Source: Myxococcales bacterium
GTDB lineage: Bacteria > Myxococcota > Myxococcia > Myxococcales > UBA5297
DNA: 64,000 nt
Assembly: GCA_031552145.1 (NCBI GenBank)
Contig: JAVBMV010000003.1
Location: 211,930 to 275,929 of the forward strand
Direction: 5' to 3'
Under the pieces are notes generated by a model. The model saw only the letters and a list, made by a program, of their open reading frames with translations. It was not told the DNA's origin and made no database searches. Made by a program: the position numbers and the translations under genes. Within the stretch, counting starts at the first letter, position 1, and the number at the start of each line of letters is the position of its first letter. Of this stretch, positions 1 to 64,000 are shown in pieces.

Positions 1-774
1 GAAGGCCGCGGCGAAGGCATATTCGTTGTAGAGAATCTCCACTTGGAGTGGCAGCGTGTTGGTCGCCCCCCGGATGTGGCCCGACACAACCGAGACGGCG
101 CCAAACTCCCCCATGGCGCGCGCGTTGCACAGGATCACGCCATAGAGGAGTCCCCAGCGGATGGAGGGGAGCGTCACGCGCCAGAAGGTCTGCCAGCCAT
201 TCGCGCCGAGGATCGCCGCGGCCTGCTCGCGCTCGGGACCGAGCGCCTGCATGAAGGGAATCAGCTCGCGCGCCACGAAGGGGAAGGTGATGAAGGTGGT
301 GGCGAGCACGATCCCCGGCAGCGCGAAGATCACGGGAAAGCCGTGGGCTATCAGGAAGGGGCCGAAGAGGCCGCGCGCGCCGAATAGCAACACAAAGAGC
401 ATGCCGCCGATCACGGGCGAGATAGCGAAGGGCAAATCGATCAGCGTGACGAGCAGCCCCTTTCCGCGAAAGTCGAAGCGTGCGATCGCCCACGCCGCCG
501 CGATTCCAAACAGGAGATTGAGCGGCACGGCGACGCAGGCCGCCGCCAGCGTGAGCCAGATGGCGTGGAGCGAATAGGGCTCGGCGAGCGCGGCGAGCCA
601 GGGCCCCACGCCCTTGGAGAAGGCCTCGTAGAGCACCGTGAAGGCAGGCAAGACCAGAAAGAGCAACAGGAAGCCAAAGGCGATGGCGATGAGCAGGCGC
701 CGCGTCAGGCGCGTCGCTGGCGTTAGGCGCGCCTCGACGCCATGGGCGCCGCCGCGGGGCGAATCCACCTTCAT
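1..774 (-). CDS. cysW: Sulfate ABC transporter permease CysW (C-terminal end beyond window edge)
   Basis: Not in the ORF track because it has no stop inside the window. My translation from the ATG at 774 downward reads MKVDSPRGG...VTLIDLPFAISPVIGGMLFVLLFG...EQAAAILGANGWQTFWRVTLPSIRWGLLYG, a CysW-type permease. ATGA overlap with the cysT stop (771-774). It follows sbp-cysT. Confidence 0.85.
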   Translation of the reverse strand, partial: MKVDSPRGGAHGVEARLTPATRLTRRLLIAIAFGFLLLFLVLPAFTVLYEAFSKGVGPWLAALAEPYSLHAIWLTLAAACVAVPLNLLFGIAAAWAIARFDFRGKGLLVTLIDLPFAISPVIGGMLFVLLFGARGLFGPFLIAHGFPVIFALPGIVLATTFITFPFVARELIPFMQALGPEREQAAAILGANGWQTFWRVTLPSIRWGLLYGVILCNARAMGEFGAVSVVSGHIRGATNTLPLQVEILYNEYAFAAAF

Positions 775-1610
775 GTGCCCCCTCCCCTGCGCGCCGCCGT
801 CCATGCCTGGAGGCTATTGATCGCCGCGAGGAGCACAAAAGAGGCGATAAGCATCACCACGCCAATCGCGGCGGCCGCCTCGTATTCGAACTGCTCCAGC
901 TTCGTCATGATGAGCAGCGGCGCGATCTCGGTCTTCATTGGCATGTTTCCGGCGATGAAGATGACCGAGCCGTACTCGCCCATGCCCCTGGCGAAGGCGA
1001 GCGCGAAGCCGGTGAGGAGGGGCGGTAGGAGCTGCGGGAAGAGCACGCGCGCGAAGCTCTGGGCGCGGCTGGCGCCGAGCGAGGCGGCCGCCTCTTCCAC
1101 GGAGCGATCCAGCTCCTGCAACACCGGCTGGAGCGTCCTGACCACGAAGGGCAGCCCCACGAAGGTGAGCGCGACGACGATACCGAGCGCGGTGTAGGCC
1201 ACGTCGAGCCCGAGCGCGGCGAGGGGCCTCCCGAGGAGGCCGTTGCCCGCGTAGAGCGCGGTGAGCGTGATGCCGGCGACGGAGGTGGGGAGCGCGAAGG
1301 GGAGATCGACCAGCGCGTCGAGCAACGCGCGCCCGGGGAAGCGGTAGCGGACCAGCACCCAAGCGACGAGGAGCCCCATCGCCGCATTGATCGCGGCGGC
1401 GGCGGCGGCGGCGCCGAAGCTGATCCGATAGGCAGCGAGCGCGCGCGGCGACGAGACCGTGATCCAGAATTGTTCCGCCGAGAGCTTGCTCGCCTCGAGC
1501 ACCAGGCCCGCGATGGGCAGCAGCACCATCAGCCCCAGATAGGTGAGGGTGTAACCCATGGCGATGCCGAAGCCGGGCAGCACCTTCGCGCTCCTGGCGC
1601 GCGCGCGCAT
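771..1610 (-). CDS. cysT: Sulfate ABC transporter permease CysT
   Basis: 279-aa polytopic ORF with LVDLPFALPTSVAG and EEAAASLGASRAQSFARVLFP (ABC permease EAA loop). It lies between the sulfate-binding protein gene and cysW. Confidence 0.9.
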   Translation of the reverse strand: MRARARSAKVLPGFGIAMGYTLTYLGLMVLLPIAGLVLEASKLSAEQFWITVSSPRALAAYRISFGAAAAAAAINAAMGLLVAWVLVRYRFPGRALLDALVDLPFALPTSVAGITLTALYAGNGLLGRPLAALGLDVAYTALGIVVALTFVGLPFVVRTLQPVLQELDRSVEEAAASLGASRAQSFARVLFPQLLPPLLTGFALAFARGMGEYGSVIFIAGNMPMKTEIAPLLIMTKLEQFEYEAAAAIGVVMLIASFVLLAAINSLQAWTAARRGGGT

Positions 1611-1613
1611 CGC

Positions 1614-2684
1614 CTAGTGCTCCGCGCTGTAGAGCTGATCGAAGAGCGCGCCGTCGGCGAAGTGGCGGCGATGCGCCTCCTCCCACCCTCCGAAGAGCTC
1701 GTCGATGGTGAAGAGCTCGAGAGTGGGGAAGCGCTTGGCGTATTCAGCCATCACCTGCTCGTCGCGCGGGCGGTAGTGGTGGCGCGCCGCGATGCGCTGC
1801 CCCTCGGCGCTGTAGAGCCCCATGAGCCAGGCCTGGGCCACCTCGCGTGTACCGTGCCGATCGACGACGCGGTCGACGAGCGCGGCGGGAGGCTCGGCCA
1901 GAATGGAGAGCGAGGGGACCACCAGCTCGACGTCACCATGTGCCAGTCCTCCACCCTGTTTCTCGCCCAACCGATCCAGCGCCAGGAGCGCCTCGTTCTC
2001 CCAGGTGATGAGCACATCGCCGATGCCGCGCTCCAGGAAAGTAGTGCTAGCGCCGCGCGCTCCCGAGTCGAGCACGGGAACCTGGGCGAAGAGGCGCGCC
2101 ACGAATTTGCGCGCCGCGCTCTCGCTCCCCGTCCGCTTCTGCTCGAAGCCCCAGGCGGCCAGATAGTTCCACCGAGCGCCCCCCGAGGTCTTGGGGTTGG
2201 GAGTGATGACGCTCACCCCCTTCTTGAGCAGATCGGGCCAGTCGTGGATGCCCTTTGGGTTTCCACGCCGCACCAGAAAGAGGACCGTGGACGTATAGGG
2301 GCTGCTGCGGTGCGGGAGCCGATCCTGCCACCCCTTATCGATGAGGCCCGCCTTGGCGATGGCATCGATATCGAAGCCGAGCGCGAGCGTCACCACATCA
2401 GCCTCGAGTCCATCAATCACCGAGCGCGCCTGTTTACCGGAGCCACCGTGCGACTGACGAATCAGGACAGTGCCATGTCCCTCGCCCCGCCATTGGCGTG
2501 CGAACCAGGCGTTGTAGTCGTCATAGAGTTCCCGCGTGGGGTCATAGGAGACATTGAGCAGCTCGAGTGGACGCGCCTCTTCTTGCGCGCCGCTCCCGCG
2601 CATCCCCTCGCGGGGCGTGCCGCAGCGGCACGCCGGCAAGAGGGCGCCGAGCCCGAGCACCACCAAGAGCGTAAGGCGCCCCAC
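1614..2684 (-). CDS. sbp: Sulfate/thiosulfate-binding periplasmic protein (lipoprotein)
   Basis: 356 aa with lipobox [40 protein letters not shown] and [18 protein letters not shown] are typical of Sbp/CysP. Its stop is 3 nt before the cysT start. Confidence 0.9.
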
Positions 2685-2999
2685 CTCGCCTCCTGATCGT
2701 CAGACGTCCCGCCCCAGTCTCGGGATGAGGGGCGGAAGAGGCAAGGCTCCGGGCTGGCACCCCCAATCACCTCCCCATAGGTAGCGTGGTAGAGTTCACA
2801 AAATGAAGCAGCCACCCAGCGAGGATGCTTTGGCGTCCAGTAAGTCAAATCGACGGAGCAAAGCTGGGGCTCGGAGGCCCAAGCCTGATCCTCCTCACAG
2901 GCATGGACAAGGCGTTTCGCTCGACCTTCAGCGAAGAGGACTACGCCAAGGTGCGACAGCTCGGGGATGAGTACCGGCGTCGGAACCCGCGTTCCGTGC

Positions 3000-3368
3000 T
3001 CACCTAGGCTCGCGCCGAGCTCTCCCGGTCCTCGCCGCTTCGCGATGCAGCACGCGCCGACCGACATCGCGCGGGACCAGCTGAAGGCTACAGCCGAGAG
3101 CTGCCGCAAGCTTCAATACCGTAGACATGGTGGGGTTGCCGTCTGCCGAGGTCAGCAGTCGTCGCACGATCTCTGGCTTGGCGTGCACCTTCCTCGCCAA
3201 GTCGGCCTTGGTCATACCAGCTCTCTCTCTGGCACTATCGAGCGAGCGAATCAGCGCGTCGATGGAGTCGATCTCTTCACGTGCCTGGATGTAGTCCTCG
3301 GCAAACTTGGAGTCCTGCATCCTTTCATCGAAGTACCGATCGAATCCTGTTTTGGCCCGGCGTGCCAT
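3000..3368 (-). CDS. XRE-family helix-turn-helix protein (HigA-like antitoxin fold, no toxin partner seen)
   Basis: 122 aa. GMTKADLARKVHAKPEIVRRLLTSADGNPTMSTVLKLAAALG is a classic HTH_XRE. GGAGG RBS 5 nt upstream of the ATG (revcomp of 3374-3378). Confidence 0.7.
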   Translation of the reverse strand: MARRAKTGFDRYFDERMQDSKFAEDYIQAREEIDSIDALIRSLDSARERAGMTKADLARKVHAKPEIVRRLLTSADGNPTMSTVLKLAAALGCSLQLVPRDVGRRVLHREAARTGRARREPR

Positions 3369-3458
3369 GTTGCCTCCGTGACCTATATGCTACACATGGC
3401 CTCTTCTCGGTGCAAGGGCGCCCCTCCCGTGAACCGGTACGTGGTGCGCCAAGCGACC

Positions 3459-4870
3459 TCACATGCCCCAGACAGTGATGGGCCTCCCACCGAAATCCCT
3501 CTCCTCGACGAAGACCTTCTCCTCCCAGCTCCTCTCGCTGGCGGGCGTTGGGTCGACCACGACGAGATGCGCCTCGTCGGCCTGGCATCGATCGGCATAT
3601 TCAGCCGTCTGCCGCAGCCCATCCTCGATCGTCTTCTCGAGAGAGCGCCGCACAATCTTCATCTCCACCACGAACCGCTGCTCTTCCCGCTTCCCTTCTA
3701 CATGTCGAAAGAACCGAACAAAGAGATCGGCGCGGCCACGCCCAAGGGCATACTCTCGTTCGAGCCTTCCCCCGCCATTCACCACCCGCTGCAGCCAAGC
3801 CTGCAACAGAAGCTGCGGCGCAGCCTCCTCGTAGATGGCCCGCTTATTCCAGACCTCGGAGTTCTCTCGGTAGAACTGCTGGAACCCCGATAGCAACCCT
3901 CGAAAATCGAGACGGCCATCGGCGAAATGAAACGCAGCGCTCGGCACTTGAGCCGCGAAGTCGCTCTGCAGAATGGAGGTGAGCTCTCGGGGAACCACCT
4001 CGCGATAGATCTCATTGGCGATTCGCGCTCCCTTCGAGCGCTCCTCGACGATGAGCCCCAGGTCGACCACATATTGGCGGTCTTCCGACGAAGCGGACTT
4101 GCTCCAGTCTTCACCCTGGAGCATCGGTTCGATCACGCGTCGAACCCTCGGCTCGCGCAGCTTGTCCACCAGCTGGTCGAGGTGCGTGTCTCGCCGCAGG
4201 ATCAGTCGCTCCTTCGCATCCTCGACATCCTCGAGCGAGATAGAGCGCGAGCGATCTCGCAGCGCTGGCATCTCCTGCGTCAGCTCGTTGGCGAGCGCAT
4301 TGACCAGCCAGGGCTGGCCTCCGGTCAGCGCCATTACCCTGGGAAAGATGGCCTCCGCGAAGGCCTGCTTCGTCTCGACCGTGTGTTGCCCGTAGAGCTC
4401 TCTCACCTCGGCTTCGGAGAAGTTCCCCAGCGTCAGCGACTTTGCCTTCACGTTGAAGCAGCTGCCACCGGTGATGATCTCTCCTTCAGAAGTATGGATC
4501 CGGTAGTCCCGCACATCGCGAACGCCACAGAGGATCACCGCCTGAGGGAAGAGCTTCGGCCGCTTCTCATAGCCGGTGCGCAACTGCCGCAGCACCGAGA
4601 CCAGCGTGTCGCCTATGAGCGAATCGATTTCGTCGATCATCAGGACGGTGGGGACGCCTGGTACTTCCCCTCCCCCTCTCCGGAATTGAGCCGGTCGACG
4701 ATCGCCCTGAGCAGCGTCGTCTTCCCGCTCTGGCGGGGAGCGTGCATCACGAAGTACTTCTTCCCATCGATGAGCCTGTGGAGTTCGGGCCAGTCGATCC
4801 GCCCGAAGGAGTCGACATAGTAGTGATCCTTCGGGTCATTCGGGCCGGCCGTGTTGAAGTGTCGGGTCAT
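3459..4870 (-). pseudogene. AAA-ATPase-like / PD-(D/E)XK nuclease family gene, disrupted by a frameshift (probably also an internal deletion)
   Basis: Two abutting ORFs. ORF 4640-4870 (MTRHFNTAGP...HAPRQSGKTTLLRAIVDRLNSGEGEG, Walker A, RBS AAGGGAG) stops at TGA 4640-4642. The neighbouring frame is open through ...EVPGVPTVLMIDEIDSLIGD (Walker B) down to 3459 and ends with the nuclease-like RGRADLFV...FVVEMKIV. The shift maps to the C/G-rich run at 4664-4678. Confidence 0.6.
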
Positions 4871-4940
4871 CGTTCGCGCTCCCTTGGAGAGGGTGAGTAT
4901 CCGACCCGGCACCTGCCCGCAACCGCGCACCTCTGCGCGA

Positions 4941-7199
4941 CTAGAACTGCGCCCCCGCCATAAACCCGGGGAAGAGCTGCCACCCCCGATCGCCCTTCAC
5001 CGCGGTGTGGATCTTGTTGCTCACAGGCGACAGGTCCAACAATCCATCCGCGCCCTCGTAATCGACCAGCGCGTTGAAGGAAGGCCCCGCGAAGAGCTCC
5101 ACCGGCCCGAGCGAGAGCCCCAAGGCGGCGCGCGCCGTCCCCAGCATCGCCTCGATATTGTCGCCGTCGCGCATAAAGCCCTTGGTGCCCAGCTCGATGT
5201 CGATAAAGAGCCGGCGCGAGAGCTGCTGGTGCCAGCCGAAGCCGATGCCGGCGCTCCAGGCAGTGCCCTCGCCGGGAAGGCTCGTTTCGGCGTGACTCCC
5301 GTCGGGTGCGATCCCCAGATCGTACCAGGCATAGAGCTTGCGGCCGCCCATCTTGAGGAAGAGTTCGGGCATCAGCAGCTCGCTGGTGGCGAGCCCCACG
5401 CGCAGATAGCCCTCCTCCACGATGTTGATGAGCCCCAGCGTGTAGTCGGAGCGCTTGGCGACGTTGATCATGCCGAGCTGCGCCCCGCGCACCTCGCTCG
5501 CCACGTTGATGACGCCCAGCTGCGTGCCGATGGTGCGCGCGACGTTGGTGCAGGTGGCGAGCTGCGCACCCTCCACCTCCTCGGCGATGTTGACGCAGCC
5601 CGCGACCTGCGCGCCGACGACGCGCCGGGCGAGGTTGACGCCCGAGGCCTGAAGCCCCTCGACGTTCTTCGCGATGTTGAGACCCGCCGAGAGCTGGGCG
5701 CCCTCGAGGTCGGCGTTCACCGCGTTGATGCCCGAGCTGGCTTGCAGCCCCGTGAAATGACCACCCGCATAGTTGAAGCCGGCGGAGGCCTGCAGGCCGC
5801 GCGAAGGAGCCTCCCCCGCCCAGTTGAAGGCGCCGGCGAACTGCGCCCCATCCAGGCTCCCCTCGGTTAGGTTGCCTCCCGCCGCGGCCTGCAATCCCCT
5901 GGCGCGCCGCCGCTCCCAGTTGAGCACCAGGCCGAACTCGGCACCGTCGAGCTCCTCGGCGCGCCCCACCAGGAAGTTGAGCGCGAAGTTCTGGCGAAAG
6001 GGCTCCTCCCCGGCGGTGCTCATCCCCGGCAAGAGCGCGAAGTTGGCGGGGACCTCGCGCAGCGGCGGCTCTTCCTCCGCTCCGGCCTCCTCCGCTTCGC
6101 CGCCCTTCTCTTCCCCGCCTCTGAGCGCGACCGCCTCGCCCGGCGCGGGCGCGAGCTGCTCGGGAGCGAGCGCGGTCCGCTTCCCCTCCGTCAGCTCCAC
6201 CACGGCGACGCTCCGGGCGCTGCCGGAGTCGACCAGCACCCTGTAACGCCCCGGCTCCAGCCCGAGTGACATGGGGGCTCCAGCGCCCTTGCGCAGCTCT
6301 GCAACGAAGAGCCCATCCTCCGTGTGGATGAAGACCCTGCCGCTCACTCGCTCGTCCAGTTCGAGCAGCGCCGAGTCGGAGCGCAGATCGGTCATGACCA
6401 GATCGCCCGAACCGGTGAGCTGGATGTCGTAAGCGGGGTGCTGCGCCCCGGCGCGCGTCATCGAGGTGCGGGAGAGCGTCTCACCGAAGGCGTAGGCGTA
6501 GGCCTCATTGAGCGTGACGCGACCATCACCCGAGGCGTCGGCGGCGCCGCGCAGCCCCGTCACCAGCGACGAGGTGAAGAAGGAGGCGCGGATGCGATCG
6601 GACTCCTGCGCTGCCTCGTCCTCGGCGCTCGCGGTGAGAAAGGCGTGCCCCTGCACCGCGCTCGAGCGGTCCAGGAGGAAGGGCTGCAGCCGCACCCCGC
6701 CCTTCGTCCGCAGCAGCGTGCCGGAGGAGCAGGAGTCGAGGATGGCGATCCGCACCTCGGCGCCGATTCGATCGATCGCCTGGCGCAGCTCGGAATAGCC
6801 GAGCCGCTCGCTGCCCAGCATCAGCCCCTCCTCGTCGGAGTGGCCCGAGAAATAGAGCACCGCCTCGAGCCTGGCGCCGCGCCGCGGCTCCTTCGCCAGC
6901 TTCCCCATCCGCGCGAGCGCCTCCATCAGCTCCGCCCGGCGCGGCTCCGCGAGAAAGAGGGCGTCGTCGGGCTGCACGCCCCCCAGCGTGGTCATCACCT
7001 GGGAGAAGGCCTTCGCGTCGGAGATGGCGTAGCGCAGCGGGATGCGCTGGCCCCCGCCGTCGTTGGCGCCCACCGCGAGCGCGATGCGCCGAACGGCTGG
7101 AGGCTGGGCGGGCTGCTGCGCCCACACATTGGAAGGAGCTGCCGAGAACTGGGCGGCGGCGAGGAGCAGGACAAGGGCGATGGAGAAGAGGCTCTTCAT
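4941..7199 (-). CDS. Secreted caspase-like (peptidase C14) protein with G-x-Q repeat region and C-terminal beta-barrel-like domain
   Basis: Start chosen at MKSLFSIALVLLLAAAQFSAA (signal peptide), with ATGA overlap to the upstream stop. His/Cys dyad contexts YFSGHSDEEG and AILDSCSSG. The C-terminus ends ...GFMAGAQF. The longer ORF to 7376 overlaps the upstream gene. Confidence 0.85.
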   Translation of the reverse strand: MKSLFSIALVLLLAAAQFSAAPSNVWAQQPAQPPAVRRIALAVGANDGGGQRIPLRYAISDAKAFSQVMTTLGGVQPDDALFLAEPRRAELMEALARMGKLAKEPRRGARLEAVLYFSGHSDEEGLMLGSERLGYSELRQAIDRIGAEVRIAILDSCSSGTLLRTKGGVRLQPFLLDRSSAVQGHAFLTASAEDEAAQESDRIRASFFTSSLVTGLRGAADASGDGRVTLNEAYAYAFGETLSRTSMTRAGAQHPAYDIQLTGSGDLVMTDLRSDSALLELDERVSGRVFIHTEDGLFVAELRKGAGAPMSLGLEPGRYRVLVDSGSARSVAVVELTEGKRTALAPEQLAPAPGEAVALRGGEEKGGEAEEAGAEEEPPLREVPANFALLPGMSTAGEEPFRQNFALNFLVGRAEELDGAEFGLVLNWERRRARGLQAAAGGNLTEGSLDGAQFAGAFNWAGEAPSRGLQASAGFNYAGGHFTGLQASSGINAVNADLEGAQLSAGLNIAKNVEGLQASGVNLARRVVGAQVAGCVNIAEEVEGAQLATCTNVARTIGTQLGVINVASEVRGAQLGMINVAKRSDYTLGLINIVEEGYLRVGLATSELLMPELFLKMGGRKLYAWYDLGIAPDGSHAETSLPGEGTAWSAGIGFGWHQQLSRRLFIDIELGTKGFMRDGDNIEAMLGTARAALGLSLGPVELFAGPSFNALVDYEGADGLLDLSPVSNKIHTAVKGDRGWQLFPGFMAGAQF
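5405..5975 (-). repeat. Protein-level tandem 14-17-aa G-x-Q...N repeats inside the caspase gene
   Basis: Consecutive units read by eye: GLQASAGFNYAGGHFT, GLQASSGINAVNADLE, GAQLSAGLNIAKNVE, GLQASGVNLARRVV, GAQVAGCVNIAEEVE, GAQLATCTNVARTIGT, QLGVINVASEVR, GAQLGMINVAKRSDYT, LGLINIVEEG. Confidence 0.7.
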
Positions 7200-8032
7200 T
7201 TGTGCTCCACTTTCTTGATGAGGAGAGAGGTCTGACTGAAGTCGTCGTCGAGCATGAGCTTCTGGAGCTGCTCCGGGCGTACCTTGCCCTCCCGCAGCGC
7301 TCTCGCGGCGCGCCTGGCCGCGTCGAGCGCGCGCTCCACCTCGAAGGGGCCGGGCGCGCTCAGGAAGAGGAACCACTCGAACTTTGGGGCATCGTCCAGC
7401 TCGAAGGAGTGGGGCAGCGCCGCCTCACCCTCGTCGGCGAGCCGGGGCGCCATGCCCACCTCGCGCTCGGGGAGATGCATCGTCACGCCGCCGCGCCCGT
7501 CGATGGAGAGCACCGCGCCGTAGCGCTCGCCCTGCGACCGATAAGTGACCTGGAGCTGATCGCCCGCCTGGGCCGTGGCGCCATCCCTCAGGCTCACCAG
7601 CGCCCCCTCTTCCAGTCGCCAGAGCGAGAGGCGCTGCGCGACGCCCCCCTTGAGCCGCTCGGTGGAGAGGGCCAGTTCGTCGCCCGCGAGGGGATGGGGA
7701 CCGGCGTCGTGCATGGCCCGCACCGCCACCAGGGTGCAGAGCGCGAAGGCGCACCCGCCCGCCAGCGCCAAGACGAAGCGCGGTCGCTTCGACCGATTGA
7801 CCTCCAACGAGCAGCCCGCCGCGCGCGCCCGGATGGCGCTCCCCTCGTCGGGATAGGCCTCCAAGATCTCGGCGTTGGAGCGGCGCAGCGCCATGAGGCG
7901 CTCCGCGAGCTCCGGTTCCTGCTCCGCGCGCCGCGCCAGCTCTGCCTGGCGGCGGTCGGGGAGCTCGCCCAGCAGGAAGCGCTCCAGCTCCAGCTCGCTC
8001 ACCCTCTTGGACTCGACACCAATCGTTCTCAT
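7196..8032 (-). CDS. Membrane-spanning anti-sigma factor (periplasmic DUF4384-like domain)
   Basis: 278 aa. N-terminal LELERFLLGELPDRRQAELARR and one TM (FVLALAGGCAFALCTLVAV). Periplasmic GDQLQVTYRSQGERYGAVLSIDGRGGVTMHLP. ATGA overlaps at both ends (8029-8032 and 7196-7199). Confidence 0.7.
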   Translation of the reverse strand: MRTIGVESKRVSELELERFLLGELPDRRQAELARRAEQEPELAERLMALRRSNAEILEAYPDEGSAIRARAAGCSLEVNRSKRPRFVLALAGGCAFALCTLVAVRAMHDAGPHPLAGDELALSTERLKGGVAQRLSLWRLEEGALVSLRDGATAQAGDQLQVTYRSQGERYGAVLSIDGRGGVTMHLPEREVGMAPRLADEGEAALPHSFELDDAPKFEWFLFLSAPGPFEVERALDAARRAARALREGKVRPEQLQKLMLDDDFSQTSLLIKKVEHK

Positions 8033-8583
8033 GGTTGCTGCTCCTCCAACTTCGATACACGCATCTTCAGCCCGCGAAGCCTCTTGCGGACCCCCGAGAC
8101 CGAGAGCCCCACCTCGCGCGCCACCTCCTCCAGCGTGAGGCCATCGACGTAGTGCAGGACGGCGATGAGCGCAGTGGAGGGCGGCTCCCGGCCGAAGAGC
8201 TTCGCCAAAAAAGAGCGCTGGAGCGCGAAGGCCTCGGGGCTCTGGGCGATGGCGCTGGCCAGCTCGACGGCGTTGGGCGCCCGCTCGGCTTCAGGTTCTG
8301 AAGGGTCTGGCGCGCGCCGCGCTCCCCCCAACAGCTCATGGCGCCCGGGCAGCTCGGGCGCTCGGCGCCGGCTTCGTAGGCGGTTGAGACAGACGTTGGT
8401 GGAGATGGTCTGCAAGAGCGCTCCTTCGCGGGTCCCCTCCGCCCATTCTCGGGAGCGAAGCAGCCGCACGAAGACGTCCTGCATGGCGTCGCGCGCCTGC
8501 TCCTCATCGCCGAGGAGGCGCCTACAGCGGCGCAGCACCATCGGTCCATATCGTCTGTAGAGTTCCGAGGTGTTCAGTTGCAC
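8029..8583 (-). CDS. ECF-type RNA polymerase sigma factor
   Basis: Region 2 (LYRRYGPMVLRRCRRLLGDEEQARDAMQDVFVRLL) and region 4 HTH (LTLEEVAREVGLSVSGVRKRL). I prefer the GTG at 8583, preceded by GGAGAG. The maximal ORF extends to 8688. Confidence 0.85.
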   Translation of the reverse strand: MQLNTSELYRRYGPMVLRRCRRLLGDEEQARDAMQDVFVRLLRSREWAEGTREGALLQTISTNVCLNRLRSRRRAPELPGRHELLGGARRAPDPSEPEAERAPNAVELASAIAQSPEAFALQRSFLAKLFGREPPSTALIAVLHYVDGLTLEEVAREVGLSVSGVRKRLRGLKMRVSKLEEQQP

Positions 8584-8753
8584 TGCCGCTCTCCGGAAGG
8601 GCTCGATGACCTGCTCAACACCGATGGCATGAAAAGGTGTCACCGCCAAGTGCGCTTCCGAGCGGCCAGCCTCCCCAGCCAGCCCCAACGGTGGTAGAGC
8701 TAGCGCGGGCGCCGCGGCGCTGCGTTCCGGGACTCCACACAGAGGGACTCCAC

Positions 8754-10022
8754 ATGCTCTTCTCAGACTATCTCGACGCCGAGTGGCGCCCCGCGCTCGG
8801 CTGCACCGAGCCCGCCGCCATCGCCTTCGCTGCCTCGCACGCGGCCAATCAGTCCAAGGGTCATGTGCGGGCAGTCCACCTCACCTGCGACCCACGCATC
8901 TACAAGAACTGCTACGCGGTGGGCATCCCCAACTCGGACAAAAAGGTGGGCATCCTCTGGTCGGTGGCGATCGGCGCAGAGATCCCCGACCCGAGCGCTG
9001 GCCTGCAGCTCTTCAGGCAGACCAATGCGCCCATCCTGGCAAAGGCGATGGGGCTGCTCGACGCTGGGGCCATTACGGTCGACGTGGACCACTCGAAGCG
9101 CGAGCTCTTCATCGACTGCCGCGTCGTGCGCGCCGAGGGCGTGGGGCGCGCCGTGGTAGAGCGCGAGCACACGCGCCTCACGCTGCTGGAGCGCGACGGC
9201 AAGCCCACCTTCAAGCTCCAGGAGGAGAGCTCGGGCGCCGCCGCCGCGAAGAGCAGCGCGCGCGCGGAGCTGGCTCGGCTCTCCCTCGACGAACTCATCG
9301 CGCTGGCGGGCAGCGCCACCGCGGCCGACCGCGCCAGGCTCCACGAGGGCGTCGCGATGAACCTGGCCATGGCGCGCCACGGCATGGCGCTGGGCGGCGA
9401 CCGCCCCGCCCCCGACGCGATGATGCGCGCCGGGCAGCTCGTGGCGGCGGCGGTCTACTCCCGCATGACGGGGGAGGATCTCGCCGTGATGAGCCTGGCC
9501 GGCTCGGGGAACAAGGGACTGACGGTGGCCCTCCCTCTGGCCGTGCTCTCGGGCGCCGAAGAGGCGATACCGACCGACGGGGCGGAGCGCGCGCGCTATG
9601 AGGAGGCGCTGGCCCTCGCCTGCGTGCTCACCTCGGCCGCCACCCACTACCTGGGCTCTCTCTCGGCCGTCTGCGGCTGCGTCAACGCGGCGGGCATCGG
9701 ACTGGCCGCCGCCATCGTGAAGCTGCGCGGCGGTGACGATGCGGCCATCGGCGCCGCCGTGCAGAACATGGTGGGGAACATCACCGGGATGATCTGCGAC
9801 GGCGCGAAGGTGGGATGCGGGCTGAAGACCTCTACAGGCGTCGACGCCGCCTTCCGGGCCGCCGCGCTCGCGCTGATGGGGCGTGGCGTCACGGCCAGCG
9901 ACGGCATCGTGGGCACCACCCCCGAGGAGTCGCTGCGCTTCCTCTCCCGCATCGCCAACGAGGGCATGGGCGCGATGGATGGGCAGATCCTCCAGATCAT
10001 GCGCGAGAAGCTGCGGCGCTAA
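8754..10022 (+). CDS. UPF0597 / YhaM(CyuA)-type L-cysteine desulfidase family protein (serine dehydratase alpha-like)
   Basis: Starts MLFSDYLDAEWRPALGCTEPAAIAFAAS, the family N-terminus as I recall it. RBS AGAGGGA. The in-frame extension from 8637 has no support. Confidence 0.8.
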   Translation: MLFSDYLDAEWRPALGCTEPAAIAFAASHAANQSKGHVRAVHLTCDPRIYKNCYAVGIPNSDKKVGILWSVAIGAEIPDPSAGLQLFRQTNAPILAKAMGLLDAGAITVDVDHSKRELFIDCRVVRAEGVGRAVVEREHTRLTLLERDGKPTFKLQEESSGAAAAKSSARAELARLSLDELIALAGSATAADRARLHEGVAMNLAMARHGMALGGDRPAPDAMMRAGQLVAAAVYSRMTGEDLAVMSLAGSGNKGLTVALPLAVLSGAEEAIPTDGAERARYEEALALACVLTSAATHYLGSLSAVCGCVNAAGIGLAAAIVKLRGGDDAAIGAAVQNMVGNITGMICDGAKVGCGLKTSTGVDAAFRAAALALMGRGVTASDGIVGTTPEESLRFLSRIANEGMGAMDGQILQIMREKLRR

Positions 10023-10117
10023 AGAGACGGGCGGACGCCCCCTCTTCCCCCCTCCAAGTTTACCGAGGCTCTCGACGAAGCGGAGTGACGCGGAGTTGGG
10101 AAAAGGGAGCGCGTTGG

Positions 10118-10275
10118 TCTATCTTCGCGCCGCCTCAGGGCGGGGTGAAAGCCCCCACCGGCGGTGACCCACATCCATTGGGAAGCCCGCGAGCGCCGCG
10201 CTCCTCACGAGGAGGGCGCGGGACAGCAGATCTGGTGAGACTCCAGAGCCGACGGTAACAGTCCGGAAGAGAGAG
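10118..10275 (+). promoter_or_regulatory. FMN riboswitch (RFN element)
   Basis: Conserved RFN blocks are readable: CTTC...AGGGCGGGGTGAAAGCCCCCACCGGCGGT...AGCCCGCGAGCG...CAGCAGATCTGGTGAGACTCCAGAGCCGACGGTAACAGTCCGGAAGAG. It sits directly upstream of ribB (ATG 10289). Confidence 0.85.
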
Positions 10276-10288
10276 AGACAAAGGGACC

Positions 10289-10981
10289 ATGAAGACGACA
10301 GAGATCGAGTTGGTGAAGAAGCAGGTGGAGGCCGCGCTTACGTCACTGCGCGCGGGGCGCGGCGTGCTGGTCATGGATGACGAGGCACGGGAGAACGAGG
10401 GAGACCTCATCTTCGCCGCCGAGAGCATCACCACCGAGCAGATGGCGCTGCTCATCCGCACCTGCAGCGGCATCGTCTGCCTCTGCCTCACCCCCGAGAA
10501 GACCGAGCAGCTCGACCTGCCTATGATGGTAGCCAACAACACCAACCGGGGCGGCACCGGCTTCACGGTGAGTATCGAGGCCACCGTGGGCGTCACCACC
10601 GGCGTCTCGGCCGCCGACCGCGTCACCACCATCCGCGCCGCCGTCGCTCCCGACGCGCGCCCCTCCGACCTGCGCAGGCCGGGGCACATCTTCCCGCTGC
10701 GCGCGCGGGCGGGAGGCGTGCTGGAGCGGCAGGGACACACCGAGGCGACCGTCGATCTGATGCGCCTCGCCGGCCTCTCTCCCTGCGGCGTGCTCTGCGA
10801 GCTGATGAACCCCGACGGCACCATGGCGCGCCTGCCCGAGGTGGAGAGGTTCTCGCGCGAGCACCAGATTCCAATTCTCACCATCGAGGCGCTCATCGCC
10901 TATCGCAAGGCCTTCGACCTGCCGGGCGCGCAGAGCAGACCCTCCCCGCAGAGCCAGAAGCAGGTGGCGTGCGCGGGATAA
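10289..10981 (+). CDS. ribB: 3,4-dihydroxy-2-butanone-4-phosphate synthase
   Basis: [27 protein letters not shown] and [28 protein letters not shown] are hallmark RibB motifs. No GTP cyclohydrolase II domain. Confidence 0.9.
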
Positions 10982-11892
10982 AGAAGCGCGCCCGGCGTCT
11001 CACGCTGGCGCTGCTCTCCAGGAGGCGCTCGCTCTATTCAACCGGGCGCCTGCTCCAGGCCGCGCGCGAACGCTCGCTGAAGCCCATCCTGCTCGACTCT
11101 TCGCGCGTGAGCGCGGGGCTTGTCGATGGCAGGCTGACACTCTCGCAAGGCGGCGTTGCGATCCATGCGCCCGACGTGGCCATCCCGCGGATGGCGAGCT
11201 CGTCGAGCGCGAGCGGCCTCGCGCTGGCCAGGCAACTCGAGCTGATGGGGGTGCCGCTGCTCAACGGCTCCGAGGCGATCGCCCAGAGCCGCGACAAGCT
11301 CCGCTCGCTCCAGATGCTTGCCCGCGCCGGCATCCCCGTGCCCCGAAGCATCTTCGCGCCGCGCCGCACGGAGGTGGAGCCCCTCTTGGGCGAGTTGGAG
11401 GAGCGGTTCGGCGGTCTGCCCGTAATTCTGAAGCTGCTCCACGGCACGCACGGCGTGGGCGTCATGCTCGCCTCCACGCGCGAGGAGGCGCGGAGCGCCC
11501 TGGCCACGCTCTTCGAGCTGGGCGAGGAGTTGCTGGTACAAGAGTTCGTGGGGGAGGCGGAGGGGGCCGATCTGCGCGCCCTGGTGGTCGGCGAGCGCGT
11601 GGTGGCCACCATGCGCCGACGCGCGCGCGCCGGTGAGTTTCGCGCCAATCTGCACCGCGGCGGAGATGGCAGCCGCGCCACGCTCTCGGACGAAGCGGCG
11701 GCGCTCGCGGTGAAGGCTGCGCGCGCTGTCGGGCTGGAGGTCGCGGGCGTCGACCTGATCGAGTCGAAGCGCGGGCCACTCATCTTGGAGCTGAATGCCA
11801 GCCCAGGGTTGGAAGGGATAGAGCGCTCCACCGGGGTAGATGTGGCCGGCGCCATGGTCGACCGCGCGCTGGAGCTCTTGGCGCTGGGCTGA
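10969..11892 (+). CDS. rimK: RimK-family ATP-grasp alpha-L-glutamate ligase
   Basis: [58 protein letters not shown] and [26 protein letters not shown]. The GTG start overlaps the ribB end by 13 nt. Confidence 0.8.
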
Positions 11893-11977
11893 ACTACTCC
11901 CGTTTGCCATGGGGGCCGCCACCCCCTACTCTTCCCACTCGGTCCCTGACGAATCGACTGCAAACGCGAGTCCACGA

Positions 11978-12883
11978 ATGAGACACCTGCGAGTCCCCGC
12001 TCTCCTGCCCCTTTTGCTTGCCCTCGCCTCCTGTGGCGATTTCGACCTTGGAGGGCCCGGCGACGAGCCAGTGACCTTCTCGCGCGGCTACGCCTTCATC
12101 CGAGATGACGCGCTCTATGTAGCGGACCGCTCCGACTACGAGAACGCGCTGAGGCTCTCCGCCACCGGCCAGGTGAAGGAGGCGGCGCTCTCGCCCGACG
12201 GCAGGGTGATCGTCTACGTCAGCGCCACCCCCAGCGGCCTCACCAGCCTGCGCAGGATCAACCCGGATGGCGGCGCCGACAGCGAGCTGGTGCCAATCAC
12301 CAGTGGGAAAAACCTCTCCAACCCCACCCTCTCGCGAGACGCGGCGCAGATCGCTTACATCTCCACGGAGAGCGGCAAGGCGACGCTCAACCTCGTCAAC
12401 CTCAATGGCAGCGGCAATCGGCAGCTGGGGACGAGCCAGAGCGAGTTCTCCCCCACCTTCTACGCCGATGGCGCCTCTGTCCTGGTCGCGTCCGGCGGCA
12501 GCGCTCTCTCGGTGGAAGAGCTGGTTCGCGTCGACCTGGCCACCGCCCATCGGGAGACCGTCATGTCCGGGATGGAGGGAATGGACCCCAGCGTCGCGCT
12601 CTCGCCCGACGGGACGCGCGCCGCCTATGAGCGGAGCGAGGGAGGGCGACGGCGCATCTATGTGATCAATCTCACCGCCGGCGCCGGCGAGGTGGGCGAA
12701 CAGCATCTCCTCGCCAACATGAGCGGCGACATGCGCTGGCCCACCTGGATCTCCAACGCGCAGGTCGGCTACTCCGGCAGGGCCTCAAGCGGGGTCTGGT
12801 CGATCTATGAGGCCTCGGCAGAGACCGGCACCTACTCGCTGGCGGTGCCCGCCGCCCAGCAGGGCAGCTACGGCGGCAGGTAG
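11978..12883 (+). CDS. TolB-like (PD40/WD40-like beta-propeller) lipoprotein
   Basis: Start at MRHLRVPALLPLLLALASC (lipobox). Repeated LSPDGRVIVYVS, LSRDAAQIAYIS and [25 protein letters not shown] motifs. Confidence 0.7.
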   Translation: MRHLRVPALLPLLLALASCGDFDLGGPGDEPVTFSRGYAFIRDDALYVADRSDYENALRLSATGQVKEAALSPDGRVIVYVSATPSGLTSLRRINPDGGADSELVPITSGKNLSNPTLSRDAAQIAYISTESGKATLNLVNLNGSGNRQLGTSQSEFSPTFYADGASVLVASGGSALSVEELVRVDLATAHRETVMSGMEGMDPSVALSPDGTRAAYERSEGGRRRIYVINLTAGAGEVGEQHLLANMSGDMRWPTWISNAQVGYSGRASSGVWSIYEASAETGTYSLAVPAAQQGSYGGR

Positions 12884-12886
12884 CGG

Positions 12887-12944
12887 GGGCGAACTGGTAA
12901 AAAATATTGCCGATCCTGGGCGAAACTGGTAAAAAATGTCGCCG
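12887..12944. repeat. Imperfect tandem direct repeat (26/27 nt) upstream of the ATPase gene; overlaps a sigma70-like promoter
   Basis: GGGCGAACTGGTAAAAAATATTGCCG (12887-12912) and GGGCGAAACTGGTAAAAAATGTCGCCG (12918-12944). TTGCCG (12907-12912), a 17-nt spacer, then TAAAAA (12930-12935). Confidence 0.6.
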
Positions 12945-12958
12945 TTTTCAGGGTCGCC

Positions 12959-14293
12959 ATGCTCGAACGCCTAAAAGAGATCATCCTCGATCGCCAGGAA
13001 TCCGTACTTGAGCCGGGGACACCGAGGCGTCTGGAATATGCCTCGATGCCGAGGAAAGCATCTGTCTTCATCGGCGTGCGCAGGTGCGGGAAGTCCACCT
13101 TCATGGCCCAGCAGATGGAGCGTCTACTCGCCGAGGGCGCTCCTCGCCAGAGCTTCCTCTATCTCAATTTCTTCGATGACCGGCTTCACGAGCTTCGCCA
13201 GGGCAAGTTGGAGCGAATCATGGAGGCTTGGTTTGCGCTCTACCCCGAAAAGAAAGGAAGGGAGAAAACCTATTGCTTCTTCGATGAGCTCCAGATGCTT
13301 CCGGGTTGGGAGTCCTTCGTCGAACGACTGATGCGCGAAGAGAATTGCGAGGTCTTCATTACTGGCTCTTCGGCGCAGATGCTGTCGCGCGAGATCGCTA
13401 CTCAGATGAGAGGTCGCGCGCTCACCTGGGAACTCTTCCCCTTCTCCTTTCGTGAATACCTCGACTTTCACGGGGTCGACGGCGACGCTCCTCTCTCGAC
13501 GAGGAGACGTCTGCTGATACAGCGCGCCTTCGACGACTACTGGGAGCGGGGCGGTTTCCCCGAGGTTGCCGGGGTCGAACGCTCCCTTCGAATCAAGCTT
13601 CACCAGGAGTATTTCAACGCGCTCCTATTTCGAGACCTGATCGAGCGCCACGATGTCGCGCATCCCAAGGCGGTAACCGACCTCGCATACTGGCTCATCG
13701 ACAACACGGCGTCGCTCTATACGATCAACCGTCTGACAGGGTACCTGAAATCGCTGGGGCACACGGCTCCCAAGGCGACGGTTTCCAGCTATCTCGACTG
13801 GTTCGAGGATGCCTATTTCTTCTTCACGGTACGTCTCTTCGACGCTTCGCTTGCGCGCTCGCATGCGAACCCCAAGAAGATCTACTGCGTCGACCACGCG
13901 CTCATTACGTCCACGAGCTCCGGGGTCCTGGTCAACTCGGGGCATTTGCTCGAGAACCTCGTCTTCATGGCTCTGCGGCGAGTGACCTCCGAGATCTACT
14001 ATCTCCGCACCCGTAATGGCCGCGAGGTCGACTTCATAGCGCGGCTCCCAGATCGCTCGCGGCTCCTGGTTCAGGTCTGCGAGTCGCTCGTTGAGCCCGC
14101 GACCAGGAAGCGCGAAGTAACGGCGCTCGCCGAGGCAATGCAGGAGCAAGGGCTCTCGCGCGGCGTAATCGTGACGCGCCGCGAAGAGGAGCAGATCGAC
14201 CTCGCCAACGGAACCATCGAGGTGCTCCCGGCGTGGCGCTTTCTGCTGAGGCAGGCAGCCGGCAAAGGCCGGCGCCTCGCCGCGTCTCCTTAA
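12959..14293 (+). CDS. AAA_14/DUF4143-family ATPase
   Basis: 444 aa. Walker A GVRRCGKST and Walker B YCFFDELQ. The C-terminal region is typical of DUF4143 (VDFIARLPDRSRLLVQVCESL). Confidence 0.85.
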   Translation: MLERLKEIILDRQESVLEPGTPRRLEYASMPRKASVFIGVRRCGKSTFMAQQMERLLAEGAPRQSFLYLNFFDDRLHELRQGKLERIMEAWFALYPEKKGREKTYCFFDELQMLPGWESFVERLMREENCEVFITGSSAQMLSREIATQMRGRALTWELFPFSFREYLDFHGVDGDAPLSTRRRLLIQRAFDDYWERGGFPEVAGVERSLRIKLHQEYFNALLFRDLIERHDVAHPKAVTDLAYWLIDNTASLYTINRLTGYLKSLGHTAPKATVSSYLDWFEDAYFFFTVRLFDASLARSHANPKKIYCVDHALITSTSSGVLVNSGHLLENLVFMALRRVTSEIYYLRTRNGREVDFIARLPDRSRLLVQVCESLVEPATRKREVTALAEAMQEQGLSRGVIVTRREEEQIDLANGTIEVLPAWRFLLRQAAGKGRRLAASP

Positions 14294-17200
14294 GGGACCT
14301 CTTCCACCCAGATCTCGAATGGGCCTCGGGCTGAATAGTCCTTTGCGTCCGCGAAGATGTAGTAGGTCTGGTTCGGAATAGGATTCGAGACCAGGACCGA
14401 CTCGGGCCTGGAGGAACTACCTCCGTCGACTCCCGCGACGCATTGGGTGACATCGCACGCGGTCGAGACCCAGAGCGTCGCATCCCAGTAGGGATTGGGC
14501 TTGAGAGAGACCTTGAAAGGCGTCGTCGTGGTGGGCGTGTAGCGATAGACCAGCTCGGCGCCACGGCCGCGCTCATACGATTTGGTGCAGCCGCCCGCCG
14601 CGCTCTTCCCAAAGGAGTAATCGGCGTTGGCGTTCGTATTGTCGCCCGATTGCCGGGGGTTCGCGTCGAGCTGGAGGGCGATGGCCCCCTCGCACCGGTC
14701 GTTCGGTGGCGGCGCCTTCGCCGTGTCGTGATCGACGACTTTTACGTAGAGTTTATGGCTTCCCACCGCCGCCATGTCCTTGTAGTCGACGAACACGAAG
14801 TAGTTCTGATTGGCAACGAGCTTGCGTACGACCAGGGCGTTCGACCCCGTGGTGCGCCCATCGATGCAGGCCAGCTCATTCTCCTGCAAGTCGGACTCAC
14901 AGCTATTGCGCAAATAGATGAAGGGCGCCGGAGCGCCGGTGACATAGAGGCTCAGATCAAAGTCCCGGGGATAACGAAGCGAATAGGTAAAATCGGGGCC
15001 ATGGAGCGCCTCGCACAGCCCCGTGGTCGTCGTGTCGGCGTCGTATTTCGTGAAGACGCGCCCGGCCTGCTCGTTATAGTCGCCCGCGACGGGGAGCACG
15101 ATCTCCTGGAGGCCGGCGCATCCACCAGGAATTGGCACGACGACCTCTGATTCCAAGGCGAGATCGACCCAGAAGCTGCCACCGGCGGCCGCCGAGTTGC
15201 TGTCGACCCACAGGTAATAGTCGGCGCCTCCCGCCAGTTGGGGTGCTTCGATCGAGGCGGTCCTGCCGCCGGTCGGGGCATGACAGGCCAACCGATAGAC
15301 GAGGTCATGCGCTCCGCAGACCGGGCGTAGATAGAGGGCGGGAACGAAATCGGCGTCGACAATCGCTTTGAAGCCATACGGATGATCCAGATGGAAGCGA
15401 TAGACTTTCTCGGGACCGTTCGAGGCGCCACAGAGACCGGTCGTGTCGTGGCGTGCATCATCGAGCGTCCCGCTGATGGAGGCCCTCGAGTTCGTGAACG
15501 AGACGACCGCGCTCTCTGGAAAGGGCTCGACGCAGGTGTCGTTGGCGGCCAGCCGGTCTGGGGACAACGCTCGCACGTCGATTGTGAATCTCCCCGAAGC
15601 TTCGGGAGCGACCGCGTCGACGACGATGTAGACGCGCTGCTCGGAGGTCAGGTGAACGGACGCCACCGCCGACGCACCAACGGCGCTCGCCGTCGCGCAC
15701 GCCAGCTCGCTCTCGGGGTCGGTGTCACAGGACGCGCGCAGGTGGAGGGAAGGCAGATAGATACCCTCAAACGCAGTTCCCTCGGCCGTCAAGGCTACTG
15801 TGAGGGTTCTCCCGGCGGGCGCGTCGACGGCGTAGACCAGGTCGGGCCCGCCCATCGCGGCGCAGGTGCCGCTCATGTCATCTCGTCCACTCTCGATCCC
15901 GGTCGCGCTGGCGAGGCTTCCGCGGCCCAGGGCATCGAGCGCGATCACCGGAAGCTCGGGCGCATCGCAGCTATCATTCTCGGCGGGCGGCGGCGTGAGC
16001 ACCTTCGTGACGACGAGCGTGTAGGGCAGGGGCGTCGCCTCCACGGCGTAGATGTTCGTCGTATCGACGAAGAGATAATAGACGCCGGGGCCGAGCGCCA
16101 ATTCCTCTATTGTGGCGTTTCCGTTGGATCCCAGAACACAGGCGTCCGCGACGGGCGAGGCGCCCGCGCACTCCTCTCCCGAGCGTACATAGAGGGCCGG
16201 CCTATCGAATTGACTGGTCGAAGTCCAATAGAAGGTCATGCTCCCAATCACCGTGGCGCTGATCGTCGCCGGTGCGTCGAGGTCGAGCCTATAGACGTGC
16301 TCGGGGCCCACGAAACCTGTCGGAAGATTACAGTCGCCCAGCTCGTCGCTCTGCTCTCCCCAGAGAAGGCCCGAAACTACGGCAAGTCCTTTGCCATCGA
16401 AGGGGGGGAGCTCGGCTGCGTCCTCGCAGGTCTCTGGAGCCGCGTCTCGGACAAAAGAGGCGACCACGGTGAAGGGGCCGCCTGCCGTCGGCGACGAGCC
16501 GTCGACCCACAGATAATAGGTCTCCTCGAGCTCCGACGAAATGGTGGTCCGGATCGACACGGGTTGCCCGGCGCTCCCCGCCATCTCGCACGAAAGTGCC
16601 GAGGCCTGACTCCCGCAGACGGTCCTGATCTCGGGATTGAGCGCCATCCCCGACCCCGGCGAAGGGACGAGCGTCGCGATGAGCGTGCCCGGGCCCGCAA
16701 GCCGCATCTGGAACGCAGCCTCCGCGCCCGACCAATTGTTGCAGGAGTTATGCATGGTGCTCGTACGACCCGCGGTGGTGCCGTTCGCCAGGGCATACCC
16801 ACTCGAGAGATCGAGGACCGTCGCGGCCTCGCAGAGGGCCCGAACACCGGCGGGCACGGAGGTCGGCGCTGCGCTGGGAGGAGGATGCGTCGGCAGCATG
16901 CTCCCGGTCGGGACGAGGTCGATGTCGCCGTAGAATATATGGTCCTGCCTTCCATAGCCGCTGTCGAACCAGATGACATATGTCCCCGGTGGAATGTCCT
17001 CCCAGATGACCTGCGCCTTGCCACCCATGCGGCGGTCACATTTCGCGAGCGCGGGAGGCGGCTCGGAGGTGGGCACGAAGAGCGTACAGTCGGTCGCGGA
17101 GACAATCCGCTGTACGTCGATGGAGGCAGTAAAGCTGCTCCTCTCGGGATAGACATGGTTGACCGCGAGCGTCCAGCCTTCCCCGGTCGCCTCCGGCACC

Positions 17201-20200
17201 TCGATGAGGACGGCATAGTCCCTGGCCGGCTGCATCCCGCCCTCGCCGCCCGGCATCAGCTCGGGCGTTCCACACTGCCGATCATGATTCCCCTCGGCTT
17301 TCGAGGTGTCGCCCACGATGCGCGCATATCCATTCTCGTCGAGAGCGACGGGGCTCGCCGTCTCGCAGGCGTCGCCCTTGGGATGGAAGAGCTCTACCGC
17401 GAGCTGAAAGGCGTCGCCATAGGGACCGACGCTGTCGATGATGACGAAATAGTCTCCTCCAGCAGCGCGCTCTATCTCCACATCACCGGAGGGAGAGCAG
17501 ACGGTCTCGGATGCAGGCGCGTCACACTCCCTCCGCAGGTAGATGATCGGGGCGTAAAGCGGCATCGCGCCTTCGGCGGGCGCGACCTTCGCGCGGAGTC
17601 CAAAGGAGGAGGGTTCGGGAATAGAGATTCGGTAGATTGCCTCCGGACCGCCGGGATTGCCCGGGGCGCAGCTCGCCGTGGGCTGTTGCCGATCGACGCC
17701 CCAGGACGTCGTGCCCTGGAAGGTGACCGAGGGATTCTGGGGGGAGAGCTCGGTCGCGGAGAGCGCCTCTCCACATTCGAGCGGAGTGTCGTCCTGCGGT
17801 GCCGGCGTCAGCTCCAGGTCGAGCATGTATTCACCGGCGAGGGGTCTAACGGAGTCCACCCACAGATAGTAGACGCCGTGGGGGAGCATGACGTCGAGGG
17901 CCGTCGGCCCACCCTGATTGGCCGAGGAGGCAACGAGCTCGTTCGACACGTCGGCCAAGACGCAGCTGGGGCCACGCAGATAGAGCACCGCGCTTCCCGT
18001 GGCCTGGGCGAAGGTGAGTCGCGCCTTCAGATGCGCTACCTGGAGCGAGACGGGGATCTCATAGACCACGTCCGGACCATCGCCGAGCGACAGCCTCGCC
18101 GAGCCACCATTGTTTGTCGCGAGCGATGTATTACCGAGGAGCGTCTTGGCCTGAACGAGCTCCAGATCGCTGACCGGCTCGGCCGTATTACAGGCATCGG
18201 CGATGGGAACCTCCGCCGGGACGGTGGAGAGTTCGAGCGCATAGTCACCATAGGTCGAAGTCCCTGTCGCCGACTCGATTCCATCGACGATGACATAGAA
18301 GGTGTCCCCCGGGTTCGCGTAGGCCGAGACGATGGCGAAGGTCCCCGTCGCCGCGTTGGCGCAGGCGATCTCGTCCCCCGGATCCGCGCCGAGGCACCCC
18401 CCCGCGCGGCGCAGATAGAGCGCCGGCAGATAATCGGGCGAGTTCACGCTCTTGTGTAGGCGCGCGGTGAAGATGGCAGCATCGGGGACTTCAATCCAAT
18501 AGACGAGATCGGCGCCGGTGTGCGGGGTGGCGGCGCTAGAACAGGTACCCACATAGTCGTTCCGGGCGTCCGCGGTCGATTGCTCCCGTAGTACCAGCGT
18601 CGACGGTGCGGCGCCGAGGAGCCTCCCTCCGGCGAGAGCTGCTCCTTCACAGGTGTCTTCGAGCGGCGGCGTGCCGCGCTTCACCGCTTCGACTCGAAGC
18701 GTAAAAGGACCCTCTGTCTGGTAGCCGGACGAATCGACGAAGGCAAAGAGCTCTTCTCCTCCCTCGACATTTCGCACCTGGAAGGTGACTGCCCTCCCCT
18801 GCTCGGCCGTATAACAGGCGCGATCGCTTGGCGCGTCGCACGCATCGCGGACATAGACAGCCGGCGCGAGCAGGGGATTCTCCGCCTCAGGCATCAGCGT
18901 GAAGGCGTAGTGGCGTGCGTCGGGCAGACTGAGCCGATAGACGAGATCGCCGCCCGCCGTGGTCGGCTTGCAGCGAGCGACGCTGTCATCGACTCCTTGA
19001 AAGGTATCACCGCGAATCGTCGCGACGCGCACGGCGTCATCGAGCGCTCCGTCGAAATGGACCCATTCGGCCGCGGGATCACATCGATCATGGGTTTCAT
19101 CGACATTCGATTCGGAGATCGAGAGCCAAACCTCGAAGGGGCCGTCCGCGCCTTCGACGCCGCTATCGACCAACAGGAAATAGCTCCTCCCGGCGCCGAG
19201 CTTGTATGCGGTGGCACTCAGATCGCCATCCACCGCCCTTGCGCACGCCCGTTCGTTCCCCTCGGAGTATGGCTGACATGAACCCCGCACGCTCGCCAGG
19301 GCCACATGCGCCGAGCCGGGGAGCCGAGGTATGTCGATGGCAACATCTCGAAACCCCTCCCCTTCCGGCAGGTCGAGCCGCCAATAGAGTTCGCGACCCG
19401 TATCGCCATCGGCGCAGCTGCTGGTCTCCGTATTCGAGCTCGCCGACGTATTGCCTCTCAATACCATCGTGGAGGAGTCGGAGAGCACGATCGGCGCTGC
19501 GGTGCCACAGCTCGTATTGACGGGAATGGGGTGCAGATAGAGATGCAGATCAAACTCGCCCTCGGTGCCCTGAGCGCCATCGATCACCAGCGTATAGTCG
19601 CCTGGCACCGAGAGCGCGTGTTGGAGGCGAACCATCTCCGTCGGCGACGCTGCATGTTCGCATCGATCGCCGACGAGGTGCGCGCCATCACATCCTCCCT
19701 CATATACATAGACCACGGGAATGAACCCGCGCGAGTGTTCTTTTGCCACAACTGCGATACTGGCGTAAACGGGCTCGTCCGTGTGGATGCGGTAATAAAC
19801 ATCCGCGCCCCGCGCGTCGCAGACCGAGGGGGCGCGCTCGTGACCCGCGTCGAGCGTCTTCCCCTCGACATGGAGGTAGCGCGTCTCGGGGTCGACGACC
19901 AGCTGATAGGGAAGGCTCGCGCTGCCGGGCTCCTCGATCGCGTCGCAGAGATCGTTATAGGGGGCCTCTCCGCGAGCGGGTATCTCGATAGTCAATTCGA
20001 AGGGGCCGGCGCGATCGCCGAAAGTATCGACGATAAGATAATAGGTGCTGCGCGGTGCGAGCCCAAAGGCGTCGATCGTGAGAGGCAGCGCGACGTGGGG
20101 CGCATGATCGCAGCTTCCCGAGAGTTCGGTGCCCGCGTCGGCGCAGGACGAGCGCAGATAGATAGCACCCTGGTAGGTCGAGTCGACCGGCGTGGCGGTC

Positions 20201-21975
20201 ACATGGAGATTTCGCGTCGGGCCCGAGGGCAAAGAGATGGCGTAGACGAGATCGCCGCCATCGTTCAACAAGTGGCAGCTTCCCGTCAGATTGTTTGAGG
20301 CAACCCGCGTATCTCCGCCGACCTGCTGAACCGTCGACACGGTGAAATCGAGCGGGACGTGGGCATCCAGACACGAGTCGTTGGTGACGACGGGCAGGAG
20401 CTCGATCGAGAGGGTGAAGTCGGCGGGCGCAAGGGCACCGACGCGCAGCGTGTACCTCGTGCCGCCGGTGAGCAGACCCTTCCCGAGCCACGCCGCGCCT
20501 TCCGTTCCTTCGGCGCACGCATATTCGCCGCCGTCACAATCGGTCAGCAAGGTCAAGAAGGGGGCCACCCGCTCATCGGCTGTCTTCACCGTAATGGCGG
20601 CAGCGGTGTCGGCCGCGGGAGTCAGCGTGTAATAGATGTCCGGACCCACGAACCTACAGGCGCTTGCAGGGAGATCGGGCGTCGCGGAGAAGAGAGTTCC
20701 GCTCTCGTCGATCGATCCATGCAGCGCCAGTGGCACGGCGTCGGCACAGTGATCATTGGCGTGGCGCTCGGCGGTGGGCCTGAGCGTGACGCGGAGGTCG
20801 CTCACGCCGCACCTGGAGGCCTGCCACGCGTCGGCCCAAAGATAGACGACCGCTCCCTCTCCTCCGCCTACCTGCGGCGCCGTGAGCTCGTAGGGAGTGT
20901 TGTCCCCCTGGCCGTTGGAACATACGAGCTCGGAGTCCGCGGCGTCGCAGATGTTTCTCAGATAGGTCTCTTGACGGACGAGGCTGCCCCACACCGGGGT
21001 CACCGAAACAGAGAGCTCGCCCATTTCGGGTAGATGAACCCGATATACGACATCTCCCCCGGAATAGTGGGCACAGGAGCTCTGTGCCGATCCGGTTGCG
21101 CGACAATTATTGGTCCGGACCGTCGCGACGAAGAGGCGCTCGCTACCGAGCCCCTCTTCGATCAAGAAGAGATCCTCCGCCGACGCGCACTCGTCATTCG
21201 ATGGGACGGCGCGCGGATCGGAACAGACGTTGTTGATGCAGAGCTCGGACTCGGGACACGGCTCGTGCCCCGTCACCGCCCCGCAGTCCTCGATTCGAAC
21301 CACCTCGCCGCAGCGATTTCGCGCATGGTAGGTTCCGCAGTTCTTGCCGGCGTCCGTACAGAGTTCCTCGATGGTCTCGGGGACACAGTCGCATTGGTTG
21401 GTGGCGGGATTGCATCGCTCGACCTCTGCTTCGCAGGGATCTCCGCAGTCGTAGTCTCGCGATTCATCGCAGCGGTCCGCGAGCGTCCCTTGACCACACA
21501 CCGCGCCATAGAGCACGCCCGCGAGCGCGCAGAGCGCCTCTTCGGGCTCCCCTTCGCAAAGGCACGCTCCGGCTTCGCTGCAACTCTCGTATTCTTTGCA
21601 ATGGTTCTCACAGAGACCTTCATGGTATTGGCCGCAAGGATCGGTTCCCTCGATAGACCCGCACACTCTGCCTACATGATCACAGTACTCCTGGTCCGAC
21701 ATGGGACACTCACGAGGAATGCAGCGATACTGCTCGCATTTCTCGGCTTCGGAGTCGCACGGGCCGCACTCCCCGCCACAGCCATCATCCCCGCATTCTC
21801 GCCCTTCGCATTGCCGAACACAGGCGTCGGCATCTGGCTCCACGGCATCGGGTCCACCCACGTCTCGATCGGGAGAGGGCACATCGGGCAGCTCATCTAC
21901 GACGATGTCTCGCGTGCCACAGGTCGCCGCCACGCAGAGAGAGAAGACCACGATCATCATCTTTCGTTGCCACAT
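14290..21975 (-). CDS. Giant secreted cysteine-rich protein with 16 tandem PPC-like domains (2561 aa)
   Basis: Uninterrupted ORF. RBS AAGGAGG 4 nt before the ATG. N-terminal hydrophobic signal MMIVVFSLCVAATCG. Clear domain periodicity (see the repeat feature). Confidence 0.9.
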   Translation of the reverse strand: MWQRKMMIVVFSLCVAATCGTRDIVVDELPDVPSPDRDVGGPDAVEPDADACVRQCEGRECGDDGCGGECGPCDSEAEKCEQYRCIPRECPMSDQEYCDHVGRVCGSIEGTDPCGQYHEGLCENHCKEYESCSEAGACLCEGEPEEALCALAGVLYGAVCGQGTLADRCDESRDYDCGDPCEAEVERCNPATNQCDCVPETIEELCTDAGKNCGTYHARNRCGEVVRIEDCGAVTGHEPCPESELCINNVCSDPRAVPSNDECASAEDLFLIEEGLGSERLFVATVRTNNCRATGSAQSSCAHYSGGDVVYRVHLPEMGELSVSVTPVWGSLVRQETYLRNICDAADSELVCSNGQGDNTPYELTAPQVGGGEGAVVYLWADAWQASRCGVSDLRVTLRPTAERHANDHCADAVPLALHGSIDESGTLFSATPDLPASACRFVGPDIYYTLTPAADTAAAITVKTADERVAPFLTLLTDCDGGEYACAEGTEGAAWLGKGLLTGGTRYTLRVGALAPADFTLSIELLPVVTNDSCLDAHVPLDFTVSTVQQVGGDTRVASNNLTGSCHLLNDGGDLVYAISLPSGPTRNLHVTATPVDSTYQGAIYLRSSCADAGTELSGSCDHAPHVALPLTIDAFGLAPRSTYYLIVDTFGDRAGPFELTIEIPARGEAPYNDLCDAIEEPGSASLPYQLVVDPETRYLHVEGKTLDAGHERAPSVCDARGADVYYRIHTDEPVYASIAVVAKEHSRGFIPVVYVYEGGCDGAHLVGDRCEHAASPTEMVRLQHALSVPGDYTLVIDGAQGTEGEFDLHLYLHPIPVNTSCGTAAPIVLSDSSTMVLRGNTSASSNTETSSCADGDTGRELYWRLDLPEGEGFRDVAIDIPRLPGSAHVALASVRGSCQPYSEGNERACARAVDGDLSATAYKLGAGRSYFLLVDSGVEGADGPFEVWLSISESNVDETHDRCDPAAEWVHFDGALDDAVRVATIRGDTFQGVDDSVARCKPTTAGGDLVYRLSLPDARHYAFTLMPEAENPLLAPAVYVRDACDAPSDRACYTAEQGRAVTFQVRNVEGGEELFAFVDSSGYQTEGPFTLRVEAVKRGTPPLEDTCEGAALAGGRLLGAAPSTLVLREQSTADARNDYVGTCSSAATPHTGADLVYWIEVPDAAIFTARLHKSVNSPDYLPALYLRRAGGCLGADPGDEIACANAATGTFAIVSAYANPGDTFYVIVDGIESATGTSTYGDYALELSTVPAEVPIADACNTAEPVSDLELVQAKTLLGNTSLATNNGGSARLSLGDGPDVVYEIPVSLQVAHLKARLTFAQATGSAVLYLRGPSCVLADVSNELVASSANQGGPTALDVMLPHGVYYLWVDSVRPLAGEYMLDLELTPAPQDDTPLECGEALSATELSPQNPSVTFQGTTSWGVDRQQPTASCAPGNPGGPEAIYRISIPEPSSFGLRAKVAPAEGAMPLYAPIIYLRRECDAPASETVCSPSGDVEIERAAGGDYFVIIDSVGPYGDAFQLAVELFHPKGDACETASPVALDENGYARIVGDTSKAEGNHDRQCGTPELMPGGEGGMQPARDYAVLIEVPEATGEGWTLAVNHVYPERSSFTASIDVQRIVSATDCTLFVPTSEPPPALAKCDRRMGGKAQVIWEDIPPGTYVIWFDSGYGRQDHIFYGDIDLVPTGSMLPTHPPPSAAPTSVPAGVRALCEAATVLDLSSGYALANGTTAGRTSTMHNSCNNWSGAEAAFQMRLAGPGTLIATLVPSPGSGMALNPEIRTVCGSQASALSCEMAGSAGQPVSIRTTISSELEETYYLWVDGSSPTAGGPFTVVASFVRDAAPETCEDAAELPPFDGKGLAVVSGLLWGEQSDELGDCNLPTGFVGPEHVYRLDLDAPATISATVIGSMTFYWTSTSQFDRPALYVRSGEECAGASPVADACVLGSNGNATIEELALGPGVYYLFVDTTNIYAVEATPLPYTLVVTKVLTPPPAENDSCDAPELPVIALDALGRGSLASATGIESGRDDMSGTCAAMGGPDLVYAVDAPAGRTLTVALTAEGTAFEGIYLPSLHLRASCDTDPESELACATASAVGASAVASVHLTSEQRVYIVVDAVAPEASGRFTIDVRALSPDRLAANDTCVEPFPESAVVSFTNSRASISGTLDDARHDTTGLCGASNGPEKVYRFHLDHPYGFKAIVDADFVPALYLRPVCGAHDLVYRLACHAPTGGRTASIEAPQLAGGADYYLWVDSNSAAAGGSFWVDLALESEVVVPIPGGCAGLQEIVLPVAGDYNEQAGRVFTKYDADTTTTGLCEALHGPDFTYSLRYPRDFDLSLYVTGAPAPFIYLRNSCESDLQENELACIDGRTTGSNALVVRKLVANQNYFVFVDYKDMAAVGSHKLYVKVVDHDTAKAPPPNDRCEGAIALQLDANPRQSGDNTNANADYSFGKSAAGGCTKSYERGRGAELVYRYTPTTTTPFKVSLKPNPYWDATLWVSTACDVTQCVAGVDGGSSSRPESVLVSNPIPNQTYYIFADAKDYSARGPFEIWVEEVP
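14293..21198 (-). repeat. 16 tandem ~144-aa protein domains (N-D-x-C ... G-x-D-L-V-Y ... L-Y-L-R-x-x-C ... Y-Y-L-x-V-D ... G-P-F-x-L)
   Basis: Hand alignment. Central strands include GGDVVYRVHLP, GPDIYYTLTP, GGDLVYAISLP, GADVYYRIHT, GRELYWRLDLP, GGDLVYRLSLP, GADLVYWIEVP, GPDVVYEIPV, GPEAIYRISIP, ARDYAVLIEVP, GAEAAFQMRL, GPEHVYRLDL, GPDLVYAVDAP, GPEKVYRFHL, GPDFTYSLRYP, GAELVYRYTP. Confidence 0.75.
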
Positions 21976-22005
21976 GACTCCTCCTTTTCGAACGACGGAC
22001 TTCGA

Positions 22006-23214
22006 CTACGGGGGCGCTGGATCATCGGGGAGACAGTCGCGTTCGAGTCGCGCCGCTTCACCAGCAATGGCGGAATCGGACGAAGCACCCAGCCGCGCCA
22101 ACAGCTCGCGCGCGGCGTAGATCTGCCCCTCTCGGCAGAGCAACCCCGCCCGGATCAAGGCGACGCGCGGTGTCCTGGGGTCGCCCGGATACTTTCCTTC
22201 GAAGCGCGAGGCCGCCTCGATTGCTTCAGCGTGCCGTCCCAGCTTGATCAAGATTTCGAGCCGCTTCGACGCGGCCTCGGGCGCGAGCGCTCCCTCGGGG
22301 AAACGTCGCTCGAAGAGCTCGAAGGTTTCGAGCGCGCGCCCTTGTCCCTTGGGCGACGCCTGCATCAGCAGGCCCATCGTATAGAGGGCGTTCTGGCTGG
22401 AGAGATCGTCGCCAGCGGCACGGGCTCCAAGGCAGTCGAGTGCTTCCTCACGGTCGGCCTGCTCTTCGCATCTGGGCGGCCGTGGGGCGGAGGGAAGGGA
22501 GCGCTCCGGGAGCCGTCGTGCGCTCCTCTTTGCCTGCGCCTCAGGGCGTTCCAGCGACAGATTCTGGGCGCGGGAGGGCACACCGAGCGGGGCCGCAAGG
22601 CGCGGGTCGTCTGAGCGAATGGACTCATTCGGCGCAAGAACCGCAGCGCCTCCGTCACCTTCGACGCGCACGCTGCCTTCGATGAGTCCGACCCGAGTCG
22701 AGGGCGCGGCGACCTCGATCTCCAGCCGCGTCCCCAGGACCACCACACGAAGATGGGGCGTGATCAGCACCACCGGGCGATCCTTGGCCTGGCGCAGAAT
22801 GGCGGCGCGGTACCGTCCGGGACCGAGCTCTATCTGCCGCTCTTCCGGCCGGTCTCTCAGCACGACCTCCGAACCGGGAGAGCTCTCGAACGTGCCGATT
22901 TCGGGGATCTCTATCCCGTTCCATTGTGTGGACACGGCGAAGCGGGGAGCGTCATTGGTGGGCAGGGACGCGTCCCGCCGAGACAGGAGGGCGATGGCGA
23001 GCACCGCCACGACGACCACCGCGCCCGCCAGGGCGGCGATCCATCGATGTGATTTGAGGCCGTCAGGCGCGGAAAGTGACTCTCGAACCCGCCACCAAAC
23101 CGCCGCGTGTTGGGCGCGATCGCTCTCGAGATGACGCCGCGCTTCGCGCACCCAGCGCCCCAGCTCGCGCTCTTCGCCCTCATCATGTCGAGAGAGTCTT
23201 CTCGGCTCATTCAT
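22006..23214 (-). CDS. FecR-like transmembrane anti-sigma factor with TPR-like C-terminus
   Basis: 402 aa. Cytoplasmic N-terminus and one TM (WIAALAGAVVVVAVLAIALL). FecR-type LRVVVLGTRLEIEV...VGLIEGSVRVEG. ATGA overlap with the sigma stop (23211-23214). Confidence 0.8.
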   Translation of the reverse strand: MNEPRRLSRHDEGEERELGRWVREARRHLESDRAQHAAVWWRVRESLSAPDGLKSHRWIAALAGAVVVVAVLAIALLSRRDASLPTNDAPRFAVSTQWNGIEIPEIGTFESSPGSEVVLRDRPEERQIELGPGRYRAAILRQAKDRPVVLITPHLRVVVLGTRLEIEVAAPSTRVGLIEGSVRVEGDGGAAVLAPNESIRSDDPRLAAPLGVPSRAQNLSLERPEAQAKRSARRLPERSLPSAPRPPRCEEQADREEALDCLGARAAGDDLSSQNALYTMGLLMQASPKGQGRALETFELFERRFPEGALAPEAASKRLEILIKLGRHAEAIEAASRFEGKYPGDPRTPRVALIRAGLLCREGQIYAARELLARLGASSDSAIAGEAARLERDCLPDDPAPP

Positions 23215-23750
23215 GATGCACTCGCCCCTCTCTTCGCCTTCAGCAGCTCGTGGCGCGCCGAACAGAGGCGCGAATAGACGGTCTTCACCGGGACGTTCAG
23301 GAGCTCCGCGATCTCGACACAGCTCAGCTCTTGGATCTCAAACAGAATGAACACGACCCTCTTCTTCTCGGGCAACGCTTCGAGGAGGTGGTAGAGCGCC
23401 CGCGTCGACTCTTCCTCGATGAGCTCCTTCTCGGCGGACGCCTCGACGGAGGGCGCACCCCAGAATCCAGTCCGACGCACGAGCTGCCGGAGGTGACGTG
23501 TGCGTCGCCGGTTCGCCGCCAGTCCCAGCGCGACGCGCGTCAGCCACGACCGTGGCAGCTCCAGCTCGAGCGATGAGCGCTTCCGATGGGCGATCAGGAA
23601 GACGTCGTGCGTCAGGTCCTCGGCGTCGACCGCGGAGCCAAGGACGCGCATCAGCAATGTCTGCACATAGGGACCGTGCTCCTCGTAGAGGCGCTCGAGA
23701 TCGAGCGCCTTGGCGAGAACGGGATCCGCTTTCATGGAGAGCGCGCGCAC
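23211..23750 (-). CDS. ECF-type RNA polymerase sigma factor
   Basis: 179 aa. Region 2 (LYEEHGPYVQTLLMRVLGSAVDAEDLTHDVFLIAH) and region 4 (LSCVEIAELLNVPVKTVYSRL). GTG start with AAGGGTG upstream; an alternative ATG lies at 23735. Confidence 0.9.
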   Translation of the reverse strand: MRALSMKADPVLAKALDLERLYEEHGPYVQTLLMRVLGSAVDAEDLTHDVFLIAHRKRSSLELELPRSWLTRVALGLAANRRRTRHLRQLVRRTGFWGAPSVEASAEKELIEEESTRALYHLLEALPEKKRVVFILFEIQELSCVEIAELLNVPVKTVYSRLCSARHELLKAKRGASAS

Positions 23751-23804
23751 TGAGTCACCCTTGCGGTCTGCGAAGCATTCGCCCTCTACAGAGTTCCGAG
23801 CACT

Positions 23805-24725
23805 TCAGATCCCCCATTCCCAGCGCCAATCGAAGCCCGTCGTGAGCGCGGCGACGGCCCACCCCATCTCGGCCGCGCCCCCTGCCAGCTCCGAGTGGAG
23901 TCGAAGCGCATAAGGGTGCGCGAGGAGGTCGACCTGGGTCGACCAAGCGAGCGCCTCAGAGAGCGCGAGGCGGAGCCGGACCGCCGCCATCAGCCCCATG
24001 AGAGCGATCGACCGCTCTCCTCTCGCTTCCCCTCCGAGGGAGGTCGCCGAGACGAGGCTCAACGCAGGACCTCCCATGGCGAAGAGTTCCAGCCCCGACT
24101 CGAGCTCGATCCTCACTCCCGCCGAGGCCCCGAGAGCGAGCCGCCTCAGCTCGAGCTGCCCTCGAAGCCCTCGGGTCCTCCAGGACGCTTCGTGCCGCGC
24201 GAAGAGTCCCGCTCGCCAGAGAGGCGTCACCTCGATCTCGGCGCCGATGAAGCCCGACATGGCGGGGCGCTGGAGATGCCGATCGAAAGCGGCGCCCATG
24301 AGCAGGAGGAGATCGATACGGGCGGGGTGCTGCGCGCGAGAAGGCTCTGTCGTGGGAGCAGCCGCGGCGGCGACCGGCCCGCGCTGGGATACCCGCGACG
24401 CATTCTTGAGCCACTCGTCGTTCAGCCAGCTCTCGATCAACAGGACCACGGTCTCGGCGAGGCTGGCACAATCGGACGAGGCGACCTGGAGCGTCCTCGC
24501 CTGCGTCATCGTCGGACCGCGGAGCTCGACGCGGAGCGCCTCCTCGCCCGCGCCCCGGACGACGAGCGACCAATCTGGATGAGCCCGCAGAGGGTCTTCG
24601 ACGCGCAGGGCAAAGGCGCCAGGGTCGCCGCAGGGGAGCGATCCAACGTCGATCCTCGAGCCGGCGGAAGCGCTCGGCGCGCTCGCGACGGTGAGCCCCA
24701 CCAAGAGAAACAGAGAGACCGTCAT
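23805..24725 (-). CDS. Hypothetical secreted beta-strand-rich protein (possible outer-membrane protein)
   Basis: Start chosen at MTVSLFLLVGLTVASAPSASA (signal peptide); the maximal ORF runs to 24797. The C-terminal half has alternating hydrophobic strands ending ...TTGFDWRWEWGI. No motif recognised. Confidence 0.55.
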   Translation of the reverse strand: MTVSLFLLVGLTVASAPSASAGSRIDVGSLPCGDPGAFALRVEDPLRAHPDWSLVVRGAGEEALRVELRGPTMTQARTLQVASSDCASLAETVVLLIESWLNDEWLKNASRVSQRGPVAAAAAPTTEPSRAQHPARIDLLLLMGAAFDRHLQRPAMSGFIGAEIEVTPLWRAGLFARHEASWRTRGLRGQLELRRLALGASAGVRIELESGLELFAMGGPALSLVSATSLGGEARGERSIALMGLMAAVRLRLALSEALAWSTQVDLLAHPYALRLHSELAGGAAEMGWAVAALTTGFDWRWEWGI

Positions 24726-24956
24726 GGCTCGCAAATCTGTCGTGGACCCGGCCCGGATCGTTCCCTCGTCGCTCGGCGGAGGCGAGCGTGGAGACATCGA
24801 CAGAGTGAGCGTGAAGGGCAGCGCCCCTTCCTGTCAAGGTGGAGCTCCGCAGGACGAACCCAAAAACTGCGAGAGGGCCGGCTCGCGCCGACCCTCTCGA
24901 GACTGCGATCTGCCAATCGAGGCGCGCAGCAAGCGGCGCCCCAACAGCGCTACGTC

Positions 24957-26195
24957 CTAAAAGCCGTGCAGTACCAGCCCGCTGCGCAGCTTGGGCTCGA
25001 ACCAGGTGCTCTTCGGCGGCATGATCTGGCCGGCGTCGGCGATGCTCATGAGCTGGTCGATCTGCGTGGGGAACATGGCGAAGGCCACCTTGGCCTGGCC
25101 AGCGTCGACGCGCTTCTCCAGCTCCTGCATGCCGCGGATGCCGCCCGAGAAGTCGATGCGCTTGTCGGTGCGCGGATCCTTGATGCCGAGGACGGGGCCG
25201 AGCAGGTTCTCCTGCAGAATGGAGACGTCGAGGTTCTTCACGGGATCCTTCTCGTCGAAGGTGCCCGCCTTGGCGGTGAGCATGTACCAGGCGCCCTCGA
25301 GGTACATACCGAAATCGTGCAGCTTCGAGGGGCTCTTCTGCGAGGAGGGCACCATGGTGAACTTGGCGCCGATCTCCGCCTTGAACTGCTCGACCGTGCG
25401 GCCGTTGAGATCTTTCACGAGCCGGTTGTAGTCCATGATCTGCATCTGGTTGTGCGGGAAGATCACGGCGAGGAAGTAGTCATGCTCGGCGTCGCCCGTG
25501 GGCTTCTTGCCAGCGCGCGCGGCGCGCGCCTCGGAGGTGCGGGCGGCGGCGGCGGAGCGGTGGTGGCCGTCGGCGATATAGGTCGCGGGGAGCTTCGCGA
25601 ACTCGCGCACCAGCGCGGCGATGTCGGCGTCGCCCGAGACGACCCAGAAGGTGTGGCGAATGCCGTCGTCGGTCTCGAAGTCATACTCGGGCTTCGCGGC
25701 GATGAGGCGGTTGACGATGTCGTCGATCTCCTTGCGCGCCGGATAGGTGAGGAAGACGGGCTCGTCATTGCCGTTGAGGCGATCGATGTGCTGGGTGCGA
25801 TCGTCCTCTTTGTCGGCGCGCGTCAGCTCGTGCTTCTTGATGGTGCCCTTGCGGTACTCCTCGCAGCTGGCGGCGGCGACGAGGCCCACCTGTTCGTGCT
25901 TCCCCATCTTCTGCTTGTAGAGATAGAGGCAGGGCTTGGCGTCGGCCTTCAGGTGCCCCTCTTTGACGAAGAGCTGCAGGTTGGTCAGGCCCAGGTCATA
26001 GACCTCGGGGGCGTGGGCGTCGGTGCCGGGGGGCAGGTCGATCTCGGGGCGGCTGATGCGGAAGAAGGAGAGCGGATTCCCCTTACCGTAGGCGCGCGCC
26101 TCCTCGCTGTCGACCACGTCATAGGGCGGGCACGCGACCTTGAGGACCTTCTCCTGGGGCGGGCGAAGTCCCGCGAATGGGCGAATGACTGACAT
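24957..26195 (-). CDS. DUF1015 family protein
   Basis: 412 aa. MSVIRPFAGLRPPQEKVLKVACPPYDVVDSEEA is the family N-terminus as I recall it. RBS GGAGAAAG. Confidence 0.85.
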   Translation of the reverse strand: MSVIRPFAGLRPPQEKVLKVACPPYDVVDSEEARAYGKGNPLSFFRISRPEIDLPPGTDAHAPEVYDLGLTNLQLFVKEGHLKADAKPCLYLYKQKMGKHEQVGLVAAASCEEYRKGTIKKHELTRADKEDDRTQHIDRLNGNDEPVFLTYPARKEIDDIVNRLIAAKPEYDFETDDGIRHTFWVVSGDADIAALVREFAKLPATYIADGHHRSAAAARTSEARAARAGKKPTGDAEHDYFLAVIFPHNQMQIMDYNRLVKDLNGRTVEQFKAEIGAKFTMVPSSQKSPSKLHDFGMYLEGAWYMLTAKAGTFDEKDPVKNLDVSILQENLLGPVLGIKDPRTDKRIDFSGGIRGMQELEKRVDAGQAKVAFAMFPTQIDQLMSIADAGQIMPPKSTWFEPKLRSGLVLHGF

Positions 26196-26258
26196 CGTTC
26201 TTTCTCCAGCGGCCGCACAGGGCCATTCGTTGGGGTTGATACAACCGGCGAAGGCCGG

Positions 26259-27155
26259 TCAGTGAAGTACAGGCAAGAGTCGGAGCGCGCGCATCGCCTC
26301 GGCGAGCTTGGCGCGCGGGGCGTCGCTCATCGGCGTGAGCGGCAGGCGCAGCTCGTCGGCGAAGAGGCCCGCCATGTGGAGCGCGGCCTTCACCGGGATG
26401 GGGTTTGACTCGCTGAAGAGCGCGTTGTGCAGCGGCACCAACATCGCCTGCATGGCGGCGGCCTTGGCGAAGTCGTGCGCCAGCGAGAGGGCGCAGAGGT
26501 CGGCGATGACTCGGGGCGCGATGTTGGCCGAGACGCTGATGACGCCCGAGCCTCCGGCCGCGATGAAGGGCGCGATGGTGAAGTCGTCGCCCGAGAGGAA
26601 AGAGAGCCCCTCGCGGCCACCCTTCTCTTTGAGCTCCAATAACCGCGCCATGGAGCCCGTCGCCTCCTTGATGCCGATGATCTCGGGGATGTCGCAGAGC
26701 CGCCGCCACACCTCGGGGGTGAGGTCACAGCCGGTGCGGCTGGGCACGTTGTAGGCGATGATGGGGAAGCCGGGGTGGGCCTTGGCGATGGCCGCGAAGT
26801 GAGCGACGAGGCCGGCCGCGACGGGCTTGTTGTAATAGGGCGTGACGATGAGCGCGGCGTCGGCGCCCTGCTCCCGCGCGCGCGCCACCGACTCGATGGT
26901 GGTGCGCGTGCTGTTGGTGCCTGCGCCCGCGATGACCGGGACGCGCCCCGCCGCCGATTCGACAGCCGTGCGGATGAGCAGGTTCCGCTCCTCCTGCGTC
27001 AGCGTGGCGTACTCACCCGTGGTCCCGATGGGAACGAGCCCCGCGGTGCCGTTGCCGATCTGCAGGCGGATGAGGGCTCGGTAGGCGTCGACGTCGACCT
27101 CGTCGCCCCGCAGTGGTGTGGCGAGCGCGACGAAAGAACCTCTCAGCGGTGTCAT
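26259..27155 (-). CDS. dapA: 4-hydroxy-tetrahydrodipicolinate synthase
   Basis: 298 aa with GTTGE, TPYYNKP, YNVPSRTG and GIKEATG (Schiff-base Lys). Confidence 0.9.
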   Translation of the reverse strand: MTPLRGSFVALATPLRGDEVDVDAYRALIRLQIGNGTAGLVPIGTTGEYATLTQEERNLLIRTAVESAAGRVPVIAGAGTNSTRTTIESVARAREQGADAALIVTPYYNKPVAAGLVAHFAAIAKAHPGFPIIAYNVPSRTGCDLTPEVWRRLCDIPEIIGIKEATGSMARLLELKEKGGREGLSFLSGDDFTIAPFIAAGGSGVISVSANIAPRVIADLCALSLAHDFAKAAAMQAMLVPLHNALFSESNPIPVKAALHMAGLFADELRLPLTPMSDAPRAKLAEAMRALRLLPVLH

Positions 27156-27210
27156 GTCGGAGCTCCTATCGAATCGGGTGGGCCGCGGCGGGCCGGCAGG
27201 GGGTAGGACT

Positions 27211-28362
27211 CTAGCAGAAGCGCTCTATCGCCGCGGCGAGCGTATCGCGGCAGGCGAGCAGCTGCGCCTCGGGCACATACTCGCCCGTGCGGTGGGCCAC
27301 GGCGATGTCGCCGGGGCCGAAGACCACCACCTCGGCCCCCAGCGCCGCGAGGCAGGGCGCCTCGGTGAAGTAGGAGACCGCCGCCGCCGGGCGACCGCTC
27401 CGCTCGACCATGAAGCGCACCAGCTCCGAGTCGACGGCGCTCTCGAAGGGAGGGTCGCGCCGCGGCGCCTCGATCTTGATGGTGAGCGAGCGGCTCTCCG
27501 CCACGTCGCGGGCGGCCGCCTCCACCACGCCCAGGACACGCTCGAGGGGCTGGCCGGGGACGGGGCGCCACTCGAGGGTGAAGCCGCAGTTTCCGGGGAT
27601 GACGTTCTCGGCGGTGCCACCCGAGAGCGTTCCGATGTTGAGCGTGCTGTAGGGCGGCTCGAAGTCGGCGTGGCTCTCCTGCCGGATGGTGCGCGTGAGC
27701 ACCTCTATTCGGGAGATGAGCTCCGCGGCGCCCAGAATGGCCGAGCGCCCGGAGTCGGGGCGCGCGCTGTGCCCCTCTGCCCCCTGAACCTCGATGTGGG
27801 CGAGGCCATAGCCCTTGTGGGCGCGCACCGGCGTGAGACCCGTTGGCTCTCCAACGATCGCGCGGCGCGGGCGCGCCAGGGCCGCCTCCAGCAGCCGCTT
27901 GGCGCCCAGGCACCCCAGCTCCTCCTCGGCGGTGAAGATGAGCGCGAGGGGGCGCCTGAGCGAAGCGCGCAGTGCGAGCGCCGACGCCTCCAGCGCGCAG
28001 GCGATGAAGCCCTTGGTGTCGCAGGCGCCGCGGCCGATGAGCAGCGTGCCTTCGTCCCCCTCCTCGCTGTGACCTTCACAGAGCGCGAGCGCCTGCGGCC
28101 ACGAAGCGGAAAAGGGGACGGTGTCGGTGTGCCCCACGAGGGCCAGCTCGATGGGCTCAGCCTCGGAGCACCCGGGCGGCCGATAGATCGCGATGAGGTT
28201 CGCCTTCTCGACGCCGAGCGCGTCCTGCCAGCGCTGGCGCTGCGAGACGAAGCCGAGCGCGCGCAGCGCATCATCGAGGTAGTCGATGATGGGCAGGTTG
28301 CTCTTCGACGAGGTGCTGTCGATGGCCACCAGCTCTGTCAGCCGCGCGCGCAAGTCTCTCAT
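27211..28362 (-). CDS. M20-family metallo-deacylase (ArgE/DapE-like)
   Basis: Start at MRDLRARLTELVAIDSTS (RBS GGAGAT). LVGHTDTVP and GRGACDTKGF motifs. The extension to 28443 is unsupported. Confidence 0.85.
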   Translation of the reverse strand: MRDLRARLTELVAIDSTSSKSNLPIIDYLDDALRALGFVSQRQRWQDALGVEKANLIAIYRPPGCSEAEPIELALVGHTDTVPFSASWPQALALCEGHSEEGDEGTLLIGRGACDTKGFIACALEASALALRASLRRPLALIFTAEEELGCLGAKRLLEAALARPRRAIVGEPTGLTPVRAHKGYGLAHIEVQGAEGHSARPDSGRSAILGAAELISRIEVLTRTIRQESHADFEPPYSTLNIGTLSGGTAENVIPGNCGFTLEWRPVPGQPLERVLGVVEAAARDVAESRSLTIKIEAPRRDPPFESAVDSELVRFMVERSGRPAAAVSYFTEAPCLAALGAEVVVFGPGDIAVAHRTGEYVPEAQLLACRDTLAAAIERFC

Positions 28363-28387
28363 CTCGTATCTCCGCCAGCGGGCCTCG

Positions 28388-29905
28388 CTACGCGATCGCC
28401 TTGGCCACGGTCGCCTCGACCTGAGCCACCAGGGCGTTGCCACGCTCGAGCAGCTTGGCCGCCTTTGCGCGCTGCGCCTCGACGTAGGCCGCGTCCTTGA
28501 GCGAGGGGAGGTTGATCAGCACATTCATGTGGGCGCCCTTGAGCGCCGTGGAGAGGTGCAGCGCGCCGACGCCGACGTCGGTGATCGAGTTCTTGTTGCC
28601 CTTCTCCGCGATCACCTTGGCGCGCTCGAGGGCGTCGACCGCCAGCGCCATCACCTGCAGTGGCACCTCGCAGGCGCCCTGGGTCGCCGCCTGGATCGCG
28701 GCGCTGCGCGCGCCCTTCTCCTCGTCGGTCCCCTTGGGCAGCTTGAACGCCTCCATGACCTTGTCGAAGGCCTCGGCGTCCTTGTCGATGAAGGCATGGA
28801 ACTGCCCCATCATCGGGTCGAGCGCCGCCTTGTGAGCGGCGATCTCGGTCGAGACCTCTTCGTACCCCTTCTTGCCAGCGGTGAGGCCCGCGACCATCGA
28901 GAGCAATCCCACGCCGACCGCGCCCGAGAGCGCCGAGGCGGAGCCACCGCCGGGCGTCGGCGTGGCGGCCTGCACCTCGCCGAGGAAGTCGGTGAGGCTC
29001 TTGCCCGCGTGCGCCAGCTTCGACTCGAGGATCTGCTCGGGCTTGAAGAGGTCGAGCTGCAGATACCAGACGGCCGCGTCGATGAGCGCCTGCTGCGGGA
29101 TGAGCCCGATCAGCTCGCTCTCCTTGATGGTGACGCCATAGCGCTCGGCCTCGCGCTTCACGAACTCGAAGGCGCGGTGCAGGCCGGTGCCGGTGTAGTT
29201 GGTCATGTTGATCGAGACCTGGGCGCAGTTGCGCTCCTTGATCTCGAAGCCCATCGACTTGGCGTAGGTGAAGCCGCCGTCACGGCCGCGCAGGCTCTTG
29301 GCGATCTTCTTCGCGATGGAGACGTCGGTGGTGTTGAGGTTGATGTTGTAGGCGACGAGCGGGAAGCGCGCGCCGATCACCGTGGCGCCCGCGGTGGGGT
29401 GCAGCTCGCAGGGGCCGAAGTCGGGGGCGCGCGCCGGGTCGGTGCGGACGGCCTCGCGGATGCCCTCGAACTCACCCTTGCGGATCACGGCGAGATCGCG
29501 CCGCTCGGGGCGCTGCGCGGCCATCTCGTAGAGATAGGTGGGGATCTTCAGCTCGTCGGAGACGCGCTTCGCCACGCGCTTCGCCAGCTCGACGCACTCT
29601 TCGTTGGTGACGCCCGAGATGGGGATGAATGGGACGACGTCGGTGGCGCCCATGCGCGGGTGCTCGCCCTGGTGCTTGGTGAGGTCGATCAGCTCCGAGG
29701 CCTTCTTGATGCCGCGGAATGCCGCCTCGGCGCACTGCTCCGGCTCACCGACGAAGGTGACGACGGCGCGATTGTGGTTCGCGTCCATGCTCTGCTCGAG
29801 GAGCGTGACGCCCTGGACCGACTGGATGGCGGCGAGGATCTGATCGATGACTTCGGGGCGGCGCCCCTCGCTGAAGTTGGGAACGCATTCGACGATTCTG
29901 CTCAT
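28388..29905 (-). CDS. ftcD: Glutamate formimidoyltransferase / formiminotetrahydrofolate cyclodeaminase (bifunctional)
   Basis: Start at MSRIVECVPNFSEGRRPEVIDQI (FTCD N-terminus). The C-terminal half is GGGSASALSGAVGVGLLSMV (cyclodeaminase). Confidence 0.85.
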   Translation of the reverse strand: MSRIVECVPNFSEGRRPEVIDQILAAIQSVQGVTLLEQSMDANHNRAVVTFVGEPEQCAEAAFRGIKKASELIDLTKHQGEHPRMGATDVVPFIPISGVTNEECVELAKRVAKRVSDELKIPTYLYEMAAQRPERRDLAVIRKGEFEGIREAVRTDPARAPDFGPCELHPTAGATVIGARFPLVAYNINLNTTDVSIAKKIAKSLRGRDGGFTYAKSMGFEIKERNCAQVSINMTNYTGTGLHRAFEFVKREAERYGVTIKESELIGLIPQQALIDAAVWYLQLDLFKPEQILESKLAHAGKSLTDFLGEVQAATPTPGGGSASALSGAVGVGLLSMVAGLTAGKKGYEEVSTEIAAHKAALDPMMGQFHAFIDKDAEAFDKVMEAFKLPKGTDEEKGARSAAIQAATQGACEVPLQVMALAVDALERAKVIAEKGNKNSITDVGVGALHLSTALKGAHMNVLINLPSLKDAAYVEAQRAKAAKLLERGNALVAQVEATVAKAIA

Positions 29906-30032
29906 GTCTGGTGAAGCTCCTTTCGAGATCGGCATGCTATGGGGCGCCGCGAAGAGGGTCAACCTGCCGAAAATCGGTCGTTTTTTCGATGCTTTCCGCG
30001 CGGTGCGCACTCTCGGTGTAGGGTGCGGGCGC

Positions 30033-31064
30033 ATGGATTCACCCGACAGCCGCAATGACCTGGAGCTCTGCAACGGCGACCTGCGCCTGCGCGGCACCGA
30101 GCTCTTCCTCGACGCGACGCGCCCGAGGCAGCTCTCCTTCATCTCGCACGCCCATGCGGATCATCTCGCGCGCCATGAACAGGCGATCGCCACGGCGGCG
30201 ACGCTGGCGCTCGCGGGCAAGCGCGGCGCGGCGCCCCGCTCGGCCCTCCCCGTCCCGTACCGCCAGCCTTTCAACCTGGGGGCCCTGGAGCTGACGCTCT
30301 TCCCGGCGGGGCATGTGCTCGGTTCGGCCCAGCTGCGCGTGGTGCGCTCCGTCGGCCGCACCAAGCAGCGCATCCTCTATACGGGCGATCTCAACCCCGT
30401 GCCCGGCCTTACCGCCGAGCCGGCCGAGCCCGTGGCGTGCGACCTGCTGGTGCTCGAGTCGACCTTCGGGCTCCCGCGCTATCGCTTCCCACCGCGCGAA
30501 GAGACCTATGAGGCGATGGCCGCCTTCGCGCGCCGCTGCTTCGACGCGGGCGCAGTGCCCACCTTCCTGGCCTACTCCTTGGGAAAGGCACAGGAGGGGA
30601 TAAAGGCGCTGGTGGAGCGCGGCGTGAGCGTCGCGGCCCATCCCGCCATCAGCGAGCTCTGCGAGGTCTATGAACGCTTTGGCTGTGCCCTCCCCCACCG
30701 CCTCTTCCGCGCAGCGCAAGGCCGAGAGGCGGAGCGAGAGGGGGGCCCGCGCCAAGGCGAGGCGCTCTTCTGGCCCTTGGGCGGAGGCCCCCTGCGGCTG
30801 CCCGAGAGCGCGATGCCGCTCTGCACCGCGGCGCTGACGGGCTGGGCACTCGACTCGAGCACCCGTTATCGCATGGGCGTGGACGAGGCCTTCCCGCTCT
30901 CGGACCATGGCGACTTCGAAGCGCTGCTCGGCTACGCCGCCGCGACCGGGGCGAAGCGCATCCTCACCCACCATGGCTCGGCCAAGGAGTTCGCGGCGGC
31001 GCTGCGCGACCGCGGCTTCGAGGCCTGGCCGCTGGTGCCCTCGAAGCAGCTCGAGCTCTTCTAA
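30033..31064 (+). CDS. MBL-fold metallo-hydrolase, beta-CASP-like nuclease family
   Basis: Start at MDSPDS. Motifs: HxHxDH (SHAHADHL), LVLESTFG and PLSDHGDF. Confidence 0.8.
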   Translation: MDSPDSRNDLELCNGDLRLRGTELFLDATRPRQLSFISHAHADHLARHEQAIATAATLALAGKRGAAPRSALPVPYRQPFNLGALELTLFPAGHVLGSAQLRVVRSVGRTKQRILYTGDLNPVPGLTAEPAEPVACDLLVLESTFGLPRYRFPPREETYEAMAAFARRCFDAGAVPTFLAYSLGKAQEGIKALVERGVSVAAHPAISELCEVYERFGCALPHRLFRAAQGREAEREGGPRQGEALFWPLGGGPLRLPESAMPLCTAALTGWALDSSTRYRMGVDEAFPLSDHGDFEALLGYAAATGAKRILTHHGSAKEFAAALRDRGFEAWPLVPSKQLELF

Positions 31065-31068
31065 GGAA

Positions 31069-31103
31069 GAAGAGCCCGGCGGCGCGGGGCCACCGGGCTC
31101 TTC
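31069..31103. terminator. Hairpin between convergent genes (possible bidirectional terminator)
   Basis: Perfect 11-bp inverted repeat GAAGAGCCCGG (31069-31079) / CCGGGCTCTTC (31093-31103) with a 13-nt loop. On the minus strand it is followed by TTCCTT. Confidence 0.4.
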
Positions 31104-31128
31104 ATGGCAACCGGCCTACGTTGCGCGC

Positions 31129-34100
31129 CTAGCGATTGGCGGCGCGCGCGCTCCTGCGCCGCCCCAGCGCGGCCATCGGGAGCGCGATGAGTGAGAGCCA
31201 GAGCGCGCTGGCGGCGCCGGGGCTCGAGGAACAGCCGCCGCTCCCCTTCACCGTCACCTTGCCGGGGTCTTTCTCGGGCACGACGCAGGCGCCCTCGACA
31301 CAGACGAAAGAGCGGGAGCAATCGCCATCGTTCCTGCAAGAGTGGAGGCACGCATCGTCGCCGCAGGCGTAGGGAGCGCAGGACTTGGGCTCCACCAAGT
31401 CGCAGGTGCCGGTCCCATCGCAGGTGGCTTCAAAGGTGACTGCGCCATCGCGGCAGCTCGCGTCTCCGCAGCGGGTCTCCTCGCCGGGATAGGCGCAGGC
31501 GTCGCTATTCTTGCCGTCGCAGAACCCGGCGCAGGAGCCGACACCGATGCAAGGCTTGTGGCCGGGGCGCGGGAGCCCCGTCACTGCGACGCACCTGCCG
31601 CGCGCGTAGGACTCGCTGCACGACTCGCAGCTCCCATCGCAAGCGTTCTCACAGCAGACGCCGTCGACACAGGGCGCGCCGCCAGCGCACTGGTTCTCAC
31701 CGAAGCAGGCCGCGCCGCGCGGCAGCCTGGGCACGCAGAGTCCGGCGGAGCAGTAGTGGTCGGCGCCAGAGCAGTCCTCATCACAGGTGCAGTCGCCTCT
31801 GCAGCTACCCTCTTCGCAGACGAAGGGGGCACAGCTCTGGCGCTTCGCGGTGGGACAGAAACCCGTACCGGTGCAGCTCGTCGCCAGGTAGACCTTCGTT
31901 CCCGACTCGTCGCAGGTGGCCTCCTCGCCACAGGCCGTCTCACTGTTGGGATAGACGCAGGTGGTGTGGACGCCATCGCAGGTACCGGCGCAGGTGTCGC
32001 CCGCTTCGCCTCCGCAGAGGGGTCGTCCATTCCTTGGAACACCAACCGCCGCGCTGCAGATACCCGCGCGTCCAGCGAGGTCGCACGCCTCGCACTGGCT
32101 GCCGCAGGAGGTGTCGCAGCAGAGCCCGTCGATGCAGTAGCCCGACGCGCAGTCGATGTGGGCCGAGCACTCCGTCCCGAGCGGGAGCAGCTTCTTGGGC
32201 ACGCAGGTGCCCGCGCCCTCCGAGGCGTCGCAGTACGCCATCGGCGCGCACTGCGCGTTCTCGGTGCAGCGGGTGGCACAGCCGCCGGCGGGCGCGCAGA
32301 GGTAGGGCGCGCAGGAGGTTACGGTAGCAGCGGGGCAGAGCGGGTCGCCACCGGAGCAGGTCGCCTCGGAATGGAGCTCGCCCACGCAGCTCGGCGCCAG
32401 GCAGACTTTGGTCGCGGGCTCGAAGCCATCGTTCGGGCAGGTGGCCGCGCTGCCCGTGCAGTGCTCGGCCACGTCACACGGGCCAGCCTTCGAGCGGCAC
32501 TCGACGCTCGCCGGGCGGAAGGCGTCGGTGGGGCAGGCGACCGCACTGCCGGTGCAGTGCTCCTCGACGTCGCACTCGCCCGCGGAGGAGCGGCAGACCG
32601 TGGAGGCGGGCTTGAAGGCGAGGCCCGCGGGACAAGTGGCGGAGAGACCGTCGCACTTGACGTCTTCCTCGCAGGGGCCCGACTTAGTGGAGGCCCTGCA
32701 GATCGCCCCGGCGTTGGCGGGCTTCGTGTGGTCGCAGATGCCCGCCTTGCAGGTATCCGCGGAGCAGAGGCCTCCGTCGTCGAGACAAGGAGTTCCGTCG
32801 GGCTTCGCCGCCGAGGCCTGGCAGGCGGAGCTGCCGCCGGAGCAGACGGGCGCCTCGAGGCACTCGTTAGCCGCCTTTCCACAGACGGTGCCGGCCGCCT
32901 TGTAGCCGGTGGCGGGGCAGGCGATCTGGACTCCGTCGCAGCGCCGGACGTCGTCGCACACGCCACTCCCGGCGGCGCCGCAGACCGCGCCGCCGTTGGC
33001 GGGCTTGTGCTCGCAGACTCCCGCCTTACAAGTGTCGCTCGAACAGACGCTGCCATCGTCGAGGCAGGGAGTGCCGTCGGGCTTCGCGGACGCGGCGGGG
33101 CAGACCGGGCTCGCGCCCGTGCAGACCGGCGCATCGGTACACTCGTTCGTGGCGAGACCGCAGACGGCACCGGCGTTACCGGAGACGCTGACGCACTGGC
33201 CCGTTGCGCTGCAGCGATCCACGGTGCAGATGTTGCCGTCGTCGACGGCGGCGGTGCAGGTCGTGCCCGCGGGCTTCGTGGGCTTCAAGGGGCAGGCGCG
33301 CTGCACGCCGTTGCAGTAGGCGGGCTCCTGGCAGGGGCCGACGTCGGCGCCGTCGCAGAGGATGCCCTGGCGCGCGGGCCCACAGACACCATCGGTGGGC
33401 GCGCCCTTCGCCGCGGTGCAGGCCTCGCAGTCGCCATCGACGCCACCGCCGCACGCCTCGTTGCAGCAGACGCCGTCGACGCAGAAGCCGCTGCCACACT
33501 CGGAGCCTTGGCCGCAAACCTTGCCATTCCTGCCCTTGACGCGGCAGGTCTGGAATTCGGCCGAGTTGGGATCGAGGTTGCAGAAGAGCTCCTTGCCCTC
33601 CTCGTTGCACTGCAGATCGGCGGTGCAGGGCTGCGCCTCGACGGCGAAGGCGATCTCCCAGAGGTCGCCCGAGTTGCCTGGGAAGGAGGAGGGGGGATTT
33701 CCACCCAACTTCTCGCGCGTGGGTTCGGGCAGCTCCAGGCTGGTGCTGCCGCCATGCAGATAGAAATAGCCGTCGCGGAAGAGCATCGCCGCGCCCTGGC
33801 GCGCGGCGAGGCGTGGAGGCAGCGGCATCTCGGCGAAGGTGACACCATCGGTCACATAGGCCTTCGCGGAAAGCTGGCCGCTCTCATCCACACCGCCGAC
33901 GATGAGGGCGCGCTTGCCATCGGAGGCCATCGCGAAGCGCGAGAGCTTGGGCAGGCCGACGTTGGCCTGGCTCCACTGCGAGGTGGCTGGATCGAAGAAC
34001 CAGGAATCGCCGTGGCGGGCGGCGCCCGATGGGAAGAGGCCATTCTCGAGATCGACGTCCTCGCCACCATGGAGGAAGAGCTTCCCGTTGAGCATCGCAG

Positions 34101-36603
34101 TGCCCGCGAAGGCGCGCGCCGCCGGGCCGCGGCTCAGGATGGTGGCGTTCCAGGCGCTGTCGGACTCACTCAGCGTCGCCATGGCGCGCGGCTGGGTAAA
34201 GGGGCGGTATCCGTGGGCGGGAGTCGGGAGCGTAGAGGAGGAGTACCTCGCCGCCGCGCCGCCGAAGAAGAGGAGCTTGTCGCCGAGGCTCTGCAGGGAA
34301 TAGCCCACCTGCGTCGGCGCGGTCTTGTCGGTCAGCCTGATCCAGTAGCCGTAGCTGCCCGGCGCGGGGCTTACCGGCGGCACCCACTTCCAGGTGTCCC
34401 AGGCGAAGGGACCCGAGCCGTTGTAGGCGATGGCTCCGTTGAAGAGATAAAGGGTGCCATTGAGGTTGACCATCTTGTGGAGCGCGCGCCCGACGGGATG
34501 GCAGAGCCCCGTGGTGGTGCAGGCCGGATTGATCAGCTCCTGGCCGCTTTCCGAATGCGCCGCCACCTTCCGCCAGCCGCTCTCCTCGTTCCACTGCCAG
34601 GTGTCGGAGGCATGGGCGTAGGTGGGCATCCCATCGCTCTGAAACCCGCCGTTGAGCAGGAAGGAGCCGTCGCTGGTGAGCGCCATGGCGTGGAAAGAGC
34701 GGTGCGGCCCCATCGGATCGGTGTCGAGCAGACGCCAGCTCCCGCCCATCTCTTTGCAGCGCCCCTCGACGCAGGCTGCCCCTTGGGCGCAGTCGTGTGA
34801 GGTGGAACAACCCGTGGCACCACAGAGACCCGCGCTACACTTGGCTCCTTCGCAGTCCGTGACCGTGGCGATCTCGCAGGAGCCGCGCCCGTTGCAGTGG
34901 TGCGTCTCAACATCGGCGGCGCCGACACCGCAGGAGGGGGCGGCGCAGGTGCGCTCCATCCCGGGCCAGACGCAGTCGAAGGAGGCGCCGTCGCAATAGG
35001 AGGCACAGGCAGCGCCGGCGGGCGCGGGACAAGCCGGCCTATGGGTCGGCGCCGCCGTGGCGACACAGGTCCCCGTGTCGTCGCAGTGGGAGCAGGCTCC
35101 GGTACAGGCGCTGGTGCAGCAGACACCATCCGCGGCGAAGCCGGCGGTGGCGCAGTGGGCGGCCACGTCGACCGGCTGGCCATCGGCGATGAGCGGGATG
35201 CAGCGCTGGAAAGTGGACGAGCCCGCGTTGCGCTTGTCGCAGAACTGCCCCTCGACGCAGTCGGCGTCGGCGGCGCAGGTGTAGTTGACGAGCTGCCAGA
35301 GCTCGTCGCTGTTGCCAGCAACGAAGGTATTCGTCGTGACCCCCGCCGGGCGCGGCTCGGGAAGCTCGACGTTGGTGGTGCCCCCGTAGAGATAGAAGCG
35401 GCCATCCAAATAGAGCATCACCGCGCCTTGGCGCGCGCTGGGCCCTTGGGCGGGGACCGTCACTTCGTGTGCCGTGATGCCGTCAGTCACATAGAGCTTG
35501 CCGCTCAGCGCGCCGCCCTGATCGATCCCGCCGAAGATGAGCGCGCGCTTGCCATCGCTCGCCATGGCGAAGCGCGAGCGCATGGGCAGGTTGGTCACAC
35601 CGGTGTCGCTCCACGAAGCGCCGTCATATCGCTGCAGATCGGAGAAGGAGGCCTGCTTGCCCGAGAAGGTAGTGCCCTGCACCACCTCACCGCCATAGAG
35701 CAGCGCGGTGCCGTCGGCCATGGAGACCATGCGCGCGAAGAAGCGGTCGACATTTGCTGGCACGGGAAGCGCCGCGCCGTCGTTGCGATCGTCAGAGGGG
35801 TTGACCTCGCCATAGACGGAGAAGTCCGGCGTGTACTTCACCGAGGTGGGATAGGCGGGATTGGCGACCGTGCGGGTTGCCAACGTCGCGTCGTTGTTCC
35901 CCGTCAGGAAGCCTCCGACCACCAGCACATCGTTGCCCAGCACCGTGAGCGCGTAGCCGGCCTGCGCGGGCCAGACGAGCATGTTTGGGTTGGGGCTCTT
36001 CTGCCACCAGGCGACATCGCCGCCCGAGGGAGGCCTGAAGCGCCAGGTGTCCCACTTGAAGTTGGAGCCATTGGGGGCGCCTCCACCGAAAAGCACCAAC
36101 TCGTCGCCCACCTGGGCCAGCGTCGCGAAGGTGCGACCGTTGGGGTAGCAATTACCTTTGTCGACCTCGGTGCAGGCGCTCACGCTCTCGCGCCCTGTGT
36201 AAACCTCGCGCCAGTCGGAGAGGTAGCTCCAGGCGCGGCTCGCGGGATCGTACTGCCAGGTGTCGCTCGCCTGCGGGCTGTCGCCGAGGCCCCTGTCATT
36301 CTGGAAGCCACCGTTGAGGATGAACCTGCCCTGGTGCACGGCCATGTTGTGGAAGGAGCGCGCCGGCCCCGCCGCCGTCGGCGTTACCTTTTCCCACTGG
36401 TATTCGCGTGGGCTGCAGAGATTGCCCGGGCCACAATACTCGGTCGCGGAGCAGCCCGCCGCGCAGGAGAGCTTCTGGCTTACGCTCCCGAACTCGCCGC
36501 GCGTTCCTTTCGGCGCGCCGGGACTGCAGGCCGCGACGAGCGCCGCGAGGGCAAGCGTTGCGACCGAGAATAGTGACGCCTGGCGGCGATATGTCTTGTG
36601 CAT
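31129..36603 (-). CDS. Surface lipoprotein with two Kelch propeller modules, cysteine-rich (disintegrin-like) stalk and MYXO-CTERM tail (1824 aa)
   Basis: Start at MHKTYRRQASLFSVATLALAALVAACS (RBS AAGGGA; the ORF extension to 36741 is unsupported). Kelch-type repeats, a very high Cys content and the C-terminal tag. Confidence 0.9.
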   Translation of the reverse strand: MHKTYRRQASLFSVATLALAALVAACSPGAPKGTRGEFGSVSQKLSCAAGCSATEYCGPGNLCSPREYQWEKVTPTAAGPARSFHNMAVHQGRFILNGGFQNDRGLGDSPQASDTWQYDPASRAWSYLSDWREVYTGRESVSACTEVDKGNCYPNGRTFATLAQVGDELVLFGGGAPNGSNFKWDTWRFRPPSGGDVAWWQKSPNPNMLVWPAQAGYALTVLGNDVLVVGGFLTGNNDATLATRTVANPAYPTSVKYTPDFSVYGEVNPSDDRNDGAALPVPANVDRFFARMVSMADGTALLYGGEVVQGTTFSGKQASFSDLQRYDGASWSDTGVTNLPMRSRFAMASDGKRALIFGGIDQGGALSGKLYVTDGITAHEVTVPAQGPSARQGAVMLYLDGRFYLYGGTTNVELPEPRPAGVTTNTFVAGNSDELWQLVNYTCAADADCVEGQFCDKRNAGSSTFQRCIPLIADGQPVDVAAHCATAGFAADGVCCTSACTGACSHCDDTGTCVATAAPTHRPACPAPAGAACASYCDGASFDCVWPGMERTCAAPSCGVGAADVETHHCNGRGSCEIATVTDCEGAKCSAGLCGATGCSTSHDCAQGAACVEGRCKEMGGSWRLLDTDPMGPHRSFHAMALTSDGSFLLNGGFQSDGMPTYAHASDTWQWNEESGWRKVAAHSESGQELINPACTTTGLCHPVGRALHKMVNLNGTLYLFNGAIAYNGSGPFAWDTWKWVPPVSPAPGSYGYWIRLTDKTAPTQVGYSLQSLGDKLLFFGGAAARYSSSTLPTPAHGYRPFTQPRAMATLSESDSAWNATILSRGPAARAFAGTAMLNGKLFLHGGEDVDLENGLFPSGAARHGDSWFFDPATSQWSQANVGLPKLSRFAMASDGKRALIVGGVDESGQLSAKAYVTDGVTFAEMPLPPRLAARQGAAMLFRDGYFYLHGGSTSLELPEPTREKLGGNPPSSFPGNSGDLWEIAFAVEAQPCTADLQCNEEGKELFCNLDPNSAEFQTCRVKGRNGKVCGQGSECGSGFCVDGVCCNEACGGGVDGDCEACTAAKGAPTDGVCGPARQGILCDGADVGPCQEPAYCNGVQRACPLKPTKPAGTTCTAAVDDGNICTVDRCSATGQCVSVSGNAGAVCGLATNECTDAPVCTGASPVCPAASAKPDGTPCLDDGSVCSSDTCKAGVCEHKPANGGAVCGAAGSGVCDDVRRCDGVQIACPATGYKAAGTVCGKAANECLEAPVCSGGSSACQASAAKPDGTPCLDDGGLCSADTCKAGICDHTKPANAGAICRASTKSGPCEEDVKCDGLSATCPAGLAFKPASTVCRSSAGECDVEEHCTGSAVACPTDAFRPASVECRSKAGPCDVAEHCTGSAATCPNDGFEPATKVCLAPSCVGELHSEATCSGGDPLCPAATVTSCAPYLCAPAGGCATRCTENAQCAPMAYCDASEGAGTCVPKKLLPLGTECSAHIDCASGYCIDGLCCDTSCGSQCEACDLAGRAGICSAAVGVPRNGRPLCGGEAGDTCAGTCDGVHTTCVYPNSETACGEEATCDESGTKVYLATSCTGTGFCPTAKRQSCAPFVCEEGSCRGDCTCDEDCSGADHYCSAGLCVPRLPRGAACFGENQCAGGAPCVDGVCCENACDGSCESCSESYARGRCVAVTGLPRPGHKPCIGVGSCAGFCDGKNSDACAYPGEETRCGDASCRDGAVTFEATCDGTGTCDLVEPKSCAPYACGDDACLHSCRNDGDCSRSFVCVEGACVVPEKDPGKVTVKGSGGCSSSPGAASALWLSLIALPMAALGRRRSARAANR
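31132..31245 (-). other. MYXO-CTERM-type C-terminal sorting tag
   Basis: GSGGCSSSPGAASALWLSLIALPMAALGRRRSARAANR: a Gly-Cys motif, a hydrophobic helix and an Arg cluster at the extreme C-terminus. Confidence 0.7.
32428..33366 (-). repeat. Array of disintegrin-like cysteine loops (C-x5-6-C-D/E-x4-C-x-G-x4-C-P)
   Basis: Units: CDGADVGPCQEPAYCNGVQRACP, CGLATNECTDAPVCTGASPVCP, CGAAGSGVCDDVRRCDGVQIACP, CGKAANECLEAPVCSGGSSACQ, CRASTKSGPCEEDVKCDGLSATCP, CRSSAGECDVEEHCTGSAVACPTD (32524-32595), CRSKAGPCDVAEHCTGSAATCPND (32428-32499). Confidence 0.65.
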
Positions 36604-36787
36604 GTCATTCCCTTCGCGGTCTATCCGCGCCGTGGTGCTATCGCCCAGCGCCGCGGCGCCGTCAACCTTTGCGACATGTAGTCGCGAGTGATCTTCACTC
36701 TGACCAAACGGATTGACTGCTCTCGAGGTCCGCGTTCCCATTGCCCACAGAGAGTGGCGAGCTCGGGCGCCAGAGACGTCCTCGCTA

Positions 36788-37810
36788 CTACGTGCCTACC
36801 GCTCGAGCCACTTCGGCCTCGGCAGAGGATCCGCTTTGCCACGGTCCACTCAGCGCGATGAGCTCGGGAGGCAGGGGCGCCGAGAAGCGCATCCAACGCC
36901 CGTCCGCGGGATGCTCTACCTCGAGGAGCGAGGCGTGCAGCGCGTGGCGCTCGAGCCTGAGCGCCACCCTGTCCGCCTCGGTGAGCGCGCCGTTGATGAA
37001 GCGCAGGAAAACCTGCTCGTCTCGATAGAGCTTGTCGCCAATGATTGGATATCCAACATGTCCCAGGTGCGCCCGAATCTGGTGCTGGCGACCGGTCAGC
37101 GGCTCGCATTCGAGGAGGGCGGCGGGGGCGCCATCCGTGAGCTCGAAGCGGCGCAATACTGTGAAGCGCGTGACCGACTCTTTTCCGCGCTCCCGATCGA
37201 TCACCGCGCGAACGCGCACCACATCACCACCCACATAGAGTGGCGCGTCGACGACAAAGAGGTCGTCGCGGGGGGAACCCTCCACCAGCGCGAGGTAGCG
37301 CTTCTTCACGCGACCTTCGAAGAAGGCGAGGTTGAGCGCGCGCGTCGCCTCGGGGTGATTTCCGCAGATGACGATCCCGCTCGTCTCTCGATCGAGACGG
37401 TGCGCCGGATCGAGCTTCTCGCCGGGGAGACCGTGCTCGCGCACCAGCGAGACGAAGGTATCCTTCACATAGGTGCCCGAAGGGTGCATCGGCATGCCCG
37501 CCGGCTTATTGACCACGAAAATGTCGGTGTCGCGGTAGAGCACCGTGAGGTGGGTGGGTGTCTTGGGCTGCTCGGGGCGGAGGCGCGAGAAGGTGAGGCG
37601 CATCCCCTCCGCCAGGAAGGTGGAGGCCTTCGGCCGCCTCGGCAGCGGGCCGCTCTCCGTCGCCACCTCGATCCCCTTTTCGATCAGCTCCTGGGCGCGC
37701 GCCCGCGTCATTTGATGGATCTTGGCGCAGAGATAGCGGTCGAGCCGCCACCCTTCGTACTTGGACTCGACCACGAATCGGACAGTCTGTAGGCGCTCCC
37801 CTTCTTCCAT
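36788..37810 (-). CDS. RluA-family pseudouridine synthase (with S4-like N-terminus)
   Basis: Start at MEEGERLQTVRF. RLDRYLCAKI (S4), HRLDRETSGIVICG (catalytic Asp) and TGRQHQIRAHL. The 557-aa maximal ORF overlaps the opposite-strand FAH gene. Confidence 0.85.
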   Translation of the reverse strand: MEEGERLQTVRFVVESKYEGWRLDRYLCAKIHQMTRARAQELIEKGIEVATESGPLPRRPKASTFLAEGMRLTFSRLRPEQPKTPTHLTVLYRDTDIFVVNKPAGMPMHPSGTYVKDTFVSLVREHGLPGEKLDPAHRLDRETSGIVICGNHPEATRALNLAFFEGRVKKRYLALVEGSPRDDLFVVDAPLYVGGDVVRVRAVIDRERGKESVTRFTVLRRFELTDGAPAALLECEPLTGRQHQIRAHLGHVGYPIIGDKLYRDEQVFLRFINGALTEADRVALRLERHALHASLLEVEHPADGRWMRFSAPLPPELIALSGPWQSGSSAEAEVARAVGT

Positions 37811-37924
37811 GGCGCGGCAACGTATCGCAGCGCGCTCCGGTAGCACCAGCGCTGGCGCCTCCCCTGCCCTTCGGGTAAGAGCCTTCACTCGCCGCGATGG
37901 GCGGCCGTTTGCCGCAGGTGCGCG

Positions 37925-38719
37925 ATGAGAGTTTGCAGATTCGAGACGAACGAAGGACGCCAGGCCCATGGCCTCATCGAAGGGGACGAGGTCGCTGCGC
38001 TCGAGGAAATGCCCTTCGCGGCGCCGGGCATACCGCGCCCGCTCCATGAGCGGCTGCCGCTCTCGCAGGTGCGCCTCCTCGCTCCGGCGCTCCCCTCCAA
38101 GATCGTGGGCGTGGGGCTCAACTACCGCGCGCACGCCGAAGAGATGCGCAAGCCGCTCCCGGCGCAGCCACTGATCTTCCTGAAACCGCCGAGCGCCCTC
38201 CTCGATCCGGAGCGCGCGATCGCGCTGCCTCCCGAGAGCGGCGAGGTGCACTTCGAGTCGGAGCTGGCCCTCGTCATCGGCCGAGAGACCCGGCGCGTCA
38301 CCCCGCGCGAGGCGCGCGCCTGCATCTTCGGCTACACCTGCTTCAACGACGTGACGGCACGCGACATCCAGCGCGCGGAAACCCAGTACACGCGCGCCAA
38401 GGGCTTCGACACCTTCGCGCCCTTCGGCCCCTGGATCGAGACAGAGCTCGACCCCACCCATCTCTCGATCGAGGGGCGACTCGACGGCACCGTGCGGCAG
38501 CGCGGAAATACCAGCGACATGATCTTCGATGTCTTCGAGCTGGTCTCCTTCATCTCGCGTGGGATGACGCTGATGCCGGGCGATGTGATCACCACCGGGA
38601 CGCCGCCTGGCGTGGGACCGCTCGCGCCCGGAAATCTCTTCGAGGTCGAGGTCGAGGGGATAGGGTGTTTGCGGAACAGGGTGGAGCGCGAGGTGCTAAC
38701 CTCTCCTCGTCATGATTAG
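37925..38719 (+). CDS. Fumarylacetoacetate hydrolase (FAH) family protein
   Basis: 264 aa with KIVGVGLNYRAHAEE, HFESELALVIG, FGYTCFNDVTARD and PGDVITTGTPPGVG. Confidence 0.9.
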   Translation: MRVCRFETNEGRQAHGLIEGDEVAALEEMPFAAPGIPRPLHERLPLSQVRLLAPALPSKIVGVGLNYRAHAEEMRKPLPAQPLIFLKPPSALLDPERAIALPPESGEVHFESELALVIGRETRRVTPREARACIFGYTCFNDVTARDIQRAETQYTRAKGFDTFAPFGPWIETELDPTHLSIEGRLDGTVRQRGNTSDMIFDVFELVSFISRGMTLMPGDVITTGTPPGVGPLAPGNLFEVEVEGIGCLRNRVEREVLTSPRHD

Positions 38720-39743
38720 AGCCCTGCTTATCATCTGCGCCTCGCTCTTCCTCCTCGCCGCCGCCGCGGCGCTCGGCGCCTGGCTGTGGCTTCGCGCACA
38801 GCTCGACGCGCCGGGGCCGATGCCCACAGATGTCGACCCTGCCGGGCCCGTGCTCTTCAAGGTGGAGCGCGGCGCCACTGGAAAGGGCGTGGGAAACGCC
38901 CTGGCCAAGGAGGGGCTGCTGGAGCATCAGTTCGTGTGGCGCTACCTGCTCTGGAGCGAGGGCGGCCTCTCGGTGAAAGCGGGGCGCTTCGAGCTGGCGC
39001 GCGGGATGAGCCCCAGGGAGTTGCTGCGCGCGCTCTCCAACCCACCTCTGCCCGAGGATGAGCCCATCGCGCTCATCGAGGGGTGGCGCCTGCGCGACTC
39101 GGACGCGCTCCTCGCGCAGCAGGGTTGGTGCGCTCCCGGCGCCTACCTGGAGGCTGCGCTCAATCCGGGCCGCTTCAAGGCCAGCTTCCCGCTGCCCGCC
39201 GCCTCGCTCGAGGGATATCTCTACCCCGAGACCTACCGCATGGTGCGGGAGGGGTTCGAGATTCGGAACTTGATCCAGCGCCAGCTCGACACCTTCGGCA
39301 TGCGCTTCGCCCTGCCCTACGCCGAGGAGATCGCTCGGAGCGGCCGCACGCTGCACGAGCTGGTAACGATGGCCTCGATGCTGGAGCGCGAGGAGCCTAC
39401 CCCCGCCAACCGCCCGCTGGTGGCGGGCATCCTCTGGAAGAGGCTGGCGAAGGGAATGGCGCTGGGCGTCGATGCCACCAGCCGTTACGAGCTTGCCGAG
39501 TGGAACGACCGGCGCGCCTTCCTGGTTCAGCTGCGCGATCCCAAGTCGCTTTGGAACACGCGCCTGCGGAAGGGCCTGCCCCCGGGCCCCATCGGCGCCC
39601 CCGCGCTCGAGTCGCTCCTCGCCGCGCTGCGACCGATAGAGAGCGACTACTGGTTCTATCTGCACGACGCGACCGGCGCCCTCCACCCATCTCGCAACGG
39701 TCAGGAACACGAGGCCCTCCGCCGCATGCACAACGTCTATTAA
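38712..39743 (+). CDS. mltG: Endolytic murein transglycosylase MltG (YceG-like)
   Basis: 343 aa with an N-terminal TM. LVTMASMLEREEPTPANRPLVAGILWKRL, LPPGPIGAPALESLLAAL and YWFYLHD. Overlaps the FAH gene end by 8 nt. Confidence 0.9.
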   Translation: MIRALLIICASLFLLAAAAALGAWLWLRAQLDAPGPMPTDVDPAGPVLFKVERGATGKGVGNALAKEGLLEHQFVWRYLLWSEGGLSVKAGRFELARGMSPRELLRALSNPPLPEDEPIALIEGWRLRDSDALLAQQGWCAPGAYLEAALNPGRFKASFPLPAASLEGYLYPETYRMVREGFEIRNLIQRQLDTFGMRFALPYAEEIARSGRTLHELVTMASMLEREEPTPANRPLVAGILWKRLAKGMALGVDATSRYELAEWNDRRAFLVQLRDPKSLWNTRLRKGLPPGPIGAPALESLLAALRPIESDYWFYLHDATGALHPSRNGQEHEALRRMHNVY

Positions 39744-39749
39744 AAAACG

Positions 39750-39783
39750 CGCCCGCTCTCCGGGGCCGGCCGGGGAGCGGGCG
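39750..39783 (-). terminator. Rho-independent terminator, canonical for the minus strand (A-tract/U-tract on one side only)
   Basis: 14-bp stem CGCCCGCTCTCCGG (39750-39763) / CCGGGGAGCGGGCG (39770-39783), with one G-U pair and a 6-nt loop. Read on the minus strand it is followed by TTTTTTA (39741-39747). Confidence 0.5.
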
Positions 39784-40178
39784 TCGAGAGTCCACCGATT
39801 GGGCTCTCTACCATCCAATATTTGGCGCCGGGCGCCCCGTCGGGGCTGGAGGAGGCGCTCGGCTTTGCTGTCTCTCGTCGGCGCCCCTTCGTCTCACCGT
39901 GGCTGGCGTCGATGTCGTGACGCAGGAACCTATTGCAACACGAATGCCAATTGCTTCGAGAAACCAGCTCTGGATCGATTTGCCCTGTTTTCAATGAGTT
40001 ACGCGTCTGCACCCCCGCCCGGAGCGAAGCGCATGAATCTCGACCATGACAACAATGTCGTGCCGAAAGGAGTTGCCGGGGGGCGAAGAACCCGCCTGAG
40101 AGCGGAGGGGGGCGAAGAGGCACGCCTGACACCGATGTCGCGCGCTATGACACGTTTGCCATAGGCGCGCCGCACCGC

Positions 40179-41093
40179 TCAGAGAACCGAGCGAAGCGTC
40201 TCGCGCATGCTCCACCGGGGCGAAAAACCCCAGGCTTTCGCCCGCGAGCCATCGGCCGCGCAAAGGAAGCGCAAGTGGTCCAGCTCCTCGGGAGGAATGG
40301 GCGAGAGCCTCAGGTCGTAGAGCCGCTTCAACATCGGGCGCGCCACCAGGTGCGGGAGCGTCAGCGGGCGGCGCTCCAGTTCGCGCAGCGCGGCGGAGAG
40401 CGGGATCTCCCCGGGGCCCACGACGTTGTAGATGCCCCGGACACCTCGCGCCAGCGCGCCCCGGATCGCCTGACAGACATCCTCCGCGTGGATGAGCTGG
40501 ACGAGCGGATCGAAGCCCGCGAGCAGCCAGGGGCGCTCCATCCGCAGCCAGGTGCAGACCGCGTTGCGGATGGTGGGCCCCACGATGTGCACGGGGCGGA
40601 GAATCACCGTCTCTATTGCTGGGTATTTATAAAAGAAGGACTGCGCCAACATATCGGCGGCGACCAGATCGCGGATGGCCGGAAAGGCGGCGGCGCCCGC
40701 CAACGGCGCATCCTCCGTGAGGAAGTTGGAGTTGCCCGGCGAGGGGCCATAGACGGCTACACTCGAGAGGAGCACCACCTTGGCGACGCCGTGGCGCGCG
40801 CAGTAGTCGAAGAGCCGGCTGGTGCCCTCGACGCTGAAGGCGCGGTGCGCGCCGTCGCCCACCCGGGGATCGCGCGTCATCCCGATGTGGATGAGCGCAT
40901 CGAAGCGGCGCGAGCGGAAGAGCTCCTCGCACTTGGACTGGCGCAGGTCGAAGGGAAAGAGCTCGACATCCTTCGGCCGCTCGGGGAAGGGGCGGCGATC
41001 GATCCCCGCCAGCGCGTGCGTTAGGTGCAGGTGGCGCGCGAGGGCGCGCCCCAGATTCCCCGAGATTCCGGTAATTGCCACCGCCTGCGCCAT
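40179..41093 (-). CDS. NAD-dependent epimerase/dehydratase (SDR family)
   Basis: 304 aa. N-terminal ITGISGNLG Rossmann motif and a LSSVAVYG...Y-x3-K-type core. Confidence 0.8.
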   Translation of the reverse strand: MAQAVAITGISGNLGRALARHLHLTHALAGIDRRPFPERPKDVELFPFDLRQSKCEELFRSRRFDALIHIGMTRDPRVGDGAHRAFSVEGTSRLFDYCARHGVAKVVLLSSVAVYGPSPGNSNFLTEDAPLAGAAAFPAIRDLVAADMLAQSFFYKYPAIETVILRPVHIVGPTIRNAVCTWLRMERPWLLAGFDPLVQLIHAEDVCQAIRGALARGVRGIYNVVGPGEIPLSAALRELERRPLTLPHLVARPMLKRLYDLRLSPIPPEELDHLRFLCAADGSRAKAWGFSPRWSMRETLRSVL

Positions 41094-41124
41094 GGCACGG
41101 TTCTATGCCCGCCTTCGGCGAGCG

Positions 41125-42495
41125 TCAAACGAGCGGAGCGGCCTCATGTCCCACGGCGCTCGCCGCGCCCGCCCCTCCAACTCCACCGGAGCGCCCCGAG
41201 GGGGCGCCCTGTGTGGCCGCGGCCTCGATGGCGCGCTCCAGCTCGTCGGCCGTCATCGATTTGGGGCGCACGATGGGCGAGCCCATGGCGCGGTGGAGCA
41301 CGTGCTGCGCGCAGATCCCCATCGCGCGGCTGATACTGAAGAGCACCGTGTAGAAGGAGGCCTCCACCAACCCATAGTTATAGAGAAGCGCACCGCTGGC
41401 CGCGTCGACGTTGGGCCAGGGATCTTTGATCTTGTGGACGCGCTTGAGCAGATCGGGCACCACCGCGAAGATGCGCGCCATTGTCTGGTAGGTGGGCGCC
41501 TCGGGACAGTGCTTGGCACCGAAGGCGTGAAGGGCGAGGAAGCGCGGATCGACCACGCGCAGCACCGCATGTCCGTAGCCCGGCACGACCCGTCCAGCGT
41601 CGAGTGTCGCCTGCGCATGCTCGAGGAGCTGCTGCTCGGAGGGGACGCCGCCAAAGTGGCGCATGGTGTCGAGGATCCAGGCGAGGCACTCCTGATTGGC
41701 CAATCCGTGCAGCGGCCCGGCCAGGCCATTGAGGCCACCCGAGAGCGAGTAGTAGAGGTCGGAGAGTGCCGAGCCAATCGTATGGGCGCTGTAGGCGCTG
41801 ACGTTGCCCCCCTCGTGATCGCAGTGAAGCGTGAAGTAGAGGCGCATCAGCTTGGTCAATTCGCCCTGCGGATCTGGAAGCCCCGTCATGCGCGCGAAGG
41901 AGGCGCCCCAATCGAGGGAACGATCGATCAGGATCGGCGAGCCCTTGTCGAAACGGCGGCGATAGATAAAGGCGCCCAGCTCGGGCAGGCGCGCGAGAAG
42001 GTTACTCGCGTCCTCGAAGGCTGCCTCCCAATACTCTTCCTTCGGCATGTGCGCGTCGTAACGGGCGCGGAAGACCGACTCGCGCTCCATCACCAGGACC
42101 CCGGTGTTGAACATCGCCATCGGGTGGGAGTCGCGCGGCATCGCGCCGATGACGTCGAAGACGTAGCGCGGCAGCTTGGCGCGCGCGGCCCAGTCGATCC
42201 GCAGATCGATCAGCTCCTCCGCCGTGGGGAGCGCCCCACAGATGAGCAGGTGCCACAACTCCTCCGGCAGCCGCTCGGTGAGCTGTGCGATAGGGATCCC
42301 GCGCACGAGGAGCCCGGCGTCGGGCGGCACCGACGAGGTGTCGGTGATGAGCCCCTTCACCCCACGCAGCCCTCCGTAGAGCTGCTCGACGGTCACCTCG
42401 CCCAGCTTGACGCGGCCATGCTCACCGACGATGCGTCGGTAGCGCTCTCTAATCTGCGGAACCTGTGCGGCCAGCCTCTCCTTGAGCAAGCTCAT
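41125..42495 (-). CDS. gltA: Citrate synthase (eukaryote/mitochondrial-like type)
   Basis: Start at MSLLKERL (RBS GGGAGGG). LRGVKGLITDTS, HCDHEGGNVSA, GPLHGLANQE, VVPGYGHAVLR and PNVDAASG. Confidence 0.9.
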   Translation of the reverse strand: MSLLKERLAAQVPQIRERYRRIVGEHGRVKLGEVTVEQLYGGLRGVKGLITDTSSVPPDAGLLVRGIPIAQLTERLPEELWHLLICGALPTAEELIDLRIDWAARAKLPRYVFDVIGAMPRDSHPMAMFNTGVLVMERESVFRARYDAHMPKEEYWEAAFEDASNLLARLPELGAFIYRRRFDKGSPILIDRSLDWGASFARMTGLPDPQGELTKLMRLYFTLHCDHEGGNVSAYSAHTIGSALSDLYYSLSGGLNGLAGPLHGLANQECLAWILDTMRHFGGVPSEQQLLEHAQATLDAGRVVPGYGHAVLRVVDPRFLALHAFGAKHCPEAPTYQTMARIFAVVPDLLKRVHKIKDPWPNVDAASGALLYNYGLVEASFYTVLFSISRAMGICAQHVLHRAMGSPIVRPKSMTADELERAIEAAATQGAPSGRSGGVGGAGAASAVGHEAAPLV

Positions 42496-42609
42496 TGAAC
42501 CCTCCCGCGCGAACAGCGCGCAAGGAGGGCAAATAGCGGCCGGGCGGCGAGCCCGCGGAGCAGAGCGCGCGCGGCGGCGCACTCTATCGTGCCGCGAACA
42601 GTTGGCGGC

Positions 42610-43971
<1,362 letters not shown>

Positions 43972-44047
43972 CTACGATGCCCCAGCAGACCGAATCGGAT
44001 CAACGCCGAATAGCGGCTGGTTCGGCGCCCGCGCTATCTCTATCGCT

Positions 44048-44371
44048 CTAGGTCCGCGGTCTGCGCTTGGCGCTGGGCCTCTTGCGCGGAGAGGAGGAGG
44101 TCGTTCTGCGCGCCCTGCCCTTCGAGGTCGAGGCCCTGCCGAGGGAGGCGCCGCGCTTTCCCGCGCCCCGCTTCGCGCCGCGATGGGCACCCTTCTTGGG
44201 CCGTGCGCCCGCCGCCTTCGGCGCGCGAGGCGACCGTGCCGCCCTCGCGGGGGGGTGTTCTCGCCGCTCAATGCACCGCTCGCAGAGCCTGAAGTCGAGG
44301 TAGTGGAGCAGAGGGAGCGCCTCCGCGCTCTTTCCACAATCTCTGCAGACGGCGGGCAACAGGCGAATCAC
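44048..44371 (-). CDS. Small zinc-ribbon protein with highly basic tail (hypothetical)
   Basis: 107 aa with a GTG start and GGGGGA 4 nt upstream. CRDCG...CERC (Cys4), then a Lys/Arg/Ser/Pro-rich tail. Third-position G/C is high, as in neighbouring genes. No homology recognised. Confidence 0.4.
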   Translation of the reverse strand: MIRLLPAVCRDCGKSAEALPLLHYLDFRLCERCIERREHPPARAARSPRAPKAAGARPKKGAHRGAKRGAGKRGASLGRASTSKGRARRTTSSSPRKRPSAKRRPRT

Positions 44372-44557
44372 CGTGTCCCCCTTTCTTCAGCCGAGGAAGA
44401 ACGTAGCCAGCGGCGCGCTTAATCCTGAAGTCCCAAAGGCGATAGTCCCCTGCCCAAGGGAGCCCCGCTCCCATCGGGGGCGCAACCCCCGGGCGACGGT
44501 CCGCATCGAAGCGCCTCGTGCCACCGAAAGCCGGGCCGCGCGAGGACAGGAGATGCC

Positions 44558-45292
44558 TTGGTCGTACCGAAGCCAGCGCCCAGAGTCGCCGCAGCGGCGC
44601 CATCCCTCCAACTGGAGGAGGTGGGGCGCAGGTTCGGCTCGCGCTGGGCGCTGCGCGCGGTGACGCTCCACATCGAGCCCGGCGCGCGCCTCTTGGTAGA
44701 GGGCGCGAACGGCTCGGGCAAGAGTACGCTGCTGCGCATCATTTCGGGCGCGCTGGCGGCGAGCAGCGGCGCGATCGCCCTCGGCGCGGAGCGCGCTGCG
44801 GAGAGCGCTGCCCAGCGCGCGCGGCGCAGGGCGCTCTGCGCGCTGCTGCCCCAGTCGGGAGGGTATCTCGCGAGCTTTACCGCGCTGGAGAACCTGGCGC
44901 TCTCCGCGCGTTTTCTTGGGGAGCCCTGCTCTCCCCGCGCGCTGCTCCCATTGCTCGAGCGAGCGGGGCTCGCGCCCTTCGCCAGCGCGCCGATCCATAC
45001 CTTCTCGAGCGGCATGCGCAAGCGGCTGGCGCTGGCTCAACTGTGGCTGCGGCGCCCTGCGGTGGCGCTCCTGGACGAGCCCGACGACGCGCTCGATCGC
45101 GCCGGCCTCGCGCTGCTGGCTGAGTCGCTGGAGGAGCTCGCGCGGGCGGGCGCCACCGTGCTCGTCACCTCGCACCGCGGGGAGTGGGCGCGCCGTTGGT
45201 GCGGCCGCGCGCTCTCGCTCTCCAACGGTCGGATCGTTTCGGCGCGTTCGTGCGGAAGCGCGCGGGACGACTCCAGCGCGGGGGGGTGCTGA
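44558..45292 (+). CDS. ccmA: Heme exporter ATP-binding protein CcmA
   Basis: Walker A GANGSGKST, signature FSSGMRKRLALAQL and Walker B ALLDEP. TTG start (no in-frame ATG upstream of the first strand). Its stop overlaps the ccmB ATG. Confidence 0.85.
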   Translation: MVVPKPAPRVAAAAPSLQLEEVGRRFGSRWALRAVTLHIEPGARLLVEGANGSGKSTLLRIISGALAASSGAIALGAERAAESAAQRARRRALCALLPQSGGYLASFTALENLALSARFLGEPCSPRALLPLLERAGLAPFASAPIHTFSSGMRKRLALAQLWLRRPAVALLDEPDDALDRAGLALLAESLEELARAGATVLVTSHRGEWARRWCGRALSLSNGRIVSARSCGSARDDSSAGGC

Positions 45293-45957
45293 TGCTCGCC
45301 GCCTCGCTCAGCAAGGATCTGCTGCTCCTCTGGCGCGCCCGCGCGCAGAGCGCCTCGACGTATGCCTTCGCTTGTACCCTTCTCTTGGCGCTCAGTCTCG
45401 CGGCGGGGCCCGACGCGACGGCGCTGAGGCAGTCGGCGGCCGGCTTTCTCTGGGCCTCTGTCCTTTTCACCTCAAACCTCCTGCTCGCCTCGACCTTTCG
45501 CGACGAGCTGGAGAGCGGCGCGCTCGAGGCGATACTGCAGCTCGGCGCCGCGCCGCGCGCCCTCTTCTTCTCTAAGGCGATCGCCAACGCGCTGCTCGTC
45601 GCGCTGGTGGGGCTGGCGCTGCTCCCCGCGCTCGCCGCGCTCTTCGACGCGACCACGGCGCGCCCGCTGGCGCTCATGGGGCTGGTCCTTCTGAGCGCCG
45701 CCGCCATCTCGGCGCCCGGCACTCTCTTCGCGGCCATCGCCGCCAAGGCGCGCGCCGAGAGCTCGCTGCTCTTGCCGCTGTTGCTCCTGCCGCTGCTCAC
45801 CCCCGTACTGCTCGCCTCGGTACAGGCGACGAGGCTGCTCCTCTTCGGCGATCCGATGGGGCAGCTCATGCCTTGGATGCTGCTGCTCGCCGCCTTCGCT
45901 GCCCTCTTTTGGCCCATCTCTGGACTGCTCTTCGGGGCGGTCCTGGAGGAATCATGA
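45292..45957 (+). CDS. ccmB: Heme exporter membrane protein CcmB
   Basis: Start at MLAASLSKDLLLLWRARAQ. Six hydrophobic segments. TGATG overlap with ccmA and ATGA overlap with ccmC. Confidence 0.85.
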   Translation: MLAASLSKDLLLLWRARAQSASTYAFACTLLLALSLAAGPDATALRQSAAGFLWASVLFTSNLLLASTFRDELESGALEAILQLGAAPRALFFSKAIANALLVALVGLALLPALAALFDATTARPLALMGLVLLSAAAISAPGTLFAAIAAKARAESSLLLPLLLLPLLTPVLLASVQATRLLLFGDPMGQLMPWMLLLAAFAALFWPISGLLFGAVLEES

Positions 45958-46700
45958 CGCACCTCGCGGAACGCGCCCTCCCCGGCACGCGCCTCTTCAA
46001 GGCAGGACTCCTGCTGCTCTCACTCGCGGTGCCGCTGCTCGCCTGCGGCACTTGGCTGGGCCTGCTCCACGCGCCTCCTGATCGCTACATGGGCGAAGTG
46101 CAGCGCATCATGTATGTCCACGTACCCACGGCCTGGGTCGCGATGCTGATGCTCACCGCCGCCTTCGCCTTTGCGTTGACGTGGCTCTTCTCGCGCCGCC
46201 CGCTCGCCGACGCGCTGCACGAGGCGAGCGTCGAGCTAGGGGTGCTCCTCTCCTTTCTGCTCTGTCTCCAGGGCGCCATCTGGGCCAAGCCTACCTGGGG
46301 CGTCTACTGGGACTGGGATCCACGCCTGACGACCGTGGCGGTGATGCTCTTCGCCTTCATCGGCGTCCTCTCGCTCCGCTCGCTCGTCGACGACCCTCGC
46401 AGGCGCGCCACCTGGTCGGCCGCGGCGACCATCATCGCCTTCGCCGATCTACCCATCGTCTATTTTTCGGTGCGCTGGTGGAACTCGCTGCACCAAGTGC
46501 AGTCGAGCCCCGAGACGGTCGACGCGGCGATGCTGCTGCCTTTGCGGCTCAACGCCCTGGGCCTCGCGCTGCTCGCTGCCTCCCTGCTCCTCCTGCGCGC
46601 CCGGCTCGGGCTCTTGAGGAACGCGCGCGCGCTGCTCTCGGGGGAAGAGGAACAGGGCGAGATGCTCGGCGAGATGCAGGCCGCGGGAGGTGAGCGATGA
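45954..46700 (+). CDS. ccmC: Heme exporter/heme-handling protein CcmC
   Basis: Start at MTHLAERAL. WWD motif WGVYWDWDPRLT and the YVHVPTAW histidine. Confidence 0.9.
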   Translation: MTHLAERALPGTRLFKAGLLLLSLAVPLLACGTWLGLLHAPPDRYMGEVQRIMYVHVPTAWVAMLMLTAAFAFALTWLFSRRPLADALHEASVELGVLLSFLLCLQGAIWAKPTWGVYWDWDPRLTTVAVMLFAFIGVLSLRSLVDDPRRRATWSAAATIIAFADLPIVYFSVRWWNSLHQVQSSPETVDAAMLLPLRLNALGLALLAASLLLLRARLGLLRNARALLSGEEEQGEMLGEMQAAGGER

Positions 46701-46864
46701 ACGGCGTAATCGAAGGCGGTTGGGGATATGTCGCCGCGGCCTATGGGACCACGGCCGGCGCGCTGATGCTCTACGGCGCTTGGCTCTATGTCCGGGCGCG
46801 CGCCGCCCGCCGCGCGCTCGCCGCGGAGTTGAAGCGAACGACGGCCTCCGGGAGCGCGCCATGA
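46697..46864 (+). CDS. ccmD: Heme exporter protein CcmD (55 aa)
   Basis: Below the ORF-track size cutoff. My translation is MNGVIEGGWGYVAAAYGTTAGALMLYGAWLYVRARAARRALAAELKRTTASGSAP: a single TM then a basic stretch, as in CcmD. ATGA overlaps with both ccmC and ccmE. Confidence 0.7.
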   Translation: MNGVIEGGWGYVAAAYGTTAGALMLYGAWLYVRARAARRALAAELKRTTASGSAP

Positions 46865-47334
46865 CCTCGAAGCTGACCTGGCTCGTCGCTGCCCTCTCTC
46901 TCGCGCTCGCGGGCGGCGCGCTCGCCCTCGTTGCGCTGGGGGGGTTGGGCGAAAACCTCATCTATTATTGGAGCCCAAAGGAATTACTGGAGGCGGGCGA
47001 CCGCGCGCTGGGCGCCTCCATCCGCCTGGGCGGACAGGTCGCCGTGGGCACCGTCCATCAGGAGCCCGGCGGCGAGGCGCTCACCTTCACTGTCACCGAC
47101 GGCGCCCACTCGGTTCCGGTGCGCGCCGTGGGCATCCCTCCCCAGATGTTCCGCGAGGGAATCGGCGTGGTGGTCGAGGGGACCTTCACAAGAAAAGGAC
47201 TCTTCGAGGGACGACGCCTCATGGTCTCGCACGGCAACGAGTACCGCGCGCCAACGAGCGGTGAAGTGCCCGATGTCAAGGCGCTGATGCGCTCGATGGA
47301 GCAAGGCGCGCCGGGCACCGAGGCGACACCATGA
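46861..47334 (+). CDS. ccmE: Cytochrome c-type biogenesis heme chaperone CcmE
   Basis: Start at MTSKLTWLVAALSLALAGG (TM anchor). IRLGGQV, VVVEGTF and the heme-binding His context MVSHGNEY. Confidence 0.85.
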   Translation: MTSKLTWLVAALSLALAGGALALVALGGLGENLIYYWSPKELLEAGDRALGASIRLGGQVAVGTVHQEPGGEALTFTVTDGAHSVPVRAVGIPPQMFREGIGVVVEGTFTRKGLFEGRRLMVSHGNEYRAPTSGEVPDVKALMRSMEQGAPGTEATP

Positions 47335-49367
47335 CCGCCGCGCTCGGACAGGCGCTGGTCGCGGCGGCGCTCCTCTTCGCCCTCCTCGGCGCGCTCTTCG
47401 CGCTCGCTGGCGGCATGGTGCGCCCCGAGCATGCGCTGGGCGCTCGGGCGCGGCGCGCTGGGCGGCGCCTCGCGCTCCTCTTTGCGCTCGCGATGCTGGG
47501 CGCGAACCTCCTCATGGAATATGCGCTCATCGCCCCCGACTTTTCGGTCCATTACGCCGCGCAGGTCGCCTCCCGTGCCTCGCCGCTCTGGATCTCCATC
47601 GTGAGCCTCTGGTCCTCGCTGGAGGGCTCCATCCTCTTCTGGGGGCTTATTCTGGGCGCGGCCATCGCGCTGCTCGCGCGCGCGGGCGCCCACGGCGATG
47701 GAGCGCCCTCCGCCATCGCGGGCCTCTCGCCGACCCTGTCCGTGGCGCTCGGCGTCGCGCTCCTCGTCGCCGTCGCCTTCTGCCTCCTCCTCGTCGGCCC
47801 GGCCGATCCCTTCCTTCCCGTCTTCCCAGTGCCGCTCGACGGCCCCGGCCCCAACCCGCTGCTGCAGAATCACCTCCTGATGGTGATCCATCCCCCCATG
47901 CTCTACCTAGGGTACGTGGGCGCAACGGTACCCTTCGCGCTCGCCTGCGCCATGCTGCTGCGCGGTGCGTTCGACGCCGCCGCCCTCGCGCTTCTGCGCC
48001 GCGCGCTGCTTGCGGTCTGGCTCTTCCTCACGGCGGGGATCGCGCTGGGCGCGCTCTGGGCCTACGAGGTGCTGGGATGGGGCGGCTATTGGGCCTGGGA
48101 TCCCGTCGAGAATGCCTCGCTCATGCCCTGGCTCACGGCGACGGCGGCGCTCCACTCGCTCTTGGTCACCCACAAGCGCGGGCGGCTCCTCTCCTGGAGC
48201 TTCACGCTGGTGCTCGCGACTTTTCTACTCACCCTGCTGGGTACCTTCATGACGCGCTCTGGAGTGGTCAACTCGGTCCACTCCTTCAGCCAGAGCACCA
48301 TCGGCCCTTGGCTGCTGACGATCCTCGCGCTGGCCTCGCTCGGCTCGCTCGCGCTCCTGACCCTCCGCCTCTCCAAGCTGGAGCAATCGATGGCGACGGC
48401 CAGCGGCGCGAGCACCTTCGTCAGCAGGATGAGTGTGCTCCTCCTCAACAACGTCCTGCTCGTCACGCTCACCTTCGTGGTGCTGGTCGGCTCGCTCTTC
48501 CCACTGGTGGCCGAGCTGCTCGAGGGGCGGCGGTTGAGCGTCGGCGAGCCCTATTTCAACGCGCTCGCCGTCCCGCTCGCGATCGCCCTCCTCTTCCTCA
48601 TGGCGGTGGGTCCCGCGCTCCCATGGGCGGGCTCCGGGCGCGACGCCGCTCGGCGCCTCGCCCAGGGCGCGCTGCTCGGCCTCACCCTCCTCCTCGCCGC
48701 GCTTCTCCTGGGCGCTTCTTCTCCATGGCTCCTCGCCACGCTCTTCATGGCCGGACTCGCGCTCCACATCACCCTGGCGAAGGGGCTCGAACCCGCGCTC
48801 GCCAAAGGGGGCGCACCTTTCGCCAACCTGGGGGCGTTCGTGAGGCGCGCGAAGGGGCGGCGCCACCTGGGCGCCTATCTGGCACACCTCGGCCTCATCG
48901 TCGCGCTGTCCGCGATCGGCGTCAGCCACGCCGGGCGCAGCCAAGTAGAGGCCTCGCTCGCCGCTGGAGAGGAGGCGCGCCTCGGCCCCTATTTGATCCA
49001 GCTGGCCGGTTTCGCCGCCGAGGCGGAGCCGCATCGCCAGTCGCTCATCGCCCGCTTCGCGGTCTACGAGGGAGAGCACCCGCGCGAAGAGCTGGCCCCG
49101 CGCATGAATTACTACAGCGCCCTACGAGAGCCCGTCGCGACGCCGGCCATCCTCTCGCGCCCCTCGGGCGACCTCTACCTCTCGCTCATCAGCGTGGATC
49201 CAGCGACCGGCCGCGTCGGCCTGCGCGCCTATCTCAACCCCCTGGTGCCCTGGATCTGGCTTGGGGCGCTCCTGATGGCGCTGGGCGCCGGGCTCTCGCT
49301 GCTTCCCGAGAGCGTGCGCGCGACCGAGACCGCGAAGGTCCCGCAGAGCATTGGAGGTCTCACATGA
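47331..49367 (+). CDS. ccmF: Cytochrome c heme lyase subunit CcmF
   Basis: 678 aa, polytopic. WWD motif WGGYWAWDPVENASLMPWL. ATGA overlaps at both ends. Confidence 0.9.
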   Translation: MTAALGQALVAAALLFALLGALFALAGGMVRPEHALGARARRAGRRLALLFALAMLGANLLMEYALIAPDFSVHYAAQVASRASPLWISIVSLWSSLEGSILFWGLILGAAIALLARAGAHGDGAPSAIAGLSPTLSVALGVALLVAVAFCLLLVGPADPFLPVFPVPLDGPGPNPLLQNHLLMVIHPPMLYLGYVGATVPFALACAMLLRGAFDAAALALLRRALLAVWLFLTAGIALGALWAYEVLGWGGYWAWDPVENASLMPWLTATAALHSLLVTHKRGRLLSWSFTLVLATFLLTLLGTFMTRSGVVNSVHSFSQSTIGPWLLTILALASLGSLALLTLRLSKLEQSMATASGASTFVSRMSVLLLNNVLLVTLTFVVLVGSLFPLVAELLEGRRLSVGEPYFNALAVPLAIALLFLMAVGPALPWAGSGRDAARRLAQGALLGLTLLLAALLLGASSPWLLATLFMAGLALHITLAKGLEPALAKGGAPFANLGAFVRRAKGRRHLGAYLAHLGLIVALSAIGVSHAGRSQVEASLAAGEEARLGPYLIQLAGFAAEAEPHRQSLIARFAVYEGEHPREELAPRMNYYSALREPVATPAILSRPSGDLYLSLISVDPATGRVGLRAYLNPLVPWIWLGALLMALGAGLSLLPESVRATETAKVPQSIGGLT

Positions 49368-50446
49368 AGCGCCGTCCGCTCACCGTGGCCCTCGTCGGCC
49401 TCACGCTCACCCTGCCGCTGCTGCTCCTCTTCCTCTTCAGCTTCGGTAAGGATCCGCGGCGCGTCCCCGCGCCCCTCATCGGCGCGCCCCTTCCCGCCTT
49501 CGACCTCCCCGCGCTCGACGGCGGACGCATCTCCTCGACCTCGCTCTTGGGCAAGCCCGCCGTCATCAATTTCTGGGCAACTTGGTGCGAGCCCTGCCGC
49601 GCGGAGCATGGCCTCCTCCAGCAAGGCGCGCGCGCCTTCGGTGCGCGGATCCAGTTCGTTGGGATCGCTTTCGACGAGAGTCGCGAGCAGCTCGCGCGCT
49701 TCATCGAGCAGCTGGGCAGCGTCTATCCCATGCTCATCGATGAGGGAGGGCGCGCCGCCATCTCCTTCGGCTTGACAGGCGTCCCCGAGACCTGGTTCGT
49801 CGACGCGGCAGGGGTCGTTCGCCAGAAAGTCGCCGGCGCGCTGACGCCCGAGGTGCTCGTCACCCAGCTCGGCGCACTCCTCGCCGATACACGTCCCTCC
49901 GACATCGCCGAACAGGTGGAGTCGCGGAGCGAACAGAGCACGCCCGATCTCTGCACCGACGACGCCTCGTCACTTGCGCCCACGGGCGCGGAGTCGTCCG
50001 CCGAGCTTCGTCCGCAACCTCTGGCAAAACTCTCGGCGGAGCCTTCGGGAGAGCACGCTACGTTGCCGGAGCCCGAACTCGAGCGGCGCACGCAGGCGCT
50101 GGCCGAGCAGCTGCTCTGCCCCGTCTGCCAGGGCAGCTCCATCGCCGACTCGCCGACGACGATGGCGCGCAACATGAAAGCCGAGGTGCGCAACCTGCTC
50201 TCGCGCGGCCTCGACGAAGAGCAGATCCTCCAGCACTTCGAGCGCTCCTACGGTGAGATGATCCGCATGAAGCCGCGCGCCGCCGGGCTCAACCTGCTCC
50301 TCTTCGCGCTGCCCGGCTTTGCCCTGCTGACAGGGCTCACGCTGGCGCTGCGCACCCTGCGCGCAGCTTCGCGAGGTAAGGGAGATTCCGATAGCGCTCC
50401 GCCGAGTCGAGACCGTAACCCACGACGAACCCCTCCGGCAGCTTGA
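49364..50446 (+). CDS. ccmG: CcmG (DsbE thioredoxin) - CcmH fusion protein
   Basis: Start at MKRRPLTVALVGL. Thioredoxin WATWCEPCRAEH. A low-complexity linker of roughly 75 residues, then the CcmH-type LLCPVCQGSSIADS and a C-terminal TM (LNLLLFALPGFALLTGLTLAL). It is one continuous frame. Confidence 0.85.
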   Translation: MKRRPLTVALVGLTLTLPLLLLFLFSFGKDPRRVPAPLIGAPLPAFDLPALDGGRISSTSLLGKPAVINFWATWCEPCRAEHGLLQQGARAFGARIQFVGIAFDESREQLARFIEQLGSVYPMLIDEGGRAAISFGLTGVPETWFVDAAGVVRQKVAGALTPEVLVTQLGALLADTRPSDIAEQVESRSEQSTPDLCTDDASSLAPTGAESSAELRPQPLAKLSAEPSGEHATLPEPELERRTQALAEQLLCPVCQGSSIADSPTTMARNMKAEVRNLLSRGLDEEQILQHFERSYGEMIRMKPRAAGLNLLLFALPGFALLTGLTLALRTLRAASRGKGDSDSAPPSRDRNPRRTPPAA

Positions 50447-50882
50447 AGCCCCGGTAGTCCACATCGACCTTGCGGCGCGCGGCGCCCTGCTTCTCCAGCA
50501 ATGCGCAGATGCGCACCGAGGCGGGGCGGCGCGTCGCGAGGTGTTCGATGAGGAAAGCGAGTGTGAGCCCCGTGTCGACGATGTCCTCCACCAAGAGTAC
50601 GTCGCGCCCCTCTATCGGATGCGACAGATCGCTGGTGATGCGGACGATCCCGCTGGAGACCTGGGCCTCTCCGTAGCTGGAGAGACCCAGGAAGTCGATC
50701 GTCATCGGCAGATCGATCGCCCGGACGAGATCGGCGCAGAAGACGAAGGAACCCTTGAGCACACAGATGACAGCGAGCGAGCGCCCGGCATAGTCGCGCG
50801 CGATCTCCGCCCCGAGCTCTGCGATCCGCTCACGAAGCTCACGCTCGCAGAGCACCACTTCGAGTTCGCTCGCCGCGGTCAT
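50337..50882 (-). CDS. hpt: Hypoxanthine phosphoribosyltransferase
   Basis: 181 aa with VLLVEDIVDTGLTL (PRPP loop) and FVVGYGLDSAERYRNLPY. Its start is 5 nt after the stop of the crp-like gene. Confidence 0.9.
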   Translation of the reverse strand: MTAASELEVVLCERELRERIAELGAEIARDYAGRSLAVICVLKGSFVFCADLVRAIDLPMTIDFLGLSSYGEAQVSSGIVRITSDLSHPIEGRDVLLVEDIVDTGLTLAFLIEHLATRRPASVRICALLEKQGAARRKVDVDYRGFKLPEGFVVGYGLDSAERYRNLPYLAKLRAGCAAPA

Positions 50883-50887
50883 CTAGG

Positions 50888-51616
50888 TCACTTCTCCTGA
50901 GCAGCCAGCTTCCTCAACGCCTTCAGGTCGCGGATGCAGAGCGTGCGGCCCACGTTGCCCAGGCATCCATCCCGCTTCATTTCATTGATGAGCGTCGAGA
51001 CAAAAGAGCGCGACGCGCCGACCATATCCGCCAGATCCTGCTGCGTCACACCGCGCAGGTCGATCTCGCCGCCGTGCGGACAGCGCTCGCCCAGCTTCTC
51101 TCCCAGCGCGAGGATCGTCTGCGCCAGGCGCGCCGGCACTTCCTTGAAAGTGAGCCCCACGAGCTGCGCCTTCATGGCGTTGATCCGCTCGCGCTGCGCT
51201 CGCACCACGTCGAGCGCCAACGAGGGGCGGCTCAGCATCAGCTGCTTGAAGTCGGCCCCGTTCATCGACCAGATCTCGCAGGCCTCGCCCGCGATGGCCA
51301 GCTCGTCGGACATGGGCGCATGGTGGGCGATGGAGCCGAAGATATCGCCTGCCGTCAGCATCGCCGTAACGGAGCGCACGTCGGCGCCCGAGAGGCGCAT
51401 GATCCGCACCCGTCCGCGCTTGAGCAGGTAGACCTTGTTGGACTCGTCGCCCGGACGAAAGATCACCTCGCTGGGGGCGTAGTTTTCGACCTTGAAATAG
51501 CCTCGGAAGTCGACGACGTCGGCCCCGATCGTGACCGCCGTTGCCTGCCTTGCCCCAGCAGATTGAACCACTCCCATGCTTCTGGCGGTACCGCCGCGAA
51601 CAGTTGGGAACGCCAT
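50888..51616 (-). CDS. Crp/Fnr-family transcriptional regulator
   Basis: cNMP-binding fold (FRPGDESNKVYLLKRGRVRI) and C-terminal HTH (TQQDLADMVGASRSFVSTLINEMKRDG). Start at MAFPTV, preferred because AAGGAG lies 7 nt upstream; the maximal ORF runs to 51646. Confidence 0.85.
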   Translation of the reverse strand: MAFPTVRGGTARSMGVVQSAGARQATAVTIGADVVDFRGYFKVENYAPSEVIFRPGDESNKVYLLKRGRVRIMRLSGADVRSVTAMLTAGDIFGSIAHHAPMSDELAIAGEACEIWSMNGADFKQLMLSRPSLALDVVRAQRERINAMKAQLVGLTFKEVPARLAQTILALGEKLGERCPHGGEIDLRGVTQQDLADMVGASRSFVSTLINEMKRDGCLGNVGRTLCIRDLKALRKLAAQEK

Positions 51617-51836
51617 CTCGTGTCTCCTTGGATTGAACCGCGTCAAACGCGGACGAGAGGGCTTCTTTTCAACAATGATGCCAAGTGAAATCTACGGGCC
51701 TCGCAGAGGCGAACATCAACGATTACGGCAGTTTACGATGGTTGTTCAAAAAATTGACCCCCGGAAACTATAACAGAACATTCAAACAATCTGTTGGATT
51801 GAACACTTTTTTTCACTCCCGAGAGAGCCTATGCCC

Positions 51837-52520
51837 TCATTTGGCAGTCGGCTCCACTTCGGCGGAAGGTAGGCGAATGTAGGTGCGCGCCCCATCTTCG
51901 CCCACCTCCACCTCTCCTCCCAACTGGGCGATATAGAAGCTCGCCGCCTCGACGAGCAGGGCGGGCCCCCGAGAGGGCATGAGCGCCGGGCCAGGCGCCA
52001 ATAATAGCTCGACCCCTTGCCCTCTCCCCGTGGTCGAAAGCCTGAGCTGGCACCCGCCGTGGTAGTGGGAGGCCTCCAGCAGGAGATAGCCGATCGACTC
52101 CGCGAGCCGCTCGGGGTTGCAGAGCACGCGGGGCAGCCGCTCCATCGGCTCGACCACCACCTCGGCGCCCCGCTCCGCCAGCTCTGAACGCACCCTCCGC
52201 AGAGCGCGCTCGATCACCTCGCCTAGGTCGCTCCGCTCGCGCGCCAAGTCGATACGCCCACACAAGGTAGCGAAGGCATTGAGCATCCGCTCCAGGGAGC
52301 CGATCTCCTTCTCGGCGATGGACACCCGCTTCTTGGCCCGGTCATTCGTCACCTCGCGGGCCAGCGTCTCGACGATCATCTTCAGCGATGAGAGCGGGTT
52401 GCGCAGATCGTGAATCACCTGCCGCCCAATCCGGATCGCGCTGGCAGCGCTGGCGAGTGGACTCTCGAGCTGGGCGGGCGCGTGGGGGCTGTTGAGGTTC
52501 TTGGGCGATAGTATGGCCAT
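51837..52520 (-). CDS. Soluble histidine kinase (HisKA + HATPase_c-like, no sensor/TM domain)
   Basis: 227 aa. H-box VIHDLRNPLSSL, with the C-terminal ATPase-like half somewhat degenerate. Confidence 0.75.
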   Translation of the reverse strand: MAILSPKNLNSPHAPAQLESPLASAASAIRIGRQVIHDLRNPLSSLKMIVETLAREVTNDRAKKRVSIAEKEIGSLERMLNAFATLCGRIDLARERSDLGEVIERALRRVRSELAERGAEVVVEPMERLPRVLCNPERLAESIGYLLLEASHYHGGCQLRLSTTGRGQGVELLLAPGPALMPSRGPALLVEAASFYIAQLGGEVEVGEDGARTYIRLPSAEVEPTAK

Positions 52521-52639
52521 GGCTCTGTTCCATCCAGGCGCAGCGAACTGACGCCTGCGTTCATCGGAGCGACACCCCCAATCCGCGGCAGATGGCGTAC
52601 CGGATCATCGCTCCCTCGTAGACCGCAAGAAGAGCGCAC

Positions 52640-52655
52640 TGGTCCCCGCCTTGCA
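52640..52655 (+). promoter_or_regulatory. Candidate sigma54 (-24/-12) promoter upstream of flp
   Basis: TGGTCCCCGCCTTGCA has GG and GC at the canonical 12-nt register of TGGCACG-N4-TTGCW. It lies about 75 nt upstream of the flp ATG. Confidence 0.3.
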
Positions 52656-52728
52656 ATAGGGAATCCCACCAGCGCCCCTCGCGGGACGCCAAAACGCCCA
52701 TCGCTGGGCCATCTCCAGGGACTCCACC

Positions 52729-52974
52729 ATGAAGAAGCGAATCGCGCGGCTGTTCAGAGACGAAGCAGGCCAGGGCTTGACCGAGTACATCATCATCGTG
52801 GCGCTCATCGCCATCGCCGCCGTCGGCGTCGTCTCCATCTTTAGCACCAACGTTCGCTCGGTCTTCGCCGCGGCGGCCAACGTCCTGGCGGGGGACGAGA
52901 ACGTGCGCAACGAGGCGGAGGGCGGGAAGAGCGCGGCGAAGAAGACCCTCTCCAACTTCGGCGAGCTCAAATAG
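52729..52974 (+). CDS. flp: Flp/Fap-family type IVb pilin
   Basis: 81 aa. DEAGQG/LTEYIIIVALIAIAAVGVV is the Flp prepilin motif (G, then x-x-E-Y, then a hydrophobic helix). Confidence 0.75.
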   Translation: MKKRIARLFRDEAGQGLTEYIIIVALIAIAAVGVVSIFSTNVRSVFAAAANVLAGDENVRNEAEGGKSAAKKTLSNFGELK

Positions 52975-53122
52975 GCGGCGCTCCAGCGCGCCGAGGAACC
53001 CTGCTCGAGGCCGACCCGGGCGCGATCCATGGCGGCGTTTTCGCCCTGGGTCGCCCTTGGCCCTCCCGGCGGTTTGCCGCCGCGAGGGAAGTCGTGCTAC
53101 TTCACTTGAGCACGAGCCAACC

Positions 53123-53485
53123 ATGCCTCTTCTCTATCTTGTCGATGACGACCCTCTGATCCTTCGCTCGATCGAACGGATCCTTCGACGCGAGAACAGA
53201 ACGATCGCCTCCTTCAGTACCTCGGAGGAGCTCTTCGCGCCCGAGACGCAGGTGCCCAAACTGATCATCTGCGATTACCACCTCCCGCGCGCCGACGGGC
53301 TCGATATCCTCTACCGAGCGCGCGAGCGCTGGCCCGAGGCGACCACCATCCTGCTCTCAGGAGGGTGCGAGGATGAGCGCATTCTCGAAGCGATGCAGCA
53401 AGGCGTCGTCAATGTCTTCATGGCGAAGCCCTGGCACAACGACGAGTTGAAGGCGCTGGTCGCCAAACACCTCTGCGATCAATAG
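53123..53485 (+). CDS. Stand-alone response regulator receiver protein
   Basis: Start at MPLLYLVDDDPLILRS. Phospho-acceptor context LIICDYHLPRADG, plus TILLSG and FMAKPW. Confidence 0.85.
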   Translation: MPLLYLVDDDPLILRSIERILRRENRTIASFSTSEELFAPETQVPKLIICDYHLPRADGLDILYRARERWPEATTILLSGGCEDERILEAMQQGVVNVFMAKPWHNDELKALVAKHLCDQ

Positions 53486-53523
53486 GTGCCCCAGCTTCAT
53501 CGCGCTTGGGCGCACGCCCTTCA

Positions 53524-55584
53524 TTAGCCTCCGCCGCTCGCCTTGGCGGCTTCGTTTGCCTTTAGTCTAGCCCGCAGATCCGCGAAGAAGCTCTTGCCCA
53601 CCTGCACCACCGCGGTACCGTCGTAGAGCGACCGCACGCCCTCCGGGATCTCCTCGAGGAAGCGGGAGGGTGTCCTGGGGATGCGCTTGCCGCGCTGAAC
53701 GCGCTCGGCCGCGCGCGAGAGGAAGAGCCGCTCCCTCGCTCGGGTGATCCCGACGTAGGCCAGCCTGCGTTCCTCGGCCAGGTTCTGCGCCTCTCCCTGC
53801 ATCCCGCCGTGGGGCATCAACCCCTCCTCCAGCCCGCAGAGAAAGACTACCGGCCACTCCAGTCCCTTCGCGGCGTGAAGAGTCATCAGCGTGACGCTGC
53901 TGGCCTCCTCGCCCGAGTCCTCGTCGCGGGTGTCGAGCGCGAAGCGCTGCAACAGCGTCGAGAGCTTGGCGCGCGCCGGGTTTCGCGAAGCGAAGGAGGC
54001 GATCGAATCCAGAAAGGCATCGAGAGCCGCGGCCTTCCGGGCGCCCGCCGCCGCGCTCTTGACCGAGAGGCGCGCCGCCTCGCGCAGGCCCGTGCTCTCC
54101 ACCAGATCGCGAATGACCTCGTCGACCGGCCGCCTCTCGAGGAGCGCCCTGAACTTGTCGAGCAGCGCGACGAAGTCGCCGATGCGCGCTGCGGCCCCGT
54201 GCGCGAGCGTCTCGATCTCTCCCGCGCGCCGGAGCGCCGCCTCGGTCGAGAGGCTCCTCTCCTTCGCCCATTCGCCCACCCGCTCGAGCGTCGTGTCGCC
54301 GATGCCGCGGGCCGGCACATTGATGATCCGGCGCAGCGAGACCTCGTCGCGCGGGTTGTGGAGCGCCTTGAGGTAGGCCACCAGGTCTTTGATCTCGCTC
54401 TTGTCGAAGAACTCTTGCCCCCCGATCATCTGGTAATCGACCCTGGCCTCCCGCAGCGCCTCCTCGAGCGGCCTGGCTTGGAGATTGGTGCGGTAGAGCA
54501 CGGCGATGTCGCTCCCTCGCCACCCGCTGGAGAGCAGCTCGCCGATCTCGCGCGCGATGGCGCGTGCTTCCTCTTCCTCGTCGCCCAGCACCATGACGCG
54601 CAGCTTTTCGCCCTCCCCCTGCGCGGTCCAAAGGCGCTTTGGTTTGCGCTCCAAGTTTCCGGCGATGACGGCGTTGGCGGCCTGCAAAATCGCGCCCGTC
54701 GAGCGGTAATTCTGCTCGAGCCGCACCTCCTTCGCGCCCGGAAAGTGGCGGTCGAACGAGAGGATGTTCTGCACCTCGGCGCCGCGCCACGAGTAGATCG
54801 ACTGGTCGTCGTCGCCCACCGCGCAGACGTTCCGCCGATCGCCAGCGAGCCCGATCAGGAGCTGCAGCTGCGATCGGTTGGTGTCCTGGTATTCGTCGAC
54901 CAACAGATAGCGGTAACGCGCCCGCAGTTTCTCCCGAACCTCCGCATGCTCGGCGATGAGCCGCAGCGGTAGCAGGATGAGATCGTCGAAGTCGACACAT
55001 CCTTGCACCCGGAGGGAGCGCTCGTAGGCCGGCAGCAGCGCGTCGAGCGCTGCTTCGTACTTGTCCACCTCCGCGTCGCAGAGCGCCTCGCTCTCATCGC
55101 CGGGGGAGGCCGCGGCGCGCACCTTGCGCTCCGGATCGCCACACCGCTTGCGGCTGAGCATCATGAGCAGCCTGCGCAGATCGACGCTCTCGTCGTCGAA
55201 GGTCATCTCCCGCATCGCCCGCTTCACGATCGCCACCTGATCGCCAGCGTCGGCGATGGCGAAGCGGCGCGGGTAGCCCAGGTGCTCGATGTGGGAGCGG
55301 AGCAGCTCGCATCCGAAGGCATGGAAGGTGCTGACCGTCAGACCCTTAGCCGCGCGCGGCCCCACCAGCGCGCCTACGCGGGCCCGCATCTCCGTCGCTG
55401 CCTTGTTGGTGAAGGTGACCGCGAGCACGCTGGAGGGGGCGATCCCCTGCTCCAGCATGTGGGCGATGCGATGGACGATGACGCGCGTCTTGCCGCTGCC
55501 GGCGCCCGCCAGCACGAGGAGCGGTCCCTCCACGGTCTGCACCGCCTCGCGCTGCGGAGGGTTTAGTGTCGAGAGATCGAGCAT
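53524..55584 (-). CDS. uvrD: UvrD/PcrA/Rep-family ATP-dependent DNA helicase
   Basis: 686 aa. Motif I AGAGSGKTRVIVHRIAHML, FTNKAATEMR, motif II LLVDEYQDTN and VTLMTLHAAKGLEWPVVF. Confidence 0.9.
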   Translation of the reverse strand: MLDLSTLNPPQREAVQTVEGPLLVLAGAGSGKTRVIVHRIAHMLEQGIAPSSVLAVTFTNKAATEMRARVGALVGPRAAKGLTVSTFHAFGCELLRSHIEHLGYPRRFAIADAGDQVAIVKRAMREMTFDDESVDLRRLLMMLSRKRCGDPERKVRAAASPGDESEALCDAEVDKYEAALDALLPAYERSLRVQGCVDFDDLILLPLRLIAEHAEVREKLRARYRYLLVDEYQDTNRSQLQLLIGLAGDRRNVCAVGDDDQSIYSWRGAEVQNILSFDRHFPGAKEVRLEQNYRSTGAILQAANAVIAGNLERKPKRLWTAQGEGEKLRVMVLGDEEEEARAIAREIGELLSSGWRGSDIAVLYRTNLQARPLEEALREARVDYQMIGGQEFFDKSEIKDLVAYLKALHNPRDEVSLRRIINVPARGIGDTTLERVGEWAKERSLSTEAALRRAGEIETLAHGAAARIGDFVALLDKFRALLERRPVDEVIRDLVESTGLREAARLSVKSAAAGARKAAALDAFLDSIASFASRNPARAKLSTLLQRFALDTRDEDSGEEASSVTLMTLHAAKGLEWPVVFLCGLEEGLMPHGGMQGEAQNLAEERRLAYVGITRARERLFLSRAAERVQRGKRIPRTPSRFLEEIPEGVRSLYDGTAVVQVGKSFFADLRARLKANEAAKASGGG

Positions 55585-55733
55585 GGGGCGCGCCCTTTAC
55601 CAGAAGCGGACCATCTCTGCGTACGTTCCCCCGTGGGACAATCGACGGCCCAGAGCGCCCCGGCGCTTGCCTCGCCAGGCAGCCGATCGATAATCTCTCG
55701 AGACGCTCATAGAGCCCCTGCCTCGAGGCGCCC

Positions 55734-56573
55734 ATGCCCAACAACGAGCCGCAACTCATCCTCTCCATCCCATCCGGGATGATCACCGCAACCTCCCTCG
55801 GCGTGAGCGGCCTCGCCTGGCACCGCAGCCCCGGCTCGGGCAAGTACTTCAAGGGGAGGGCCGTCTTCGCCCTGCTCGCGCTCAAGGATGGGCGCCCCGA
55901 CTTTTCCTATCTGGACGAAGGGCAGTGGCGCGACGCCATGGCCGACACCCTCTCGGCGCTCGAGAAGACGGAGCAAGGCAAGCGCACCAAGACCGCTCTC
56001 TCGAACAATGCCTTCGCAGTCACGCCCATCGACGCCTTCAAGAGCGTTCACCTGATCAAGACGGGTGGCGAGGCGCTGACCATGGAGAACGGCGTCGAAG
56101 TGGCGCGCTTCGAGAACTCCGGCCCCGTGCCCGACGGCATGAGCCCCAACGAGGTAGCGCGGGCCGCCGGCCAGATCGAGCCCAGGGAGCGCCTCCCCCG
56201 CCTTTACTTGGTGATCGCCCCAATCGAGATCGTGGTGCTCTCCACGCTGACTCCTCAAGAGTACGCGTGGTACGCCACTCACCGCCCCGGCAAGCTCTTC
56301 CGGCAGGTCGTCTTCACCGAGATCCGGGCCGACCAGCCGCAGCTGGCCGCGGAGGCGGTCTTCGATTCGGCGCGCGAAGAGATGCTTCAGAAGACTTATA
56401 AGAAGACGAAGACCATCGTCTCGGGCGAGTGCTTCAACAGCATCCCCTTCACCAGTTGGGTAGGGTACGACCGGCGGGAGGAGGGCGGTCTCTATATCGG
56501 CGATGCGCGCCGCCTCACCCTCTGGCGCTTCCCCGAGCGCATCCCACACGCCTGGACCCGCGCCCTGGGCTGA
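55734..56573 (+). CDS. Hypothetical cytoplasmic protein (279 aa, no motif recognised)
   Basis: Balanced amino-acid composition, unlike the Arg/Ala-rich antisense artefacts, and G/C-rich third positions. No signal peptide or TM. Confidence 0.6.
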   Translation: MPNNEPQLILSIPSGMITATSLGVSGLAWHRSPGSGKYFKGRAVFALLALKDGRPDFSYLDEGQWRDAMADTLSALEKTEQGKRTKTALSNNAFAVTPIDAFKSVHLIKTGGEALTMENGVEVARFENSGPVPDGMSPNEVARAAGQIEPRERLPRLYLVIAPIEIVVLSTLTPQEYAWYATHRPGKLFRQVVFTEIRADQPQLAAEAVFDSAREEMLQKTYKKTKTIVSGECFNSIPFTSWVGYDRREEGGLYIGDARRLTLWRFPERIPHAWTRALG

Positions 56574-56770
56574 ACCGTCCCTGCCCGCTCGGGCCGGAAT
56601 GCACCATCTAGTATGCGGTTACTCCGCGGCGGAGAGGCATCGCCCTGGGCAGAGCGAGCGTTCTGGCGTCGCCCCGGTCGGCCGAAGAAAAAAGCGGCAA
56701 CTCTTGCCAGGAGCGCCGTTTTGACCTAACCAGTGCGCCCCTCAAACGAGGCACGACAGAGGTACGACAA

Positions 56771-58858
<2,088 letters not shown>

Positions 58859-58878
58859 CCGACATAGAGGGAGATCCA

Positions 58879-60165
58879 ATGAACCGCAACGAAGCAACGG
58901 CACAGAGTCCCCTTCGTATCCTCGATCGCGTCCTCAACGGCGGCCTCGGCAAGGGCGACCTGGGCGTGGTGATGGCGCCGGCCGGGGTCGGCAAGACGGC
59001 CTGCCTGGTCCAGATCGCGCTCGACAACCTGCTGCGCAACCGCCAGGTGCTCCACTTCGCGGTGGGACAGAGCGTCGAGCATGTCAGCACCTGGTACGAC
59101 GCGCTCTTCGACGACCTGACCCGCATCGCCGAGATCCCCGATCGCGACGAGGCGCGCGCCACGGTGAAGCGCAACAGCGTCATCAAGGCCTTCCCCTCCG
59201 GGGGCTTCGCCATGGCGCGTTTCGACGAGTCGATCGCGCTCTTCGGCAAGCACATGCAGTTCACGCCGAAGGCGATCCTCATCGACGGCCTCGACTGGGC
59301 TCATCCCTCCATCTCGGCGACGGTGCGCGATCTGAAGGAGCGCGCCACCAATCTCGGCGCCGAGCTTTGGCTCACCGCGCAGACCGCGCGCAACGTCACC
59401 CTGAAGTCGGCCGGCACGCCGCCGCCCTGCGACGCCTGCGCGGCGCTCATCACCGTCGGCCTCTTCCTCGAGCCGCGCGGCAGCCACGTCGCGGTCCGCC
59501 TGCTCAAGGACGGCGCCCTGGTGCCCGAGAGCACCGCCTTCATGGCGCTGCACAATGACACCATGCGGCTCGTCGCCGGCGGCGACAGCGCCATCTCCAC
59601 GCGCGTTCCCGCGGCGAACCACACGCTGCTTTCGGGTGGCGCCAACGGCTCCGAGGCCCTCTTCGGCGGCTGCGCCGAGGCGTGGGGGCTTGCCGAGGAG
59701 ACCTTCTCCTTCCCGAGCCACACCCCCGCCCATACGCGCGGGCTGGTGCAGCTCACCGAGGAGGAGCTGGCGGCAGGAGATATCAGCTCCAGCTACCTCA
59801 AGGCGCATATGCACCGCTCCTACCCCGACACCCCGCTCTTCAAGAAGGTGCTCCAGTCAATCTGGCATCAGGTGAACACCGCGGGCGAGGTCTTCTCCAT
59901 CGGGCAGATCCGCGAGGACAAGACCGTCAACGGCGGCACCGGCTGGGCGGTGGAGCTGGCCAAGCACTGGAACAAGCCCGTCCATGTCTTCGACCAGGAG
60001 AAGAACGCCTGGTTCTATTGGCAGAACGGCGAGTGGGTGCTGACCAAGGATCCGATCATCACGCGCGAGCGCTTCACCGGCACCGGGACCCGCTTCCCGA
60101 ACGCCGCCGGCACCGCCGCCATCAAGGCGCTCTTCGAGCGCTCCTTCGGCCCCGCGCCCAAGTAG
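58879..60165 (+). CDS. RecA/KaiC/DnaB-superfamily P-loop ATPase fused to a SLOG (DprA/LOG-like) Rossmann domain; function unknown
   Basis: Start at MNRNEATAQ, with GAGGGAG RBS, 20 nt after the fusA stop. N-terminal half: LDRVLNGGLGKGDLGVVMAPAGVGKTACLVQIAL (Walker A) and AILIDGLD (Walker B). C-terminal half: LLSGGANGSEALFGGCAEAWG and NGGTGWAVELAKHWNKPVHVFD. Confidence 0.8.
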   Translation: MNRNEATAQSPLRILDRVLNGGLGKGDLGVVMAPAGVGKTACLVQIALDNLLRNRQVLHFAVGQSVEHVSTWYDALFDDLTRIAEIPDRDEARATVKRNSVIKAFPSGGFAMARFDESIALFGKHMQFTPKAILIDGLDWAHPSISATVRDLKERATNLGAELWLTAQTARNVTLKSAGTPPPCDACAALITVGLFLEPRGSHVAVRLLKDGALVPESTAFMALHNDTMRLVAGGDSAISTRVPAANHTLLSGGANGSEALFGGCAEAWGLAEETFSFPSHTPAHTRGLVQLTEEELAAGDISSSYLKAHMHRSYPDTPLFKKVLQSIWHQVNTAGEVFSIGQIREDKTVNGGTGWAVELAKHWNKPVHVFDQEKNAWFYWQNGEWVLTKDPIITRERFTGTGTRFPNAAGTAAIKALFERSFGPAPK

Positions 60166-60184
60166 CTTCGGCCAGGAAAGAGCC

Positions 60185-61096
60185 ATGGTGACGAGCGCGC
60201 TCGAAGCCGCGATGCGCGCTCCACCGAAAGCCAAGGCCCGCCTCGAACTCTTCGGGGCGGCCTTCTTTTTTGGCCTCATGGCGGTCGCGGCGCGCTTCGC
60301 CGCGCAGGGCGGCTTTGGCTTCGGGCCGCTCGCCACGATTCGCTTCGGCGTCGGGATGGCGGGCTGCGTCGCGCTCTTCCGGATGCGCCCCGGCCTCTAC
60401 CATCCCGTCAACAAGCGGATGCTCATCTGGCGCGGCCTGCTCGGCGGGCTCGCCGTGTTGCTCTATTTCTTCTCCCTGTCGCGCATCCCCGCGGGTGAAG
60501 CGACGCTCCTGAACAACACCTTCCCCATCTTCGCCACCATCTTCGGCGTGGTGGTCATGAAGGAGCGGGCCACCGTTCATCTCTGGCTGGGGCTGCTGCT
60601 CGCCTCCCTCGGCGTCCTCATCATCCTGGGCATCGGCGGCCTCGACTTCAGCCTCGGCCTGGGCGAGATCGCCGGCATCCTCTCCGCCGTGGTCGCGGCT
60701 TGTTCCACCGCCTCGATCCGGTCGCTGCGCCCCACCGACAACGCCCCCACCATCTTCTTCGCCTTCTGCGCCGGCGGACTCGTCACCTCGCTGCCCCTCT
60801 CCTTCACGGCCTGGCCCAGCGATCCCTTCGTCTGGGCCATCGCGATTGCCATGGGGCTCTGTTCCATGATCGCCCAGCTCCTGATGACCGACTCCTACGG
60901 CCCCCTCACCGTGCCCGAGGCGGCCATCTGGCAGCAGCTAACGCCCGTGGCCAGCTATCTCTGGGCCATCGCCCTCCTCGGAGAGGCGATGCGCCCACTC
61001 GACCTGATCGGCATCCTCTTCGTACTGGGGGGAGTGCTCTGGGGTGGCCTCTTCGGCGGGGAGGCGAAGAGGGGCAGGTGGAGACTTCCTTCGTAG
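60185..61096 (+). CDS. DMT-superfamily (EamA-like) transporter
   Basis: 303 aa with about ten hydrophobic segments in two halves. Starts 19 nt after the preceding stop. Confidence 0.8.
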   Translation: MVTSALEAAMRAPPKAKARLELFGAAFFFGLMAVAARFAAQGGFGFGPLATIRFGVGMAGCVALFRMRPGLYHPVNKRMLIWRGLLGGLAVLLYFFSLSRIPAGEATLLNNTFPIFATIFGVVVMKERATVHLWLGLLLASLGVLIILGIGGLDFSLGLGEIAGILSAVVAACSTASIRSLRPTDNAPTIFFAFCAGGLVTSLPLSFTAWPSDPFVWAIAIAMGLCSMIAQLLMTDSYGPLTVPEAAIWQQLTPVASYLWAIALLGEAMRPLDLIGILFVLGGVLWGGLFGGEAKRGRWRLPS

Positions 61097-61105
61097 CGTC
61101 CTCGC

Positions 61106-62800
61106 TCACCAGGAGAGTCGCTGTACCTTCACCGGAACGGCACTGAAGTCCACGGATGCGCCATTCCCTAGCTGGCCCTCAAGCCCGCGTCCCCAGCACT
61201 TAACCCCTTCACTGGACGTGATTGCGCAGACCGTATCGTCCTGCACCGTCACCTTTGTCACCTCGGAGCAGCCCTGCACTATCGTGGGCCCATGGACCTC
61301 CGCATCGACCGAACCCACCCCAAGCTGGCCAAGGTGGTTTAGTCCCCAGCAAGTTACCCGCCCAGAGGCCAATATCGCACAGCCATTGGACCCACCGAGT
61401 GCAACAGAGACAGCAGGCTCATCAAGATGCACCCGCGTCGGCGGCTCTATGTCGCCTCTCGTGCCATTTCCGATCTGGCCATACATATTGTCCCCCCAGC
61501 AGGTGACGCGCCCTTGGTGGTCCACTGCACAGCCCGCTCCCCCACCAACCCCTACTGACACCGCTCCAGTTACCCCAGGGACGATACGATACGGCAACAG
61601 GGACGGATCTTCATCGGATGGAAAAACAGGATCCAGTAGCGCCCAAATACACTTTACCCGCCCTGCATAGGTCGTGACACAAGAGGCGCCATCTTCGGAG
61701 GCCGAGACGACATCCCACAGGCCTGCCACATATTCAGGAGAGGCATTACACGTCGATGAACCAGTACACCCCCAATACTGAACGCGCATCTCCTTCGTAA
61801 TAACGCTCGTCAGGTCCCAACCACCAGAAATACCAGCTACACGGTCGAGCCCTGTAACAAGAACCGGCTCGTTGCACGACACGCCAAGCATACCTGCGGC
61901 GTTGAGCCCCAGCACGACGCCAGAATCGTTGACCCCGCAGCACTGGACTTTACCATCGCGCATCACCTCGCAGAGATGCCTCCAGCCCATTGTGAACGAC
62001 ACCCCTCCAGAGAGCGCGGGGATTTCTACGGGGACTGGCACAAAGTCCGCAAAGTCACGACCGAAATAATGCATGTCTCCCCAACACATGACCTCTCCAC
62101 TTGCGGAGAGGGCACAGACCGCGCCTATTCCCGTGTCGATCCCCACCGCCTCGAAAGGAGCACAGCATCCTCTTTCGCACCGAATAAAGCCTTCCTCGCA
62201 CTCCAGGTCGCATTCGCCCGAACTACAGATCGCCTTGCCGTGCCGCGTCGCGGGACAGGCCAAACACAGGGGGCCGCACTGCTGCGCGGACTCCTCAACG
62301 CACTCTCCGTCGCAACGGCGTTCGCCCTCCGCACATCCAGGCCCGTCGCAACAGCCGGTTTGGCACCGAAAGAACCCATCATCGCAGACGATTCCACACT
62401 GCGAGTCGACGCAAACGGCGACCCCATTGGCGACCTCGGGACAATCGACGCAGGCGATGCCGCAATGCTCCGGCGATTCATCGTAGCAGACACCCTCACA
62501 TAGTCTCTGGCCGGTGGAACAGTCCACGAGCTCCTCGACGAGGCAACAGCCGCTCTCGCAGGGCTCGTAGTCCTGCTCACACTCGAGCGCGCACTCTCCT
62601 TCCGAACAGACCGCCACTCCGTGTGGCGCTTCTGGACAGACATCGCAGTCGATACCGCAGTTCAGGACTGACTGCTCCACGCAAGCGCCATCACAATAGA
62701 CCTTTGGATCCGCGCACACTCCAACCATACGCTCGGAAGAACAGCCCCAGAACAATAACAGCGCGCCTACTACGAGACACTGCAGACTCGGGAGTCTCAT
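61106..62800 (-). CDS. RCC1-repeat (beta-propeller) secreted/lipoprotein with three N-terminal cysteine-rich repeats
   Basis: Start at MRLPSLQCLVVGALLLFWGCSS (alternative ATG at 62824). RCC1-type CWGDMHYFG, CWGDNMYGQIGNG, CWGLNHLGQLGVG and CWGRGLEGQLGNG. Three ~55-aa Cys repeats at about 62165-62715. Confidence 0.85.
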   Translation of the reverse strand: MRLPSLQCLVVGALLLFWGCSSERMVGVCADPKVYCDGACVEQSVLNCGIDCDVCPEAPHGVAVCSEGECALECEQDYEPCESGCCLVEELVDCSTGQRLCEGVCYDESPEHCGIACVDCPEVANGVAVCVDSQCGIVCDDGFFRCQTGCCDGPGCAEGERRCDGECVEESAQQCGPLCLACPATRHGKAICSSGECDLECEEGFIRCERGCCAPFEAVGIDTGIGAVCALSASGEVMCWGDMHYFGRDFADFVPVPVEIPALSGGVSFTMGWRHLCEVMRDGKVQCCGVNDSGVVLGLNAAGMLGVSCNEPVLVTGLDRVAGISGGWDLTSVITKEMRVQYWGCTGSSTCNASPEYVAGLWDVVSASEDGASCVTTYAGRVKCIWALLDPVFPSDEDPSLLPYRIVPGVTGAVSVGVGGGAGCAVDHQGRVTCWGDNMYGQIGNGTRGDIEPPTRVHLDEPAVSVALGGSNGCAILASGRVTCWGLNHLGQLGVGSVDAEVHGPTIVQGCSEVTKVTVQDDTVCAITSSEGVKCWGRGLEGQLGNGASVDFSAVPVKVQRLSW

Positions 62801-63045
62801 TATCTGCCACCTCGCCGATTTCATGCCACGCTGGCACTCGCACGGCGCCAGTGGCGCCGTGCGCGAATTCTGCCTAAAGATCGGTTGGCACAGTAGCCGA
62901 TCGCTCTCCTCGGTTCAACTTGGAGGAACGGGCGCTCACCGCTCTTACTGTGTATAGTCACCCCAGCGGACGGGCCGACCGGCACATTGTCTGGTACGTA
63001 ATCGGACCCAGGTGACTTACGACCAGCGCCCGGCGAGGAGAGCGC

Positions 63046-64000
63046 ATGAGCCAGCCAACCCACATTTCTCAGGAAGCACAGTATCTGCTCGTGGTCGTGG
63101 GCCTCTTCATCGTCCCGAGAGTTCTCCAGCGCTTCCGGATTCCCAGCGCCATCACCTGCGTTGGGCTCGGCGCGCTGCTCGGCATGGGCTTCGGGCTCTT
63201 CCAGCACGACGGCGCCGTCTCGCTCCTCTCGACGCTCGGCATCGTCTCGCTCTTCCTCTTCGCGGGGTTGGAGGTCGAGTTTCGCGACCTCTTGCGCGGC
63301 CTCTCCGTCACGCTCGGCCACCTCGCGCTGCAGATTCTTCTGATCGCCTGCGGCGCACTCCTCTTCGGCTCGGTCTTCGAGCTCGCGTGGCGCCCCGCGC
63401 TGCTCTTCTCGCTGGCGATCTTCACCCCCTCCACGGGCTTCATCCTCGACTCGCTCGGGGCCTTCGGGCTGAGCGCGCAGCAGCAGTTCTGGGTAAAGAC
63501 GAAGGCCATCTCGACCGAGCTGGTCGCGCTGGTGGCGCTCTTCTTCGCGGTGCAGTCGAGCAGCGCCGGTACGCTGGCGCTCTCGACGCTGGCGCTGGGC
63601 GCCATGATCGTGCTGCTGCCCTGGATCTTCCAGCTCTTCGCCTCTTGGGTGCTCCCCTACGCGCCCAAGTCCGAGTTCGCCTTCCTCACCATCCTGGCGC
63701 TGGTCTGCGCCTCGGTGACCCGGCAGCTCGGCGTCTATTACCTGGTGGGCGCCTTCGTCGTGGGCGTCACCGCCGTGCGCCTGCGCAAGCGCCTACCGGC
63801 CCTCGCCTCCGAGCGAATGCTCACCGGCATTGCGCTCTTCGCGTCGTTCTTCATCCCGTTCTATTTCTTCAAGGCAGGGCTGCGGCTCGAGAGCGACTAC
63901 TTCGGCGCGCGCGCCATCTTGCTGGGGCTCTCGCTCGTGGCGATCACCGTGCCGCTGCGCGTCGCCATCGCGGCGGCCTTCCGGCGCGTGGCGCTGAAGG
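63046..64000 (+). CDS. Cation:proton antiporter (Kef/NhaP-like), C-terminus beyond window
   Basis: Not in the ORF track because there is no stop before the window end. ATG at 63046 preceded by GAGGAG. My translation MSQPTHISQEAQYLLVVVGLFIVPRVLQRFRIPSAITCVGLGALLG...LFAGLEVEF is polytopic and typical of the Na_H_exchanger family. Confidence 0.8.
   Translation, partial: MSQPTHISQEAQYLLVVVGLFIVPRVLQRFRIPSAITCVGLGALLGMGFGLFQHDGAVSLLSTLGIVSLFLFAGLEVEFRDLLRGLSVTLGHLALQILLIACGALLFGSVFELAWRPALLFSLAIFTPSTGFILDSLGAFGLSAQQQFWVKTKAISTELVALVALFFAVQSSSAGTLALSTLALGAMIVLLPWIFQLFASWVLPYAPKSEFAFLTILALVCASVTRQLGVYYLVGAFVVGVTAVRLRKRLPALASERMLTGIALFASFFIPFYFFKAGLRLESDYFGARAILLGLSLVAITVPLRVAIAAAFRRVALK

Follow-up and report, generated by a model that had tools for sequence, protein, structure and literature searches.

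What can a protein do that joins a RecA/KaiC-like ATPase to a putative SLOG domain, and whose gene lies directly behind that of EF-G, a translation GTPase that has been studied as intensively as almost any protein in biology? The question is raised by a 64,000-nucleotide stretch of DNA from a Myxococcales bacterium (this whole stretch is referred to as the window), in which a sequence-only reading had described such a fusion of 428 aa, encoded between an EF-G paralogue and an EamA transporter gene. The genes and signals concerned are located as follows.

56771..58858, plus strand: EF-G of the spdEFG1 subfamily (mitochondrial EF-G1 type), the conserved upstream partner, assigned from Pfam, TIGR00484 and solved relatives.
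58867..58873, plus strand: ribosome-binding site GAGGGAG, 5 nt upstream of the ATG, read from the sequence.
58879..60165, plus strand: target gene (428 aa, RecA/KaiC-like ATPase plus putative SLOG), from the open reading frame and its translation.
59584..59610, plus strand: inter-domain linker (aa 236–244), with pLDDT below 50 at aa 236–243 and variable in length and sequence in the alignment.

The EF-G gene terminates with a TAG at 58856–58858, and the ATG of the target follows at 58879 after a gap of 20 nt; the target in turn ends with a TAG at 60163–60165, and the EamA reading frame starts at 60185, 19 nt beyond it. The layout claimed earlier (428 aa, 20-nt gap, GAGGGAG and EamA 19 nt on) was thus confirmed from the coordinates, and the quoted motifs were all found in the translation, namely PAGVGKT, AILIDG, LLSGGANGSE (aa 250–259) and NGGTGWAVELA (aa 351–361). 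Co-transcription with EF-G, which had been proposed along with this layout, is favored by the tight gap and by the finding of no terminator-like site between the two genes. Similarly, no Rfam element, and hence no leader or riboswitch, was found within 55500–61500.

Positions 58879–60165 constitute a genuine gene, and a chance reading frame is excluded, because the protein has more than 1000 full-length homologues at about 55–64% identity, relatives are present in 580 matched stretches of species-representative genomes, and conservation does not drop in the C-terminal half (column mean of 0.70, versus 0.63 in the N-terminal half). An AlphaFold2 model of the whole protein (mean pLDDT 85) consists of two domains with a low-confidence linker between them. 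A homologue is also present in Haliangium ochraceum.

The identity of the upstream neighbor can be narrowed further. The two tasks of EF-G are known to be divided, with spdEFG1/mtEFG1 dedicated to translocation and spdEFG2/mtEFG2 to recycling. The window EF-G carries all five EF-G Pfam domains and matches TIGR00484 with 950 bits; in comparison with solved relatives, it scores 774 bits against mitochondrial EF-G1, 663 against T. thermophilus EF-G, 619 against E. coli EF-G and 385 against mitochondrial EF-G2. Moreover, its switch I holds a KGKDGVGA insertion, and a three-residue 'KDG' indel in switch I is diagnostic of spdEFG1 (PMC3150367). By sequence, then, the window EF-G is assigned to spdEFG1, the bacterial counterpart of mitochondrial EF-G1, and the KDG indel together with the affinity to mitochondrial EF-G1 gives a more precise name to what had been called an EF-G paralogue.

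The adjacency of the two genes, which had been posited as a conserved feature, is borne out by a gene-neighborhood survey. In 79 of 80 target-related loci from several phyla, EF-G lies immediately upstream on the same strand, mostly at a distance of 3–30 nt; this neighboring translation factor is 70–83% identical, 72 of 74 loci with a readable EF-G N-terminus carry the KDG insertion, and most intergenic gaps fall between −4 and about 30 nt. An exception (L010) is found in an Anaeromyxobacteraceae MAG, where a second copy has no adjoining EF-G. The converse sample, which starts from EF-G, was drawn with a nucleotide pattern of the KDG motif and yielded 120 metagenomic loci, 52 of them evaluable; the ATPase gene follows downstream on the same strand in 48 of these 52 spdEFG1 loci (92%), with overlapping stop and start codons in 8 of the 48, while about 8% of the sampled spdEFG1 loci have no ATPase gene downstream. 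Nearly all of these ATPases (46/48) are a short form of 228–244 aa, typically about 233 aa, without SLOG. Four short forms were checked and all four are located 14–24 nt after an EF-G gene; three of the corresponding EF-Gs are complete and carry KDG, and the fourth, called short (658 aa), begins just before it. Short-form relatives have precomputed PF06745 or PF13481 matches, and named family members come from a Desulfoluna isolate, Treponema sp. J25, Smithellaceae and Nitrospirae. A Planctomycetaceae EF-G contig ends at the gene, and that phylum stands outside the linkage survey.

Gene order with spdEFG1 is tight, and probably translationally coupled, across Myxococcota, Acidobacteriota, Desulfobacterota, Nitrospirota and Spirochaetota. 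Because most spdEFG1 genes precede a SLOG-less homologue, it is the ATPase half that is linked to EF-G, and the SLOG domain is a lineage-specific addition. A single origin of the SLOG fusion is only partly supported by the neighbor-joining tree, in which 83 of 85 long forms make up one clade and two metagenomic long forms fall among the short forms. ORF clustering, a crude procedure that merged EF-G and the target in one component, found no other conserved neighbor among the 80 loci. EamA was rejected as a member of the unit (0/80 loci), as was UvrD as a partner, with tblastn matches in 5 of the 80 loci, of which 3 are full-length genes that directly follow the target; in the window, too, the target has a UvrD-type helicase gene in its vicinity.

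The C-terminal half, which had been read as SLOG/DprA-like, comprises the following features.

59611..60153, plus strand: putative SLOG-superfamily domain (aa 245–425), on the YpsA-like/cpYpsA/YAcAr side, from the model and profiles; no Pfam or NCBIfam model covers the region.
59635..59655, plus strand: first glycine-rich loop GGANGSE (aa 253–259), after strand 1, with G257 and E259 invariant.
59932..59955, plus strand: second glycine-rich loop and helix start GGTGWAVE (aa 352–359), after strand 3, recognized by conservation.
59989..59997, plus strand: FDQ (aa 371–373), at the end of a core strand, with Q373 invariant and D372 nearly so across the broad family.
60079..60093, plus strand: GTGTR loop (aa 401–405), with G401, G403 and R405 invariant in the close family and G[TI]G[TS]R as the broad form.

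Modeled alone with AlphaFold2 (pLDDT 93, pTM 0.89), this domain adopts an alternating beta-alpha, Rossmannoid architecture that agrees with the three-layer alpha/beta fold and parallel central sheet of SLOG proteins. It is interrupted by an inserted beta-hairpin and, between strands 2 and 3, by a helical insert. Pfam gives no match for the window domain at E up to 1, and PHROG 768 ('DprA-like') matches it at E 1.6e-5. When 16 diverse family members were compared with Pfam, matches were obtained to cpYpsA in 7 (best 6.8e-5), YAcAr in 5, DprA in 4 and LDcluster4 in 2; the two cpYpsA/YAcAr matches with listed scores, at 17.2 and 14.4 bits, stay under the gathering score, and the DprA matches (PF02481) have E of 0.07 or worse, so that cpYpsA and YAcAr are the better ones. 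Profiles of the domain against solved chains returned no SLOG chain, only a marginal nucleoside 2-deoxyribosyltransferase (E 0.77). Foldseek against solved structures gave nothing significant (best E 0.04, generic Rossmann folds), the SLOG member 3imk (cpYpsA; E 0.47, TM 0.46/0.53) having the highest TM among the 50 solved-structure matches listed. In BFVD, fold matches with TM of 0.79–0.84 are phage proteins annotated 'DprA-like', and weaker ones are annotated 'Molybdenum cofactor carrier' and 'DNA processing protein A'.

The SLOG superfamily was reportedly defined by Burroughs et al. in 2015. The definitions used here are those of later papers of the same group (PMC6459960, PMC9503650), and the GxD/E motif described for the YpsA clade (PMC6459960) is contained in GGANGSE, which lies between strand 1 and helix 1 and has the broad-family consensus GGAxGx[DE]. 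In the second loop, cellular and phage members alike keep G352, G353 and T354 without exception, and G355, W356 and A357 almost without exception. With the YpsA-like clade, which includes cpYpsA (PF12694, the former 'MoCo carrier'), YAcAr (PF10686, the former DUF2493), YpsA and PHROG 768, the domain thus shares the Rossmannoid fold, GGAxGx[DE] after strand 1, and a GGTG loop with its helix after strand 3; it differs in its own FDQ and GTGTR motifs, in the beta-hairpin and helical inserts, and in being attached to a RecA-like ATPase instead of the SIR2, TIR, Macro or transmembrane effectors found elsewhere. Membership of the SLOG superfamily, on its YpsA-like side, is supported by these sub-threshold profile matches, the predicted fold and motif logic, and the domain is a distinct, putative SLOG family without a curated model. 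DprA/Smf proper was considered and rejected, PF02481 being marginal and the additional SAM and winged-helix domains being absent. A profile search with the domain collected 2186 cluster representatives. Members are also embedded in giant injected phage proteins, including a Schitoviridae virion RNA polymerase; Pfam found nothing on these giant proteins, which were identified via PHROGs and a phage GenBank collection.

If the domain were an enzyme, for instance an N-glycosidase or an ADP-ribose-processing enzyme like the LOG-type and certain YpsA-like SLOG proteins, which would modify EF-G1 or a nucleotide bound to the ribosome (or reverse such a modification), or produce or degrade a small nucleotide signal, the ATPase would serve as its EF-G-docking module. 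The GGTGWAVE motif is spaced like PGGxGTxxE, the catalytic motif of LOG, to which it may on that ground be equivalent, and E359 is invariant throughout the EF-G-linked family. Moreover, cleavage of N-glycosidic bonds is the activity of every characterized catalytic member in the TIR-DrHyd-SLOG class (PMC9503650), and four family members weakly match Nuc_deoxyrib_tr, the nucleoside 2-deoxyribosyltransferase model of the DrHyd family. However, E359 cannot be a family-wide catalytic residue, because Gln, Ala or Asp takes its position in phage and stand-alone members; its putative equivalence with the LOG glutamate is one of spacing; and ligand sensing is the better-known role of the YpsA-like clade. 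Since most spdEFG1 partners are SLOG-less, SLOG chemistry is also not essential to the core function, and an enzymatic domain is regarded as unlikely.

The N-terminal half had been read as a RecA-superfamily domain of the KaiC/DnaB type, with the following features.

58879..59583, plus strand: RecA fold of the DnaB/KaiC/RadA type (aa 1–235), from profile and Foldseek matches.
58975..58998, plus strand: Walker A P-loop PAGVGKT (aa 33–40), with GxGK[TS] in 79 of 79 relatives.
59065..59070, plus strand: Gly63-Gln64, at the position of the SF4/RecA catalytic Glu, aligned to gp41 E227-M228.
59272..59289, plus strand: Walker B AILIDG (aa 132–137), with D136 kept in 76 of 79 relatives.

That reading holds, since the family profile matches the helicase domain of T4 gp41 (E 8e-10, chain residues 176–365) and Foldseek of the AlphaFold model of this half retrieves gp41, KaiC CI and T7 gp4 at E of 1e-10 to 1e-9. 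The curated Pfam models remain sub-threshold for the N-terminal half, with AAA_16 at 24.3 bits (cut-off 32.6), AAA_25 at 19.3 (27) and DnaB_C at 18.3 (27), and the NCBIfam models for RadA, KaiC and DnaB score far under their cut-offs. The fold and motif order are nevertheless those of the KaiC/RadA/DnaB ATPases (PF06745, PF13481 AAA_25 and PF03796 DnaB_C, with T4 gp41 and T7 gp4): an N-terminal 'LD..L.GGL..G' is followed by the Walker A GxGK[TS], Walker B has the form hhhhD, and 'TAQT' in strand 4 aligns to 'TAAQ' of gp41. In contrast to KaiC, the protein has no second RecA domain, and in contrast to RadA, it has neither a zinc finger nor a Lon-like domain; its genomic partner, moreover, is a translation GTPase, whereas KaiC, DnaB and RadA go with clock, replication or repair genes.

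G36, G38 and K39 of Walker A are invariant in the 79 relatives, with T or S at position 40, and the ATP-binding site is predicted from Walker A and Walker B to be intact. The catalytic glutamate is a different matter: where gp41 has E227, T7 gp4 has E343 and KaiC has an EE pair, the window protein as aligned has Gly-Gln. Gly takes the first place of this dipeptide in 59 of 79 long forms, and an acidic residue is found at either place in 19 of 81 long forms as against 43 of 54 short forms. By this alignment, the window protein and most SLOG-fused members carry Gly-Gln where the canonical catalytic acid would stand; hydrolysis may consequently be lost, and the alignment could be one residue off.

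These features bear on the suggestion of a nucleic-acid motor or loader, in which a ring-forming SF4/RadA-like ATPase with a DprA-like single-strand-binding domain would handle mRNA or tRNA on the ribosome, in unwinding or rescue next to the translocase, or else serve recombination on ssDNA. Replicative SF4 helicases are indeed the nearest solved relatives of the N-terminal half, the phage relatives of the C-terminal domain are annotated as 'DprA-like DNA recombination-mediator', and a UvrD-type gene lies near the target in the window and in three related loci. DprA and RecA are known to act as a pair, which likewise consists of a SLOG-class Rossmannoid protein and a RecA-fold ATPase. However, the target ATPase is of the DnaB/KaiC type and not RecA proper, and its context is translation instead of competence or recombination; the acid needed by a processive motor is missing from the window protein and most long forms; and the primase-interacting N-terminal domain of DnaB is absent, as only about 10 residues precede the RecA core and the gp41 match is confined to the C-terminal helicase domain. 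With the DprA Pfam match marginal as well, and an adjacent full-length UvrD in 3 of 80 loci compared with EF-G in 79 of 80, a motor or loader appears improbable.

Further evidence on the pairing comes from a natural fusion of 732–739 aa, in which the G and G' domains of EF-G are joined to a complete ATPase–SLOG protein. It is represented by four 90%-identity clusters with 68–87% mutual identity and was recovered in several independent assemblies. The P-loop Lys, switch I and the DxxGH motif of its G domain are lost, and the domain is consequently predicted to be GTPase-dead. The fusion counts as Rosetta-stone support for an EF-G–ATPase association; however, it says little on the contact surface with EF-G, because the clade is small and switch I is lost.

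An adjacency due to shared expression or historical accident, with an ATPase function unrelated to EF-G, would agree with the minority of loci that break the pair, and the EF-G–ATPase interaction is a proposed one. It would have to account, however, for a gene order kept across at least five phyla with frequent stop/start overlaps or gaps of at most 30 nt, for a pairing specific to the spdEFG1 subfamily, and for the independent fusion of an EF-G G domain to the ATPase–SLOG protein, which together make it decidedly improbable. A conflict or defense module, in which the SLOG domain would sense a nucleotide signal of infection and guard or shut down the translocase to bring about abortive infection, is very improbable: SLOG domains are frequent sensors and effectors in nucleotide-signaling defense (e.g., ThsA) and the same family occurs in injected phage proteins, as expected for a counter-defense domain, but PADLOC gives only a P-loop-level GajB match (E 0.023), the gene is chromosomal and kept across phyla beside a core translation factor, the 80 loci show neither a TIR or cyclase signal generator nor a mobile-element context, and the SLOG-less form is commoner.

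Of the two options that the sequence-only reading had raised, a regulatory or a conflict module, the conflict module is thus disfavored, and a translation-linked regulator is the one we infer. The account tentatively preferred here, which may prove right, is that of an ATP- and ligand-gated partner of the spdEFG1 translocase, a SLOG-bearing variant of a widespread KaiC/DnaB-like ATPase family. The product would be a cytoplasmic two-domain protein and the operon partner of spdEFG1. Its ATPase domain would bind ATP and, by analogy with RecA-family relatives, probably oligomerize via inter-subunit nucleotide sites; it may associate physically with the G domain of EF-G1 and thereby tune the availability or turnover of EF-G1 on the ribosome. 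In the lineage of the window, the ATPase may be a slow, switch-like ATP binder. The YpsA-like SLOG domain would add a further input, in that it would bind, or possibly cleave, a ligand derived from a nucleotide, for which NAD+/ADP-ribose derivatives and adenine nucleotides are candidates by precedent within the clade. As a result, translocation would be coupled to a metabolic or stress signal.

Precedents exist for the separate elements of this partnership. In type I Thoeris, ThsA (SIR2-SLOG) is reported to have a SLOG ligand sensor that sets the oligomeric state and activity of the attached domain, and it offers the best mechanistic precedent for a SLOG input that gates an oligomeric partner domain. 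The effector of ThsA, however, is an NADase where the target has an ATP-binding RecA fold, and ThsA is a mobile defense gene accompanied by a TIR generator, whereas the target is chromosomal, stays with EF-G as its conserved partner and has no signal generator nearby. Accessories that alter the turnover of a translocase on the ribosome are also known, namely the FusB-type EF-G-binding proteins and the fungal ATPase eEF3; FusB is a zinc-binding alpha/beta protein and eEF3 is an ABC ATPase. These would be functional analogues only, as their folds are unrelated to the target and no homology or shared context was found.

Beyond the SLOG-bearing variant, it is possible, with rather less assurance, that the ATPase family as a whole is an unrecognized dedicated cofactor of spdEFG1, which would form an ATP-dependent complex with the G domain and control elongation. 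A gene pair kept in at least five phyla is a classic sign of a functional complex, and the case is strengthened because stop and start codons often overlap, only one EF-G subfamily is involved, and a natural fusion exists. In the literature searched, no description was found of a dedicated protein partner of a translocation-specialized EF-G, nor of an ATPase–SLOG fusion protein; the latter, together with the lack of any Pfam, NCBIfam or PADLOC model reaching its cut-off, agrees with the earlier view that the fusion is not a described protein.

An unmodeled, putative SLOG family, common to these bacterial proteins and to giant injected phage proteins, is now defined. If the proposed partnership is true, bacteria that carry the ancestor-type of mitochondrial EF-G1 translocate with an extra, regulatable ATPase subunit, and in Myxococcota and their allies this subunit also reads a nucleotide-derived signal through its SLOG domain. 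Such a subunit would offer an explanation for the divergence of the spdEFG1 subfamily, and the SLOG ligand would open a new input route from nucleotide metabolism to the ribosome. Elongation in Myxococcota, Acidobacteriota, Desulfobacterota, Nitrospirota and Spirochaetota, among which are relatives of pathogens, would thereby come under a new layer of control.

The window gene at 58879-60165 (+), which the sequence-only reading had described as a RecA/KaiC-like ATPase fused to a SLOG domain (hereafter the target), exists and translates to 428 aa, and every motif quoted in that reading is found in the translation. The features immediately upstream are as follows.

56771-58858, + strand: upstream EF-G ORF, with five EF-G domains complete (Pfam) and a TIGR00484 score of 950 bits
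ending at 58858, + strand: EF-G stop codon TAG, read from the sequence
58867-58873, + strand: GAGGGAG, ribosome-binding site of the target, read from the sequence
58879, + strand: target start codon ATG, read from the sequence

The positions of the TAG and the ATG give an intergenic gap of 20 nt, in agreement with the spacing and the separate GAGGGAG reported earlier, and an EamA-family gene likewise starts 19 nt 3' of the target stop. More than 1000 proteins align to the target along its entire length at approximately 55-64% identity, and a pattern scan restricted to one genome per species confirmed 580 relatives; on these comparative grounds, the target ORF is a real gene, unlike the spurious long ORFs that are frequent in this high-GC sequence. 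Co-transcription with EF-G, as previously suggested, is supported, since no terminator-like hairpin was found between the two genes; an Rfam scan of the EF-G/target region returned zero family matches.

Other features were recorded around the locus. A terminator-like hairpin at 60238-60260 (+), consisting of 10 pairs (7 G-C) followed by CCTTCTTTTT, lies about 75 nt 3' of the target stop and within the first 25 codons of the EamA ORF (start 60185); it may indicate a true EamA start further downstream, an operon terminator, or an attenuator, and the region holds 5 terminator-like sites against 2.2 expected from shuffling, a modest excess. Just upstream of EF-G, a pair of candidate ORFs of about 280 aa each, overlapping almost completely on opposite strands (55734-56573, +; 55707-56549, -), gave no Pfam match and no tblastn match in 80 related loci. 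The 572-aa protein encoded at 61106-62824 (-) starts with a signal- or lipoprotein-like segment and ends in an RCC1-type beta-propeller (RCC1 repeats, E 1e-19 to 1e-38); it also has several Cys-rich repeats (CxxxC...C patterns), and it is not conserved beside the target elsewhere. A UvrD/PcrA-type helicase gene (53524-55584, -) lies 1.2 kb upstream of EF-G on the opposite strand; at three loci (L008, L012, L014), a UvrD-like gene, 44% identical, stands directly downstream of the target relative, and the association is loose rather than general.

Of four references, the neighbouring EF-G scores highest with mitochondrial EF-G1 (774 bits), followed by the EF-Gs of T. thermophilus (663) and E. 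coli (619) and by mitochondrial EF-G2 (385). Its switch I contains the three-residue KDG insertion by which Margus et al. (PMC3150367) diagnose the spdEFG1 subfamily, and the protein is assigned to that subfamily by sequence; spdEFG1, like its mitochondrial counterpart mtEFG1, is the member specialised for translocation in an EF-G pair that has undergone subfunctionalisation (PMC4342817, PMC3150367). The adjacency noted in the window is conserved: EF-G lies directly upstream on the same strand in 79 of the 80 best target-like loci (70-83% identical in nearly all; gaps mostly 3-30 nt), which span Myxococcota, Acidobacteriota including Vicinamibacterales, Thermodesulfobacteriota, and Bdellovibrionales, and KDG is present in 72/74 of the loci with a readable EF-G N-terminus. 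EamA occurs in 0/80 loci, and no other broadly conserved neighbour was found among them. The sole exception, L010 (6001-7278), is a second full-length ATPase-SLOG paralogue in the same Anaeromyxobacteraceae MAG as the EF-G-linked copy L006; its neighbours are unrelated (alpha/beta hydrolase, PilZ protein, MFS transporter, AcrB fragment).

The sequence-only reading needs correcting chiefly on the EF-G partnership, which is a property of the ATPase half and reaches far beyond the SLOG fusion. One EF-G gene from Polarisedimenticolia is followed after 14 nt by a 233-aa gene without the SLOG domain (a short form), whose product is 38% identical to target aa 1-232. The short form is a large family in its own right (2025 matches), with cluster members from Desulfobacteraceae, Smithellaceae, a Desulfoluna limicola isolate, Treponema sp. 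J25, Termitinemataceae, and Nitrospirae; all four short forms looked up are located 14-24 nt after an EF-G gene, three of these genes reading complete with KDG and the fourth being called short (658 aa), beginning just before the motif. A sample with no bias toward the target was also drawn from the EF-G side by scanning metagenome contigs with a degenerate DNA pattern for the KDG-bearing motif. Among the 120 loci obtained, 52 include the EF-G 3' end and a further 800 nt or more of downstream sequence, and a homologous ATPase gene comes next on the same strand in 48 of them (92%), with stop/start codon overlap in 8 pairs; the other four have unrelated downstream genes. SLOG is present in two of these 48 ATPases; the other 46 are short forms, 228-244 aa long in complete ORFs. 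Short forms following spdEFG1 were recorded among loci L085-L089 and L090-L209 (e.g., L087 3501-4202; 228-244 aa). Short form and spdEFG1 occur together in Acidobacteriota, Desulfobacterota, Nitrospirota, and Spirochaetota (Treponema sp. J25), so that the pair tracks the known 'spd' distribution of the EF-G subfamily, a coverage that leaves out Planctomycetota, where the contig ended at the EF-G gene.

A natural fusion joins parts of both partners. Searching 1.84 billion cluster representatives with a C-domain profile gave 2186 matches, among them P0155. This 738-aa protein opens with a counterpart of the window EF-G's G+G' domain (aa 1-285, 43% identity), continues through an acidic Pro-rich linker, and ends in a full ATPase-SLOG protein (aa 318-738, 40% identity to the target). 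The same architecture is found in four 90%-identity clusters (P0155, P0277, P0278, P0279; 732-739 aa, 68-87% mutually identical) from many contigs and independent assemblies of a small Myxococcota clade, in a conserved context with feoAB and a DtxR-like regulator adjoining and no full EF-G beside it. The gene is located as follows.

L081, 8001-10205: fusion gene (loci L081-L083)

Its G domain is a pseudo-GTPase, with Ser, Cys, or Ala in place of the P-loop Lys, most of switch I deleted, and xTVGP instead of DTPGH; NKCD and the G' subdomain are still well conserved. Neighbour-joining of N-domains nests the fusion clade within the SLOG-bearing clade (83/85 long forms). The fusion is Rosetta-stone-type evidence for a working partnership of the ATPase with the G-domain end of EF-G, without proving contact.

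The mechanism tentatively preferred, with a little less than an even chance of being right, is that the target is a putative accessory protein that would bind ATP, probably as an oligomer, would associate with the G domain of EF-G1, and would tune the translocase, with the SLOG domain adding a nucleotide-derived input. Modelled on its own, the C-terminal half (aa 245-425) comes out with very high confidence (pLDDT 93, pTM 0.89) as a Rossmannoid domain in which beta and alpha elements alternate and which also has a beta-hairpin and a helical insert. No Pfam or NCBIfam model matched the window C-half, and Foldseek against solved structures found nothing significant (best E 0.04, generic Rossmann enzymes); the top TM-score among the listed matches was 0.46/0.53, for 3imk, a 'putative molybdenum carrier' of the family now named cpYpsA in Pfam. 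Four independent lines nevertheless converge on the SLOG superfamily and support the earlier assignment. Firstly, PHROG 768 ('DprA-like DNA recombination-mediator') matches the window C-domain at E 1.6e-5 and more distant family members at E 1e-10 to 5e-17. Secondly, Pfam scans of 16 diverse members taken singly gave cpYpsA in 7/16 (best 6.8e-5), YAcAr in 5/16, DprA in 4/16, 'SLOG cluster 4' in 2/16, and nucleoside 2-deoxyribosyltransferase, of the DrHyd superfamily that is sister to SLOG, in 4/16. Thirdly, Foldseek against predicted viral structures matches phage family members at TM 0.79-0.84 (E 1e-10 to 1e-13), such as an Agrobacterium phage Atu_ph07 protein named DprA-like in RefSeq, and, more weakly, proteins carrying the names 'DprA-like', 'DNA processing protein A', and 'Molybdenum cofactor carrier'. 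Fourthly, the conserved motifs occupy the sites of SLOG ligand-contacting elements, with GGAxGx[DE], the GxD/E signature of the YpsA clade (PMC6459960), after strand 1. Ligand precedents for YpsA-like proteins are NAD+/ADP-ribose derivatives and adenine nucleotides; a catalytic SLOG domain, whether an N-glycosidase or an ADP-ribose-processing enzyme with EF-G or a small molecule as its substrate, is considered unlikely.

The SLOG-type domain is also found inside giant low-GC proteins of 2.8-4.9 kaa (P0248, P0251, P0252, P0257, P0260, P0265, P0268-P0270; L210), several of which begin MSCVN..SKEF and hold an HExxH motif; the three scanned against Pfam (P0248, P0251, P0257) gave no matches. One annotated carrier, L210 (Klebsiella phage Pylas, NC_049444.1, CDS 34439-45898), is the 3819-aa virion RNA polymerase of a member of Schitoviridae (N4-like), with the domain at about aa 980-1160, and stand-alone or embedded copies occur in crAss-like and jumbo phages.

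For the N-terminal half (aa 1-235), curated models gave only sub-threshold P-loop matches to AAA_16, AAA_25, DnaB_C, RadA, and KaiC. A profile built from 39 family members matched the T4 gp41 helicase domain at E 8e-10, and the AlphaFold2 model of the target (mean pLDDT 85) matched gp41, KaiC CI, and the T7 gp4 helicase domain at E about 1e-10; the half therefore has a RecA fold of the DnaB/KaiC/RadA branch, as had been read from the sequence. Walker A (GxGK[TS]) is invariant over 79 relatives and the Walker B Asp is kept in 76, whereas the catalytic Glu of this ATPase branch is absent: E227 of gp41, the residue mutated in the stalled-primosome structure 8gao, aligns to Gly63-Gln64 of the target, an equivalence from sequence alignment that is possibly one position off. 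The first residue of this dipeptide is Gly in 59/79 relatives. The target would thus keep ATP binding, with hydrolysis slow or dependent on another residue. A nucleic-acid motor or loader, by analogy to SF4 helicases and DprA-RecA, is improbable, because both this acid and the DnaB N-domain are missing. The dipeptide includes an acidic residue in 43/54 short forms (such as SLND, SLEE, SLED, or ALDE) versus 19/81 long forms, which mostly have GQ, so that the gain of SLOG accompanies loss of the catalytic acid; the long-form Gln, at a position where many short forms carry Asp or Glu, resembles the laboratory E-to-Q ATP-trap substitution. The two SLOG-bearing long forms L129 and L194 (metagenome; 420 and 433 aa) are placed among short forms by neighbour-joining of the ATPase domain, which hints at more than one gain or loss of SLOG or at a tree artefact.

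An adjacency to EF-G without functional meaning is quite improbable, given a gene order conserved across phyla and the existence of a natural fusion. The conflict module entertained in the sequence-only reading is very unlikely, as a defence role finds no PADLOC match and no partner genes, and the target is kept across phyla beside a core translation factor.

Both domains of the target belong to known superfamilies, and the protein scores below the threshold of every curated family tested. No NCBIfam model covers the ATPase family and no Pfam model the short form, and its proteins carry no annotation beyond hypothetical, 'AAA family ATPase', 'cytoplasmic protein', 'DnaB helicase C-terminal domain-containing', or 'KaiC/GvpD/RAD55 family'. 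The genome-context analysis of Margus et al. (PMC3150367) concerned the str operon of EFG I, and in literature searched mostly outside subscription journals, no paper was found that connects EF-G with a SLOG or KaiC-like protein or describes a conserved spdEFG1 neighbour; within that literature, architecture and genomic context are both undescribed. A dedicated ATPase cofactor of the EF-G1 translocase is conceivable, albeit somewhat doubtful. In the window lineage, a partner that hydrolysed ATP may have turned into a switch-like binder of it and acquired a second module for ligand sensing.
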